The notes below the pieces were generated by a model. It did no database searches. It saw only the letters and a list, made by a program, of their open reading frames with translations, and was not told where the DNA came from. Positions 1 to 32,000 of a stretch of DNA of 32,000 nt are shown piece after piece; within the stretch, counting starts at the first letter, position 1; every line of letters starts with the position of its first letter. The DNA comes from Candidatus Saccharimonadota bacterium. Lineage in GTDB: Bacteria; Patescibacteriota; Patescibacteriia; 2-12-FULL-60-25. The translations under genes were made by a program, and so were the position numbers. The stretch lies in assembly GCA_022843095.1 (NCBI GenBank), contig JALHOH010000002.1, forward strand, positions 30,001 through 62,000, read 5' to 3'.

Positions 1-644
1 GTCGTGAGGATCGTACAATTCGCGATTTTTTGATCCCGAATCAAGATCTGTTGGGACCGCTCGTGACCATCACGGAGATTTCGCTTTTGAAAGCGGGTGA
101 GCCCATTCGTGTTCCAGTGGATATCACTATTCGAAAACGCCATCGCTTGCTGATCACCGGGCCGAATGGGATCGGAAAGACGACGCTTTTGCGTACCATT
201 GCGGAGAATATGGATCCCGGCTCTGTGCTTGGGAAGGACGTCTCTCTCGGGTACTATCGTCAGGATTTTTCCGGGCTGGATGTGGAGGCGCTTGTGTATG
301 ATGCACTCGCCGAGGTCATGGTTGTGCCATCCAATGAAACGTTGCGCGCCGTTGCCTCGGAGTTTTTGCTGACCTCTGACTTGCTTAAAAATAAGGTAGG
401 ATCGTTATCCGAAGGGCAAAAAGGGTTGCTCTGCTTTGCGCGATTTGTGCTGCAGGCACCGGGGTTATTGATCCTGGATGAACCGACGAATCACATCAAC
501 TTTCGTCATTTGCCGGTGATTGCGCGTGCGATCGAGGCGTATAAGGGCGGGCTTATCATGGTGAGTCACGCACCGGAGTTTGTGGAGCAAATCAAATTCG
601 ACGAGACACTGGATGTAGGATTGCTTGCGTCCCGATCCTCGTAA
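1..644 (+). CDS. ABC-F family ATPase, C-terminal ATP-binding cassette (5' end upstream of window)
   Basis: Frame is open from base 3, with no stop before the listed TTG at 30. Walker A GPNGIGKTT, ABC signature LSEGQK, Walker B LLILDEPTNH. No hydrophobic segments. Confidence 0.85.
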   Translation, partial: REDRTIRDFLIPNQDLLGPLVTITEISLLKAGEPIRVPVDITIRKRHRLLITGPNGIGKTTLLRTIAENMDPGSVLGKDVSLGYYRQDFSGLDVEALVYDALAEVMVVPSNETLRAVASEFLLTSDLLKNKVGSLSEGQKGLLCFARFVLQAPGLLILDEPTNHINFRHLPVIARAIEAYKGGLIMVSHAPEFVEQIKFDETLDVGLLASRSS

Positions 645-664
645 GGGAAGCGGTTTGGTATGCG

Positions 665-673
665 TGCTATACT
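665..673 (+). promoter_or_regulatory. Extended -10 promoter TGcTATACT, 6 nt upstream of ATG 680 (predicted leaderless mRNA)
   Basis: TG-n-TATACT read directly. Same geometry recurs at 8789-8797 and 16265-16273. No SD between box and ATG. Confidence 0.5.
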
Positions 674-679
674 CCGTGC

Positions 680-1804
680 ATGGGTGTAGAACAAACGCGC
701 GCACTTCGTCATGCAACACTCGCCATGATCGGGACGATCATTGGCGCGGGGTTGTTTGGTCTGCCGGCTATGTTTCGCGAGGTGGGGTTTTGGCCGGGGA
801 CATTGCTGTTTTGGGGGGTCGTGACCCTAGTGACGCTTACGCACGCCTTGTTTGTCGAGGTGATTTTGGCGACGCCGGAAAAAATGCGGTTGACCGGCTA
901 TGTGAAGCGGTGGGTCGGGGTCGGTGCATCGCGCGTGACGGCTGTAACCTATCCATTGCAAGTCATCGGCGTGAATCTGATTTATCTGTTGTTTGGAGGG
1001 GAGTTTTTGGCGGCGCTTGCGCGATTGATCGGCTTGCCAGATTGGTTACTTGGGTGGCAGATCCTGTTTTGGCTTGGGGGTGCGACGACCGTGTTTGTGG
1101 GGCTTAAATTGGTGGCAAAGGTGGAAGCGGCGGCAACCTGGATGCTCATGGGGACGCTTGCGTTGTCCGCGGTTCTGGTTGGCTTTCGTATCAATACCAC
1201 TACGCTGTCTGAAGGGAATTGGAGCGCCTTTATGGTGCCGTACGGGGTGTTTCTTTTTAGCGTCTCCGGGATGAACGTGATCGCGGAGGTCGCGGACATG
1301 GTGCAGCGCCGACGCACGGACGTCCTACGTGCATCGCTTGTGGGAACGCTTGCGGCTGCGGTATTGTCGTGGGTCTTTGGTGTTGCAATGGCGTTTACCG
1401 CAGGCGGAACGGATCGAGCGCCTGCGACACTTGGTGCATTGCTTCCCGGAGGATTCGCCTGGCTGATTCCAACGATCGGTTTTTTGGCGGTTGCGACCAG
1501 TTACATTACGACAGCACAGGATCTCAAAGCGTCGCTTCACCTCGATTTTCGTCTTCCAAAAGTTGCGGCATGGAGCATTGCGCTTTTCGTTCCTTTGGTG
1601 CTGTTGCTATTTTTCAAGACCAACGCACTTGCGGCACTTGATGTGGTGGGAACATTGTTTACAGGGATGAATGGGATTTTTATTGCGTTAACCGCGCTTG
1701 TGGTCGCCAAGCTCGCACGCCGTCCGGCTTGGGTGACGGTCGGCGGCTATGTGGTCATCGCGGCATTCGGATTTGGGCTGATTCAACGGTATTTGCTACG
1801 CTAA
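680..1804 (+). CDS. Amino-acid transporter family permease (Aa_trans / Trp-Tyr permease-like)
   Basis: 374-aa polytopic ORF with about 11 hydrophobic helices. N-terminal MIGTIIGAGLFGLP motif is typical of this transporter superfamily. Substrate not inferable. Confidence 0.6.
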   Translation: MGVEQTRALRHATLAMIGTIIGAGLFGLPAMFREVGFWPGTLLFWGVVTLVTLTHALFVEVILATPEKMRLTGYVKRWVGVGASRVTAVTYPLQVIGVNLIYLLFGGEFLAALARLIGLPDWLLGWQILFWLGGATTVFVGLKLVAKVEAAATWMLMGTLALSAVLVGFRINTTTLSEGNWSAFMVPYGVFLFSVSGMNVIAEVADMVQRRRTDVLRASLVGTLAAAVLSWVFGVAMAFTAGGTDRAPATLGALLPGGFAWLIPTIGFLAVATSYITTAQDLKASLHLDFRLPKVAAWSIALFVPLVLLLFFKTNALAALDVVGTLFTGMNGIFIALTALVVAKLARRPAWVTVGGYVVIAAFGFGLIQRYLLR

Positions 1805-1814
1805 CGCAAAGACT

Positions 1815-2234
1815 ATGTGGTACCTCCGCCTCGCGTTTCTTTCGATCATCCGTTGTGTGATGATTTTTGCACTGATCATTTTTTCCCAGCGTTTTGAGGT
1901 CAGTCCGTTGCCCGCATGGACACTGACTGCGTTCGTCTTTTTGATGGAAGGGGTTGCAACCTATCTGGTTGCGATGTGGGCATTTGCCCGCGTGGACGCG
2001 CTTTCGTCCAAAAATACCGCCCTGGTAGGAGCGGTATTTATCGGCACCGAATTTTTGGTTCAAACGGCATTTATGATGTGGTACGGCGAACGAACGCTCG
2101 CGGAAGTCCTTGCAGGAATGCATTGGGGCGTCTTTTTATTGATCGCGTGGTACAGCGTGGCGATTTGGGCAGCCGCCTATCGTATGCGGCGTCGTGCGGT
2201 GGTCGGGTCGCTCCCGGAAGGGATGGAATCCTAG
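1815..2234 (+). CDS. Hypothetical 4-TM membrane protein
   Basis: 139-aa ORF with four hydrophobic segments and no motif recognised. ATG lies 11 nt after the permease stop. 3' end overlaps the folD stop by 4 nt (CTAG). Confidence 0.45.
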   Translation: MWYLRLAFLSIIRCVMIFALIIFSQRFEVSPLPAWTLTAFVFLMEGVATYLVAMWAFARVDALSSKNTALVGAVFIGTEFLVQTAFMMWYGERTLAEVLAGMHWGVFLLIAWYSVAIWAAAYRMRRRAVVGSLPEGMES

Positions 2235-3064
2235 CGCGTCGCTTGACGGGCAAGCATCACGACATTTTTGAGGAGCATGGCAACGGTCATTGGACCAACG
2301 CCCCCAGGAACCGGCGTCACCCAAACGGGGCGGTCGCCATAGGAATCAAGATCCACATCGCCGCGTACTTTTCCGTCCGCGGTTTTGTTGGTCCCAACGT
2401 CAATGATGACGGCGTCGCGTTTGGTCATGGATGGGTTTAAAAACGCGAGTCGTCCAAGGGCGGTGATCACGATGTCCGACGTGGCGAGCCATGGGCGCTC
2501 GATCGCGTCCGGCGGCATGACGCGGACGGTGGCTCCCGCTTTTTTGAGTAAATGAGCCAATGGATCTGCAAAGATGGTGGAATTCGCAAGTACCGTCACA
2601 CGTGCACCATTCAAGCGGATCGGCGCCTCCGCAATCAGGCGAAGGATGCCTTCATGAACCGGTGGGATGATCGCCGCGTCTCCACGGAGCAATGCTTCGC
2701 GGTTGGTTGGATGGAATCCATCGACGTCTTTGCGCGGGTCAATCGCGCGGATCACGCGATCTTCGTCATGTCCTTCCGGAAGGGGGAGTTGTACCAAAAT
2801 GGCATGGACGGAAGGATCATCGTTCCAGCGTTGAATGTGTTGGACCAGTATTTCGTCAGGGGTTTCTGCTGGGAGTCGGAGGACGTGTGTTCGAATCCCC
2901 ACGTCTGCCGCGGCACGCTCTTTGAGTGCAACATACAGCACGGAAGCAGGGTCTTCGCCTACCAAAAGAACGCCTAGGGTTGGCGTTGTGGGAAGCGTCT
3001 GGAGCTCGCGAAGCAGCGTGTCGCGGAGCGATGCGGCAAGCGCGGTGCCGTTCAAGAGATGCAT
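2231..3064 (-). CDS. folD: Bifunctional methylenetetrahydrofolate dehydrogenase / methenyl-THF cyclohydrolase
   Basis: SVLYVALKERA (YxxxK region), DVDGFHP and PVPGGVGPMTVAMLL signatures. ATG 3064 (MHLLNGTALA) chosen because the listed TTG 3100 lies inside the upstream terminator hairpin. Confidence 0.9.
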   Translation of the reverse strand: MHLLNGTALAASLRDTLLRELQTLPTTPTLGVLLVGEDPASVLYVALKERAAADVGIRTHVLRLPAETPDEILVQHIQRWNDDPSVHAILVQLPLPEGHDEDRVIRAIDPRKDVDGFHPTNREALLRGDAAIIPPVHEGILRLIAEAPIRLNGARVTVLANSTIFADPLAHLLKKAGATVRVMPPDAIERPWLATSDIVITALGRLAFLNPSMTKRDAVIIDVGTNKTADGKVRGDVDLDSYGDRPVWVTPVPGGVGPMTVAMLLKNVVMLARQATR

Positions 3065-3071
3065 GCGCGCG

Positions 3072-3077
3072 ACAATA
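3072..3077 (-). promoter_or_regulatory. -10-like TATTGT box 7 nt upstream of folD ATG
   Basis: Minus strand reads GGCG-TATTGT-CGCGCGC-ATG. No SD and no clear -35. Confidence 0.3.
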
Positions 3078-3080
3078 CGC

Positions 3081-3111
3081 CAAAAAGAAGAAGCCGACAA
3101 GCGTCGGCTTC
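3081..3111 (-). terminator. Rho-independent terminator after hypothetical gene 3122-3670
   Basis: Minus strand: GAAGCCGAC-GCTT-GTCGGCTTC (9-bp stem, plus coordinates 3090-3111) followed by TTCTTTTTG. Confidence 0.6.
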
Positions 3112-3121
3112 GAGGAGCGGG

Positions 3122-3670
3122 TCATGGATGGCTCCCGGGGGGCGCCAGATGATGCATGGTCCGGAAGGAGATCACGCCGAGTGTAAGTTCATCATGAATG
3201 GCATCTACTTCGTAGACTTTTGCCAGGAGTCGACGTCTTCGCACGACGAGGAGATAGTCGAGCTCGCCGAAGTAGATACCCCCCGGCGGAAGCAGATCGA
3301 TGATCCAGTGCGCGCGTTCCAGCTCGACCGAGCAGAACGTGACTTCGCTCGACTTGGTGACATGGAAGACGACCACTTCGTCATGGATGTTGTAGGGAAT
3401 ATCGCCCAGATATTCCGCAACATCCTCTTCTGGAAGGACGAACCACGAGGGGAGCGGTTGTTGATGACGCCCATCTTTTAGGGCGTTCACATAGCAGAGC
3501 GCGATGCTATCTGTGTGCGAGAGATGCGATGCATCCCTCCCGCGCGCCTCCGCCTCCTCCAGTTTGCCACGACGTCTCTGGCTGATCAGGCTGGTAAAGT
3601 CTTGGATTTCCTTGCGAACACGGGAAAAATGGCGTTCCAGGATTTCCTGTCGAATGCGCTGTCCTGCCAC
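3122..3670 (-). CDS. Hypothetical protein (182 aa)
   Basis: Start assigned to GTG 3670, which is preceded by GGAGGTG-CACC (strong SD, 3674-3681). N-terminal charged helix followed by a beta-rich region. No family recognised. Confidence 0.5.
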   Translation of the reverse strand: MAGQRIRQEILERHFSRVRKEIQDFTSLISQRRRGKLEEAEARGRDASHLSHTDSIALCYVNALKDGRHQQPLPSWFVLPEEDVAEYLGDIPYNIHDEVVVFHVTKSSEVTFCSVELERAHWIIDLLPPGGIYFGELDYLLVVRRRRLLAKVYEVDAIHDELTLGVISFRTMHHLAPPGSHP

Positions 3671-3761
3671 GGTGCACCTCCGCGGGCAACGGTGCCATGG
3701 GTTGTCCACGGAGGCAAGGGTTGAGCGGAAAAGCAATGTCAGGTACGCTCACAAGCACTGT

Positions 3762-4451
3762 ATGACCAAGGAAGGCCTCAAGCATCTTGCGGTGATCATG
3801 GATGGCAATCGGCGCTGGGCAAAGGCGCAGGGGTTGCCGTCTTTTGAGGGGCATCGACGCGGCTATGATCGGCTGAAGGCGATTGGGGACGCGTGTCTCG
3901 CCCGTGGTGTCGAGGTGCTGACGGTGTTTGCGTTTTCTACGGAAAATTGGAAACGCACCCAAGAAGAAGTCACGTTTCTTATGGACCTGCTGGAAACGGC
4001 GCTTATCCAGGAAGCGGAGTTTTTTGTCCAAAAAGGGGTGCGTGTCCTGATCCTTGGGCGTCGTGACGGGTTGCGACCGTCGGTGTTACGCGCAATCGAA
4101 TCAATCGAAACACGAACGGCCGAGAATACCGCGCTCACGCTTTGCATTTGCTTAAACTACGGCGGCAGAATCGAGTTGGTCGATGCGGTCCGCAACATCG
4201 TGGCGCAAGGGATTGAAGCGGGGCAGATTGAGGAATCCACCGTTACCTCTGCAACGTACTGGCCGGATATGCCGGAGCCGGATTTGGTGGTTCGCACGTC
4301 CGGCGAGCAGCGCCTTTCCGGATTTTTGTTGTGGCAGTGCGCATACAGCGAGTTCTATTTTACCGAAGTGCATTGGCCGGCCTTTACCGAAGCGGAGTTG
4401 GATCGCGCCTTGGACGAGTTTGGACAACGACAGCGTCGGTACGGGAAATAA
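3762..4451 (+). CDS. uppS: Undecaprenyl (di-trans,poly-cis) diphosphate synthase
   Basis: HLAVIMDGNRRWA, FAFSTENWKR and RTSGEQRLSGFLLWQCAYSEFYF are cis-prenyltransferase signatures. ATG 3762 chosen because the upstream part of the listed ORF overlaps the divergent gene and has no family similarity. Confidence 0.92.
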   Translation: MTKEGLKHLAVIMDGNRRWAKAQGLPSFEGHRRGYDRLKAIGDACLARGVEVLTVFAFSTENWKRTQEEVTFLMDLLETALIQEAEFFVQKGVRVLILGRRDGLRPSVLRAIESIETRTAENTALTLCICLNYGGRIELVDAVRNIVAQGIEAGQIEESTVTSATYWPDMPEPDLVVRTSGEQRLSGFLLWQCAYSEFYFTEVHWPAFTEAELDRALDEFGQRQRRYGK

Positions 4452-4514
4452 ACAGGTTCGGTGGTTGTCAGGATGGCCATTTTCTGGCATGACTTCACAA
4501 GGAGGTAGGGTGTC

Positions 4515-4916
4515 ATGACACAAATGCCGAAGGAAACGCGCTCTGCATTTGACGCGATCGCGGAATACCTGATCACGAAACATGGGTTTCCGGAGTCGAT
4601 TCGGGAGGCCTATGAACGCATCTTCGACCATCGGGTAGAAGCGCTGATCGGAATCTTGGTCCAGCGGTTTGATCAGGTGAAGAGCGATCCTGTGGAGATG
4701 GTGGAAAAAGGGTTTCGTCCTCCACCTGAAGCCGATCCATTGTCGGTGCTTTTCCTTCACGCTGTACCGCTCTTCCTGTACACAACGCGCCACCACCCCC
4801 TGGAACATCGTGAAGTGGGTTTCACGGTCGAATGCGACTTTGACCAGGGGAAACGGGTCATCCCGTTTCGCGTAGTAAATGGGAAGCTTGTTCCGCCCAT
4901 GAACACCTCAAACTGA
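4515..4916 (+). CDS. Hypothetical protein (133 aa)
   Basis: ATG preceded by AAGGAGGTAGGGTGTC (SD). Followed directly by a terminator. No family recognised. Confidence 0.55.
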   Translation: MTQMPKETRSAFDAIAEYLITKHGFPESIREAYERIFDHRVEALIGILVQRFDQVKSDPVEMVEKGFRPPPEADPLSVLFLHAVPLFLYTTRHHPLEHREVGFTVECDFDQGKRVIPFRVVNGKLVPPMNTSN

Positions 4917-4921
4917 TTCTG

Positions 4922-4947
4922 CCGATCTCCTTCGAGATCGGTTTTTT
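4922..4947 (+). terminator. Rho-independent terminator
   Basis: CCGATCTC-CTTC-GAGATCGG followed by TTTTTT. Confidence 0.75.
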
Positions 4948-4992
4948 GTTGTGCACACCCTGCCTCGTGCCCGCCGTGTATCATGTTCGGGT

Positions 4993-6627
4993 ATGCCAAA
5001 ACGCCGCACGTATCTGTTCATCGTAGGTGGGGTGATGTCTGGGGTCGGGAAAGGGGTTGCGTCTGCGTCACTGGGGGCGTTGCTGCAGTGTCGTGGTCAG
5101 CGCGTGACGGCGGTCAAAATTGATCCGTACATCAACGTGGATGCAGGGACGATGAATCCTGTAGAACATGGCGAGGTATTTGTGACCTACGATGGGGATG
5201 AGACAGACCAAGATATCGGGAACTACGAACGGTTTTTGGACGTTGATATTGGGAAGGTGAATTATATGACGACAGGGCGAGTGTATCTGTCGGTCATCGA
5301 GCGGGAGCGTGCCCTTGGATATGGCGGGAAAACCGTCGAGGTCGTGCCACATGTGCCCCTGGAGGTCATTGGACGCATCCGGGAAGCTGCCGAACGGGCA
5401 GACGCGGACGTCACGATCGTTGAAATCGGTGGGACGGTGGGGGAGTATCAAAATGTCTTGTTTTTGGAGGCGGCTCGTATGTTGCGTCAGCAGCAGCCTG
5501 CGGATGTTCTGATTGGGCTTGTGAGTTATTTACCCATTCCTTCCGCAATCGGGGAGATGAAAAGCAAGCCGACGCAATTTGCGGTGCGTGCGATCAACGC
5601 CGTTGGGTTACAGCCGGATTTCATTATCGGACGTTCTTCAAAACCGATCGATCAGCCACGCAAAGAAAAGCTGGCGGCGCATTGCGGCGTGTTGCCGGAG
5701 GATGTGATCAGCGCGCCGGATGCCGCCTCGATTTATGATGTGCCGCTTTGGTTTGAACAGGAGGGTTTGGGGGATCGTGTGATCAAAAAGTTGCGTCTCA
5801 AGGCAAAACCGCTCCACAAGGAGAAATGGGAAGGGCTTGTCCTGAAGCGAAAAAAGGCAGTACAGCCCGTGAAGATTGGGATCGTGGGAAAGTATGTCTC
5901 CACCGGGGATTTTGTCCTTTCCGATGCGTATCTCTCGGTGCTCGAGGCGGTGAAACATGCGGCATGGGCCATTGAGCGGGATCCGCAGATTACGTGGATC
6001 AACGCGGAGGAATTGGAGAAGCCTGGGGTTCGGCTCACGGCGGTGCTGGGAGAGGTGGAGGGGATTTTGGTGCCAGGGGGGTTTGGAACGCGTGGCGTTG
6101 AAGGAAAAATGAAAGCGATCCGGTATGCTCGCGAAAAGAAGATCCCGTATCTCGGGTTATGTTATGGCTTGCAGCTCGCGACCGTAGAATTTGCGAGGAA
6201 CGTGCTCGGGCTTCGTGATGCGCATACCACGGAGATCGATCCGGGAACCAAGCATCCCGTCATTCATTTGATGAACGAACAGGAGGAGCGCATGAAAAAC
6301 GCCGCTTACGGCGGTACGATGCGTCTGGGGTCATATCCCTGCCTACTGGCAAAGGGGTCAAAGGCGCGCGCGTTGTACGGCGCGGATGAGATTCGAGAAC
6401 GCCACCGCCATCGGTATGAATGCAATCCAGCGTATCGTGCGGCGTTGGAGGAGCGCGGTTTGATCGCCAGTGGACTGTCGCCCGATGGGACGTTGGTGGA
6501 AGTAATTGAGCTTGCGGATCATCCATTCTTTTTGGCAGCGCAATTCCACCCGGAATATCTCTCGCGCCCGTTCCGTCCCCATCCATTATTTCTTGGATTC
6601 TTGAAGGCGGCTGCCACGAATAGGTGA
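4993..6627 (+). CDS. pyrG: CTP synthase
   Basis: N-terminal YLFIVGGVMSGVGKG. C-terminal glutamine amidotransferase with LGLCYGLQ (Cys nucleophile) and RHRHRYE. 544 aa from ATG 4993. Confidence 0.95.
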   Translation: MPKRRTYLFIVGGVMSGVGKGVASASLGALLQCRGQRVTAVKIDPYINVDAGTMNPVEHGEVFVTYDGDETDQDIGNYERFLDVDIGKVNYMTTGRVYLSVIERERALGYGGKTVEVVPHVPLEVIGRIREAAERADADVTIVEIGGTVGEYQNVLFLEAARMLRQQQPADVLIGLVSYLPIPSAIGEMKSKPTQFAVRAINAVGLQPDFIIGRSSKPIDQPRKEKLAAHCGVLPEDVISAPDAASIYDVPLWFEQEGLGDRVIKKLRLKAKPLHKEKWEGLVLKRKKAVQPVKIGIVGKYVSTGDFVLSDAYLSVLEAVKHAAWAIERDPQITWINAEELEKPGVRLTAVLGEVEGILVPGGFGTRGVEGKMKAIRYAREKKIPYLGLCYGLQLATVEFARNVLGLRDAHTTEIDPGTKHPVIHLMNEQEERMKNAAYGGTMRLGSYPCLLAKGSKARALYGADEIRERHRHRYECNPAYRAALEERGLIASGLSPDGTLVEVIELADHPFFLAAQFHPEYLSRPFRPHPLFLGFLKAAATNR

Positions 6628-6642
6628 GGAAGGTGAGATAAC

Positions 6643-6668
6643 AAAATCCCCTCGAGTGAGGGGATTTT
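6643..6668. terminator. Bidirectional hairpin terminator between convergent pyrG and rpmA
   Basis: AAAATCCCCTC-GAGT-GAGGGGATTTT. The A-tract/T-tract arms serve both strands. Confidence 0.75.
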
Positions 6669-6676
6669 TGATGCCG

Positions 6677-6964
6677 TTATTTCTTGGCGGCGGCGTTCAC
6701 GTTGACGTAGGTCGCCATCTTGAACGCACCCGTGTAGCGGCGGACGCGGCGACGGGTGAACTTGACGATCCCGTCTGCCAAGGCAAACAAGGTGTCATCC
6801 GTCCCTTTCTTCACGTTGTCGCCCGGGCGGAATTTGGTCCCGCGCTGGCGCACCAGGATGTTCCCGGTCTTGGCGTATTCCCCCGCATACATCTTGACGC
6901 CCAGACGTTGGCCCTGGGAATCGCGACCGTAACTGGTGGAACCACCGGCTTTCTTATGTGCCAT
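6677..6964 (-). CDS. rpmA: 50S ribosomal protein L27
   Basis: [16 protein letters not shown]...[15 protein letters not shown]. Carries a basic C-terminal insertion ([13 protein letters not shown]). No rplU upstream. Confidence 0.95.
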
Positions 6965-6994
6965 AAGGTGTGATCAATGGAAAATGATGGCAAA

Positions 6995-7023
6995 AGGATA
7001 CGCGTGGACCGCGTGCTTGTCAA
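6995..7023 (-). promoter_or_regulatory. rpmA promoter TTGACA-17-TATCCT
   Basis: Perfect -35 (plus 7018-7023), 17-nt spacer, -10 TATCCT (plus 6995-7000), about 30-nt leader. Confidence 0.55.
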
Positions 7024-7045
7024 GCCAGTGGAACGGCGGTTTAAT
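7017..7045 (+). promoter_or_regulatory. nifU-like gene promoter TTGTCA-17-TTTAAT, 8 nt from ATG 7054
   Basis: The -35 overlaps the rpmA -35 on the opposite strand (CTTGTCAAG palindrome). Confidence 0.45.
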
Positions 7046-7053
7046 GGACATAC

Positions 7054-7305
7054 ATGGCTATGAAAACAAAGGAAGTATTGATGCAGGACGTAGAGCAGGT
7101 GCTGACCGTGCTTCGGCAGGGCCTTGCGATGCATGGAGGAAACTGCGAATTGGTGGATGCAGACCCGGAAACGGGGATCGTTCAGGTACGGATGCAGGGG
7201 GCGTGTGTCGGGTGTCCTATGTCAGAAATGACCTTGAAAGCCGGTATAGAAGACACCCTGAAAGAAATGGTTCCGGAGGTCAAAGAGGTGGTGCAGGTGG
7301 CGTAA
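7054..7305 (+). CDS. NifU C-terminal (Nfu-type) Fe-S cluster scaffold domain protein
   Basis: GGNCELVDAD...VRMQGACVGCPMSEMTLKAGIE with CxxC motif. The start could also be ATG 7060 or 7081. Confidence 0.8.
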   Translation: MAMKTKEVLMQDVEQVLTVLRQGLAMHGGNCELVDADPETGIVQVRMQGACVGCPMSEMTLKAGIEDTLKEMVPEVKEVVQVA

Positions 7306-7328
7306 TTCTTTGTGGATCGCTTTTTGCC

Positions 7329-7706
7329 ATGTGGTTTCGTGCGTGGGCATTCTCGGCGACGCGTGCATGGCAGCGTCCATTTTTTCGTTGGTCTTCTATT
7401 GCGACCGTGAGTTATTCCTTGGTCGCTTCCGGGTATTTCCTGTATCAGGTATTGACGCACATGCGTGACGGCGGAAACGTCATCCTGCATTATTCTGTGT
7501 ATCTGGGGGTGGATGATATCCGTCCCTGGTATTGGGCGTTTTTGTGGCCTGCCCTTTGGATCATAGGCGTCATGATCGACTTTGTGATAGCCTTTGGCGT
7601 CTATCGTGTTGATCCGTTGTGTGCCAACGCCCTCGCTGTCCTTGCCGTTGCCTGGTCTGTGCCGTGGTCGATTGCGCTCTACCATCTTTCCCTTATCAAT
7701 TCCTAA
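7329..7706 (+). CDS. Hypothetical 3-TM membrane protein
   Basis: ATG 7329 is the first start downstream of the nifU-like stop in this frame. Three hydrophobic helices. No family recognised. Confidence 0.45.
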   Translation: MWFRAWAFSATRAWQRPFFRWSSIATVSYSLVASGYFLYQVLTHMRDGGNVILHYSVYLGVDDIRPWYWAFLWPALWIIGVMIDFVIAFGVYRVDPLCANALAVLAVAWSVPWSIALYHLSLINS

Positions 7707-7721
7707 CGCCTCGTAAGAGGT

Positions 7722-8771
7722 ATGTATCAAGATCTCTCCCTTGCCGTTCGTCCGCTCGCCTTATTGGCCGCCGCGTTTGCCGCCTCTGCTGCCGGAATGC
7801 CTCTGCTGATTCGATTATTGCGTCGGTACAAGATGGGCAAATCCATCCGAACGGCGGCGGATGCGCCCGTGATGCATGCGCTGCATGCAAAGAAAGCGGG
7901 AACGCCTACGATGGGGGGGATGATTATTTGGATCGTGACGCTGCTCGTCGTGGGAGTGCTCGAGCTTGGGTGTTTGGCGTTTGGTGAAGGGAGCCTTGCC
8001 TGCACATGGTCGCTTTGGAATCGCGCGCAAACATGGGTACCGATTGGTCTCATGGTGGCTGCCGCGTTGGTTGGATTGGTGGATGATTATCTAAACGTCA
8101 TTCATTCAGGACCAAAAGGCGGTGGTCTACGCGTACGTCATCGGTTATTGCTTTATACCGCCATCGCCGTGGTGGGAGCCTGGTGGTTTTACACAAAATT
8201 GGAATGGAGCGTGATTGGGATTCCGTTCGTGGGAAACATTGATCTTGGGTGGTGGTACGTACCGTTTTTCATCCTCGTTGTCGTTGCAACACAGCATAGC
8301 GTGAATGTGACGGATGGGTTGGATGGATTGGCGGGCGGGACGTTGTTGTCTTCCTTTGCGGCGTATGCGGCCATCGCCTGGTCGCAGGGGCGTTTTGATG
8401 CGGCAACGCTTTGCACCATCATGATCGGCGCGTTGATGGGATTCCTGTGGTACAACGTAAATCCGGCGGATGTGTTTATGGGAGACACGGGGGTCATGGC
8501 GATGGGGACGGTGCTGGCACTCATGGCAATGCTGACCAACACCCCGCTTTTGTTGATTCTGATCGGACTCCCGTTTGTCGTCGAAAGCGCCTCAGTGTTG
8601 ATTCAGGTGACAAGCAAGAAACTGCGCGGGGGTAAGAAGGTGTTTATCAGTGCCCCATTGCATCACCATTTGGAGGCGTCGGGATGGAGTGAGCCGCGCA
8701 TCGTCATGCGTTCTTGGATGATTTCGTTTGTGCTCGCCGGGCTTGGAACGGTGCTTGCGCTCATCGGGTAG
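7722..8771 (+). CDS. mraY: Phospho-N-acetylmuramoyl-pentapeptide transferase
   Basis: HAKKAGTPTMGG, NVTDGLDGLAGG, SAPLHHHLEASGWSEPRIV. About 10 TM helices. Confidence 0.92.
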   Translation: MYQDLSLAVRPLALLAAAFAASAAGMPLLIRLLRRYKMGKSIRTAADAPVMHALHAKKAGTPTMGGMIIWIVTLLVVGVLELGCLAFGEGSLACTWSLWNRAQTWVPIGLMVAAALVGLVDDYLNVIHSGPKGGGLRVRHRLLLYTAIAVVGAWWFYTKLEWSVIGIPFVGNIDLGWWYVPFFILVVVATQHSVNVTDGLDGLAGGTLLSSFAAYAAIAWSQGRFDAATLCTIMIGALMGFLWYNVNPADVFMGDTGVMAMGTVLALMAMLTNTPLLLILIGLPFVVESASVLIQVTSKKLRGGKKVFISAPLHHHLEASGWSEPRIVMRSWMISFVLAGLGTVLALIG

Positions 8772-8788
8772 GGGGTCGTGCGCGATTT

Positions 8789-8797
8789 TGGTATAGT
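8789..8797 (+). promoter_or_regulatory. Extended -10 promoter TGgTATAGT, 6 nt upstream of ftsW ATG 8804
   Basis: Read directly. Same geometry as 665-673 and 16265-16273. Confidence 0.5.
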
Positions 8798-8803
8798 GAA
8801 CGC

Positions 8804-9931
8804 ATGGCATTCATGGATCGCCTGCGGGCGCTGGATCCCGGCGTCGTTGCGTTGACCGCCGTGATTTTGGCGTTTGGACTCGCGATGCTCATGTCTGCGA
8901 CCGGACCGATCGCTGTGCAACGTACCGGCGACAGTTTGTTTTATGTGAAGCGTCAGTTGCTTTCGGGGGTGCTGCCTGGGTTGTTTGGGTTTTTTACGCT
9001 CGCGCTCATCGATTATCGACGTTGGCGACCATTCGCATTTTTTTCTCTGGTCGCCTCGATCTTGCTCCTGCTGCTTGTCTATATCCCGGGCGTCGGATTT
9101 GAATTAGGCGGAGCGCATAGTTGGGTGTCGCTAGGCGGATTCACCTTTCAGCCTTCTGAGTTGGTGAAGCTCACGTTTCTCGTGTACGTCGCCGCGTGGC
9201 TCGCCGTCCGGGAACGGGAAGACGTCCGCTCATTCGAGCGCGGGTTTATCCCATTTTTTGGCGCGGTCGGGTTGATTGCGCTCATGCTTATCCTGCAGCC
9301 GGATACGGGGACGATGTCTGTGATCGTCGGGACGGCGCTTGTCTTGTATCTCGTGTCCGGTGCGCCCCTCCACTGGTTTGCAGGGGTGTGCGTCCTTGGG
9401 TTGACCGGGTTGTACCTTCTTATCAAGTCTTCGCCGTATCGCACGGCGCGATACATGACGTTTTTGCATCCGGAGCTTGATCCAAAGGGGATTGGGTATC
9501 ACATCAACCAAGCGTTACTTGCGATTGGTTCGGGTGGGATCTGGGGGGTGGGTTTTGGGCATTCGCGGCAAAAATATTTGTATCTTCCAGAAGTCGAGTC
9601 TGACTCGATTATTGCCGTAATAGGAGAAGAGATGGGCTGGATCACGATTGTGGTATTATTGAGTTTGTACGTGGCACTCGTGTTACACGCATTTCGGATC
9701 GGTCGAGCTGCGCGCGATCCGTTCGGGATGTATCTCGCAGTTGGGATCGGGGCATGGATGGGAATTCAGGTGGTCTTGAATATTGGCTCGATGACAGGTT
9801 TGCTTCCCATGACCGGTGTCACGCTTCCGTTAATTTCTCATGGCGGGTCTTCGCTTGCGGTGAGCCTGACTGCATTGGGTTTACTGGCGGGTATTCCGCA
9901 ACACGCTGGTGCACGTCCATCAACATTATGA
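8804..9931 (+). CDS. ftsW: SEDS-family lipid II flippase / peptidoglycan polymerase FtsW
   Basis: FQPSELVKL, LQPDTGT, LPEVESDSIIAVIGEEMG and PLISHGGSS motifs. Polytopic. Confidence 0.9.
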   Translation: MAFMDRLRALDPGVVALTAVILAFGLAMLMSATGPIAVQRTGDSLFYVKRQLLSGVLPGLFGFFTLALIDYRRWRPFAFFSLVASILLLLLVYIPGVGFELGGAHSWVSLGGFTFQPSELVKLTFLVYVAAWLAVREREDVRSFERGFIPFFGAVGLIALMLILQPDTGTMSVIVGTALVLYLVSGAPLHWFAGVCVLGLTGLYLLIKSSPYRTARYMTFLHPELDPKGIGYHINQALLAIGSGGIWGVGFGHSRQKYLYLPEVESDSIIAVIGEEMGWITIVVLLSLYVALVLHAFRIGRAARDPFGMYLAVGIGAWMGIQVVLNIGSMTGLLPMTGVTLPLISHGGSSLAVSLTALGLLAGIPQHAGARPSTL

Positions 9932-11175
9932 AATTTTTGCTCGTTGGAGGGGGTTCGCTTGGACCGGTGACTCCGCTTATCGCGTTTGCCTCTGCCTTGA
10001 AGCGCCTCCATCCGGAGGCGACGTTTGCTTGGGCGGGGACGCCTGATGGCCCGGAGCGAAGTGTCGTCGAGCACGCCGGCTTTTCTTTCTCTCCCATTCC
10101 CGTTGCAAAATTGCCACGGTATCCCAGTGTCCGGTTACTTTCATTTCCGTTTGATTGGTGGCGCGCCAAGCGCGCCGCGCGTGCCTGTCTCGGCACGGAA
10201 CGGCCGGATGCTGTGATTACGGCAGGTGGCTTTACCGCCGTTCCGGTCGTTTCTGCGGCTGCAGCAAAGGGGATTCCATGTTTTACGCACCAGCTGGATT
10301 TGGTCCCTGGTCTTGCGAACAAGCGCATTGCAAAGCGTTGCCGATTTGTGACCACCACATTCGAATACGAAAAACCTCCATTTGGAACGTGGGTGAGTGA
10401 TGAGCCCATCCCGACCCCTATGCGGTTTGCGGATGCGGCTCTACCTTCGCGTGATGAAGCTGTGCGTGCCTTTGGACTTGATCCCACTCGTCCGGTGATC
10501 GTTGTTGTGGGAGGGGGAACGGGAGCGCATCGGCTAAATACACATCTTTGGAGAACATTGGATGCGTGGCTTGCATTTACGCAGGTGATTCATGTGACGG
10601 GCATTGGGAAGGGATCTGAAGGGGTGTCACGAAGCGGGTACGTTCAAAAACCACTGCTTGAGGCAGAAGCGATGCTTCAGGCTTATGCGGCGGCGGATCT
10701 GATGGTTGGTCGTGCAGGTATCGGATTCTTAACGGAATGCGCCGGGTTAAAGAAGGCCTGTATTTTGGTTCCGATCCCATCAAATCAGCAAGAATATAAC
10801 GCACGAGCCGTCGAAGAGCGTGGTGCCGCAGTAGTGTTGGACCAAAACGTGTCTTCCTTTGATGGGGATCTGCCAGAAACGGCACGGCTCTTGCTTGGTG
10901 ATGCGGAAGAGCGTGGACAGATGGGGGAGCGATTACACAAGGCGCTCCCGACCGATGACGGATCGGTATGGGCGACAAAAGTATTGCGTGAATTGGGGGT
11001 GAGAATGCCGGCCCAGGAAGGGGCCAAAAAACCGTTTACGTTGCAGGAAAAAGAACACGAGGCCCCTGCAGTTGAGACGGATGCAGAGCCGGTAAAACCG
11101 TCTGCTTCAGCAACGCGTCCTAAAAAGCGGCCAGCCGCAAAGAAGAGTGTTCGACGGAGTCGGATCGCATCTTGA
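9928..11175 (+). CDS. murG: UDP-GlcNAc:lipid I N-acetylglucosaminyltransferase MurG with basic C-terminal tail
   Basis: ATG 9928 overlaps the ftsW stop (ATGA). N-terminal VGGGSLGPVTP loop, GRAGIGFLTECA...LVPIPSNQQEYNA. About 55 extra Lys/Arg/Pro/Ala-rich C-terminal residues. Confidence 0.85.
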   Translation: MKFLLVGGGSLGPVTPLIAFASALKRLHPEATFAWAGTPDGPERSVVEHAGFSFSPIPVAKLPRYPSVRLLSFPFDWWRAKRAARACLGTERPDAVITAGGFTAVPVVSAAAAKGIPCFTHQLDLVPGLANKRIAKRCRFVTTTFEYEKPPFGTWVSDEPIPTPMRFADAALPSRDEAVRAFGLDPTRPVIVVVGGGTGAHRLNTHLWRTLDAWLAFTQVIHVTGIGKGSEGVSRSGYVQKPLLEAEAMLQAYAAADLMVGRAGIGFLTECAGLKKACILVPIPSNQQEYNARAVEERGAAVVLDQNVSSFDGDLPETARLLLGDAEERGQMGERLHKALPTDDGSVWATKVLRELGVRMPAQEGAKKPFTLQEKEHEAPAVETDAEPVKPSASATRPKKRPAAKKSVRRSRIAS

Positions 11176-11223
11176 CGATGGACTCGTCAACGTCGCGACA
11201 CTCGCGTACGCTACGGCAAATGT

Positions 11224-12276
11224 ATGCAGCATCTCGACGCATGGCGCACGCGTTTTCATCCAATTCTTGAGGAATTGGTGGAGGAGCGTATTGCGGAATT
11301 CAGGGCAAAAACCAAGGAGTCTGTTTTGCGATCGCTTCTGGATCATGTGAAGCCGCTCGTCCTGGCGGGAGGAAAACGGATTCGACCCTACTTGGCGGCC
11401 ATGGTATTTGAAGCGACCGGGCGTTCGTCCGAAGAGGTGTTGCGCGTGCTCTGTGGATTGGAGCTCTTTCATGCCTTTGCGCTTGTCCATGATGACATCA
11501 TGGATCACGGGGAGATGCGCCATGGGGTCAGTACCATTCATACCTATGCGGCACAGGGGTACGTGCAGAGTCCACGTGCAGCAGAACTGGGTCGAAATCA
11601 GGCAATTTTGATTGGAGATTTGCTGTTTGCGTGGGCAGAGCGATGTTTTGGACAGATCCCATCGGTTCCGGCAGAGGCGGCGGATCAAGCAAGAGCCTAT
11701 TTCTCTGTCATGTGTGAGCAGGTCGTGTTGGGGCAGATGCTGGACGTCCATGCAACGCATGAGCCATTCGCGAGCATGGAGGACGTCATTCAAAAAATGT
11801 CGTTAAAAACGGCGGGATATACGTTTGTTCATCCGTTACAGATCGGTGCAGCGCTCGGGGGTGCACCCGTGTCCTGGATGGAATGGGCGGAGGCATTCGG
11901 TCGTCCGCTTGGTCTTGCGTTTCAGCTGCAGGATGATGTGCTTGATATTTGCGGAGAGGCGGCGGTTTTAGGAAAACGCCCGTGTATGGATGTACGTGAT
12001 CGTCAGCAAACGTGGGTATCAGAATGGATGCGACGGCATGCGCCTGATGCATGGAAGACGTTGCATGATACGTGGTGGGGTCGCGCGTTTTCTGTGGATG
12101 AAGAAGGGGAGGTGCGCGCGTTGTTTCAGCGTTCCGGGGTATTGGAAGCGGCGGATGAACAGGCACGACGTTGGTTGGAGGAGGCGCACATGGCCCTGAC
12201 ATCCGCTCCGTTTCAGGGCGCGACACGTGCCCCGTTTCAGGAACTGCTTCAGAAGCTCACCGATCGGAATACGTAA
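11224..12276 (+). CDS. crtE: Polyprenyl diphosphate synthase, probable geranylgeranyl diphosphate synthase
   Basis: FARM LVHDDIMD and SARM FQLQDDVLD. Phe at position -5 before an uninserted DDxxD fits C20 chain-length control. Sits upstream of crtB/crtI. Confidence 0.8.
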   Translation: MQHLDAWRTRFHPILEELVEERIAEFRAKTKESVLRSLLDHVKPLVLAGGKRIRPYLAAMVFEATGRSSEEVLRVLCGLELFHAFALVHDDIMDHGEMRHGVSTIHTYAAQGYVQSPRAAELGRNQAILIGDLLFAWAERCFGQIPSVPAEAADQARAYFSVMCEQVVLGQMLDVHATHEPFASMEDVIQKMSLKTAGYTFVHPLQIGAALGGAPVSWMEWAEAFGRPLGLAFQLQDDVLDICGEAAVLGKRPCMDVRDRQQTWVSEWMRRHAPDAWKTLHDTWWGRAFSVDEEGEVRALFQRSGVLEAADEQARRWLEEAHMALTSAPFQGATRAPFQELLQKLTDRNT

Positions 12277-12279
12277 TCT

Positions 12280-13149
12280 ATGGATGCAACACTCCATGCT
12301 GCGATTCGTCACTGCCGAGCGCTCCATCGCATGCATGGCAAGAGTTATTATTTCGCAACCGCATTATTTCCAAAGGATCTCCGCGACGCGACGTATGCCT
12401 TGTATGCATTTTTTCGAGTGCCGGATAACCTGGTAGATGCGGCGCATGCGGATGTTGTGCAGGCAGAAGCGGCGTTAGATGCGTTTCAGGAGGGATGGAA
12501 GCGGGCGTACCAGGAAAAAACGTCTGACGACCCTGTTTTGCATGCGACGCAATGGGTGTTTCATCAGTATGGGATCCCGTTTGCGCTCTCCACGGATTTT
12601 TTGCAGGCCATGCGGCAAGATCTTCACAAGACGCGCTATGCGACGTATGAAGCCTTGCGGCAATACATGTGGGGATCTGCTGCCGTGGTCGGACATATGA
12701 TGTGCTACGTGATCGGGATGAACGATCCGCGTGCGCTTCCGTTTGCGGAGAAGCTGGGCTACGCGATGCAGCTGACGAATTTTCTTCGCGATATTGGGGA
12801 GGATGTGGACGATCGTGGACGCATTTATCTTCCTGCGGATGAGCGCGCCGCGTTTGGTGTGACGGATGAAGTGGTGCAAGTGCATCAGATGTCTCCGGAG
12901 TTCATTTCTTTTCTTCAAGAGCAAATCGCGAGTGCCGATCGGTTATACGCTGAGGCAGAGCCTGGAATCGCGCTTCTGCATCCGCGTGGACGCTCGGCGG
13001 TTCGCGTGGCAAGTCGTCTGTATCAGCAGATTCTTCGCAAGATCGAGGCAAATCAGTATCGGGTGTTTGAAGGACGCGTCAGAACATCATTTTTGGAAAA
13101 ATGTATTCTAGCTCTTCGTGCGTTATGCATCAGAAACAGGTCATCGTGA
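12280..13149 (+). CDS. crtB: Phytoene synthase
   Basis: SYYFATALFP, YAFFRVPDNLVD (DxxxD), NFLRDIGEDVDDRGRIYLP. Confidence 0.9.
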   Translation: MDATLHAAIRHCRALHRMHGKSYYFATALFPKDLRDATYALYAFFRVPDNLVDAAHADVVQAEAALDAFQEGWKRAYQEKTSDDPVLHATQWVFHQYGIPFALSTDFLQAMRQDLHKTRYATYEALRQYMWGSAAVVGHMMCYVIGMNDPRALPFAEKLGYAMQLTNFLRDIGEDVDDRGRIYLPADERAAFGVTDEVVQVHQMSPEFISFLQEQIASADRLYAEAEPGIALLHPRGRSAVRVASRLYQQILRKIEANQYRVFEGRVRTSFLEKCILALRALCIRNRSS

Positions 13150-14630
13150 TCGGGGGTGGATTTGGAGGGCTTGGCGTGTCGGCGCTGTTGGCAAAAAAAG
13201 GGTATCGCGTAACGTTGCTTGAAAAAAATGAGCAGTTGGGCGGACGGGCGAGTCGGCTTTCCGTCGACGGATTCACCTTCGACATGGGGCCGACCTGGTA
13301 TCTGATGCCGGACGTGTTTGACCATTTTTTTCGGTTGCTCGGGACATTGGCGGCGAAAGAATTATCTCTTGTTCAGTTGCAGCCATCCGATCGGATTTAT
13401 TTTAAAGGATCCGGAAAAACGGTGGAGCTGTTTGCCGATCGTGTACGGGACCGCGAAACGTTTGAGCGTCTTGAGCCTGGGGCGGGTGCCGCGTTTATTT
13501 CGTACTTGGATCGGTCAAAGGAGCAGTATGAAATTGCGAAGCGTTCATTTTTGTATCGCAACTATGATCATGTCTGGGATTTTTTGAATCGTCAGACCTT
13601 GGTTGATGGAACGCGGCTTTCGGTGTTCCGCCGGATGCATGGGTACGTATCCTCGTTTTTTCGGACGCCGGAAGCGCAAAAACTGATGGAGTATCAGCTG
13701 GTTTTTTTGGGAAGTTCTCCGTATCAGGCGCCGGCGCTGTACAACTTGATGAGTCACGTGGATTACGATCTGGGCGTGTTCTATCCGATGGGGGGGATCT
13801 ACGAAGTCGTGCGCGCGATTGAACGCCTTGCGCGTGCGTCGGGGGTAGAGGTGCGGACACAGGCGCCGGTGGAGCGGATTCTCGTGGAACGTGGGCGCGC
13901 CGTGGGTGTTCGTTTGGAATCCGGAGAAGAGCTAACAGCGGACGCCGTGGTTTCGAACGCGGATCCACGCTGGACGGATGAGCAATTGCTGCCCGCCGGA
14001 TCGCGCGACCGCTCTGCGGGGTATTGGCGTCGCCGTACGCTTGCGCCCTCGGCATTTATTCTTTTCTTGGGGGTGAAAAAGAAGTTTGAAGGGTTGCGGC
14101 ACCATAGTTTGTTGTTTACGGAAGATTGGAAAAAGAATTTCATGGAGATTTTTGAACGCCCTGCGTGGCCGGAAGATCCGTCGTTGTACGTCTGTGCACC
14201 GTCTGTGACCGATCCAAGCGTTGCGCCACCTGGTCATGAAAATCTGTTCGTCTTGGTTCCGATTGCGCCCGGCCTCGCCGATCATGCGGAGGCGCGTGAG
14301 GCGTATGCGCAAAAAATCCTCCGGATGATGGAGGAACACATGGGGTTTGCAGGCTTACGCGAGAATCTCGTTCTTCAGCGATCGTTTTGCGTATCGGATT
14401 TTGCGTCGCGGTATCACGCGGATCGAGGGACGGCGCTGGGTTTGGCGCATACCCTTGCGCAGACCGCCGTGTTTCGGCCCAATAATATCAGCAAACGTGT
14501 CGGCGGATTGTATTATGTCGGCGCCGGAACCAATCCGGGGATTGGAATGCCGGTGTGTCTGGTCAGCGCCGAACTCGCGTATAAGCGGATTGTGGGAGAT
14601 CGATCCATCGGACCGCTTGAGACGTTGTAG
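13125..14630 (+). CDS. crtI: Phytoene desaturase (CrtI family)
   Basis: VIVIGGGFGGLG FAD fold, FDMGPTWYLMPDVF, C-terminal YYVGAGTNPGIGMP. ATG 13125 overlaps the crtB 3' end by 25 nt. Confidence 0.9.
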   Translation: MHQKQVIVIGGGFGGLGVSALLAKKGYRVTLLEKNEQLGGRASRLSVDGFTFDMGPTWYLMPDVFDHFFRLLGTLAAKELSLVQLQPSDRIYFKGSGKTVELFADRVRDRETFERLEPGAGAAFISYLDRSKEQYEIAKRSFLYRNYDHVWDFLNRQTLVDGTRLSVFRRMHGYVSSFFRTPEAQKLMEYQLVFLGSSPYQAPALYNLMSHVDYDLGVFYPMGGIYEVVRAIERLARASGVEVRTQAPVERILVERGRAVGVRLESGEELTADAVVSNADPRWTDEQLLPAGSRDRSAGYWRRRTLAPSAFILFLGVKKKFEGLRHHSLLFTEDWKKNFMEIFERPAWPEDPSLYVCAPSVTDPSVAPPGHENLFVLVPIAPGLADHAEAREAYAQKILRMMEEHMGFAGLRENLVLQRSFCVSDFASRYHADRGTALGLAHTLAQTAVFRPNNISKRVGGLYYVGAGTNPGIGMPVCLVSAELAYKRIVGDRSIGPLETL

Positions 14631-14634
14631 AAGC

Positions 14635-15504
14635 TCACGAAGTCAACCAGAGCGACCAGGCAAAAAGCAGCATGCCGGCAACCGTGTTGATAAATGGAAA
14701 TGCGCGGTAGACCGCGAAGAATCGCATCGGTGCATCAAAGACGCGAAGCGCGTGAAGCATGAGTAGCACATACCCGGCGCCCAAGAATTTAAACAGGGCG
14801 AATCCGGTGGCGAGGATGGCGAGTGTCGCGGCGCAGGCGTACAGCGCAAGACAGAATAGAAGCGTTCCACGTCGTCCAAGGGTGGTGGCGATGGTAGAGA
14901 GGTGTGCGGCGCGATCGGCTTCGATATCGGGGATGGCGCTGAAGGCGTGCATGGCAGCGCACCAAAGCGCCGCGGCAAGCAGGAGCCGCGTATCGAGCAC
15001 GGATCCACCGGCGAGCAGATAGCCGATGATGCCCGGAACGGCGTACAGGGCATTGCTTGTACTATCCAAAAATGGACGCGCTTTCAAGCGCAGCGGGGGG
15101 AGTGAATAACTAACGCTGAGGAATAAAAAGGCGGCGAACCACAGCCGAGTAGGGGCGAGTGGGGCCCACACAAGCCACAGTAGGAGAAATGGAAGGGTGA
15201 GACCCGCGATCGTGCGCAACAGCGCGGGCGCATCCGACGGAGAAAGGCGGGACTCATACCCGTCTTTTTTTGTATTTTGCGCGTCGGTATCCAGGTCTGC
15301 CGCATCGTTGACACCGTACAAAAATAGATTTGCCGGGAACGACCACCAAAGCATGTTCAGAAGGAGTGCGGGAAGTTGTGTCGAGGGGGGAAGACCCGGT
15401 GCTGCGGCAACACCAACAAGAAACGGTCCAAGGAGATACAGCCAAAAACGCACACGACTCGTGCGTTTCGCGACATTCCAGGGTACGATAGTCCACGCAT
15501 GCAT
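14635..15504 (-). CDS. UbiA-family prenyltransferase, lycopene elongase (LyeJ/CrtEb)-like by context
   Basis: YGVNDAADLDTD (NDxxDxxxD) and IPDIEADRAAH (DxxxD) motifs. About 8 TM helices. Convergent with crtI (4-nt gap) and head-to-head with the CruF-like gene. Confidence 0.7.
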   Translation of the reverse strand: MHAWTIVPWNVAKRTSRVRFWLYLLGPFLVGVAAAPGLPPSTQLPALLLNMLWWSFPANLFLYGVNDAADLDTDAQNTKKDGYESRLSPSDAPALLRTIAGLTLPFLLLWLVWAPLAPTRLWFAAFLFLSVSYSLPPLRLKARPFLDSTSNALYAVPGIIGYLLAGGSVLDTRLLLAAALWCAAMHAFSAIPDIEADRAAHLSTIATTLGRRGTLLFCLALYACAATLAILATGFALFKFLGAGYVLLMLHALRVFDAPMRFFAVYRAFPFINTVAGMLLFAWSLWLTS

Positions 15505-16239
15505 AGAATGAGTATGCCTCGCGCGCACGTTTTGGCAACCTGCGCCACCGGATGTGCCGTCCTTGTGGGGTGGATGGCTGCATCATTTACAGGGAATACG
15601 ACTTGGGTCGCCATACCTGCGCTTCTTTTAATGTCTCTCCCTTCGGTCACCGCATTTGTCCGATGGGTGGGGTGGACGCGTGGGGGTGCGGCATTGATTG
15701 CGTTATCGTTGTTTGCATTTCTTGTCGAAAGCGCGGCGGTATACACGGGGTTTCCGTATGGCGCGTTTACGTACGGCACTGGCTTGGGCCCCCGGGTTTT
15801 TGGGTTGGTTCCTTGGGTTGTGCCGCTTGGGTGGATCCCGTTGATTCTTGGCGCCGTACCGCTTGCGTCACGCATGGCGAGTGGATTTGCCTGGCGCGTT
15901 GCCTGGGCGGGAATCTTTGTCATGCTCATGGACGTGGTATTGGATCCCGGAGCGGTTCGGATGGGGCTCTGGACGTTTGTGGAAGGCGGAGGTGTTCATG
16001 GCGTTCCGATTCAGAATTTTGTGGGGTGGGTGATGACGGGGGTCTTGGGGAGTGGAATCGTGCAGGCATTTTCTCGTTTCACCACAACGCCGACCCCAGC
16101 GGCGCTTTGCATCAGCGCGGCGCTGTCGATGGGATTCTGGTTTGGGTATGCGCTCGGGGCTTCGCTTTGGGTTTCAATTGTCGTCGGGTGTGTCATGCTT
16201 GCGGGGATGGGATGGATCGTGTGGAGCGAAAGAAAATAG
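15499..16239 (+). CDS. Carotenoid biosynthesis membrane protein, CruF-like (carotenoid C-1,2 hydratase family, PF04240-like)
   Basis: [25 protein letters not shown] and [14 protein letters not shown] resemble the Caroten_synth/CruF family. Start uncertain (ATG 15499, 15508 or 15514). Confidence 0.65.
15511..15538 (-). promoter_or_regulatory. Candidate promoter TTGCCA-16-CATACT, 6 nt upstream of prenyltransferase ATG 15504
   Basis: Read on the minus strand. Lies inside the 5' coding region of the divergent CruF-like gene. Confidence 0.4.
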
Positions 16240-16264
16240 GATCTCCATCCGGCTCTGCGCGTCA

Positions 16265-16273
16265 TGGTATACT
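16265..16273 (+). promoter_or_regulatory. Extended -10 promoter TGgTATACT, 6 nt upstream of AAA+ ATG 16280
   Basis: Read directly. No SD. Confidence 0.5.
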
Positions 16274-16279
16274 GCGTCC

Positions 16280-17497
16280 ATGCAACCGATCATTGCGCCA
16301 GGGACGACCTCCGGGCCAAATCCGTACATCATTATCGCCCTGCTTGCCGGCGCAGCGATTAGTTATTTGTGGACGCGCAATCGTTGGCGTCGCGAGCATG
16401 GAAAAGATGGCGGCACGTTGCCGGCAGGGACGGTGGGGAATGTGCTTGCAAAATACACCGAAGATCTGACCGCGCGTGCCGAACGCAAAGAATTGGATGC
16501 GGTTATTGGGCGGGATGAAGAAATTCGTCGCGTGATGCATATTTTGTCCCGACGAACGAAGAATAATCCCTTGCTGCTTGGAGAGCCTGGGGTCGGGAAG
16601 ACGGCAATCGTGGAAGGGATCGCACGACAAATCGTGGCAGGGGATGTTCCTGATGCGATCAAAGGTAAGCGTGTCCTTGCGCTGGATTTGGGGGCGCTGA
16701 TCGGCGGAACCAAATACCGTGGAGAATTTGAAGAGCGCATGAAAAAGCTCACCGAAGAAATTCGGGCCGAAGCGCGTCGTGTGATTTTGTTTATTGATGA
16801 GGTGCACATGGTGGAGCAGGCAAAAGGGGCAGAAGGGGCAATCAACGTGTCCGATATTTTGAAGCCGGCGCTCGCGCGTGGAGAATTGCAGATGATCGGG
16901 GCGACGACGTGGCGGGAATTTGAGATGTATATCAAAACCGACGATGCGTTGAACCGACGATTGCAGCCGGTCATCGTGGGCGAGCCTTCGGTTGATGCGG
17001 CGCTCGCCATTTTGCGGGGATTAAAGCAGACCTACGAAGCGTATCATCGTGTCGTGTATGACGAGGCGGCGCTGCAGGCGGCTGTGTCACTGGCGAAAGA
17101 GAAGATTCGAGATCGGTATTTGCCGGACAAAGCGATTGACTTGATTGATGAAGCAGGCGCGCGCGCATCCATTGAGGCGTCGCATGATGGAAAGCATGCC
17201 TTGGGGCTCTTGCATGCGGCCGGGGTAGAAAAGCAAGCAAAATTACAAACCGTGGATCGTCGGATCGCCATGCTGCGCGAAGAGTTGGGGCATGTGACCA
17301 GGCTTGCCGAAGATATGCGGCATGATCCGGAGTTGGACGAAATTCGCTTGCGATTGTCGCATGTCGTCGAGGCGGCAGAACACGTTCGTCAGGAGCTCGA
17401 TACCGGCGCTGGAGATCGTTTGCCGGTTGTGACCGCGACGGATATTCAGGACATTGTGGATGATTGGGTCGGAGCCGCTCCAGCAAATCCCCGGTAA
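16280..17497 (+). CDS. Membrane-anchored ClpB/ClpC-like AAA+ ATPase, D1 module only
   Basis: N-terminal TM ([16 protein letters not shown]). Walker A GEPGVGKT (16580-16603), pore loop KYRGEFEER, Walker [37 protein letters not shown]. Short coiled coil, then the D1-D2 linker [16 protein letters not shown] followed by a stop. Confidence 0.85.
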
Positions 17498-17500
17498 TTG

Positions 17501-17509
17501 TGCTATTCT
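17501..17509 (+). promoter_or_regulatory. Possible internal extended -10 TGcTATTCT, 10 nt upstream of ATG 17520
   Basis: Begins 4 nt downstream of the AAA+ stop codon (17495-17497). Would allow independent transcription of the downstream gene. Confidence 0.35.
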
Positions 17510-17519
17510 TTTGCCATCT

Positions 17520-18914
17520 ATGCCTCCTTCAACCATGACAAAAACCACCACCCAAACCACCACGGCCACAAAAGTGGGCGTTGCGGTGACGATCGGGTTC
17601 GTGGCGGGTCTTGCTGCATACGGTTTTGGATTTTTACCCACGTTTGATCAGGGATACACCGAAGATGTGGCGCAGGTCGATCCGTATGCGATGTGCGTGG
17701 ATTCCTGCAAAGATCCCTTGGTCGGCTGTTTTGCCGCGGGTGGGGACGCGGATAGCTGTTATGAGCCGTACAATAGTTGTATTGCGAGTTGTAAACAGGT
17801 GAACGCACCGCAAACCGAAGAGATCGCCGTGCAGGATCAAACTGGGCAGTCACAACAAGGAGGGGAAAGTTGCAGTGAAATGTGTATGGTGAAGGTATCC
17901 GCCTGCTTGCAGCGCGTGGCAGATGGGAGTCAAGAAAACTGCGCAGAACAAAAAATCCTGTGCCAAATGTCCTGTGCACCGGCATCCTCGCAAACACAAG
18001 CCTGCTTTGGTCAATGTGATGCAGAGTTAAATAGTTGTCAGGGTGCGCGACGCGGAGACGATGATCGTGTGCAACAGTGTCGCTCGCAACATGAATCCTG
18101 CTACGAACGGTGCTACGACAATGAAAAGCGGGCGATTGAGAATGAACCAGCGCCTCCAACACCGCCCATTGCGCAAGATGTCCCGCCGGCACCGCCGATT
18201 CCTCCAAAGGAAGAGCCACCCGTCGAAGAACCAGCTCCGACGCCACAGGTTCCGGATGCAGATGTCTCTGGGTCCTGGATGTTGCCCACGGGGATGCTTG
18301 TCCTCGAGCAGAATGGGAAGTCGGTGAAGGGAAGCGCGATCCTGAACGTCCTTTCTTCAAAGCCTACGGATGGAGTGATTCCGGTGCTCAAGATGTATGT
18401 CCCGGTAGAAGGTACGGTGACGGGCAATACGTTCACGGGTGTATGGAAGGCGTGTTATTACTCGGAATCAAATTGCAGCAACAACCCCCTCGTTCTCACG
18501 TTTGATCCGGAAAAGCAGCAGTACAAGGGAGAAAAAGGATGGTGCGGAGCGCGTCCCGGGGTGACCTTCCCAGACGGCTGTGGGTTCTCCATGAAGGGGT
18601 GGAAGGTGAACGGGGCGATCACATGCGCGAACCCTACGATGACGTTGGAGCAGTGGGATGATCAGGTTAAAGGAACGATTTGCAACCGACCGTTTAAGGG
18701 AAGTATCGCGCCGACAACGGGCTTGAACGTCCACCTGACGGGTTTCATCGACAACAAGCCGGATACCTCGCATTCACTCAACTTCTACCTGTTTTTGGAG
18801 GAGAACGAGCCGTATGCAGGGAAGCCGTCGCAGATGCGTGGAAACTTCGCCATCAGCGAACCTCTCTGTGCCGCGGCGCCAGGAGAAGAGTTCCCAGAAC
18901 CGTGTGTTCAATAA
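17520..18914 (+). CDS. TM-anchored exported cysteine-rich protein (3 x six-Cys modules, Pro-rich linker, duplicated C-terminal domain)
   Basis: Thr/Lys-rich N-tail, then TM VGVAVTIGFVAGLAAYGFGFL. 18 Cys in three CX3CX6C...CX6CX3C modules. PAPPTPP...PAPTPQVP linker (18147-18254). 8 further Cys in the C-terminal half. Start could also be ATG 17535. Confidence 0.7.
   Translation: MPPSTMTKTTTQTTTATKVGVAVTIGFVAGLAAYGFGFLPTFDQGYTEDVAQVDPYAMCVDSCKDPLVGCFAAGGDADSCYEPYNSCIASCKQVNAPQTEEIAVQDQTGQSQQGGESCSEMCMVKVSACLQRVADGSQENCAEQKILCQMSCAPASSQTQACFGQCDAELNSCQGARRGDDDRVQQCRSQHESCYERCYDNEKRAIENEPAPPTPPIAQDVPPAPPIPPKEEPPVEEPAPTPQVPDADVSGSWMLPTGMLVLEQNGKSVKGSAILNVLSSKPTDGVIPVLKMYVPVEGTVTGNTFTGVWKACYYSESNCSNNPLVLTFDPEKQQYKGEKGWCGARPGVTFPDGCGFSMKGWKVNGAITCANPTMTLEQWDDQVKGTICNRPFKGSIAPTTGLNVHLTGFIDNKPDTSHSLNFYLFLEENEPYAGKPSQMRGNFAISEPLCAAAPGEEFPEPCVQ
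17694..17792 (+). repeat. Six-Cys module 1 (protein-level repeat) C-x3-C-x6-C-x9-C-x6-C-x3-C
   Basis: CVDSCKDPLVGCFAAGGDADSCYEPYNSCIASC, counted from the translation. Confidence 0.8.
17871..17975 (+). repeat. Six-Cys module 2 C-x3-C-x6-C-x11-C-x6-C-x3-C
   Basis: CSEMCMVKVSACLQRVADGSQENCAEQKILCQMSC. Confidence 0.8.
18003..18113 (+). repeat. Six-Cys module 3 C-x3-C-x6-C-x13-C-x6-C-x3-C
   Basis: CFGQCDAELNSCQGARRGDDDRVQQCRSQHESCYERC. Confidence 0.8.
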
Positions 18915-18927
18915 AGAAGAAACAGAA

Positions 18928-18954
18928 AACACCCACCGCGTTCCGGTGGGTGTT
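18928..18954. terminator. Hairpin terminator between convergent Cys-rich gene and antiporter gene
   Basis: AACACCCACCG-CGTTC-CGGTGGGTGTT. The T-rich tract is better on the minus strand (after the antiporter gene). Confidence 0.7.
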
Positions 18955-18969
18955 GCGTATACGAAGGAG

Positions 18970-20343
18970 CTACTCGGCGTCGGTGAGCGCTTCTTCCATG
19001 TGCGGCGACGGATCGGTCGGCGCGAAGAGCGAGGGGTCGCGTTCCTTGGCGCGTTTGATGGCACCTGGTAGGAACACGCCGGTCACGACCGCGCTACCGA
19101 TGACGAGCGCGACGCAGACGGCGAAGACCGACTGGTCCACCGCGTGTACGGCGAGTCCGCTCGACACAATGACGAGCGCGACCTCACCACGTGGGATGGT
19201 CGCGAGGCCGAGCACGACCGGATCGACCCCCTTGCCGCCCAGTTTCCCGAGCGCGAGCTTGGTGCCGACCAGAATCGCGAGGCAGCCCGCGAAGAGCGTG
19301 ATCGCCTTTGCCGTAAACAGCAGGGGCAGATCGACCTTCATCCCGACCTCCAGAAAGAAGAAGGGGACGAAGACGTAGGCGAGCGGCTTGAACAGGTACT
19401 CTGCACCATGTTCTTTGCCGTCGAAGTCCGTGAAATGGGCTTCGGTGAGAAACACGGCACCTGCATACACGCCCATGAGAGGCGAGAGGCCGATGGCGTG
19501 CGCGACGATGGCGGCCAAGAAGCAGGGCACCAGGACGAATTTGAGTCGCATGGACTCCGTTCCCGCATACCGGGACAGGATGCGCGAGCTCATCGGCGCT
19601 AGGTAATACCCGATTCCGATCGCGATCACCATGAAGAGCGATGCCTTCACGATGGGGACCAGGACGAGCGCCGGCGTCACCGTTCCGCCACCTGCCATGG
19701 TCTGGATGACCGCCATCACGACGAGGCCGATGATGTCATCGATCGCCGCGACGTTCATTGCGAGCTGCGCCGCCTTGCTGGACAGTACCCCCAGATCCTT
19801 GAGGATCTTGGCGGCGATTCCAAGCGAGGTTGGCGTCACCATCCCGCCGATGAAGAGCTTGGTCGCGAGCGGTGCGGTAGGCATGAGAACAGACACGAGC
19901 CCGAACCCGACGGCGAAGAGCGGAATGGCCACGCCAAGTGCAGCCAGTAGTCCTCCGATGCGCGCGTTCTTGATCATCTGCGGTAGATCGGTTTCGAGCG
20001 CCGCCATGATGAGCAAGATGCAGACTCCCACGTACGAAGCGTACGGGAGTCCAGGGTTCGCTTTCAGCGCATCCGTGAAGGGCAGGTGCAGGTAGTGTCC
20101 GTTACTCACGAACACGCCGAGCAGGAGCCAGCCGATCGCCTCGGTCAGCCCCGTCTTCTTTTGGAACACGGTGCCCACGAGGTGCGCCGTGAATCCCAGG
20201 AAGACAAGCGTGGCGAGCATCTTGATCGCACCACCTTCATCGAAGGCGTGTCCCGCGCCATGCGCCTCCGCCCAGGCTTGTACCGGGGTCAAAAACGCGA
20301 CGATGGCCGCGACGGTCGTCATAGGAATGTACAGTCGACGCAT
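18970..20343 (-). CDS. Monovalent cation:proton antiporter (CPA2 / Kef-NapA type)
   Basis: 457-aa polytopic ORF with a TIPRGEVALVIV (RGE) motif and glycine-rich helices. Signal-peptide-like N-terminus (VQAWA/EAHGAGHAF). Strong SD AAGGAGGTG. Confidence 0.8.
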   Translation of the reverse strand: MRRLYIPMTTVAAIVAFLTPVQAWAEAHGAGHAFDEGGAIKMLATLVFLGFTAHLVGTVFQKKTGLTEAIGWLLLGVFVSNGHYLHLPFTDALKANPGLPYASYVGVCILLIMAALETDLPQMIKNARIGGLLAALGVAIPLFAVGFGLVSVLMPTAPLATKLFIGGMVTPTSLGIAAKILKDLGVLSSKAAQLAMNVAAIDDIIGLVVMAVIQTMAGGGTVTPALVLVPIVKASLFMVIAIGIGYYLAPMSSRILSRYAGTESMRLKFVLVPCFLAAIVAHAIGLSPLMGVYAGAVFLTEAHFTDFDGKEHGAEYLFKPLAYVFVPFFFLEVGMKVDLPLLFTAKAITLFAGCLAILVGTKLALGKLGGKGVDPVVLGLATIPRGEVALVIVSSGLAVHAVDQSVFAVCVALVIGSAVVTGVFLPGAIKRAKERDPSLFAPTDPSPHMEEALTDAE

Positions 20344-20388
20344 TCCACACCTCCTTGTTGTGTTGTTGGAAAAGCGTTCGAGGGGGAA

Positions 20389-20417
20389 AATATAGCACGA
20401 AATAGGCGTATTGTAAA
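20389..20417 (-). promoter_or_regulatory. Antiporter promoter TTTACA-17-(TGc)TATATT
   Basis: Read on the minus strand: -35 at plus 20412-20417, -10 at plus 20389-20394. SD AAGGAGGTG at plus 20348-20356. Confidence 0.6.
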
Positions 20418-20427
20418 GGGATTTCCC

Positions 20428-22029
20428 TTAGCCTATCTGTACTCTGACCGCGTCATCGTGATCAGGTGTAAGTGGAGCATCTGCGAATTCGCGTTTCCAA
20501 GGCAATGCGGCAAGTAGTGTGAGGGGACCAAGTCTTCCGACCAGCATGGTGAGGATCATGACGATCTTTGACCCAGTGCTAAAGATGGCGGAAAGGCTGG
20601 TCACGCCACCAGGGAAGCCCATCGAGAGCCCGACCGTTCCAAACGCGGAGAAGGTTTCGAACATGACCTTGATGAAGTTGATGGTTGGATCAGGGGTGAT
20701 AAGCCAGCGGCGCTCAAAAACCGTAATTATGAGGGCAGCGCCGAAGACATAGAAAATACTGAAGAAGAACAGTCGGATGGCATGTGATACGGCGAATTTA
20801 CTGAGCCGTCGTCCAAACAACATGACGGGGAGTCCGGGCGCACGGAACCAATCTTTGATGTAGCCATACAGTGCGGCGATGGTTGGAATTTTTACCCCAC
20901 CTGCGGTTCCCGCGGGGTTTGCCCCGATAAACATGAGGATCATGTAGAGCAGAAGTGTGCTCACGTGCAGTGCGCCAATATCGATCGTGTTAAACCCCGC
21001 GGTGCGTGTCGAGACGCTTTGAAACGCAGAGGCGAGAAGTCGTTGTGAAAACGTGTTTCCAAGTGCCGGATTTTGTTGCTCGACCAGGAGGGGAAAAAGT
21101 GTCCCGAGTGCAATCAGGGAAAGTGTTCCCCAGACCGCAATGCGCAGTTGAATCGGTGATGCCACCAGTGCTGCATCTTCGGCGAATAGTTTTTTGTCAT
21201 ACCCAGTACGGTGGCTCCAGCGAGACATGATCCATGCATGGAACGCGATAAACACCGGATATCCAAGACCTCCAAGGATGATCAATGCCATGATGGTTAG
21301 GTTGACCACCCAGTCGTTGGCAAAGGTAACGAGATTGGTTGGCTGTAGTCCGAATCCGGCGTTGTTGAACGCGGAAACGGAGTGAAACAACCCCCACCAC
21401 CAGGGATTGAGGTGGTTATACTGTGAAGGATCGATGAAGAACGCTAAACGCGTGCCAAGGACGAGCGCGCTGATACCTTCAATTGCAAAAGTGTAAATGG
21501 CGACGTGTCGGATCATGCGGCGGACGTAGTGGTGTTCAATGTCGACAATGCCAGCAAGCATTTTTCGGAATGTCAGGTGTTCTGAGAACCCTCGAAAAAC
21601 GGCGAATGCAAAAATAGAGGTGAAGACAATGATCCCAAGTCCTCCCATTTGAATAAGGATCAAGGTAATGATTTGACCAGCAAGGGAAAATTGAGAGAAA
21701 TCAGTACTGGTAAGTCCAGTGACGCAGAGCGCAGAAACAGCGGTAAAGATCGCATCAATAAATGTTTCACCCTGCTGCTGACGCTCAACCGTGACCGTAT
21801 GTAGTTCTCGCCGATCGTTGATAGGCTGTGCAGTCGGAAGTGCGTTGCCAACGGTTTGGATAAGAACTTCCTGATGAACGGGAACCCGAACAGTGACGGT
21901 ACGATGTGCTTCCGTGAAATAGAGAAGCGTCCCGCCTATGAGCGACGCAATAAGAAACGAGAAAACGGTTAGTTCTGCGGCGGTGAATGCAGCGAGGCGT
22001 CGCAGGAGGGGTGAGAGGGGATTGGTCAT
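20428..22029 (-). CDS. TrkH/KtrB-family cation (K+) transporter
   Basis: Four pore-loop motifs: SALCVTGLTSTD, FNNAGFGLQ, STRTAGFNTID and FGTVGLSMG. ATG 22029 (MTNPLSPLL) chosen because a TGcTATCCT box lies downstream of the listed start 22113. Confidence 0.85.
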   Translation of the reverse strand: MTNPLSPLLRRLAAFTAAELTVFSFLIASLIGGTLLYFTEAHRTVTVRVPVHQEVLIQTVGNALPTAQPINDRRELHTVTVERQQQGETFIDAIFTAVSALCVTGLTSTDFSQFSLAGQIITLILIQMGGLGIIVFTSIFAFAVFRGFSEHLTFRKMLAGIVDIEHHYVRRMIRHVAIYTFAIEGISALVLGTRLAFFIDPSQYNHLNPWWWGLFHSVSAFNNAGFGLQPTNLVTFANDWVVNLTIMALIILGGLGYPVFIAFHAWIMSRWSHRTGYDKKLFAEDAALVASPIQLRIAVWGTLSLIALGTLFPLLVEQQNPALGNTFSQRLLASAFQSVSTRTAGFNTIDIGALHVSTLLLYMILMFIGANPAGTAGGVKIPTIAALYGYIKDWFRAPGLPVMLFGRRLSKFAVSHAIRLFFFSIFYVFGAALIITVFERRWLITPDPTINFIKVMFETFSAFGTVGLSMGFPGGVTSLSAIFSTGSKIVMILTMLVGRLGPLTLLAALPWKREFADAPLTPDHDDAVRVQIG

Positions 22030-22048
22030 ATGAGCGGATGGATCGATA

Positions 22049-22057
22049 AGGATAGCA
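22049..22057 (-). promoter_or_regulatory. Extended -10 TGcTATCCT upstream of trkH-like ATG 22029
   Basis: Minus strand TGCTATCCT, then 19 nt to the ATG. Confidence 0.4.
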
Positions 22058-22060
22058 TAG

Positions 22061-22083
22061 TTTTTTTCAAAGGTGTGGAAAAC
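22061..22083 (+). repeat. Intergenic direct repeat copy A TTTTTTTCAAAGGTGTGGAAAAC
   Basis: Read directly. Copy B is at 22129-22164. Confidence 0.7.
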
Positions 22084-22128
22084 GAACGAGCAGAAAATAT
22101 TTCGGGCGGTCAATCCAAAGCAACTTGA

Positions 22129-22164
22129 TTTTTTTCAAAGAATCAGATCAACGGTGTGGAAAAC
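22129..22164 (+). repeat. Intergenic direct repeat copy B, split by 12 nt (TTTTTTTCAAAG-aatcagatcaac-GGTGTGGAAAAC)
   Basis: Both halves are identical to copy A. Confidence 0.7.
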
Positions 22165-22224
22165 CAAAATTTTGGCTCCCTTGACGGATATCCGGTCACG
22201 CGGGAAACTACTTGCGCCTTTTTT

Positions 22225-22443
22225 ATGGAAGCAACGACCTTGTGGCGAATCCGCGGTGCCGTTCTGGCCGGGATTTTTGGGTCGTTGCTTTTGTTTTTGG
22301 GACTTGGATATGGAGTGGATCATCTGCTTGATACGTCCCCTAAAGGACTTCTTGTCGGACTACTCCTTTCATTCCCCGTTTCCAACATCCTCGGGATCAA
22401 GCTCGCGAAACGATTTGTCCTTCCCACATCCTCTACGTCCTAA
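22225..22443 (+). CDS. atpZ: AtpZ/AtpI-like small membrane protein of the F1Fo operon
   Basis: 72 aa with two TM helices. LGLGYGVDHLLDTSPKGLLVGLLLS resembles the ATPase_gene1 family. Lies immediately upstream of atpB. Confidence 0.55.
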   Translation: MEATTLWRIRGAVLAGIFGSLLLFLGLGYGVDHLLDTSPKGLLVGLLLSFPVSNILGIKLAKRFVLPTSSTS

Positions 22444-22446
22444 TCT

Positions 22447-23271
22447 ATGCTCGACATTTCCGTGCCCGCAAAAGTGCTGTTTCACCTCGGTCCCGTTCCG
22501 GTGACCAATGCTGTCGTGGCAGCGTATGTCTCGACAGGCGTACTTGTGGTGATCGCGTTGCTTATTCGTCGCTCATTGTCGAGCGAACCCGGTCGTTTGC
22601 AGGCATTCATGGAACTATTGTTTGAGTACATCGATAACCAGCTCCTTCAAGCGTTTGGCGACCACACCCGTGCACGAAAGTTTTTTCCGCTGATCATGAC
22701 GTTGCTTTTGTTTATTGCGATCGCGAACCAGCTTTCGGTGTTTCCGTTGATTTTCCAGGTCCTTGTTGAGGATAAGCCATTACTGCGTCTTGCGACCTCG
22801 GATTTGAGTCAGACGTTGACACTTGGTCTTGTGGTCGTGATTTTGTCCCATATCGTGGCGCTGTCCATGGCACCACTCAAACACATCGGCAACTATTTCC
22901 GCATTGGCGCCATCCTTGCCATCCGTTCTCCAAAAGATATTGGCAACGCGTTAATTGAGGTGTTCTTGGGGATCATGGATCTGATTGGAGAACTTTCAAA
23001 AATCATCTCCATTTCCTGTCGTTTGTTCGGGAACCTGTTTGCCGGGGACGTCATGGTTGCGGTGATCGTCAGCCTTTCTGCGTTCACGCAGTTTATTGTG
23101 CCGATGCCGTTCATCTTTTTGGGGATCTTCTCCGGGTTTGTGCAGGCGCTGGTGTTTTCGCTCTTGTCGATCCAGTTTATCGCCGGTCTGGTAAACACGG
23201 CGGCGGCAAACAAAGAGGCGCGATTGAACAAGGGAAAACAAGCCGCTCTCGAGCAGCCCGCCACGGCCTAA
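22447..23271 (+). CDS. atpB: F1Fo ATP synthase subunit a
   Basis: SCRLFGNLFAGDVM (essential Arg) with polytopic topology. Confidence 0.9.
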   Translation: MLDISVPAKVLFHLGPVPVTNAVVAAYVSTGVLVVIALLIRRSLSSEPGRLQAFMELLFEYIDNQLLQAFGDHTRARKFFPLIMTLLLFIAIANQLSVFPLIFQVLVEDKPLLRLATSDLSQTLTLGLVVVILSHIVALSMAPLKHIGNYFRIGAILAIRSPKDIGNALIEVFLGIMDLIGELSKIISISCRLFGNLFAGDVMVAVIVSLSAFTQFIVPMPFIFLGIFSGFVQALVFSLLSIQFIAGLVNTAAANKEARLNKGKQAALEQPATA

Positions 23272-23282
23272 CAGTCTTGGCG

Positions 23283-23326
23283 CGCGGGAAGAGGATCTGA
23301 CAAACGTGTCGGATATTCTTCCCGCG
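23283..23326 (+). other. Long hairpin in atpB-atpE spacer
   Basis: CGCGGGAAGA (23283-23292) pairs perfectly with TCTTCCCGCG (23317-23326). Nested GACA-AACG-TGTC. A second small palindrome ATGACG-CT-CGTCAT lies at 23327-23340. Confidence 0.4.
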
Positions 23327-23365
23327 ATGACGCTCGTCATCCGATTTACTCATTTTTCTACGCAT

Positions 23366-23596
23366 ATGGAAGCAGAAGCAATGAAGTTTTTGGCCGCCGG
23401 CCTGTGCATGGGTCTTGGCGCCATCGGTCCGGCACTTGGGGAAGGGTTTGTGGCGGCAAAGGCCATGGAAGCCATGGGACGCAATCCGTCCGTCGCAGAC
23501 AAAATGGTGCCGAACATGATCGTCGCCATGGCCATTTGTGAATCCACGGGTATTTACTCCCTCGTCATTTCCCTCATTTTGTTGTTCGTCGTCTAA
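23366..23596 (+). CDS. atpE: F1Fo ATP synthase subunit c with Na+-site signature
   Basis: GLGAIGPALGEGFVAAKAMEAMGRNP...AMAICESTGIYSLVISLILLF. Start is ATG 23366 or 23381. The listed GTG 23306 extension is rejected. Confidence 0.9.
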   Translation: MEAEAMKFLAAGLCMGLGAIGPALGEGFVAAKAMEAMGRNPSVADKMVPNMIVAMAICESTGIYSLVISLILLFVV

Positions 23597-23618
23597 TCGA
23601 CGAGCATCGCGTCTCGAT

Positions 23619-24116
23619 ATGGATGCATTACAAAAACTCGGCATCGACGGCTGGAGCATGCTGCTCTACCTGGTGAATACCGGGCTCTTGCTCGTCTTAT
23701 TGACGAAGCTGCTTTACCGTCCGTTGCTTTCCATGTTGGACGAGCGTCGCGACACGATCCGTCGCAACTTGCATGAGACGGAGCTTTTGAAGCAGCGGTT
23801 TGCGGAAGAAACAAAACAGCGGGAGAAGGAAACGCGCGCTGCCATGGATCGGTTGCAGGCAGACATTGTGCTTGCAAAGGAGCAGGCGGAATCGCGTGTC
23901 AAAACGTTGCTTGCGAATGCGGAACAGGAACGAGATGCTTTGCTTGAAAAGGCGCGTATCCAGATTCAGGCCGAAAAGGGCCGCCTCTTGAAGGAGGTTG
24001 AGGTTGAATCGCGGAAGCGTATCGAGCAGACCATTCTCTTCGTCTTGAAGAATAAGATTCCCGAAGCCACCGTCCGCGCGAGCGTGGAAGAGGCGTGGAA
24101 GGAATTGCACGCGTAA
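23619..24116 (+). CDS. atpF: F1Fo ATP synthase subunit b
   Basis: Single N-terminal TM (MLLYLVNTGLLLVLL) followed by a long charged helix. Position in the operon supports the call. Confidence 0.85.
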   Translation: MDALQKLGIDGWSMLLYLVNTGLLLVLLTKLLYRPLLSMLDERRDTIRRNLHETELLKQRFAEETKQREKETRAAMDRLQADIVLAKEQAESRVKTLLANAEQERDALLEKARIQIQAEKGRLLKEVEVESRKRIEQTILFVLKNKIPEATVRASVEEAWKELHA

Positions 24117-24121
24117 TCCGT

Positions 24122-24877
24122 ATGTTCGCCTCCCTGCTTCGCGCTGCCATGAAAGACGTGCTCGGCGCGGTGACAAAACGCACCACGCTTGTATCGTCCT
24201 ATCCGCATGCGCTTCGTGTCTATGCGGAGCAGACCACACTGGATGGACTCGCAGAAGATCTACGCGCGCTGCTTCCGGCATTGGCCTACGGGACATCGCT
24301 GCGCGGGATCGCGACACGGGAAGAAGGCGGGGAAGGATCGGCGAAAGGACTCAATCTTGCCGAGCGTTTTGCGCGGGAACCGATTGGGTCGCGGGCGCCC
24401 ATGCCATCCATGGAATTCATGCGCGATTTGGATCAGTATCTCCAGTCGTTGGCAAAAACGCAGGCGACGCGCGTTGAAAACGGGTTTGTGAAGGCGCTCG
24501 CCATTGCCTGTCGAGAAGAGATCGCTGCAAGTCTGGATGATGCGCAGGTGTCGTTTCCGGGGACAGAGCTTGGGGCATTGCTGCAGGAGTGGCATCGCCG
24601 AACGGTGGTCACCGTTGCGGAAGAGCACATCGGCGAGGTGCTCGCGCGGGAATGCGGGGTGACGCCGGTCTTGGTCCAGTCTGCCGCTCCGGTTGCTCCA
24701 TCGGTGCGTCAGGAAATGCGCGCGGCTCTTGCGCGGAACTATGGGGCGGTGTTCGTCCGATTTCGGACGGAGCCGTCGGTGTTCGGTGGATTGCGGGTGT
24801 TTGTGCGCGGTGCGTTGCAGGATCAGACCTGGATCGCCCGCGTCGGTCGCGTGTTGCAGCCTGAACAGGGTTTTTGA
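24122..24877 (+). CDS. atpH: F1Fo ATP synthase subunit delta (OSCP), divergent and elongated
   Basis: Position between atpF and atpA. C-terminal VRFRTEPSVFGGLRVFVRGALQDQTW is OSCP-like. 251 aa. Confidence 0.6.
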   Translation: MFASLLRAAMKDVLGAVTKRTTLVSSYPHALRVYAEQTTLDGLAEDLRALLPALAYGTSLRGIATREEGGEGSAKGLNLAERFAREPIGSRAPMPSMEFMRDLDQYLQSLAKTQATRVENGFVKALAIACREEIAASLDDAQVSFPGTELGALLQEWHRRTVVTVAEEHIGEVLARECGVTPVLVQSAAPVAPSVRQEMRAALARNYGAVFVRFRTEPSVFGGLRVFVRGALQDQTWIARVGRVLQPEQGF

Positions 24878-24888
24878 TCCGATTTCGT

Positions 24889-26403
24889 ATGTCTCACGAT
24901 TCTCTCCAACAATTTTTCAAAGCCATCGACCTCGCGCTCGCGGAGGCGAAGCCAAGCGGCGCCATCTCCGGCGTCGGCGTGATCCGTTCGGTCAAGGACG
25001 GCATCATTGAAATCGGCGGGTTGCCGGAGGTGCGCCTCGGTGAAGTGGTGCGCGTGCTGGGTACGCCGGCGCACGCCCTCGTGATGCAAGTGGATCGCGA
25101 TGCCGCGTTCGGCATCCTGCTTGAATCGTCGGAGGGGATCCGCGAAGGACTTTCCGTGCAGTCGGAAAATCGCTTCCTCGCGATCAACGTTTCTGATGCG
25201 ATTTTGGGCCGCGTCGTCGATCCGCTGGGGGTGGTGCAAGATGAAGGACCGTCGCTGGAAGGGGGGAAGCCCATGATGTTGGAAGCGCAGGCGCCGTCGG
25301 TCATGGATCGTTCGCCGGTGAATACGCCGGTGCAAACGGGGATTGTGGCCATCGATGCGCTGATTCCGATTGGTCGCGGGCAACGCGAACTGATCATTGG
25401 CGATCGTCAGACCGGGAAAACAACGGTGGCGATCGACACGATTTTGAACCAAAAAGGGAAGGGGATGATCTGTATTTACGTTGCCGTTGGGCAGCGTGAA
25501 TCGCGCACGGCAGAAGTTGTGACGTTGCTCAAAGAGCGCGGTGCCATGGAATACACGGTTGTCGTGTCTGCGGGGGCCTCGAGTCCGGCGATCATGCAGT
25601 TCCTTGCGCCGTACGCGGGAGCTGCGGTCGGGGAATATTTTATGCACCAGGGCAAAGATGCGCTTGTGGTGTACGACGATCTGTCCAAGCACGCCGTGGC
25701 GTATCGTGAAGTGTCGTTGCTTTTGCGCAAACCGCCGGGCCGTGAAGCCTTCCCGGGAGATGTGTTTTACATCCACTCTCGGTTGCTTGAACGCGCCGCA
25801 AAGCGCGACGAAAAAGTGGGAGGCGGGTCGTTGACCGCGCTTCCGATCGTCGAAACGCAGGCGAACGACGTTTCTGCGTACATTCCGACGAACGTCATCT
25901 CCATCACGGACGGGCAGATCTTCCTAGAGTCCTCGTTGTTCTACCAGGGGATTCGTCCGGCCATGAACGTCGGGATTTCGGTGTCACGCGTGGGTTCGGC
26001 TGCGCAGACGAAAGCGATGAAAAAAGTGTCCGGGACGGCGAAGCTGGATTTGGCGCAGTACTATGAGCTGGCTGCGTTTTCGCAGTTTGCGTCTGAATTG
26101 GATGCGTCGACCAAGCAGCAGCTGACACGTGGGGAACGCGTGGTTGAAGCGTTGAAGCAGCGCGCACATGAAATTTTGCCACTCTGGCAAGAGGTTGTGT
26201 TTTTGCGCGCCGCGTCGTCTGGTTTGTTGGATCGCCTCCCGAAGGACAAGGTCGTCTCCGCGTTGCGCGAGATGGCAAACGTGTTTGAGATGCGCCATGC
26301 CGACCTTGTGCAGGCGTTGGAAGAGACGAAGGCTTGGTCCGATGAACTGGGGCCAAAGGTGGATGCGGCGTTGAAGAGCCACTTCGAAGCGCTCGCCGTT
26401 TAA
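24889..26403 (+). CDS. atpA: F1Fo ATP synthase subunit alpha
   Basis: GDRQTGKT P-loop, LVVYDDLSKHA, SITDGQIFLE. ATG 24889 preferred over TTG 24874. Confidence 0.95.
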   Translation: MSHDSLQQFFKAIDLALAEAKPSGAISGVGVIRSVKDGIIEIGGLPEVRLGEVVRVLGTPAHALVMQVDRDAAFGILLESSEGIREGLSVQSENRFLAINVSDAILGRVVDPLGVVQDEGPSLEGGKPMMLEAQAPSVMDRSPVNTPVQTGIVAIDALIPIGRGQRELIIGDRQTGKTTVAIDTILNQKGKGMICIYVAVGQRESRTAEVVTLLKERGAMEYTVVVSAGASSPAIMQFLAPYAGAAVGEYFMHQGKDALVVYDDLSKHAVAYREVSLLLRKPPGREAFPGDVFYIHSRLLERAAKRDEKVGGGSLTALPIVETQANDVSAYIPTNVISITDGQIFLESSLFYQGIRPAMNVGISVSRVGSAAQTKAMKKVSGTAKLDLAQYYELAAFSQFASELDASTKQQLTRGERVVEALKQRAHEILPLWQEVVFLRAASSGLLDRLPKDKVVSALREMANVFEMRHADLVQALEETKAWSDELGPKVDAALKSHFEALAV

Positions 26404-26408
26404 CGTTC

Positions 26409-28741
<2,333 letters not shown>

Positions 28742-28750
28742 TCCACCTGT

Positions 28751-29164
28751 ATGAAGGTCATCGTCAACACCCCGGAGCAAGAGGTTTGGAACGGCACCGC
28801 GGATACGGTGACCGTCATGACCGAGCTTGGGATGATCCAGGTGTTTCCGGGTCATGCCAGTTTGCAGGGAACCATCGCATTCAGCGCGCTTGCGATCGAT
28901 TATGGATCGTCCCGCGAAGACTTTGTGGTGCGGAACGGTTTCGTGATCGTGCAGCCAACGCAGGATGAGGTACGTATCCTCGTGCTGCAATGTGAACGCA
29001 AGGATCAGATCAGCCGCCAAACGGCCAAAGAATATCTTGCCTATTTGCTGGAGCAGATGAAGACCCGCGAAGGGCTAAGCGAGCTACAACAGCAGTATCT
29101 GGCAGATGAACAGGCGTCGATGGAGCAGGTGATCGCCGTGATGGATCGAGAAGGGATGAAATAA
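28751..29164 (+). CDS. atpC: F1Fo ATP synthase subunit epsilon
   Basis: 137 aa, last gene of the operon, N-terminal beta-sandwich-like sequence (VMTELGMIQVFPGHASL). Confidence 0.85.
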   Translation: MKVIVNTPEQEVWNGTADTVTVMTELGMIQVFPGHASLQGTIAFSALAIDYGSSREDFVVRNGFVIVQPTQDEVRILVLQCERKDQISRQTAKEYLAYLLEQMKTREGLSELQQQYLADEQASMEQVIAVMDREGMK

Positions 29165-29165
29165 C

Positions 29166-29194
29166 AAACACCCCACCAAATTGGTGGGGTGTTT
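29166..29194. terminator. Bidirectional hairpin terminator after atpC / after 4-TM gene
   Basis: AAACACCCCACC-AAATT-GGTGGGGTGTTT followed by T. Confidence 0.75.
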
Positions 29195-29197
29195 TGG

Positions 29198-29689
29198 TTA
29201 ATGCGTATTCGCCTCCGTGTGGCTGTGTGGCTCGATCTCGTGCGCAAGTGATCGAAGTCCTGCGCCCAGGGGAAGGCAGACGACCAGGAGCACGATCGCA
29301 AGACGCCACGCGAGCGGTTTTGAAACGGGAATGCGATGTTTCCAGAGATAGCCCACAAGCGATGTCGCGATTCCAATCGGGATCAGAAGCGCGGCATATC
29401 CGGGCGTGTCCGAAAAGTGTTGGATTGATCCACTCATCATCCCGATGCCAATGGAGAGCACGGCGGAGCTACCAGCGAGGTGAAGTAATCCCGCTTCCTT
29501 AAACGTTTTCTTTTTGACGATCAATTCATCGGCAAACGTTCCGGCTAAAAACAGGAGGACGCCGATGGTTCCGATAAATGCGTATCGGAGCGGATCCACG
29601 GGGAAGTGGACGATCGATCCGGCAAGAAGTCCGATACCCAGAAAGAGGCCAACGTAGGTCAGATAAGGGGTAATGATCAGTGCAGTCAT
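29198..29689 (-). CDS. 4-TM membrane protein with internal duplication and His-rich tail (third gene of copper operon)
   Basis: Two 2-TM halves each carry GSI(V/Q)HF (29603-29620 and 29414-29431). C-terminus is HEIEPHSHTEANTH. Starts 16 nt after the oxidase stop. Confidence 0.55.
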   Translation of the reverse strand: MTALIITPYLTYVGLFLGIGLLAGSIVHFPVDPLRYAFIGTIGVLLFLAGTFADELIVKKKTFKEAGLLHLAGSSAVLSIGIGMMSGSIQHFSDTPGYAALLIPIGIATSLVGYLWKHRIPVSKPLAWRLAIVLLVVCLPLGAGLRSLAHEIEPHSHTEANTH

Positions 29690-29705
29690 AGGGAATGTGT
29701 AACGA

Positions 29706-31262
29706 TTAGCGTGTATCGGTCACGGTAAAGTGAAGCATCATCCCGGTTTCCAAGTGCTCCGCGATGTGACAATGCATCATCCATGTGCCGGGGTTCGACA
29801 GATCGACCAAGAGATCCATCGTAGTGCCTGCAGGAATGTTGACCGTATCCTTCCATGTATCCGGCGCAACAGGAACGCCATTGACCCGTGCGACTAAAAA
29901 TCGCTGGCCGTGAATGTGGAAGGGGTGTTGCATCGGATGCATGCCCGTGTTCGGGTTTTGAACGCGGAGCATGAGTTGCGTTCCTTTTGGAAAGGTCCAA
30001 TCGATGGCTTCATTCGTCTTTCCTGTTTGCGTGTCTTGTAAGGTCCAGGTCAGGTGGTTGGCCATCATCCCTTGGTTCATGGCGCCCATCGTGTCTTCCC
30101 ACTCCACGCCGTCTGTGTTTGCGTCACCCATATTCATGGAAGGCATGGCATGGCCACCGTGCATCATGGGTCCAGAAGGCATTTCCAGACCGATGGTGAG
30201 TGTTTTTTGCGGCGGGAGCGCGAGTGCCTCCTTGAACGGTTCGATGGAGGCCGTGACGGCTGGATAGGTGCGAAGCGTCGAGGTGGTTCCGGTGGCTGGA
30301 TTGGAAGGAGGGGCGATGCGGATCGTGGCAAGATCCGTCCGGCTTCCCGTGGGAGGCGCATGTTGGATGACGAGGATCCCGGGCTGCGCAGGGAGCGTGA
30401 TTTCTACGATCGCGCGTTCCGACGGGGAGAGATCCAGTGTTTCCAAGATGGACTCTTGGATCGCAGGGCCCTGATCGCTTCCGATGCGTTTCATGGTGAG
30501 GCCAGGAATGGTGATGCGAAGCGGGCGCGCATTCGCGGCGTTCAAGAGGAAGAGTCGCAGGGTTTCTCCGGCACGTCCCTCGATGGGGAAATTGGGGGTT
30601 CCATTTGTGAGGAGAAGGTTGCCATATCGGCCCATCAACGTGTGTGAAACCGTGTCTTTTGGAAACGGAACGAGCCGACCGTTTTGTACCAGAAGATCAT
30701 GGAATGCGAGCGGAATTTCTTGACCCACTCGGTTCCAAGAATCACCGGTCGTGGGTTCGACGATGAAAAAACCGAATGCCCCGTGGTGCAATTGTTTTGC
30801 CGCGTTCAGATGGGGGTGGTACCAAAACACCCCGGCGTCTGGAAACGTCATTTCATGCGTGAACGATTCCCCAGGCTGAATCGGTTCCTGAGTGATGCCC
30901 GGAACGCCGTCCGCTTGCATGGAAGCGCGTACGCCATGCGGATGCAGCGTGGTGGGTTCCGCGAGGCCATTCTCGACCACGACCGAAAGGCGTGATCCTT
31001 GTTTGACGCGGATCACGGGGCCGGGGATGGATCCATTGTAGCCAACTAATTCCATCGGCAGATCCGCGATGGTGGTGGTGATCGTTTGAAGTCGCAACGC
31101 ATAGCGATCTCCATCGGCCAAAGTGATGGTTTGCGTTGGCGCACGTCCGACCGGTGCCTGATGTGCAGGTGTATTTGCATCACGGATAAACAAGAACGCC
31201 GAGAAGGAGAGGACGGCGAAAAAAAGGATGGCTCCGACGGCGAGAGGGAGAGGCTTCTTCAT
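29706..31262 (-). CDS. Multicopper oxidase (CueO/CopA-like cuprous oxidase)
   Basis: Copper ligand motifs HPHG, WYHPH, HPMQHPFHIHG and HCHIAEHLETGM. Met/His-rich insert MPSGPMMHGGHAMPSMNMG...MGAMNQGMMANH (30054-30182). N-terminal signal/anchor MKKPLPLAVGAILFFAVL. ATG 31262 lies 1 nt after the csoR stop. Confidence 0.9.
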   Translation of the reverse strand: MKKPLPLAVGAILFFAVLSFSAFLFIRDANTPAHQAPVGRAPTQTITLADGDRYALRLQTITTTIADLPMELVGYNGSIPGPVIRVKQGSRLSVVVENGLAEPTTLHPHGVRASMQADGVPGITQEPIQPGESFTHEMTFPDAGVFWYHPHLNAAKQLHHGAFGFFIVEPTTGDSWNRVGQEIPLAFHDLLVQNGRLVPFPKDTVSHTLMGRYGNLLLTNGTPNFPIEGRAGETLRLFLLNAANARPLRITIPGLTMKRIGSDQGPAIQESILETLDLSPSERAIVEITLPAQPGILVIQHAPPTGSRTDLATIRIAPPSNPATGTTSTLRTYPAVTASIEPFKEALALPPQKTLTIGLEMPSGPMMHGGHAMPSMNMGDANTDGVEWEDTMGAMNQGMMANHLTWTLQDTQTGKTNEAIDWTFPKGTQLMLRVQNPNTGMHPMQHPFHIHGQRFLVARVNGVPVAPDTWKDTVNIPAGTTMDLLVDLSNPGTWMMHCHIAEHLETGMMLHFTVTDTR

Positions 31263-31263
31263 A

Positions 31264-31524
31264 TTATTTTCGCTTGAGTTGGTAGACCTGAAGAATTTCT
31301 TGAACAGCCTTTTCTTCGTTCCCTTCTCGGATTTGTTGAATCGCGCAATGCGAAAGATGTTGCGCGAGTAGCAGATCTTCGATGGAGGTGAGCGCCTGTT
31401 TGATGGCGGAGGATTGTGTAATGACGTCGATGCAATAGGCATGGTCCGCGATCATTTCGCGCAGACCGCGCACCTGGCCTTCGATGATTTTTAATCGACG
31501 TTCAAGAGAGGCGGGGTGTTTCAT
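31264..31524 (-). CDS. csoR: CsoR-family copper-sensing transcriptional repressor
   Basis: LKIIEGQVRGLREMI. Cu(I) ligand pattern C-x25-H-x3-C (YC...QHLSHC). ATG 31524 chosen because the listed TTG 31560 coincides with the -35 box. Confidence 0.9.
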   Translation of the reverse strand: MKHPASLERRLKIIEGQVRGLREMIADHAYCIDVITQSSAIKQALTSIEDLLLAQHLSHCAIQQIREGNEEKAVQEILQVYQLKRK

Positions 31525-31531
31525 GGAGAAG

Positions 31532-31560
31532 AATATACCCCCAGGGGGGTATCGTGGCAA
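31532..31560 (-). promoter_or_regulatory. csoR operon promoter TTGCCA-17-TATATT, 7 nt from ATG (predicted leaderless)
   Basis: -35 at plus 31555-31560, -10 at plus 31532-31537. Confidence 0.55.
31535..31552. promoter_or_regulatory. CsoR-type operator ATACCCCC-AG-GGGGGTAT
   Basis: Perfect 8-bp inverted repeat with G/C tracts flanked by ATA/TAT. Fills the promoter spacer and overlaps the -10. Confidence 0.7.
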
Positions 31561-31567
31561 GCACGAG

Positions 31568-31593
31568 AAACCCCCACCGGATTGGTGGGGTTT
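31568..31593 (-). terminator. Hairpin terminator after beta-barrel gene
   Basis: AAACCCCCACC-GGATT-GGTGGGGTTT (one bulged C). Lies 3 nt after the stop at 31597-31599 on the minus strand. Confidence 0.6.
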
Positions 31594-31596
31594 GTG

Positions 31597-32000
31597 TTAG
31601 AGCCAGGCCGTGACGCCGAGTGTGACCGTCTGTTGCGTCGCGGCATTTGGGAGAAAGGGGCGCAGCGCCGAGCCATCGCCGGCCACGGTTCCGGCAAAGA
31701 AGAGCGGTCCTCCCGCGGCATCGTACCGGTATTCCAGGCGTACGGAGGCGTTTGGATGCGGTCGGACATCCACAGTCGCCGTTGCCGAGGCAAGCCATGG
31801 CACAGGCCATGAAATGGGGGACGCGCCCGTCGGCACCTGTTCGTAGAAGGCATCCGCACGGGCGCCCAGATACAGCCACGACGTGGGTTGAACCCGGGCA
31901 TAGAGCGCGCCTGCCATCCAACCAGCGATGCCGAACGTATTCGGTTCGAGGCCGCCATTTGCCCAGGCCTGAAGCGAGATCCATGGACGTGGATGCCAGG
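31597..32000 (-). CDS. Outer-membrane beta-barrel (porin-like) protein, C-terminal fragment (5' end beyond window)
   Basis: Frame is open to the window edge. Alternating hydrophobic pattern, SVRLEYRYDAAGGPLFF and terminal QTVTLGVTAWL strand are reminiscent of OmpL-like/DUF1597 barrels. Confidence 0.5.
   Translation of the reverse strand, partial: WHPRPWISLQAWANGGLEPNTFGIAGWMAGALYARVQPTSWLYLGARADAFYEQVPTGASPISWPVPWLASATATVDVRPHPNASVRLEYRYDAAGGPLFFAGTVAGDGSALRPFLPNAATQQTVTLGVTAWL

Follow-up and report, generated by a model that had tools for sequence, protein, structure and literature searches.

Closest described systems

ClpA, ClpB and ClpC have two AAA+ rings and a Clp_N domain, and in ClpA and ClpC the loop that docks ClpP sits in the second ring, D2. 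The design of Msp1/ATAD1, from the classical (meiotic-type) AAA clade, is that of an N-terminal membrane helix, a short linker and a single cytosolic AAA+ ring with no protease; it extracts single-pass proteins, and to our knowledge the clients of Msp1 are mislocalised proteins that carry no dedicated encoded tag. FtsH crosses the membrane with two helices, carries a fused M41 protease and has a domain in the periplasm. The pore of this membrane-anchored AAA+ enzyme faces the membrane across a linker of about 20 residues, and it begins on the exposed N-terminal tails of membrane proteins (PMC9020784); another source calls FtsH the only known membrane-anchored AAA+ protease family (PMC8943139).

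In chloroplasts Hsp93 (a ClpC) and Ycf2-FtsHi, ClpC-type or membrane-bound AAA+ motors, are discussed as pulling the N-terminal transit peptides of proteins made elsewhere. Ser, Thr and basic residues abound in such peptides, and acidic ones are scarce. The LPXTG/sortase, PEP-CTERM/exosortase and accessory-Sec signal/SecA2 pairs follow a familiar scheme: surface proteins that are unrelated in all else carry a brief, conserved signal at one terminus, and the machine that handles it is encoded next to some of them.

Here we consider two neighbouring genes, A and B, within a 32,000-nt window (the whole stretch of DNA analysed) from a Candidatus Saccharimonadota bacterium. Gene A shares with ClpC, ClpB and ClpA a homologous D1 that carries Walker A and B, the KYRG pore loop and the RR(F/L)Q motif, and its small subdomain leads into a short helical hairpin resembling that of ClpC. 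It has one ring where those proteins have two, a membrane helix and linker in place of Clp_N, and no D2. This is also the design of Msp1/ATAD1, although the strong family and PDB matches of gene A are all to Clp/Hsp100 D1 and the extraction of single-pass proteins is proposed for it only by analogy. Unlike those of Msp1, its putative clients are encoded beside the motor and share a conserved N-terminal tag. From FtsH it differs in being of Clp type and in having no protease domain. The logic of ATPase and tag is that of the sorting-signal pairs, with the difference that the signal here is N-terminal and would be cytoplasmic, and that the machine is an AAA+ motor and not a transpeptidase or SecA. 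The likeness of the tag to transit peptides is compositional only, and in contrast to chloroplast import the motor and the tag would both be in the cytoplasm at the outset. Literature searches found no account of a membrane-anchored D1-only Clp or of a Thr/Lys N-terminal tag in CPR bacteria, and no Pfam or NCBIfam model was found that describes a motor-tag system of this kind or covers the tag.

The ATPase and its family

Features of gene A are as follows.

16280-17497, + strand: gene A, 405 aa from an ATG at 16280; membrane-anchored ATPase with a single Clp/Hsp100 D1 module
16322-16402, + strand: N-terminal membrane helix, aa 15-41, from AlphaFold2; a hydrophobic N-terminus is kept across the family
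16580-16603, + strand: Walker A, GEPGVGKT, aa 101-108; the G101, G104 and K107-T108 columns are invariant
16712-16723, + strand: D1 pore-loop 1, KYRG, aa 145-148; R147 and G148 invariant, K145 and Y146 at least 90% conserved
16790-16855, + strand: Walker B, FIDEVH, and then a family-specific 16-residue segment, seen when the family is set against 34 canonical D1 sequences
17126-17401, + strand: long antiparallel helical hairpin, aa 283-374 (AlphaFold2 helices 283-345 and 350-374)

The only Pfam matches of gene A are AAA (PF00004) and AAA_lid_9 (PF17871). Residues 45-326 align to residues 148-435 of Bacillus subtilis ClpC, which is D1 (phmmer, E 2e-88), and the alignment ends there, at residue 435 of 810. 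No second AAA module or second Walker A was found with Pfam, in the sequence or in the AlphaFold2 model. Clp_N (PF02861) and Peptidase_M41 gave no Pfam match either; a membrane helix occupies the N-terminus and the protein stops after D1. The ClpP-docking (I/L)G(F/L) tripeptide is absent from the whole 405-aa sequence.

The AlphaFold2 model, built with the family alignment (pLDDT 88.7), places the membrane helix at residues 15-41 and a disordered linker at 42-54, followed by D1 and the helical hairpin at 283-374. Searched with Foldseek against the PDB it returned the D1 of ClpC/ClpB at about 2 Å over 245 residues, with 56-58% identity to ClpC/ClpC1 D1 over some 245 aligned residues. The hairpin resembles a short middle domain of the ClpC type and stands in the expected place after the small subdomain, its sequence being alignable to ClpC only for the first turns. 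Because a basic stretch of 11 residues follows directly C-terminal to the membrane helix, the AAA+ domain is predicted by the positive-inside rule to be cytoplasmic. Walker A, Walker B, R147/G148 and R226 of the RR(F/L)Q motif are invariant across 53 family members; with these residues and the membrane helix conserved, and with a ClpC/ClpB D1 fold, the motor looks active. In one homologue the pore-loop Tyr is replaced by F. After Walker B the canonical ClpB/C sequence runs TLVGAGAAEGAxDASN, and where that has VGAGA the gene A family has EQAKG; this segment served as the family-specific search probe. A genome scan with the whole of gene A brought up mostly ordinary ClpB/C and one family locus, because patterns of the EFEERMKK type are universal, and its 79 non-family loci went on to serve as negative controls.

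Some 110 homologues, 330-440 aa long, have the N-terminal membrane helix, those with a named source being Patescibacteria, in which homologues at 65% identity occur. Measured from Walker A to the stop codon they form one class of about 300 aa and another of about 250 aa, and the helical hairpin is absent from the shorter class. The scores of gene A are far too low for the NCBIfam equivalogs; with the ClpB model it reaches 363 bits, the cut-off being 1232. Since at least one related genome (L003) also keeps a full-length Clp ATPase of 859 aa, gene A is an additional paralogue rather than a piece of a split gene. A split ClpB with its D2 elsewhere was rejected on that ground and on there being no recurring D2 gene nearby.

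The partner and its N-terminal tag

Downstream of gene A the locus continues on the same strand.

17498-17519, + strand: spacer between genes A and B, 22 nt, the genes co-oriented
17520-18914, + strand: gene B, 464 aa from an ATG at 17520, beginning MPPSTMTKTTTQTTTATK; single-pass surface protein with the N-terminal tag
17520-17573, + strand: putative cytoplasmic Thr/Lys tail, aa 1-18, matching the tag of six alternating Thr-(Lys/Arg/Gln) pairs
17574-17645, + strand: hydrophobic anchor VGVAVTIGFVAGLAAYGFGFLPTF, aa 19-42, which holds the conserved AAYGF and Pro
17694-18113, + strand: Cys-rich region, aa 59-198, with three copies of a 6-Cys module, CX3CX6C-Xn-CX6CX3C, from a regular-expression search
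18144-18911, + strand: Pro-rich linker and then a C-terminal domain with 8 Cys, from the sequence; model pLDDT below 50

Gene B has one hydrophobic segment only and 26 Cys in total. Its AlphaFold2 model, made from the single sequence, has a pLDDT of 48 overall; at low confidence the Cys-rich region is drawn as helical hairpins. Judged from the sequence, the C-terminal domain is probably beta-rich. Neither Pfam nor NCBIfam gave a match, and no full-length homologue was found among 5.8 billion proteins. The N-terminus on the other hand scores 52 bits against the tag profile, the best control reaching 14.3 bits. The initial annotation had proposed co-oriented genes 22 nt apart, the first for a D1-only membrane unfoldase-type ATPase and the second for a protein that spans the membrane once, with a short Thr/Lys-rich tail inside and a Cys-rich bulk outside. 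Pfam, the ClpC alignment, AlphaFold2 and Foldseek bear out the former, and the 18-residue tail, the lone hydrophobic segment at 19-42 and the Cys count agree with the latter.

The tag consists of six Thr-(Lys/Arg/Gln) dipeptides and then a single hydrophobic helix, and over the first 40 or so residues 41 partner N-termini align position by position. In the profile Thr occupies positions 6, 8, 10, 12, 14 and 16 (frequencies 0.48-0.83) with Lys/Arg/Gln between, and the tail joins the helix as T-K-V-x-V-A. After the basic tail come some 11-14 hydrophobic residues, G/A-L-A-A and Tyr/Phe, with A32 at 0.86 and P41 at 0.72 the fixed points of the anchor; hydrophobicity runs past Ala 32 to about 36-40, positions 33-40 being hydrophobic or aromatic up to Pro 41. 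The median tail is 18 aa long; tails have a net charge of +3 and the stretch beyond the helix one of +1. Exactly one membrane helix is present in 56 of 59 complete partners.

Tag-bearing proteins (carriers) score 20-57 bits, and with the positions in register and the best control at 14.3 bits a compositional artefact was rejected. So were three known signals on the alignment or profile: Tat (no RR consensus, S/T-R-R-x-F-L-K, in either), lipoprotein (no conserved Cys after the hydrophobic segment in either) and class III type IV pilin (no Gly/Ala at -1 and no Glu in the profile). An exhaustive tag search of 1.84 billion representatives gave 16 matches with E at or below 0.001, 15 of them at the extreme N-terminus. 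A profile of 10 tag N-termini run against 5.8 billion proteins gave 4 matches with E at or below 10, a 45-residue profile being underpowered at that size.

Beyond the tail and the membrane helix nothing is conserved between partners. Their ectodomains are unrelated (CARDB, Fn3-like, Cys-rich or without any match), Cys counts are mostly even and many have no Cys, and the extracellular parts are variable and adhesin-like. The smallest carriers have 46-116 aa.

Linkage of the two genes

Neighbourhoods were compared in 63 ATPase lineages (at most 90% identical; Patescibacteria where named), 51 of which were evaluable. In 38 of these a tag-bearing gene is no more than 150 nt away from the ATPase, in 26 cases downstream on the same strand, in 8 upstream on the same strand and in 4 divergently, and in 47 there is one within 3.5 kb; the usual gap is 1-130 nt on one strand. 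All 63 matches to the tag profile sit in the 331 kb of near flanks of ATPase genes. The 178 kb of farther flanks on the same contigs hold none, where a uniform density would predict about 34, and no tag match of at least 20 bits occurs in 746 kb of canonical ClpB/C loci. Pairing persists to about 45% ATPase identity while all other neighbours change. The reverse test gives the same result, in that searching with only the tag profile led to a carrier (P0137) that lies 8 nt downstream of a membrane-anchored D1-only ATPase.

Given this conservation of neighbourhood, near the ATPase and in neither the far flanks nor the control loci, it is strongly supported that genes A and B are a dedicated, functionally tied pair. 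That much had been suggested in the initial annotation, with the cytoplasmic N-tail as the part of the partner that the motor could reach, and the tail and helix are indeed all that partners have in common. No other gene occurs in more than 7 of the 63 neighbourhoods, so a third conserved component was not seen. Where RuvB and NusA are neighbours, this is a matter of local synteny only; Wzy_C-like proteins and unknown polytopic proteins each recur in 5 ATPase lineages.

A proposed mechanism and its alternatives

We hold the chances to be evenly balanced that the locus is a two-part module of Patescibacteria (CPR) in which a membrane-tethered D1 threading motor acts on the tag of one or more tag-marked clients. 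The membrane anchor of gene A would take the place of the Clp N-domain, and the substrate-entry face of the ring would look toward the membrane, one short linker away, where the tag of about 18 residues emerges. Pore loops would grip the extended tag and ATP hydrolysis would pull it, with the hydrophobic segment, from the bilayer, an action that may be likened to that of Msp1 on tail-anchored proteins and of FtsH on exposed N-terminal tails, here with no protease domain attached. From these analogies we infer extraction or turnover of the partner's anchor. Its removal, turnover or release would give control over which variable surface protein is displayed. Full extraction of the partner is implausible unless the ectodomain is cut off first, because large and probably disulfide-bonded ectodomains, such as that of gene B with its many Cys, could not be dragged through the bilayer. 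Points against a motor acting on the tag are that no protease or D2 ring is attached and that the ClpP-docking tripeptide is missing; isolated D1 rings of ClpB and ClpA are weak motors.

A more specific version seems to us possible but rather doubtful. Some Patescibacteria would possess a tag-directed membrane dislocation system, in which a protease-free, tethered single-ring Clp motor, a bacterial functional counterpart of Msp1, reads (Thr-Lys)x6 and pulls the anchors of hypervariable adhesin-like proteins, governing their display, shedding or turnover during host attachment. A hexameric AAA+ staircase has a grip that fits a tag with a period of two residues and a length of 12.

The partner might act instead as an adaptor or regulator, its tagged tail or helix docking on the ATPase and recruiting or switching the motor according to what the ectodomain senses, with other proteins being remodelled. 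Gene linkage fits such a role equally well, Clp ATPases commonly use adaptors (ClpC with MecA is among the PDB structures matched), and carriers of 46-116 aa look more like accessory subunits than clients worth regulating. We nonetheless find it unlikely: ATPases of the short class, which have no hairpin, also pair with carriers, so that the usual adaptor-docking element of ClpC is not required; three lineages (L093, L135 and L169) have 2-3 tandem carriers per locus with differing ectodomains, which better fits multiple clients; and a strictly alternating extended motif of 12 residues would resemble a threaded segment more than a docking domain.

Similarly improbable, in our estimate, is that the tag is a Sec-type export signal with an extended Thr/Lys n-region and the ATPase a dedicated helper of export or maturation, which might prevent the precursor from folding, retain the signal at the membrane or dispose of the signal peptide after an AA|Y cut. 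The tag profile does have an n-h-c layout, with its Ala and then Tyr/Phe, and signal peptidase might cut at Ala 32, which small residues precede, in which case the tag would belong to a signal peptide that is removed. The accessory-Sec system of Gram-positive bacteria is a precedent for a special N-terminal signal and a dedicated ATPase in one locus. However, the hydrophobic stretch continuing past the putative cleavage site to Pro 41 is more like a full membrane helix, an entry face toward the membrane, as Clp/Hsp100 structures suggest, would thread substrate away from the translocon, and neither Sec components nor signal peptidases are conserved across the 63 neighbourhoods.

That adjacency is incidental, the tag being a lineage-typical anchor of CPR surface proteins and the ATPase a general membrane-associated chaperone, draws on one carrier (L096) with no ATPase within its 3.3-kb contig and on the 4 of 51 evaluable lineages in which no carrier was seen near the ATPase, but it is strongly disfavoured, and very improbable, given the confinement of tag matches to near flanks, the short same-strand gaps and a pairing that outlasts the turnover of other neighbours. 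Hardly credible is a pairing of the ATPase specifically with CX3CX6C Cys-rich proteins, for although the 6-Cys module comes right after the helix in gene B and in five other partners (L003, L115, L116, L164 and L147), it occurs in just 6 of 63 partners (about 10%), many of which have no Cys at all, and so is refuted as a general rule. The initial annotation had made conservation of the neighbourhood of ATPase and CX3CX6C genes its check; co-occurrence holds for tag-bearing partners, not for that motif, and its interpretation as a whole is partly supported.

Implications

The CPR or Patescibacteria are a large share of bacterial diversity, the cultured ones grow attached to the cells of a host, and most of their surface proteins have no annotation. 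With a 40-residue N-terminus alone, a class of variable surface proteins can now be searched for. Gene A adds a new Clp/Hsp100 architecture, a single D1 ring that is membrane-tethered and protease-free. Should the motor act on the tag, the pair may be an example, in bacteria, of an AAA+ motor that faces the membrane and has its own encoded tag for recognition at the N-terminus of its clients. The alternating Thr-Lys tag is short and portable.

Transcription signals

Four further features flank or separate the two genes.

16265-16273, + strand: extended -10 promoter element TGGTATACT, 6 nt before the gene A ATG
17501-17509, + strand: weak -10-like sequence TGCTATTCT in the A-B spacer, a 4/6 match
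18928-18954, - strand: GC-rich hairpin of 11 bp, -19.6 kcal/mol, with a T-run on the minus strand
18970-20343, - strand: convergent Na+/H+ exchanger gene, of which the hairpin at 18928-18954 is the candidate terminator

The window has 3 copies of the composite TGNTATANT-N6-ATG (at 665, 8789 and 16265) where 0 are expected, and TGnTATA(A/C)T boxes lie upstream of many gene A homologues. By this over-representation, the similar boxes and the mere 6 nt to the ATG, the extended -10 call of the initial annotation is supported and the gene A mRNA is probably leaderless. Its possible second promoter, in the spacer, is not supported and does no better than chance, since the loose -10 pattern of that sequence is matched 9 times where 6.3 are expected. 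The hairpin that it had taken as the terminator of the pair does exist, and with its T-run on the minus strand and no U-tract on the plus strand it better fits first of all as the terminator of the convergent exchanger gene; it may also end transcription of genes A and B.

The ATPase and its family

Gene A, coding for a membrane-anchored Clp-type motor, and gene B, coding for its single-pass partner, share the plus strand with a gap of 22 nt, as the initial annotation had described.

16280-17497, plus strand: gene A, 405 aa
17520-18914, plus strand: gene B, 464 aa, beginning MPPSTMTKTTTQTTTATK-VGVAVTIGFVAGLAAYGFGFLPTF

The same annotation took the motor to be a D1-only membrane ATPase, and a single AAA module behind an N-terminal membrane helix is indeed what Pfam, alignment to ClpC, AlphaFold2 and Foldseek return. 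Pfam matches are AAA and AAA_lid_9 and no others, and the NCBIfam models ClpB, ClpA and ClpV match in the D1 part only, with scores far under the family cut-offs. In a search of PDB sequences residues 45-326 align with residues 148-435 of B. subtilis ClpC (E 2e-88). The AlphaFold2 model (pLDDT 88.7, with 53 family sequences as input) is built as follows.

Residues 15-41: membrane helix
Residues 42-54: disordered linker
D1 large and small subdomains
Residues 283-374: long antiparallel helical hairpin
Closing strand and helix

Foldseek with this model finds the D1 of ClpC and ClpB at about 2 Å across 245 residues, with 58% identity to M. tuberculosis ClpC1. No D2, Clp_N domain or ClpP-docking tripeptide is found in the product. 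Invariant across the family are Walker A, Walker B, R147 and G148 of the pore-loop KYRG and R226 of a conserved RR(F/L)Q motif, while the pore-loop residues K145 and Tyr146 are kept in at least 90% of sequences. A family-specific stretch following Walker B, which corresponds to the second pore loop of D1, begins HM(I/V) where canonical D1 has HTLVGAGAAEGAxDASNxL.

The family has many homologues 330-440 aa long, and those that carry a taxon name belong to Patescibacteria (Uhrbacteria, Magasanikbacteria, Doudnabacteria and the 'Parcubacteria group'). Of the complete sequences, virtually all open with a hydrophobic helix and then basic residues. By size the homologues form two classes: in one, to which gene A belongs, the stop codon lies about 300 residues past Walker A and the helical hairpin is present; in the other, the short class, the distance is about 250 residues and the hairpin is missing. 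That the single-D1 ATPase is half of a split gene is ruled out by the related contig of L003 (one of the metagenome loci with an ATPase homologue), which additionally encodes a full-length 859-aa Clp ATPase; because the two coexist there, the single-D1 protein is an extra paralogue.

Partner proteins share a tail and a helix

Gene B itself has only itself as a homologue among 5.8 billion proteins and no match in Pfam or NCBIfam. The ATPase neighbours on other contigs have unrelated exteriors and yet share their N-terminal start, as at the following metagenome loci.

L003: neighbour N-terminus MPGKQSTIVKTSVSTQTKVVVGVAVAFMAGLAAYGFGFLP
L005: neighbour N-terminus MKTITKTKVSTRVAVISIVAAALGIGLISYGFG
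L093: three tandem genes, N-terminus MPTKTKSRTRT…
L088: upstream gene with a CARDB domain, …VSVSKTKMAVAVG…

This shared start, a Thr/Lys tail plus one membrane helix, is called the tag and a gene with it a carrier. Its profile has Met first and often Pro second, then Thr at 6, 8, 10, 12, 14 and 16 (0.48-0.83) with Lys, Arg or Gln between them at 7-17, V-x-V-A, a hydrophobic run as far as about 36, and Ala 32 (0.86), Tyr/Phe 33, Gly/Ala 34 and Pro 41 (0.72); position 32 corresponds to residue A33 in gene B (…GLAA|YGF). The tag is without a model in Pfam or NCBIfam. Carriers range from 46 to 940 aa, 56 of the 59 complete ones having exactly one membrane helix, and their Cys counts are mostly even. 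The median tail is 18 residues long and carries a net +3, compared with +1 past the helix. These features fit a predicted N-in, C-out orientation with most of the protein outside, in agreement with the cytoplasmic tail and external bulk originally assigned to the partner.

Some carriers of 46-72 aa are tag and helix and little else (L128:6809-6949, L095:143-343, L096:519-692, and P0122-P0125, which were found by tag profile). Some of them sit apart from any ATPase, and such carriers may represent fragments of genes, decoys or small regulators.

Linkage of motor and tag

Using a probe limited to the family-specific ATPase segment, 80 metagenome loci were fetched. Candidate tags were set by a composition-plus-helix rule, which gave 6 mostly spurious matches in 746 kb of control ClpB/C loci, and a profile of 44 positions was made from an alignment of 41 adjacent N-termini. 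The seeds of the profile are thus adjacent genes, though the rule that picked them was independent and two types of control served to check them. Controls score at most 14.3 bits, carriers 20-57 and gene B 52. Collapsing the ATPases at 90% identity left 63 lineages, 51 of them evaluable.

Carrier within 150 nt of the ATPase: 38/51 lineages (same strand in 34, with 26 downstream and 8 upstream; divergent in 4)
Carrier within 3.5 kb of the ATPase: 47/51 lineages

Conservation of the gene neighbourhood, proposed earlier as a check on the pair, is therefore seen family-wide. All 63 carrier matches lie in the near flanks (331 kb) and none was found in the 178 kb of flanks past 3.5 kb; several loci hold two or three tandem carriers, and any other neighbour recurs in 7 lineages at most. 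That genes A and B adjoin by coincidence is rejected by these lineage and flank counts and is very improbable. In the reverse direction, three carriers found by tag profiles alone were traced to their contigs. Upstream of P0137, at a distance of 8 nt, lies a D1-only ATPase of 338 aa with a membrane anchor, no ATPase was found across the 3.3-kb contig of P0124, and P0122, being at a contig edge, was left without weight.

Throughout the family, then, motor and tagged proteins are coupled genetically, and what this coupling follows is the cytoplasmic tail and helix, not the exterior. The initial annotation had asked whether the ATPase co-occurs with CX3CX6C proteins, and as a general rule it does not: the 6-Cys module containing that motif is in only 6 of 63 carriers, and with such counts a pairing specific to Cys-motif proteins is scarcely tenable.

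17694-18113: three copies of the 6-Cys module CX3CX6C-Xn-CX6CX3C in gene B

The five other carriers (L003:7204, L115:6715, L116:6715, L164:1879, L147:2689) have a single copy directly after the helix. The module is palindromic, and a low-confidence model predicts helical hairpins there. The L003 partner also has a weak match to NCBIfam 'Lepto_8Cys' (E 0.085).

Two further neighbours recur. At L121, L131, L140, L158 and L171 the short-class ATPase has beside it a protein that lacks annotation, is about 620-700 aa long and is predicted to have 11-17 membrane segments, and the carriers there are tiny (60-204 aa) with exteriors of (T)PGY-type repeats; the three may make up a version of the module with three parts. 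A Wzy_C (O-antigen ligase-like) membrane protein adjoins ATPase or carrier in five lineages (L117:947-2314, L148:6698-8029, L157:4248-5543, L167:7942-9870, L172:3349-4647), a hint that some carrier exteriors are glycosylated or envelope-linked.

A possible mechanism

Direct functional coupling of genes A and B is very likely, and quite what the motor would do with the tag can be proposed from the layout of the two proteins. The membrane anchor of gene A would stand in for the Clp N-domain, and since Clp/Hsp100 rings take substrates in at their N-terminal face, the ring entry should then face the membrane. It would be reached across a linker of 15-35 residues, and a tail of 18 residues would be long enough. 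Going by substrate-bound Clp and Hsp104 structures, an extended, acid-free segment of 12 residues with a strict two-residue period would be of the sort that the pore-loop staircase of a hexamer grips. Msp1 pulls tail-anchored proteins out of the bilayer. FtsH is proposed to extract from exposed N-terminal tails (PMC9020784). The most economical reading would have the motor thread the tag and drag the hydrophobic segment from the bilayer, and because no protease is attached the anchor would be released or handed over. A folded, disulfide-rich exterior could not cross the membrane, so it would be shed first or the pull would have some other purpose. That the tag is a threaded substrate element seems to us an evenly balanced proposition.

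The partner could instead be an adaptor or regulator of the motor, with which the linkage and the very small carriers are compatible, but tandem multi-client loci and short-class motors lacking the hairpin fit this less well and it is unlikely. It is likewise doubtful that the tag is a specialised export signal with the ATPase as helper: G/A-L-A-A|Y, which is conserved, looks like a site for signal peptidase, but the hydrophobicity runs on past the putative cleavage site, Sec components are not among the linked genes, and threading would be expected to lead away from the membrane.

The A/B finding varies known kinds (Clp/Hsp100 motors, membrane-facing AAA+ extractors, signal-plus-machine pairs) and is not categorically new. 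Full-text searching of the literature turned up neither a D1-only Clp with a membrane anchor nor the Thr/Lys tag, and one paper (PMC8943139) names FtsH as the sole AAA+ protease family known to be membrane-anchored.

Expression signals and genomic surroundings

16265-16273: extended −10 element TGGTATACT, 6 nt ahead of the gene A ATG
18928-18954: strong hairpin, T-run on the minus strand
18970-20343, minus strand: Na+/H+ exchanger gene

Across the window TGNTATANT-N6-ATG turns up as a composite at three places (665-682, 8789-8806, 16265-16282), where shuffling leads one to expect 0, and boxes similar to TGGTATACT precede many homologues; on these grounds the putative promoter of gene A's own, as first annotated, is supported, and its mRNA is probably leaderless. 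The copies end on plausible starts (a permease at 680, an internal ATG of the FtsW ORF at 8804, the ATPase at 16280), which suggests extended −10 promoters giving leaderless mRNAs in this organism, and the FtsW gene may start at 8804 and not at TTG 8714. A second promoter suggested between the genes (TGCTATTCT, 17501-17509) is indistinguishable from chance. The hairpin, annotated as the A/B terminator, is real and strong, but the T-run belongs to the minus strand and comes 16 nt past the stop of the convergent exchanger gene, and the A-rich run preceding it on the plus strand is the U-tract of the exchanger terminator. It is primarily the predicted terminator of that gene, and as a candidate role may also halt A/B transcription.

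The chromosome around genes A and B is ordinary, with cell-wall genes (MraY-type transferase, FtsW, MurG-type transferase) and a carotenoid cluster on the 5' side, and the convergent exchanger, TrkH and an F1Fo ATP synthase operon on the 3' side.

11224-16239: carotenoid gene cluster, UbiA-type prenyltransferase on the minus strand
22447-28741, plus strand: complete F1Fo ATP synthase operon
29706-31442, minus strand: three-domain multicopper oxidase

The carotenoid cluster (polyprenyl synthase, phytoene synthase, CrtI-type desaturase, UbiA-type prenyltransferase and a PF04240 'carotenoid biosynthesis' membrane protein) resembles C50-carotenoid pathways, a set that is unexpected for Patescibacteria, and its host appears to have a small Patescibacteria genome, the contig measuring 526 kb. 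The multicopper oxidase and ATP synthase, both inside the window, are respiratory-type functions of a sort absent from many CPR genomes.

Follow-up and report, generated by a model that had tools for sequence, protein, structure and literature searches.

The gene at positions 16280 to 17497 of the window, by which we mean the whole 32-kb stretch of DNA that was analysed, encodes an AAA+ ATPase of the Clp/Hsp100 type in which the first AAA+ module (D1) stands alone behind a predicted membrane anchor. It is followed by the gene of a predicted single-pass membrane protein with a Thr/Lys-rich leader, here called a TK-leader protein. The architecture of the ATPase is well supported and its mechanism is one that we infer. 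In our judgement, there is about an even chance that it is a membrane-tethered single-ring unfoldase of the Clp/Hsp100 D1 type, which forms a functional cassette with the downstream gene. Class I Hsp100 proteins are soluble two-ring machines and their known single-ring relatives are D2-like. Our literature search found neither a characterised example nor a prior description of a membrane-anchored D1-only Clp, in agreement with an earlier note on this DNA, which knew of no characterised bacterial example. New here are the leader-tagged neighbours of the ATPase and a two-ring Clp with a dead D1.

At the N-terminus of the protein stands a hydrophobic helix, which a Gly-rich linker joins to a complete D1 AAA+ module; a coiled-coil hairpin comes next, and the D1 small domain is completed by its last element near the C-terminus. 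The gene and its features are the following:

16280 to 17497, + strand: gene of the D1-only Clp/Hsp100-type AAA+ ATPase, 405 aa, from the ATG at 16280 to the TAA at 17495-17497.
16322 to 16372, + strand: hydrophobic, predicted anchor helix, residues 15-31, after an N-terminal tail of 14 residues; Kyte-Doolittle value 1.84 over 17 residues.
16373 to 16441, + strand: basic patch (net +3) and Gly-rich flexible linker, residues 32-54; pLDDT below 50 at residues 44-48.
16442 to 16987, + strand: D1 large (alpha/beta) AAA+ subdomain, residues 55-236; 61% identity to the canonical ClpB D1, with the strand and helix pattern of an AAA+ core in the model.
16580 to 16603, + strand: Walker A GEPGVGKT, residues 101-108; G101, G104, V105, G106, K107 and T108 invariant in 68 members.
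16706 to 16732, + strand: pore loop 1 GTKYRGEFE with Tyr146, residues 143-151; T144, R147, G148, E149 and E151 invariant.
16781 to 16804, + strand: Walker B VILFIDEV, residues 168-175; F171, D173 and E174 invariant in 68 members.
16955 to 16960, + strand: Arg fingers R226/R227 in ALNRRLQ; R226 invariant and R227 in at least 90% of 68 members.
16988 to 17197, + strand: D1 small (lid) subdomain, residues 237-306; Pfam AAA_lid_9, E-value 4.7e-23.
17198 to 17401, + strand: coiled-coil hairpin, M-domain-like, residues ~307-374; helices 283-345 and 350-374 in the AF2 model.
17423 to 17470, + strand: final strand and helix closing the D1 small domain, residues 382-397; pLDDT 90-96.

The earlier note had described the protein as a D1-only Clp/Hsp100-type ATPase with an intact pore-loop Tyr, and all of the motifs that it listed are present. 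The Pfam scan returned D1-type models only, AAA at residues 98-210 and AAA_lid_9 at residues 237-306, and no match to Clp_N (Pfam: PF02861), AAA_2 or ClpB_D2-small. The NCBIfam ClpB profile (TIGR03346) was aligned only over its positions 154-404 of 853, with 363 bits at a cutoff of 1232. The ClpA and ClpV profiles are likewise covered in their first half only, with scores far under the equivalog cutoffs of NCBIfam. The AF2 model (mean pLDDT 88.6) contains a helix at residues 15-40, a disordered linker, the AAA+ core, the lid and the hairpin; its residues 1-54 are made up of a tail, one helix and the disordered linker.

Besides the residues given above, the sensor-1 motif IGATT (residues 206-210) is invariant in the 68 family members, and K145, Y146 and F150 of the pore loop are each kept in at least 90% of them. 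An apparently degenerate Walker A in some members turned out to be a regex artefact, and the GxxGVGKT residues are invariant. The Arg fingers of ClpB are described as required for inter-subunit ATP hydrolysis (PMC4239642).

The hairpin starts past the family-specific motif HAxGLLHAAG, and the ATPase aligns to the ClpB NBD1-M construct 4hse as far as residue 374. The hairpin varies within the family, where the distance from LPDKAID to the C-terminus is about 70, 120 or 160 residues. In the final D1 element P382, V384, I389 and W396 are conserved and the stop codon lies 8 codons downstream. This C-terminal motif aligns to VSEEDIAQVVSTWTG of ClpB (533-548 of 867), 60 residues ahead of the D2 Walker A, and thus the ATPase ends just before D2, where the earlier note had placed its stop. 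For the element that the note called the inter-ring linker, modelled with high pLDDT, a more fitting description is the terminal strand and helix of the D1 small domain.

The assignment of a membrane anchor rests on hydropathy, charge bias and family-wide conservation. Among the 68 members, the median Kyte-Doolittle value of the helix is 2.2, with at least 1.6 in 62 of them, and a median of 5 residues precede it. The linker behind the helix, basic and rich in Gly, is about 15-20 residues long. On average, the 12 residues past the helix carry a net charge of +2.2, versus +0.8 ahead of it, a bias that agrees with a predicted N-out/C-in topology. A hydrophobic helix in the place of Clp_N, and an ATPase that would be cytoplasmic by the positive-inside rule, had both been proposed before; the hydropathy of the 17 residues, the helix in the model, the anchor kept throughout the family and the charge bias are all in line with this.

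More than 100 homologues from Patescibacteria, 330-440 aa long, 45-65% identical and encoded on contigs of up to 362 kb, have the same layout. Clustering at 50% leaves about 13 representatives, in which the anchor and the end point are kept. All 68 aligned proteins, made up of the window protein and 67 homologues, possess the short N-terminal tail, the hydrophobic helix, the basic/Gly-rich linker and a live D1, and they end within about 10 residues past the WxG motif. In a short subclass of 327-345 aa the hairpin is nearly missing. Judged by sequence, the layout without N-domain and without D2 is that of a conserved Patescibacteria protein family. In the databases the members, which are half-size relatives of the ClpB/ClpC unfolding machines, carry the generic labels 'Clp protease ATP-binding subunit' or 'AAA family ATPase'. 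A whole-protein scan of species genomes returned mostly the canonical ClpB D1 from other phyla and a family member in one of 80 loci (L007); the remaining loci served as the negative control set.

A protein that ends at the D1/D2 boundary might also result from truncation, when a ClpB or ClpC is cut by a misassembly, a frameshift or a recent deletion, or when one half of a split gene is seen. We give practically no credence to such an artefact or decaying gene, which is refuted by the conservation of the family: more than 100 homologues, which stem from many samples and assemblers, end at the same point and carry the same anchor, their catalytic residues being invariant. The identical protein is encoded on a 525,788-bp NCBI contig and a 99% identical copy is present in an independent Logan assembly. 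Since the truncation point is common to more than 100 homologues, a local misassembly is excluded. Nor does a D2 follow downstream in any frame, and a tblastn search of the 32-kb window with two different D2 modules found none elsewhere. Among 15 related CPR loci (268 kb in total) a D2 was found in one, and in 14 none is adjacent. Nothing that the earlier note had named as a refutation, be it a D2 encoded nearby as a split gene, a misassembly or the lack of a TM helix, was found.

The gene of the TK-leader protein starts 22 bp past the ATPase stop codon. This part of the window contains the following features:

17520 to 18914, + strand: gene of the predicted single-pass TK-leader membrane protein, 464 aa with 26 Cys; leader HMM 85 bits, E-value 7e-25.
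17520 to 17573, + strand: Thr/Lys-rich leader tail of 18 residues, predicted to be cytoplasmic, MPPSTMTKTTTQTTTATK.
17574 to 17639, + strand: predicted membrane helix of the leader, VGVAVTIGFVAGLAAYGFGFLP; Kyte-Doolittle value 1.78 at residue 19.
18928 to 18954, no strand assigned: GC-rich palindromic hairpin with an 11-bp stem, a terminator-like site 3' of the leader gene.

The palindromic hairpin, positioned between convergent genes, likely marks the end of a two-gene unit. No terminator-like site was found between the ATPase and the leader gene, and a scan for sigma-70 promoters around the gene pair found nothing. Neither Pfam nor NCBIfam gave a match to the 464-aa protein, a putative client or partner of the ATPase. 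Over its first 100 residues it is homologous to the ATPase neighbour in locus L001, and the motif AAYGFGF is common to the window leader and the neighbours in L001, L003, L088 and L093. TK-leader proteins are predicted to be N-in and single-pass and have in common only the tail and one membrane helix; their ectodomains are variable and often Cys-rich or of the CARDB/CLIPPER type. In the 18 leaders compared, the tails are 14-24 residues long and net positive, with 29% Thr, 16% Lys and 10% Ser and a period-2 pattern of beta-branched residues.

A single orthologous neighbour was rejected as the partner of the ATPase; the downstream proteins are without overall homology and share the leader alone. 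The earlier note had suggested a survey of orthologues with the same neighbour: the conserved family with its constant layout was found, and in place of one orthologous neighbour there is a neighbour class defined by the leader. A type IV pilin-like leader was dropped as well, because Lys/Arg instead of Gly is found ahead of the hydrophobic stretch and there is no FTLIE-type motif.

Within the 8-10 kb analysed on either side of each ATPase, a leader protein gene is at most 2 genes away in 12 of 14 independent loci. The other two (L090 and L091) have no leader protein beside the ATPase, so the partnership is not obligatory in cis, and leader genes elsewhere in these genomes are possible. Running the leader HMM on 11 CPR loci (209 kb) gave 13 strong matches and one weak internal-start match, all of them inside the ATPase gene cluster and three of them from outside the seed set. 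Nothing was matched outside this cluster in 268 kb of CPR loci, and the control loci gave no match among 45,578 candidate N-termini (1.27 Mb). The association was replicated in all held-out loci (L093, L095, L096 and L097), and in L093 the ATPase and the leader protein are duplicated in tandem as one unit. Searching in reverse, from the leader, the ATPase was found directly upstream in both informative loci. A metagenome scan with a 3-sequence leader alignment returned 3 confirmed loci only. The leader profile retrieved only 4 short proteins from the protein database, a search too insensitive to give a genome-wide frequency.

The wider neighbourhoods of the ATPase are otherwise variable. The candidates bPH_2 and ruvB were rejected as partners, as their synteny is confined to one Uhrbacteria subgroup (L003, L087, L088 and L089) and they are absent from the window. 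A defence system was likewise rejected, with PADLOC matching generic AAA only. The proximity of ATPase and leader points to an undescribed system of membrane-protein handling; the adjacency could instead reflect co-regulated envelope genes and not a direct relation of enzyme and client.

In the mechanism that we propose, six ATPase subunits would form a ring, assuming a hexamer, and six anchors would hold it at the cytoplasmic face of the membrane. The anchor would be attached to the N-terminal face of D1, where substrates enter, so that, like that of FtsH and Msp1, the pore would be directed towards the membrane. The pore-loop tyrosines would grip the co-encoded leader proteins by their Thr/Lys-rich cytoplasmic tail and, driven by ATP, pull on it. 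The outcome might be extraction and turnover of these surface proteins, or else a control over how they are inserted or exported. Since without D2 there is no module for ClpP docking, degradation would require another protease. To draw an N-in single-pass protein back through the membrane would take much energy when its ectodomain is rich in disulfides, and engagement of the tail might lead to any of these outcomes; an extractase function is what we infer for the D1-only ATPase.

These bacteria also encode a two-ring Clp of ~900 aa with a hydrophobic N-terminus, in which D1 is predicted to be catalytically dead family-wide and D2 to be intact. In the D1 of its 120 members the acidic pair of Walker B is gone, as are the Tyr of the pore loop and the Arg fingers. 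All 120 keep the Walker A of D2, 117 keep its Walker B, and 104 have two hydrophobic segments, predicted to be membrane segments. A ClpP-loop regex match on this protein was judged spurious, as the 'KGIGF' matches sit in the C-terminal small domain.

We consider it quite unlikely that the D1-only protein supplies the live D1 missing from this Clp, the two being stacked, mixed or used sequentially at the membrane so that a divided D1-plus-D2 machine is rebuilt. The dead D1, intact D2 and two hydrophobic segments of the two-ring family would suit such a division of labour. The two genes are 6 kb apart on the L001 contig, and the two-ring member P0311 is encoded on the 525,788-bp NCBI contig together with the window ATPase. 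However, the D1 modules of the two proteins are only 27.6% identical, which makes mixed rings unlikely, and the two-ring Clp is missing from the flanks of 14 of the 15 ATPase loci, with co-occurrence shown for two genomes only. Moreover, two-ring AAA+ proteins with a dead D1 can function unaided. A divided Clp is compatible with the membrane-tethered unfoldase cassette.

General quality control of membrane proteins without a dedicated client, like that of Msp1/ATAD1 or of a protease-less FtsH, is unlikely in our view. The ATPase would then survey the exposed cytoplasmic tails of misassembled proteins, and the proximity of the leader would be due to clustering of envelope genes. Anchor, single ring and intact pore loop are indeed those of membrane extractases, and the two loci without a leader neighbour and the variable wider neighbourhoods would be expected of a generalist. 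Yet a generalist is not expected to travel with one narrow class of neighbours, and the leader association is very specific, with no control matches, all matches in the ATPase cluster and a duplicated cassette. Even less probable is a membrane-localised, ClpB-like disaggregase that would partner with DnaK via the hairpin and dissolve aggregates at the membrane. Its D1 is about 60% identical to that of ClpB and the coiled-coil insert is at the M-domain position, but the match to the ClpC D1 is equally close and the leader-protein cassette would be left unexplained. Nor can the core function depend on the hairpin, whose length differs greatly between members and which the short subclass nearly lacks.

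The membrane-tethered unfoldase and its leader cassette may be part of a larger arrangement, which we put forward tentatively as a possible, though doubtful, three-part Patescibacteria system of TK-leader tag, tethered D1 motor and D1-dead two-ring Clp. The beta-strand-prone TK-leader may be a cis-encoded address tag on fast-evolving surface proteins, which the D1 motor may read from the cytoplasm to power their removal, recycling or export control. One ancestral machine may have given rise to the D1 motor and, as its complement, to the two-ring Clp embedded in the membrane. If true, this would be the first bacterial counterpart of a dedicated extractase of the Msp1 type, built from a Clp D1.

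A conserved and anchored D1-only ring, catalytically intact by sequence, indicates that selection can favour D1 as a motor on its own, and offers a minimal natural system for the role of D1 itself. The link to a leader class turns an orphan ATPase into a testable pair of enzyme and client. The Patescibacteria concerned are uncultivated and host-dependent; their surface proteins are thought to mediate attachment and their envelope biology is largely unknown. That this lineage also has the complementary D1-dead Clp is suggestive of an AAA+ double ring that underwent subfunctionalisation, a case that bears on the evolution of such machines in general.

The structures closest to the ATPase are the D1 of ClpC and ClpB (300 and 295 bits), and the 44 PDB-chain sequence matches listed as well as the best 50 Foldseek matches are all Clp/Hsp100 D1. 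The D1 large and small subdomains are 57-61% identical to those of ClpC/ClpB; the ClpC1 D1 structures are 57-59% identical, with an RMSD of 2.0 Å over 245 residues. The ATPase also shares with ClpC and ClpB Walker A/B, the pore loop KYRGEFE, sensor-1, the double Arg finger and the terminal VTxxDIxxVVxxWxG element, and it has its coiled-coil insert where the M-domain would be. With Walker A/B, KYRGEFE, RR fingers and AAA_lid_9, the protein thus has the D1 of a class I Clp/Hsp100 protein, but a single AAA+ module instead of two in tandem. The N-terminal Clp_N (double Clp repeat) is missing and the membrane anchor stands in the N-domain's place; without D2, the ClpP-docking loop of the ClpC/ClpA D2 is absent too. 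In ClpB the DnaK-binding M-domain is long and four-helical, whereas the insert of the ATPase is a single two-helix hairpin of variable length.

The likeness to Msp1/ATAD1 and FtsH drawn in the earlier note is apt for the architecture of N-terminal anchor and single ring. Msp1 acts on mislocalised tail-anchored proteins. In architecture only, the ATPase resembles Msp1/ATAD1, where an N-terminal anchor and a short linker precede a single AAA ring that has its aromatic pore loops turned towards the membrane. In sequence and structure the ATPase falls outside that subfamily and is related through the generic AAA fold only; it is bacterial, carries a coiled-coil insert and has co-encoded, leader-tagged candidate clients. 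Msp1 extracts membrane proteins by threading (PMC7018516).

FtsH, too, is a bacterial protein with an N-terminal anchor, and its single AAA ring lies at the cytoplasmic membrane face, as is proposed for the ATPase. It is a protease anchored in the membrane that serves the quality control of membrane proteins (PMC7949044). The ATPase differs from it in having a Clp D1-type module and one membrane helix instead of two, and neither an M41 peptidase nor a periplasmic domain. FtsH begins degradation at cytoplasmic tails of roughly 20 residues, a size similar to the 14-24 residues of the leader tails. Human CLPB/Skd3, ClpX and HslU are single-ring unfoldases derived from, or related to, the Clp/Hsp100 family. 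Their modules are of the D2 type (HCLR clade), whereas that of the window ATPase is of the D1 type.

The D1-only ATPase is encoded on the plus strand from the ATG at 16280 to the TAA at 17495-17497, and all motifs quoted in the earlier note, including the 16-residue C-terminal one, are found in its 405-residue ORF translation.

Motifs of the D1-only ATPase, by residue
101-108, Walker A, GEPGVGKT
143-151, pore loop, GTKYRGEFE
168-175, Walker B, VILFIDEV
206-210, sensor-1, IGATT
226/227, two arginine fingers, within ALNRRLQ

The Pfam matches are AAA (98-210), AAA_lid_9 (237-306) and nothing more, with none for Clp_N, AAA_2 or ClpB_D2-small, so the HMM scan suggested in the earlier note returned D1 models only. 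The NCBIfam models of ClpB, ClpA and ClpV align with their first half alone; ClpB spans profile positions 154-404 of 853 and reaches 363 bits, the cutoff being 1232. The C-terminal motif aligns with 'VSEEDIAQVVSTWTG', residues 533-548 of an 867-aa ClpB and 60 residues ahead of the D2 Walker A, and the D1-only ATPase therefore stops just before D2, in line with the end point first proposed. No D2 was found by tblastn with two D2 modules (a CPR Clp and canonical ClpB) in the 32-kb window, and of 15 CPR (Patescibacteria) loci (8-10 kb flank per locus) only L001 has a D2 in its flanks. Six nucleotides 5' of the ATG there is a TATACT hexamer (16268-16273) with no apparent Shine-Dalgarno-like sequence. 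The mRNA might be leaderless; a sigma-70 scan gave no complete promoter near the gene.

Among 5.8 billion proteins searched, more than 100 homologues of 330-440 aa and 45-65% identity came up, nearly all from Patescibacteria (Uhrbacteria, Magasanikbacteria, Doudnabacteria) and on contigs of up to 362 kb; their sole annotation is 'AAA family ATPase' or 'Clp protease ATP-binding subunit'. When 1.84 billion representatives were searched exhaustively with a profile, the anchored D1-only layout fell into ~13 clusters at 50% identity, and the remaining strong matches are ordinary Clp proteins whose aligned region begins past the anchor. Five of the top family-profile matches (P0122, P0123, P0129, P0131 and P0132) carry D1-type modules in tandem, two or three per protein, and lack D2-type motifs; in P0122 the N-terminus is hydrophobic as well. 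These tandem architectures are unrelated to the anchored family. An identical copy of the window ATPase is found on a 525,788-bp NCBI contig and a 99% identical one in an independent assembly. Because of these copies and the family conservation, misassembly, frameshift and pseudogene origins are excluded. An artefact or a split gene, both considered at the outset, is refuted and its probability negligible, and we hold the architecture and family described here with high confidence.

Across 68 aligned members there is no variation in Walker A, Walker B, sensor-1 T210, the arginine finger R226 or the pore-loop positions T144, R147-E149 and E151, while K145, Y146, F150 and R227 are kept in at least 90% of them. 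The most hydrophobic N-terminal 17-mer has a median Kyte-Doolittle value of 2.2 (at least 1.6 in 62 of the 68) and a median of 5 residues precede the anchor helix. The net charge is +2.2 after the helix versus +0.8 before it; owing to this bias the family fits an N-out/C-in topology that leaves the ATPase on the cytoplasmic side. The membrane anchor with positive-inside bias noted for one protein is thus predicted family-wide from hydropathy and charge.

Using the 68-sequence family alignment, we built an AlphaFold2 model of the D1-only ATPase with a mean pLDDT of 88.6 and a pTM of 0.73.

Segments of the AlphaFold2 model, by residue
1-7, disordered N-tail
15-40, N-terminal helix
44-48, disordered stretch
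C-terminal to 44-48, AAA+ alpha/beta core, next the helical lid
283-345 and 350-374, two-helix coiled-coil hairpin
383-397, final strand and helix, pLDDT 90-96

The best PDB sequence matches are the D1 of ClpC (300 bits) and ClpB (295 bits), and Foldseek superposed 245 residues on ClpC1 D1 with 2.0 A rmsd and 57-59% identity. Since the final strand and helix belong to the confident fold, the terminal element is predicted to be integral to the D1 small domain, a minor correction to its former description as an inter-ring linker. The coiled-coil insert has three size classes across the family and is nearly absent in a 327-345-aa subclass, and hence lies outside the conserved core.

Starting 22 bp past the ATPase stop, the next gene (17520-18914) codes for a leader protein of 464 aa with 26 Cys that matches nothing in Pfam or NCBIfam. 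Its homology to the neighbour in the Patescibacteria locus L001 is confined to the first ~100 residues, and it is homologous to none of the neighbours in more distant loci. There is thus no single orthologous neighbour of the kind that the earlier note proposed to survey, but a neighbour class sharing an N-terminal leader. In 15 inspected loci the flanking ORFs have in common a Thr/Lys/Ser-rich tail, a single membrane helix, frequently ending AAYGFGF, and a variable ectodomain, which is Cys-rich, of CARDB/CLIPPER type or made of acidic disulfide repeats. The tails have 14-24 residues (29% Thr, 16% Lys, 10% Ser) with beta-branched residues at every second position, and are net positive, which places them in the cytoplasm.

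Across 11 CPR loci (209 kb), a leader HMM seeded with ten N-termini and run against every possible ORF start gave 13 strong matches and one weak match at an internal start (L090, E 0.004), each of them within the ATPase cluster; 45,578 candidate N-termini from 1.27 Mb of control loci gave none. Of the three matches outside the seed, L006 has one and L007 has two, both directly 3' of its ATPase. Three additional loci of divergent subgroups each have a leader protein at most two genes from the ATPase. The reverse scan of metagenomes with the leader added L093 and L094, the latter too short to show the arrangement. L093:2225-7467 is a tandem duplication, in which ATPases of 327 and 331 aa are each followed by a leader protein (501 and 493 aa, respectively), and both its ATPases are of the short class with the hairpin nearly absent. 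In total, 12 of 14 independent loci have a leader protein near the ATPase (8-10 kb flank per locus), the exceptions being L090 and L091. The chance that held-out matches lie at most two genes away in 5/5 loci is roughly ~0.001, assuming random position among ~15 genes per locus. The anchored D1 module and leader-tagged single-pass proteins thus form a conserved cassette.

Directly upstream of the ATPase, a carotenoid-type gene cluster covers window positions 11224-16239, which would be unusual in a small-genome Patescibacterium.

Genes of the carotenoid-type cluster
11224-12276, polyprenyl synthetase
12280-13149, phytoene/squalene synthase
13101-14630, phytoene-desaturase-like FAD oxidase
14635-15528, minus strand, UbiA prenyltransferase
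15376-16239, Caroten_synth

An F-type ATP synthase operon is located 5-7 kb downstream of the ATPase both in the window (22447-28741) and in L001 (17788-21173), a remnant of synteny shared by the two genomes. All 2-kb bins of window 1-32000 have a positive GC skew (0.05-0.19) and the genes are mostly on the plus strand, which fits a window wholly on the leading strand of one replichore. Four Uhrbacteria loci (L003, L087, L088, L089) share a synteny ~2 kb upstream of the ATPase, in the order ruvB, 80-aa ORF, bPH_2 membrane protein, ATPase and leader protein, then SpoIID on the opposite strand, Polysacc_synt and Wzy_C; the ruvB/bPH_2 arrangement is absent from the window. In L088, 3 kb separate the ATPase and leader cluster from a downstream reverse-transcriptase gene (RVT_1, L088:12156-13157), which may be part of a diversity-generating retroelement targeting surface proteins. 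In L095 (8001-10585), a Peptidase_M50 (site-2-protease-like) gene separates the ATPase from a leader protein of CARDB type; as called, the M50 ORF and the ATPase ORF open with the identical 12 residues MKSCGVDILGMP, which points to duplication of a 5' segment or to wrongly called starts.

An 859-aa full-length Clp lies 6 kb upstream of the D1-only homologue P0007 on a 362-kb contig (two-ring Clp gene, L001:1586-4165). It shares no more than 27.6% identity with the D1-only protein, and its own D1 seemed degenerate. This Patescibacteria family has at least 120 members (P0272-P0391) of ~860-915 aa and 54-67% identity, a Clp_N domain, and no characterised counterpart found in our searches.

Canonical Clp versus full-length Patescibacteria Clp
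D1 Walker B: hhhhDE; ILVM(H/E/N/Q)G
D1 pore loop: KYRGEFE; AGD-P(A/G/S)LA, Tyr lost
D1 arginine fingers: RR; lost
D2 Walker A: present; intact in 120/120 listed
D2 Walker B: present; intact in 117/120 listed
N-terminus: Clp_N only; CxxC...CxxC, then two hydrophobic segments (104/120 listed)

P0311 of this D1-dead family and the window ATPase are each listed on an NCBI contig, in both cases 525,788 bp long; as the sizes agree, P0311 probably lies on the same contig as the window, and the window's genome very probably carries both. Given the D2-free flanks, the two genes are no regular pair in cis. Both proteins have predicted membrane segments, and together they look like a complementary specialisation of an ancestral double ring, a live D1 alone versus a dead D1 with a live D2.

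From sequence, predicted structure and gene context we infer how ATPase and cassette might function. The D1-only module, by its motifs catalytically complete, conserved and anchored, would assemble as a hexamer, as established for AAA+ proteins. The anchor would meet the N-terminal, substrate-entry face of D1 via only ~15-20 flexible residues, and with so short a linker the pore would be turned towards the membrane, an orientation shared with FtsH and Msp1. In place and size, the leader tail in the cytoplasm would suit the pore-loop tyrosines as a handle, and ATP-driven pulling could serve extraction or recycling of surface leader proteins, or control of their insertion or export. Lacking D2, the protein also lacks the ClpP-docking module, and proteolysis, if any, would depend on another enzyme. 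We give even chances to the leader proteins being direct clients, and any specific outcome of pulling is less certain than that.

A generalist membrane quality-control ring would also fit the architecture but leaves the cassette specificity unexplained, and we consider it unlikely. Cooperation with the D1-dead Clp is compatible with leader proteins as clients; co-occurrence of the two is shown for just two genomes, and this reading appears quite unlikely. A membrane-localised ClpB-like disaggregase working with DnaK is weakened since the coiled-coil hairpin is dispensable, making it improbable. A defence-system reading was rejected, PADLOC giving generic AAA matches only. That leader-tagged clients, their ATPase and the D1-dead Clp make up a new lineage-specific membrane-protein handling system is a tentative proposal.

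Full-text literature searches turned up no D1-only or membrane-anchored Clp and no ATPase-leader pair in Patescibacteria, in keeping with the initial view that no characterised bacterial example is known. The D1-only ATPase has neither the two rings nor the N-domain that define ClpA, ClpB and ClpC, it scores below the cutoffs, and by sequence it belongs to neither the Msp1 nor the FtsH family. The proposed likeness to Msp1/ATAD1 and protease-less FtsH holds for the architecture, while by descent the protein is a Clp/Hsp100 D1.

Follow-up and report, generated by a model that had tools for sequence, protein, structure and literature searches.

The stretch of DNA analysed here (the window, 32,000 nucleotides) raises the question of what a cysteine pattern that recurs three times in one of its proteins stands for. 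On translation of 17454-18914 of the forward strand, bases 17694-18113 were found to encode three copies of C-x3-C-x6-C-x(9/11/13)-C-x6-C-x3-C. The positions listed in an earlier note on this DNA, counted from 17454 (81/85/92/102/109/113, 140/144/151/163/170/174 and 184/188/195/209/216/220), were the same in our retranslation, and its statement that the segment holds no other Cys was also borne out. The features of the locus are collected in Table 1.

Table 1. Coordinates of the six-Cys-module protein, its parts and the gene preceding it (positions of the window).
Feature	Coordinates	Strand	Description
ClpB/ClpA D1-only AAA+ ATPase gene, N-terminal TM helix	16280..17497	+	Pfam AAA and AAA_lid_9
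Six-Cys-module protein gene	17520..18914	+	Membrane-anchored; 464 aa from the probable ATG 17520
Cytoplasmic N-terminal tail, Thr/Lys-rich MPPSTMTKTTTQTTTATK	17520..17573	+	Character conserved in the family (alignment A1)
Single TM helix VGVAVTIGFVAGLAAYGFGFL	17574..17636	+	Outer end is the family signature [GS]L[AG]AYGFGF[LMI]P
Module 1	17694..17792	+	CVDSCKDPLVGC-FAAGGDADS-CYEPYNSCIASC; C59, 63, 70 / 80, 87, 91 from ATG 17520
Module 2	17871..17975	+	CSEMCMVKVSAC-LQRVADGSQEN-CAEQKILCQMSC; C118, 122, 129 / 141, 148, 152
Module 3	18003..18113	+	CFGQCDAELNSC-QGARRGDDDRVQQ-CRSQHESCYERC; C162, 166, 173 / 187, 194, 198
Pro/Glu-rich linker YDNEKRAIENEPAPPTPPIAQDVPPAPPIPPKEEPPVEEPAPTPQVPDADV	18114..18266	+	AF2: no secondary structure beyond residue 207; probably an extended spacer
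C-terminal all-beta domain	18267..18911	+	Relatives P0003-P0027, alignment A5

The start codon used in that note, TTG 17454, was probably set too far upstream, while its coordinates were unaffected. A further alternative is ATG 17460, the NCBI call (P0001, 100% identical to the window protein). The homologues begin with 'MP..' 18-30 residues ahead of the TM helix, start a few tens of bases past the stop of an upstream AAA+ gene and follow a T/C-rich leader that lacks a Shine-Dalgarno sequence. Since these start-site features are common to the homologues, the true start is, from sequence comparison, likely ATG 17520 (MPPSTMTK...), so that the residue numbers of the earlier note lie 22 above the probable protein numbering.

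A pattern of this kind could arise by chance or from the composition of a low-complexity, Cys-rich stretch, or the ORF might not be coding at all, and the outcome of the word-indexed (5-mer) protein searches could be read that way. The whole protein returned only itself (P0001), the anchor profile two proteins, and the module profile no candidates, the reach of all these searches being limited by the 5-mer index. The useful relatives came from an exhaustive search of representative proteins, and further loci were recovered with the AYGFGF signature of the anchor as a search pattern. Two proteins that appeared as top relatives, P0002 (5185 aa, 16 stretches) and P0018 (19 stretches), were discarded as spurious because they summed weak repeat matches to the Pro-rich linker and to a short NGNTF-GVW motif. 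In the collection, which came from independent sources, namely Patescibacteria (CPR) genomes and metagenomes, the same Cys spacing recurred in 33 distinct modules, spread over 14 related proteins, and synteny was conserved. When the 146-residue Cys-rich stretch was shuffled 200,000 times with its 18 Cys retained, at least one full module arose in 545 shuffles and six half-motifs, the observed number, in two. The strict module pattern had no match outside the AYGFGF-anchor protein family in six-frame translation of 134 kb, comprising the window and the related loci. The modules are thus conserved and chance is excluded as their source; the conservation data refute an artefact, to which we give practically no weight.

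Individual modules were 33-37 residues long with loops of 8 to 15 residues. The six Cys were invariant throughout the 32-module alignment, while non-Cys identity to module 1 was only 16-36%, and no stray Cys occurred in the module arrays except for two in the 11-module protein. There was no meaningful DNA-level repeat between the three modules of the window, which argues that the copies are old and have been maintained by selection.

The earlier note had proposed a helix-loop-helix for each module, and AF2 does predict one for each of the three. Numbered from ATG 17520, the DSSP helices were H55-72/H77-93 in module 1 (pLDDT ~90), H117-134/H141-151 in module 2 (pLDDT 65-73) and H157-176/H181-207 in module 3 (pLDDT 75-84). 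Confidence is only moderate for modules 2 and 3, and the alignment behind the model was shallow (16 rows). Residue usage in the family modules agreed with a hairpin class, as Pro and Gly were limited to the loops and the first helical turn. The loops held 21 Pro and 21 Gly among 334 residues, helix 1 had two Pro among 297 residues, and the seven Pro of helix 2 lay in the position profile mostly at positions 3-4, i.e., in the first turn.

In all relatives examined, the modules were placed between a conserved N-terminal membrane anchor and interchangeable C-terminal domains. Residues 1-40 of the window protein aligned with six relatives, and L, A, Y, G, F, G, F and P of the anchor signature were invariant (alignment A1). 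The Kyte-Doolittle maximum of the TM helix was 1.93. The K/R residues of the tail, the hydrophobic helix of 21 residues and the acidic sequence after it place the module segment outside the cytoplasm according to the positive-inside rule, in agreement with the earlier note. The number of modules was 0, 1, 2, 3 or at least 11. Two paralogues of locus L006 were without any module, which implies that the modules are dispensable for the core function of the anchor, and in L005, the locus with the highest number, adjoining copies were near-identical and split only by PPT-type linkers. The modules are, in other words, units of duplication, and they constitute an undescribed repeat family in Patescibacteria surface proteins, situated just outside the membrane anchor.

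The copy number and the spacing of the modules bear on whether the hairpins might be elements of assembly or oligomerisation, packing against each other between chains or, within one chain, as a six-helix bundle of three hairpins. Part of the disulfides would then link separate molecules, giving a multimeric stalk that perhaps matches a hexameric AAA+ base. The conserved neighbour is of a hexamer-forming AAA+ type, sequence inspection revealed small-xxx-small motifs in the TM helix, and hairpins alone contribute no length, all of which would fit. A fixed bundle is hard to reconcile with copy numbers of 0, 1, 2, 3 and 11 and with inter-module linkers whose length varies between 3 and over 60 residues, and the packing between modules was undefined in the AF2 model, which had no confident inter-module contacts (pTM 0.29). 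We regard oligomerisation by the hairpins as distinctly unlikely.

The earlier note would have taken a match to an already described family of known function as a refutation; in Pfam, NCBIfam and PDB sequence searches the modules had no match, with the whole protein, the three-module region, the 11-module relative or the 32-module profile as query. Pfam-A hmmscan assigned no family to the whole protein at E <= 1 or to the three-module region at E <= 10, CHCH families (PF06747, Cmc1, COX17) included. The N-terminal model had no Foldseek match to PDB below E = 1, as is expected of flexible beads on a string. In the searched literature, the AYGFGF string was not found, nor was anything relevant on cysteine-rich surface proteins of CPR.

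The resemblance to known systems therefore had to be sought in the arrangement of Cys and helices. CHCH proteins with twin CX9C (Cox17, Mia40 substrates; PF06747) share with the modules an antiparallel helix-loop-helix with facing Cys on one face, the two helices being predicted for each module by AF2 DSSP. CHCH domains are small and have nested disulfides formed by oxidative folding outside the cytoplasm, and the same is proposed for the modules. They differ in having two disulfides and CX9C, as compared to the three proposed here with CX3C and CX6C (CX10C from C1 to C3); the twin CX9C spacing was absent and CX3C and CX6C were present in 33 of 33 modules. Furthermore, CHCH proteins are eukaryotic, single-copy and located in the mitochondrial intermembrane space, whereas the modules are bacterial, tandem (0-11) and TM-tethered. 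Small Tim proteins (Tim9/10; PF02953) carry four Cys in all, as two CX3C motifs with 11-16 residues between them. In a module, the same twin CX3C (C1x3C2 ... C5x3C6) on antiparallel helices is made by the four outermost Cys, but a further pair is added on the inside, at a distance of seven residues from either CX3C, and the stretch that separates the CX3C motifs is longer, with 23-27 residues in the window. Small Tims assemble as hexameric chaperones, and Pfam and PDB sequence searches revealed no match of the modules to PF02953. Plant alpha-hairpinins (Luffin P1, EcAMP1; CX3C-Xn-CX3C) are extracellular Cys-stabilised helical hairpins and very stable, as is proposed for the modules; with two disulfides each, they are released from plant precursors as free peptides, while each module has six Cys within a membrane protein of 464 aa. 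Luffin P1 (6o3s) was a non-significant Foldseek match (E 9.7, TM 0.49 on target, 25% identity). We regard the modules as probably a novel form of the stapled helical hairpin already known from CHCH, twin-CX3C proteins and alpha-hairpinins.

Of the two readings offered in the earlier note, we favour the one with three disulfides per hairpin over a Cys-lined, metal-binding bundle. The mirrored Cys of the modules lie in the register of the disulfide-stapled alpha-hairpin class, on one face of the helices, with i, i+4, i+11 in helix 1 against j, j+7, j+11 in helix 2. By this inferred geometry, core positions 1, 5, 8 and 12 of both helices, in 4-3-4 spacing, would face each other in antiparallel register, and three of the four core layers would be Cys-Cys pairs. 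The fourth layer, predicted to be small or hydrophobic, would join position 8 of helix 1, where mainly A/N/S were found, with position 5 of helix 2, mainly L/Y/A/F/M. We find it probable, though well short of firm, that the module is an alpha-hairpin outside the cytoplasm, stapled by a nested set of three disulfides (C1-C6, C2-C5, C3-C4), which would serve as a rugged membrane-proximal stalk module. Once exported, the Cys pairs would oxidise to the nested disulfides, and the oxidised hairpin would be a compact knot resisting proteases and unfolding. Pro/Thr/Gln-rich linkers would string the modules between the N-in/C-out anchor and a working domain at the C-terminus that differs among the proteins, so that the modules may form the stalk, next to the membrane, of a scaffold for surface display in Patescibacteria, the size of which would be determined by module copy number. 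The termini of a hairpin leave at one end, and the modules thus give bulk and robustness rather than length, which leaves the stalk role weakly grounded. The Cys of the window ectodomain number 18 + 8, even throughout, and this parity together with the extracytoplasmic site indirectly supports oxidised Cys. The conserved C-x11-C loops of the C-terminal domain are also typical of structural disulfides. Counting against disulfides, many Patescibacteria inhabit anoxic groundwater.

If the facing Cys ladders stayed reduced, they could bind Cu(I), Zn or Cd and act as an extracellular buffer or store, in concept like Csp1/Csp3 (DUF326, PF03860), where helix faces are also lined with Cys. The 18 Cys on helix faces and the acidic character of the module region would suit such a function, and many relatives came from low-oxygen groundwater, going by their records. 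A multicopper oxidase gene at 29709-31442 might be taken as a further hint; the link was rejected, since the gene is 11 kb distant and is missing, or unlinked, in the other loci. Csp proteins are four-helix bundles with a reduced Cys core, many Cu(I) and another Cys spacing, whereas the modules are two-helix units with six-Cys parity. The modules show neither the profile nor the bundle of that family: they had no Pfam match to Csp/DUF326 or to metallothioneins, even at E <= 10, and AF2 gave separate two-helix units without confident packing. The 140-residue Cys-rich region contains only one His and three Met, nested disulfides, unlike metal sites, require the strict parity of six Cys and the mirror symmetry, and the modules serve as spacers ahead of proteases and binding domains. 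A Csp-like bundle, the second reading of the earlier note, is hence disfavoured for autonomous two-helix units of variable copy number, and we hold metal binding by the modules to be unlikely.

The same density of Cys on an exposed surface protein could point to redox-active pairs, labile disulfides that would relay thiol-disulfide exchange, take up oxidants or sense the redox state at the surface, and some proteins do have redox-active CX3C motifs. Neither a CXXC nor a thioredoxin-like motif is present in the protein, the placement between anchor and cargo domains and the variable copy number appear structural, and the only redox-related neighbour is the unlinked multicopper oxidase, which makes a redox role very improbable.

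Beyond the linker, the all-beta domain consists of an internal duplication with a unit of ~100 aa, each ending in WCG[AW]R...C (C-x11-C), and holds eight Cys in all. Its family is without a Pfam entry and was also seen with different N-terminal parts. The AF2 model of the domain (pLDDT 86.9, pTM 0.81) had 16 strands. Foldseek found no match in PDB at E <= 1e-3, the best being ~3e-3 with poor TM scores, and the further matches were a weak scatter of beta-barrel proteins. The C-terminal domains of the relatives are interchangeable, the majority having another domain in common, unlike the tandem beta domain of the window. P0022 ends in a Peptidase_C25 domain, and the C-terminal part of the L005 protein had a weak match to Peptidase_C11.

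The gene directly upstream encodes an AAA+ protein in which Walker A (GEPGVGKT), Walker B (ILFIDEVH) and the pore loop (KYRGEFE) were all present; NCBIfam matches to ClpB/ClpA/ClpV covered the D1 part only, with scores far under the cut-offs. As in the window, a homologous AAA+ gene was found in the same position in every related locus having upstream DNA (L001/L004, L002, L003, L005, L006 twice, L009, L010, L011, L012 and L013; in L010 as a C-terminal fragment only). This suggests that the AAA+ gene and the six-Cys protein gene form an undescribed two-gene cassette. As in Msp1/ATAD1 and FtsH, an N-terminal TM helix would hold the AAA+ ring at the membrane, and the likeness extends to an AAA+ protein beside a single-pass protein, here with a short conserved cytoplasmic tail. 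Unlike the Msp1/FtsH clade, the partner is a ClpB/ClpA D1-type module without a protease domain. As a speculation that we consider rather unlikely as a whole, the two genes could constitute an undescribed, Patescibacteria-specific surface machine in which the AAA+ ring engages the T/K-rich tail and installs, holds, pulls or extracts the AYGFGF protein. The hairpins would then be unfolding-resistant stoppers or force-bearing elements of a stalk bearing proteases or ligand-binding barrels, possibly for episymbiotic host contact.

The modules define a new and readily recognised extracellular repeat, a six-Cys hairpin of 33-37 residues. If the three disulfides are formed, it would be a tiny and very stable helical-hairpin scaffold that protein engineering might exploit; with reduced Cys that carry metal, it would instead represent a metal-binding extracellular repeat of a new type. 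Patescibacteria (CPR) are a large, mostly uncultivated group with poorly understood surface proteins. The module, the AYGFGF anchor and the adjoining AAA+ ATPase provide a handle for finding and classifying these proteins, gingipain-like and clostripain-like proteases among them, and single out a two-gene cassette as a candidate open to testing.

The open reading frame at 17454-18914 (+) was translated as in an earlier note on this DNA, and a script placed the cysteines where that note had counted them, at residues 81/85/92/102/109/113, 140/144/151/163/170/174 and 184/188/195/209/216/220 from TTG 17454. The pattern C-x3-C-x6-C-x(9, 11, 13)-C-x6-C-x3-C occurs three times in bases 17694-18113, with no further Cys between. 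The 146-residue Cys-rich stretch alone was shuffled 200,000 times, a conservative control since all 18 Cys were kept; at least one full module arose in 545 shuffles, and six half-motifs, as in the window protein, in two. No DNA repeat common to the three copies was found, and apart from Cys they have little protein likeness; they are old duplicates, maintained by selection on the Cys framework. The database protein P0001, 100% identical to the window protein, is called by NCBI from ATG 17460. Judged by its homologues, the protein probably begins at ATG 17520 (MPPSTMTK...) and not at TTG 17454 or ATG 17460, which would give an overlap of about 40 nt with the AAA+ gene. Relatives begin with 'MP..', 18-30 residues ahead of the TM helix, their start codons lie a few tens of bases past the stop of the upstream gene, and the leader ahead of them is T/C-rich and lacks a Shine-Dalgarno sequence, an arrangement also seen at 17520 in the window. 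From ATG 17520 the protein has 464 aa, and residues hereafter are counted from there. The Lys-containing tail, single TM helix and acidic sequence of the earlier note are all present, and under the positive-inside rule the Lys ahead of the helix and the acidic residues after it indicate an N-in/C-out orientation, with the ectodomain outside. In place of the term 'exported', 'membrane-anchored with an external ectodomain' is more apt, though signal peptidase might conceivably cleave after LAA.

Features of the window protein (residues from ATG 17520), the window and related loci (L001-L013)
Feature	Location	Strand	Remarks
Thr/Lys-rich tail	residues 1-18
Single hydrophobic helix	residues 19-39		VGVAVTIGFVAGLAAYGFGFL; Kyte-Doolittle maximum 1.93
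Acidic segment	residues 40-58
Module 1	residues 59-91		AlphaFold2 helices 55-72, 77-93; block pLDDT about 90
Module 2	residues 118-152		AlphaFold2 helices 117-134, 141-151; block pLDDT 65-73
Module 3	residues 162-198		AlphaFold2 helices 157-176, 181-207; block pLDDT 75-84
Pro/Glu-rich linker	residues 199-249
C-terminal domain	residues 250-464; window 18267-18911	+	internal duplication, beta unit of ~100 residues
AAA+ gene	window 16280-17497	+	immediately upstream of module gene
MraY-FtsW-MurG / carotenoid region	window 7722-11175 and 11224-16239	+/-
Three-domain multicopper oxidase	window 29709-31442	-	11 kb downstream
Upstream AAA+ gene	L001 6699-7970		locus L001/L004
Upstream AAA+ gene	L002 6855-7871
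Upstream AAA+ gene	L003 ~6750-7942
Upstream AAA+ gene	L005 188-1363
Upstream AAA+ genes, two	L006 213-1208 and 2920-3927
Upstream AAA+ gene	L009 741-1937
Upstream AAA+ gene	L010		C-terminal fragment alone present
Upstream AAA+ gene	L011 2070-3245
Upstream AAA+ gene	L012 2810-3976
Upstream AAA+ gene	L013 371-1540
Adjacent anchor paralogues	L006 1209-2770 and 3962-5465	+	whole AAA+/anchor pair tandemly duplicated
Two anchor proteins in a row	L008 293-850 and 811-1543	+	1 and 3 modules
Clan-CD cysteine peptidase domains behind modules	L005 1417-4297; L010 271-2853	+

A word-indexed protein search with the window protein returned itself alone, while the exhaustive search of representative proteins gave 27 proteins; two of its top matches were rejected as spurious sums of weak repeated matches. 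Group A (P0004, P0011, P0020, P0021, P0022, P0025 and later P0028) matches the N-terminal part: a T/K-rich tail, a TM helix closing with the invariant L-[AG]-A-Y-G-F-G-F-x-P and, behind this anchor, one or two six-Cys modules of identical type. Group B (P0003 to P0027) matches the C-terminal domain only. Scanning for the anchor motif brought in further loci, from five metagenome contigs and three genome records, two labelled Patescibacteria and one an uncultured gammaproteobacterial MAG. The latter record (L003, CAYTIN010000008.1) is titled 'uncultured Gammaproteobacteria bacterium'; the bin label may be wrong, since both the cassette and the genes beside it (SMC-like, DHH-family) closely resemble those of L002, a Patescibacteria locus. 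Cys spacing is strictly identical in 33 distinct modules from 14 proteins, with loops of 8-15 residues, and all six Cys are invariant in a 32-module alignment. Most proteins carry 1, 2 or 3 modules (the window protein three), the two adjacent L006 paralogues none, and the L005 protein 11 strict ones, near-identical neighbours being parted by PPT-type linkers alone. A regular-expression search of six-frame translations (134 kb, window and related loci) matched only in anchor proteins, to which the strict pattern is confined there.

No described family matched the module in Pfam-A, NCBIfam or PDB sequences. The full-length window protein had no match in these three collections, the three-module region by itself none in Pfam at E <= 10, and a profile of 32 modules none in PDB sequences at E <= 10; the sole Pfam match of the 11-module relative was Peptidase_C11, weak (E 1.5e-4, under Pfam's cut-off) and in the C-terminal part. 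The string AYGFGF occurred in none of the papers searched. Given an alignment of 16 rows, AlphaFold2 modelled residues 1-223 and predicted a helix-loop-helix for each module, their mutual orientation being undefined in the model (pTM 0.29). Independent sequence statistics of the 33 modules agree: loops are enriched in Pro and Gly (21 of each in 334 residues), helix 1 (h1) has two Pro in 297 residues, and helix 2 (h2) has seven, with Pro chiefly in the first turn (positions 3-4) of the position profile. Core positions 1, 5, 8 and 12 of each helix are spaced 4-3-4, and three are Cys; the fourth layer has a small residue (A/N/S) at position 8 of helix 1 and a hydrophobic one (L/Y/A/F/M) at position 5 of helix 2. 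An antiparallel hairpin would set h1-1/h2-12, h1-5/h2-8, h1-8/h2-5 and h1-12/h2-1 against each other, a register implying nested disulfides C1-C6, C2-C5 and C3-C4 plus one non-covalent layer.

We consider such a disulfide hairpin moderately probable. The modules presumably lie outside the cytoplasm, keep strict six-Cys parity with stray Cys nearly absent, and have exactly the mirror symmetry which nested cross-links require; they behave like copy-number-variable spacers ahead of enzymes and binding domains. The ectodomain Cys total is even (18 + 8) and C-x11-C loops are conserved in the C-terminal domain, which suggests that structural disulfides are used extracellularly in this lineage. Cys opposite one another could also bind metal, many relatives come from low-oxygen groundwater, and a multicopper oxidase is encoded in the window; however, that gene is unlinked to the Cys-module gene in every related locus, the Cys-rich region holds 1 His and 3 Met, and Pfam gave no Csp/DUF326 similarity, and we regard metal binding as unlikely. 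Roles in assembly or between molecules are quite unlikely, and redox activity of the modules is very improbable. The module would work on the principle of the Cys-stapled alpha-hairpin, already familiar from CHCH twin-CX9C proteins, small-Tim twin-CX3C proteins and plant alpha-hairpinins. The module belongs to none of these, differing in Cys spacing and number, lacking a profile match, and being bacterial, tandemly repeated and tethered to a membrane anchor. Foldseek with the multi-module model found nothing in PDB under E = 1; its list held unrelated helical proteins, and the alpha-hairpinin Luffin P1 at E 9.7.

The domains behind the modules vary between relatives and are interchangeable. 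Each copy of the window's C-terminal unit (consensus G-W-x-x-N-F-G...V-x-G-T-Y...W-C-G-A-R...G-C) ends in WCG[AW]R...C, and AlphaFold2 gave a confident all-beta model with 16 strands (pLDDT 86.9, pTM 0.81). No Pfam family was found for it, and Foldseek gave nothing at E <= 1e-3, the best being laminin LG domains (E about 3e-3, very low TM scores), with beta-barrel proteins (fHbp, avidins, LolA, TbpB/HphA) also listed; a ligand-binding barrel is a plausible prediction. This domain type also stands behind other N-terminal parts, e.g., an Ig-like N_BRCA1_IG domain in P0010. Most relatives share another C-terminal domain, ending ...IWSDLS..PH....GGSRDW and without a Pfam match, and P0022 carries Peptidase_C25 (E 1.8e-25).

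At every related locus having upstream DNA, an AAA+ homologue lies directly upstream on the same strand; these ATPases are of the ClpB/ClpA D1-only type, and their N-terminal TM helix (QQALxLxILIGxGLxYWW) precedes K/R. The window AAA+ protein has such a helix with basic residues behind it and one ClpB/ClpA-type D1 module (Pfam AAA + AAA_lid_9), in which Walker A (GEPGVGKT), Walker B (ILFIDEVH) and the pore loop (KYRGEFE) read as intact; NCBIfam ClpB, ClpA and ClpV match the D1 part alone, far under cut-offs. The pairing is kept for anchor proteins without Cys modules, and the functional couple would therefore be the AAA+ protein with the anchor and tail. Together the two genes look like an undescribed cassette. 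In L012 (1-3976) the pair comes directly after MraY-FtsW-MurG. Gene order in the window is the same, except that a carotenoid cluster (11224-16239) separates MurG from the pair; it encodes a polyprenyl synthase, a phytoene synthase, an amine-oxidase-type desaturase, a UbiA prenyltransferase and a Caroten_synth protein. Such carotenoid genes seem unusual for a Patescibacteria-like genome.

The L006 paralogues, which lack modules, show the modules to be accessory to the anchor. The termini of each hairpin would leave at one common end, so the modules would form compact, robust beads that add no length, reach coming from the Pro-rich linkers. The modules are most economically read as forming a rugged stalk close to the membrane in a modular surface-display scaffold. 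The module family is new and testable, as are its confinement, to date, to genomes and metagenomes of Patescibacteria type and its invariant AAA+ partner.
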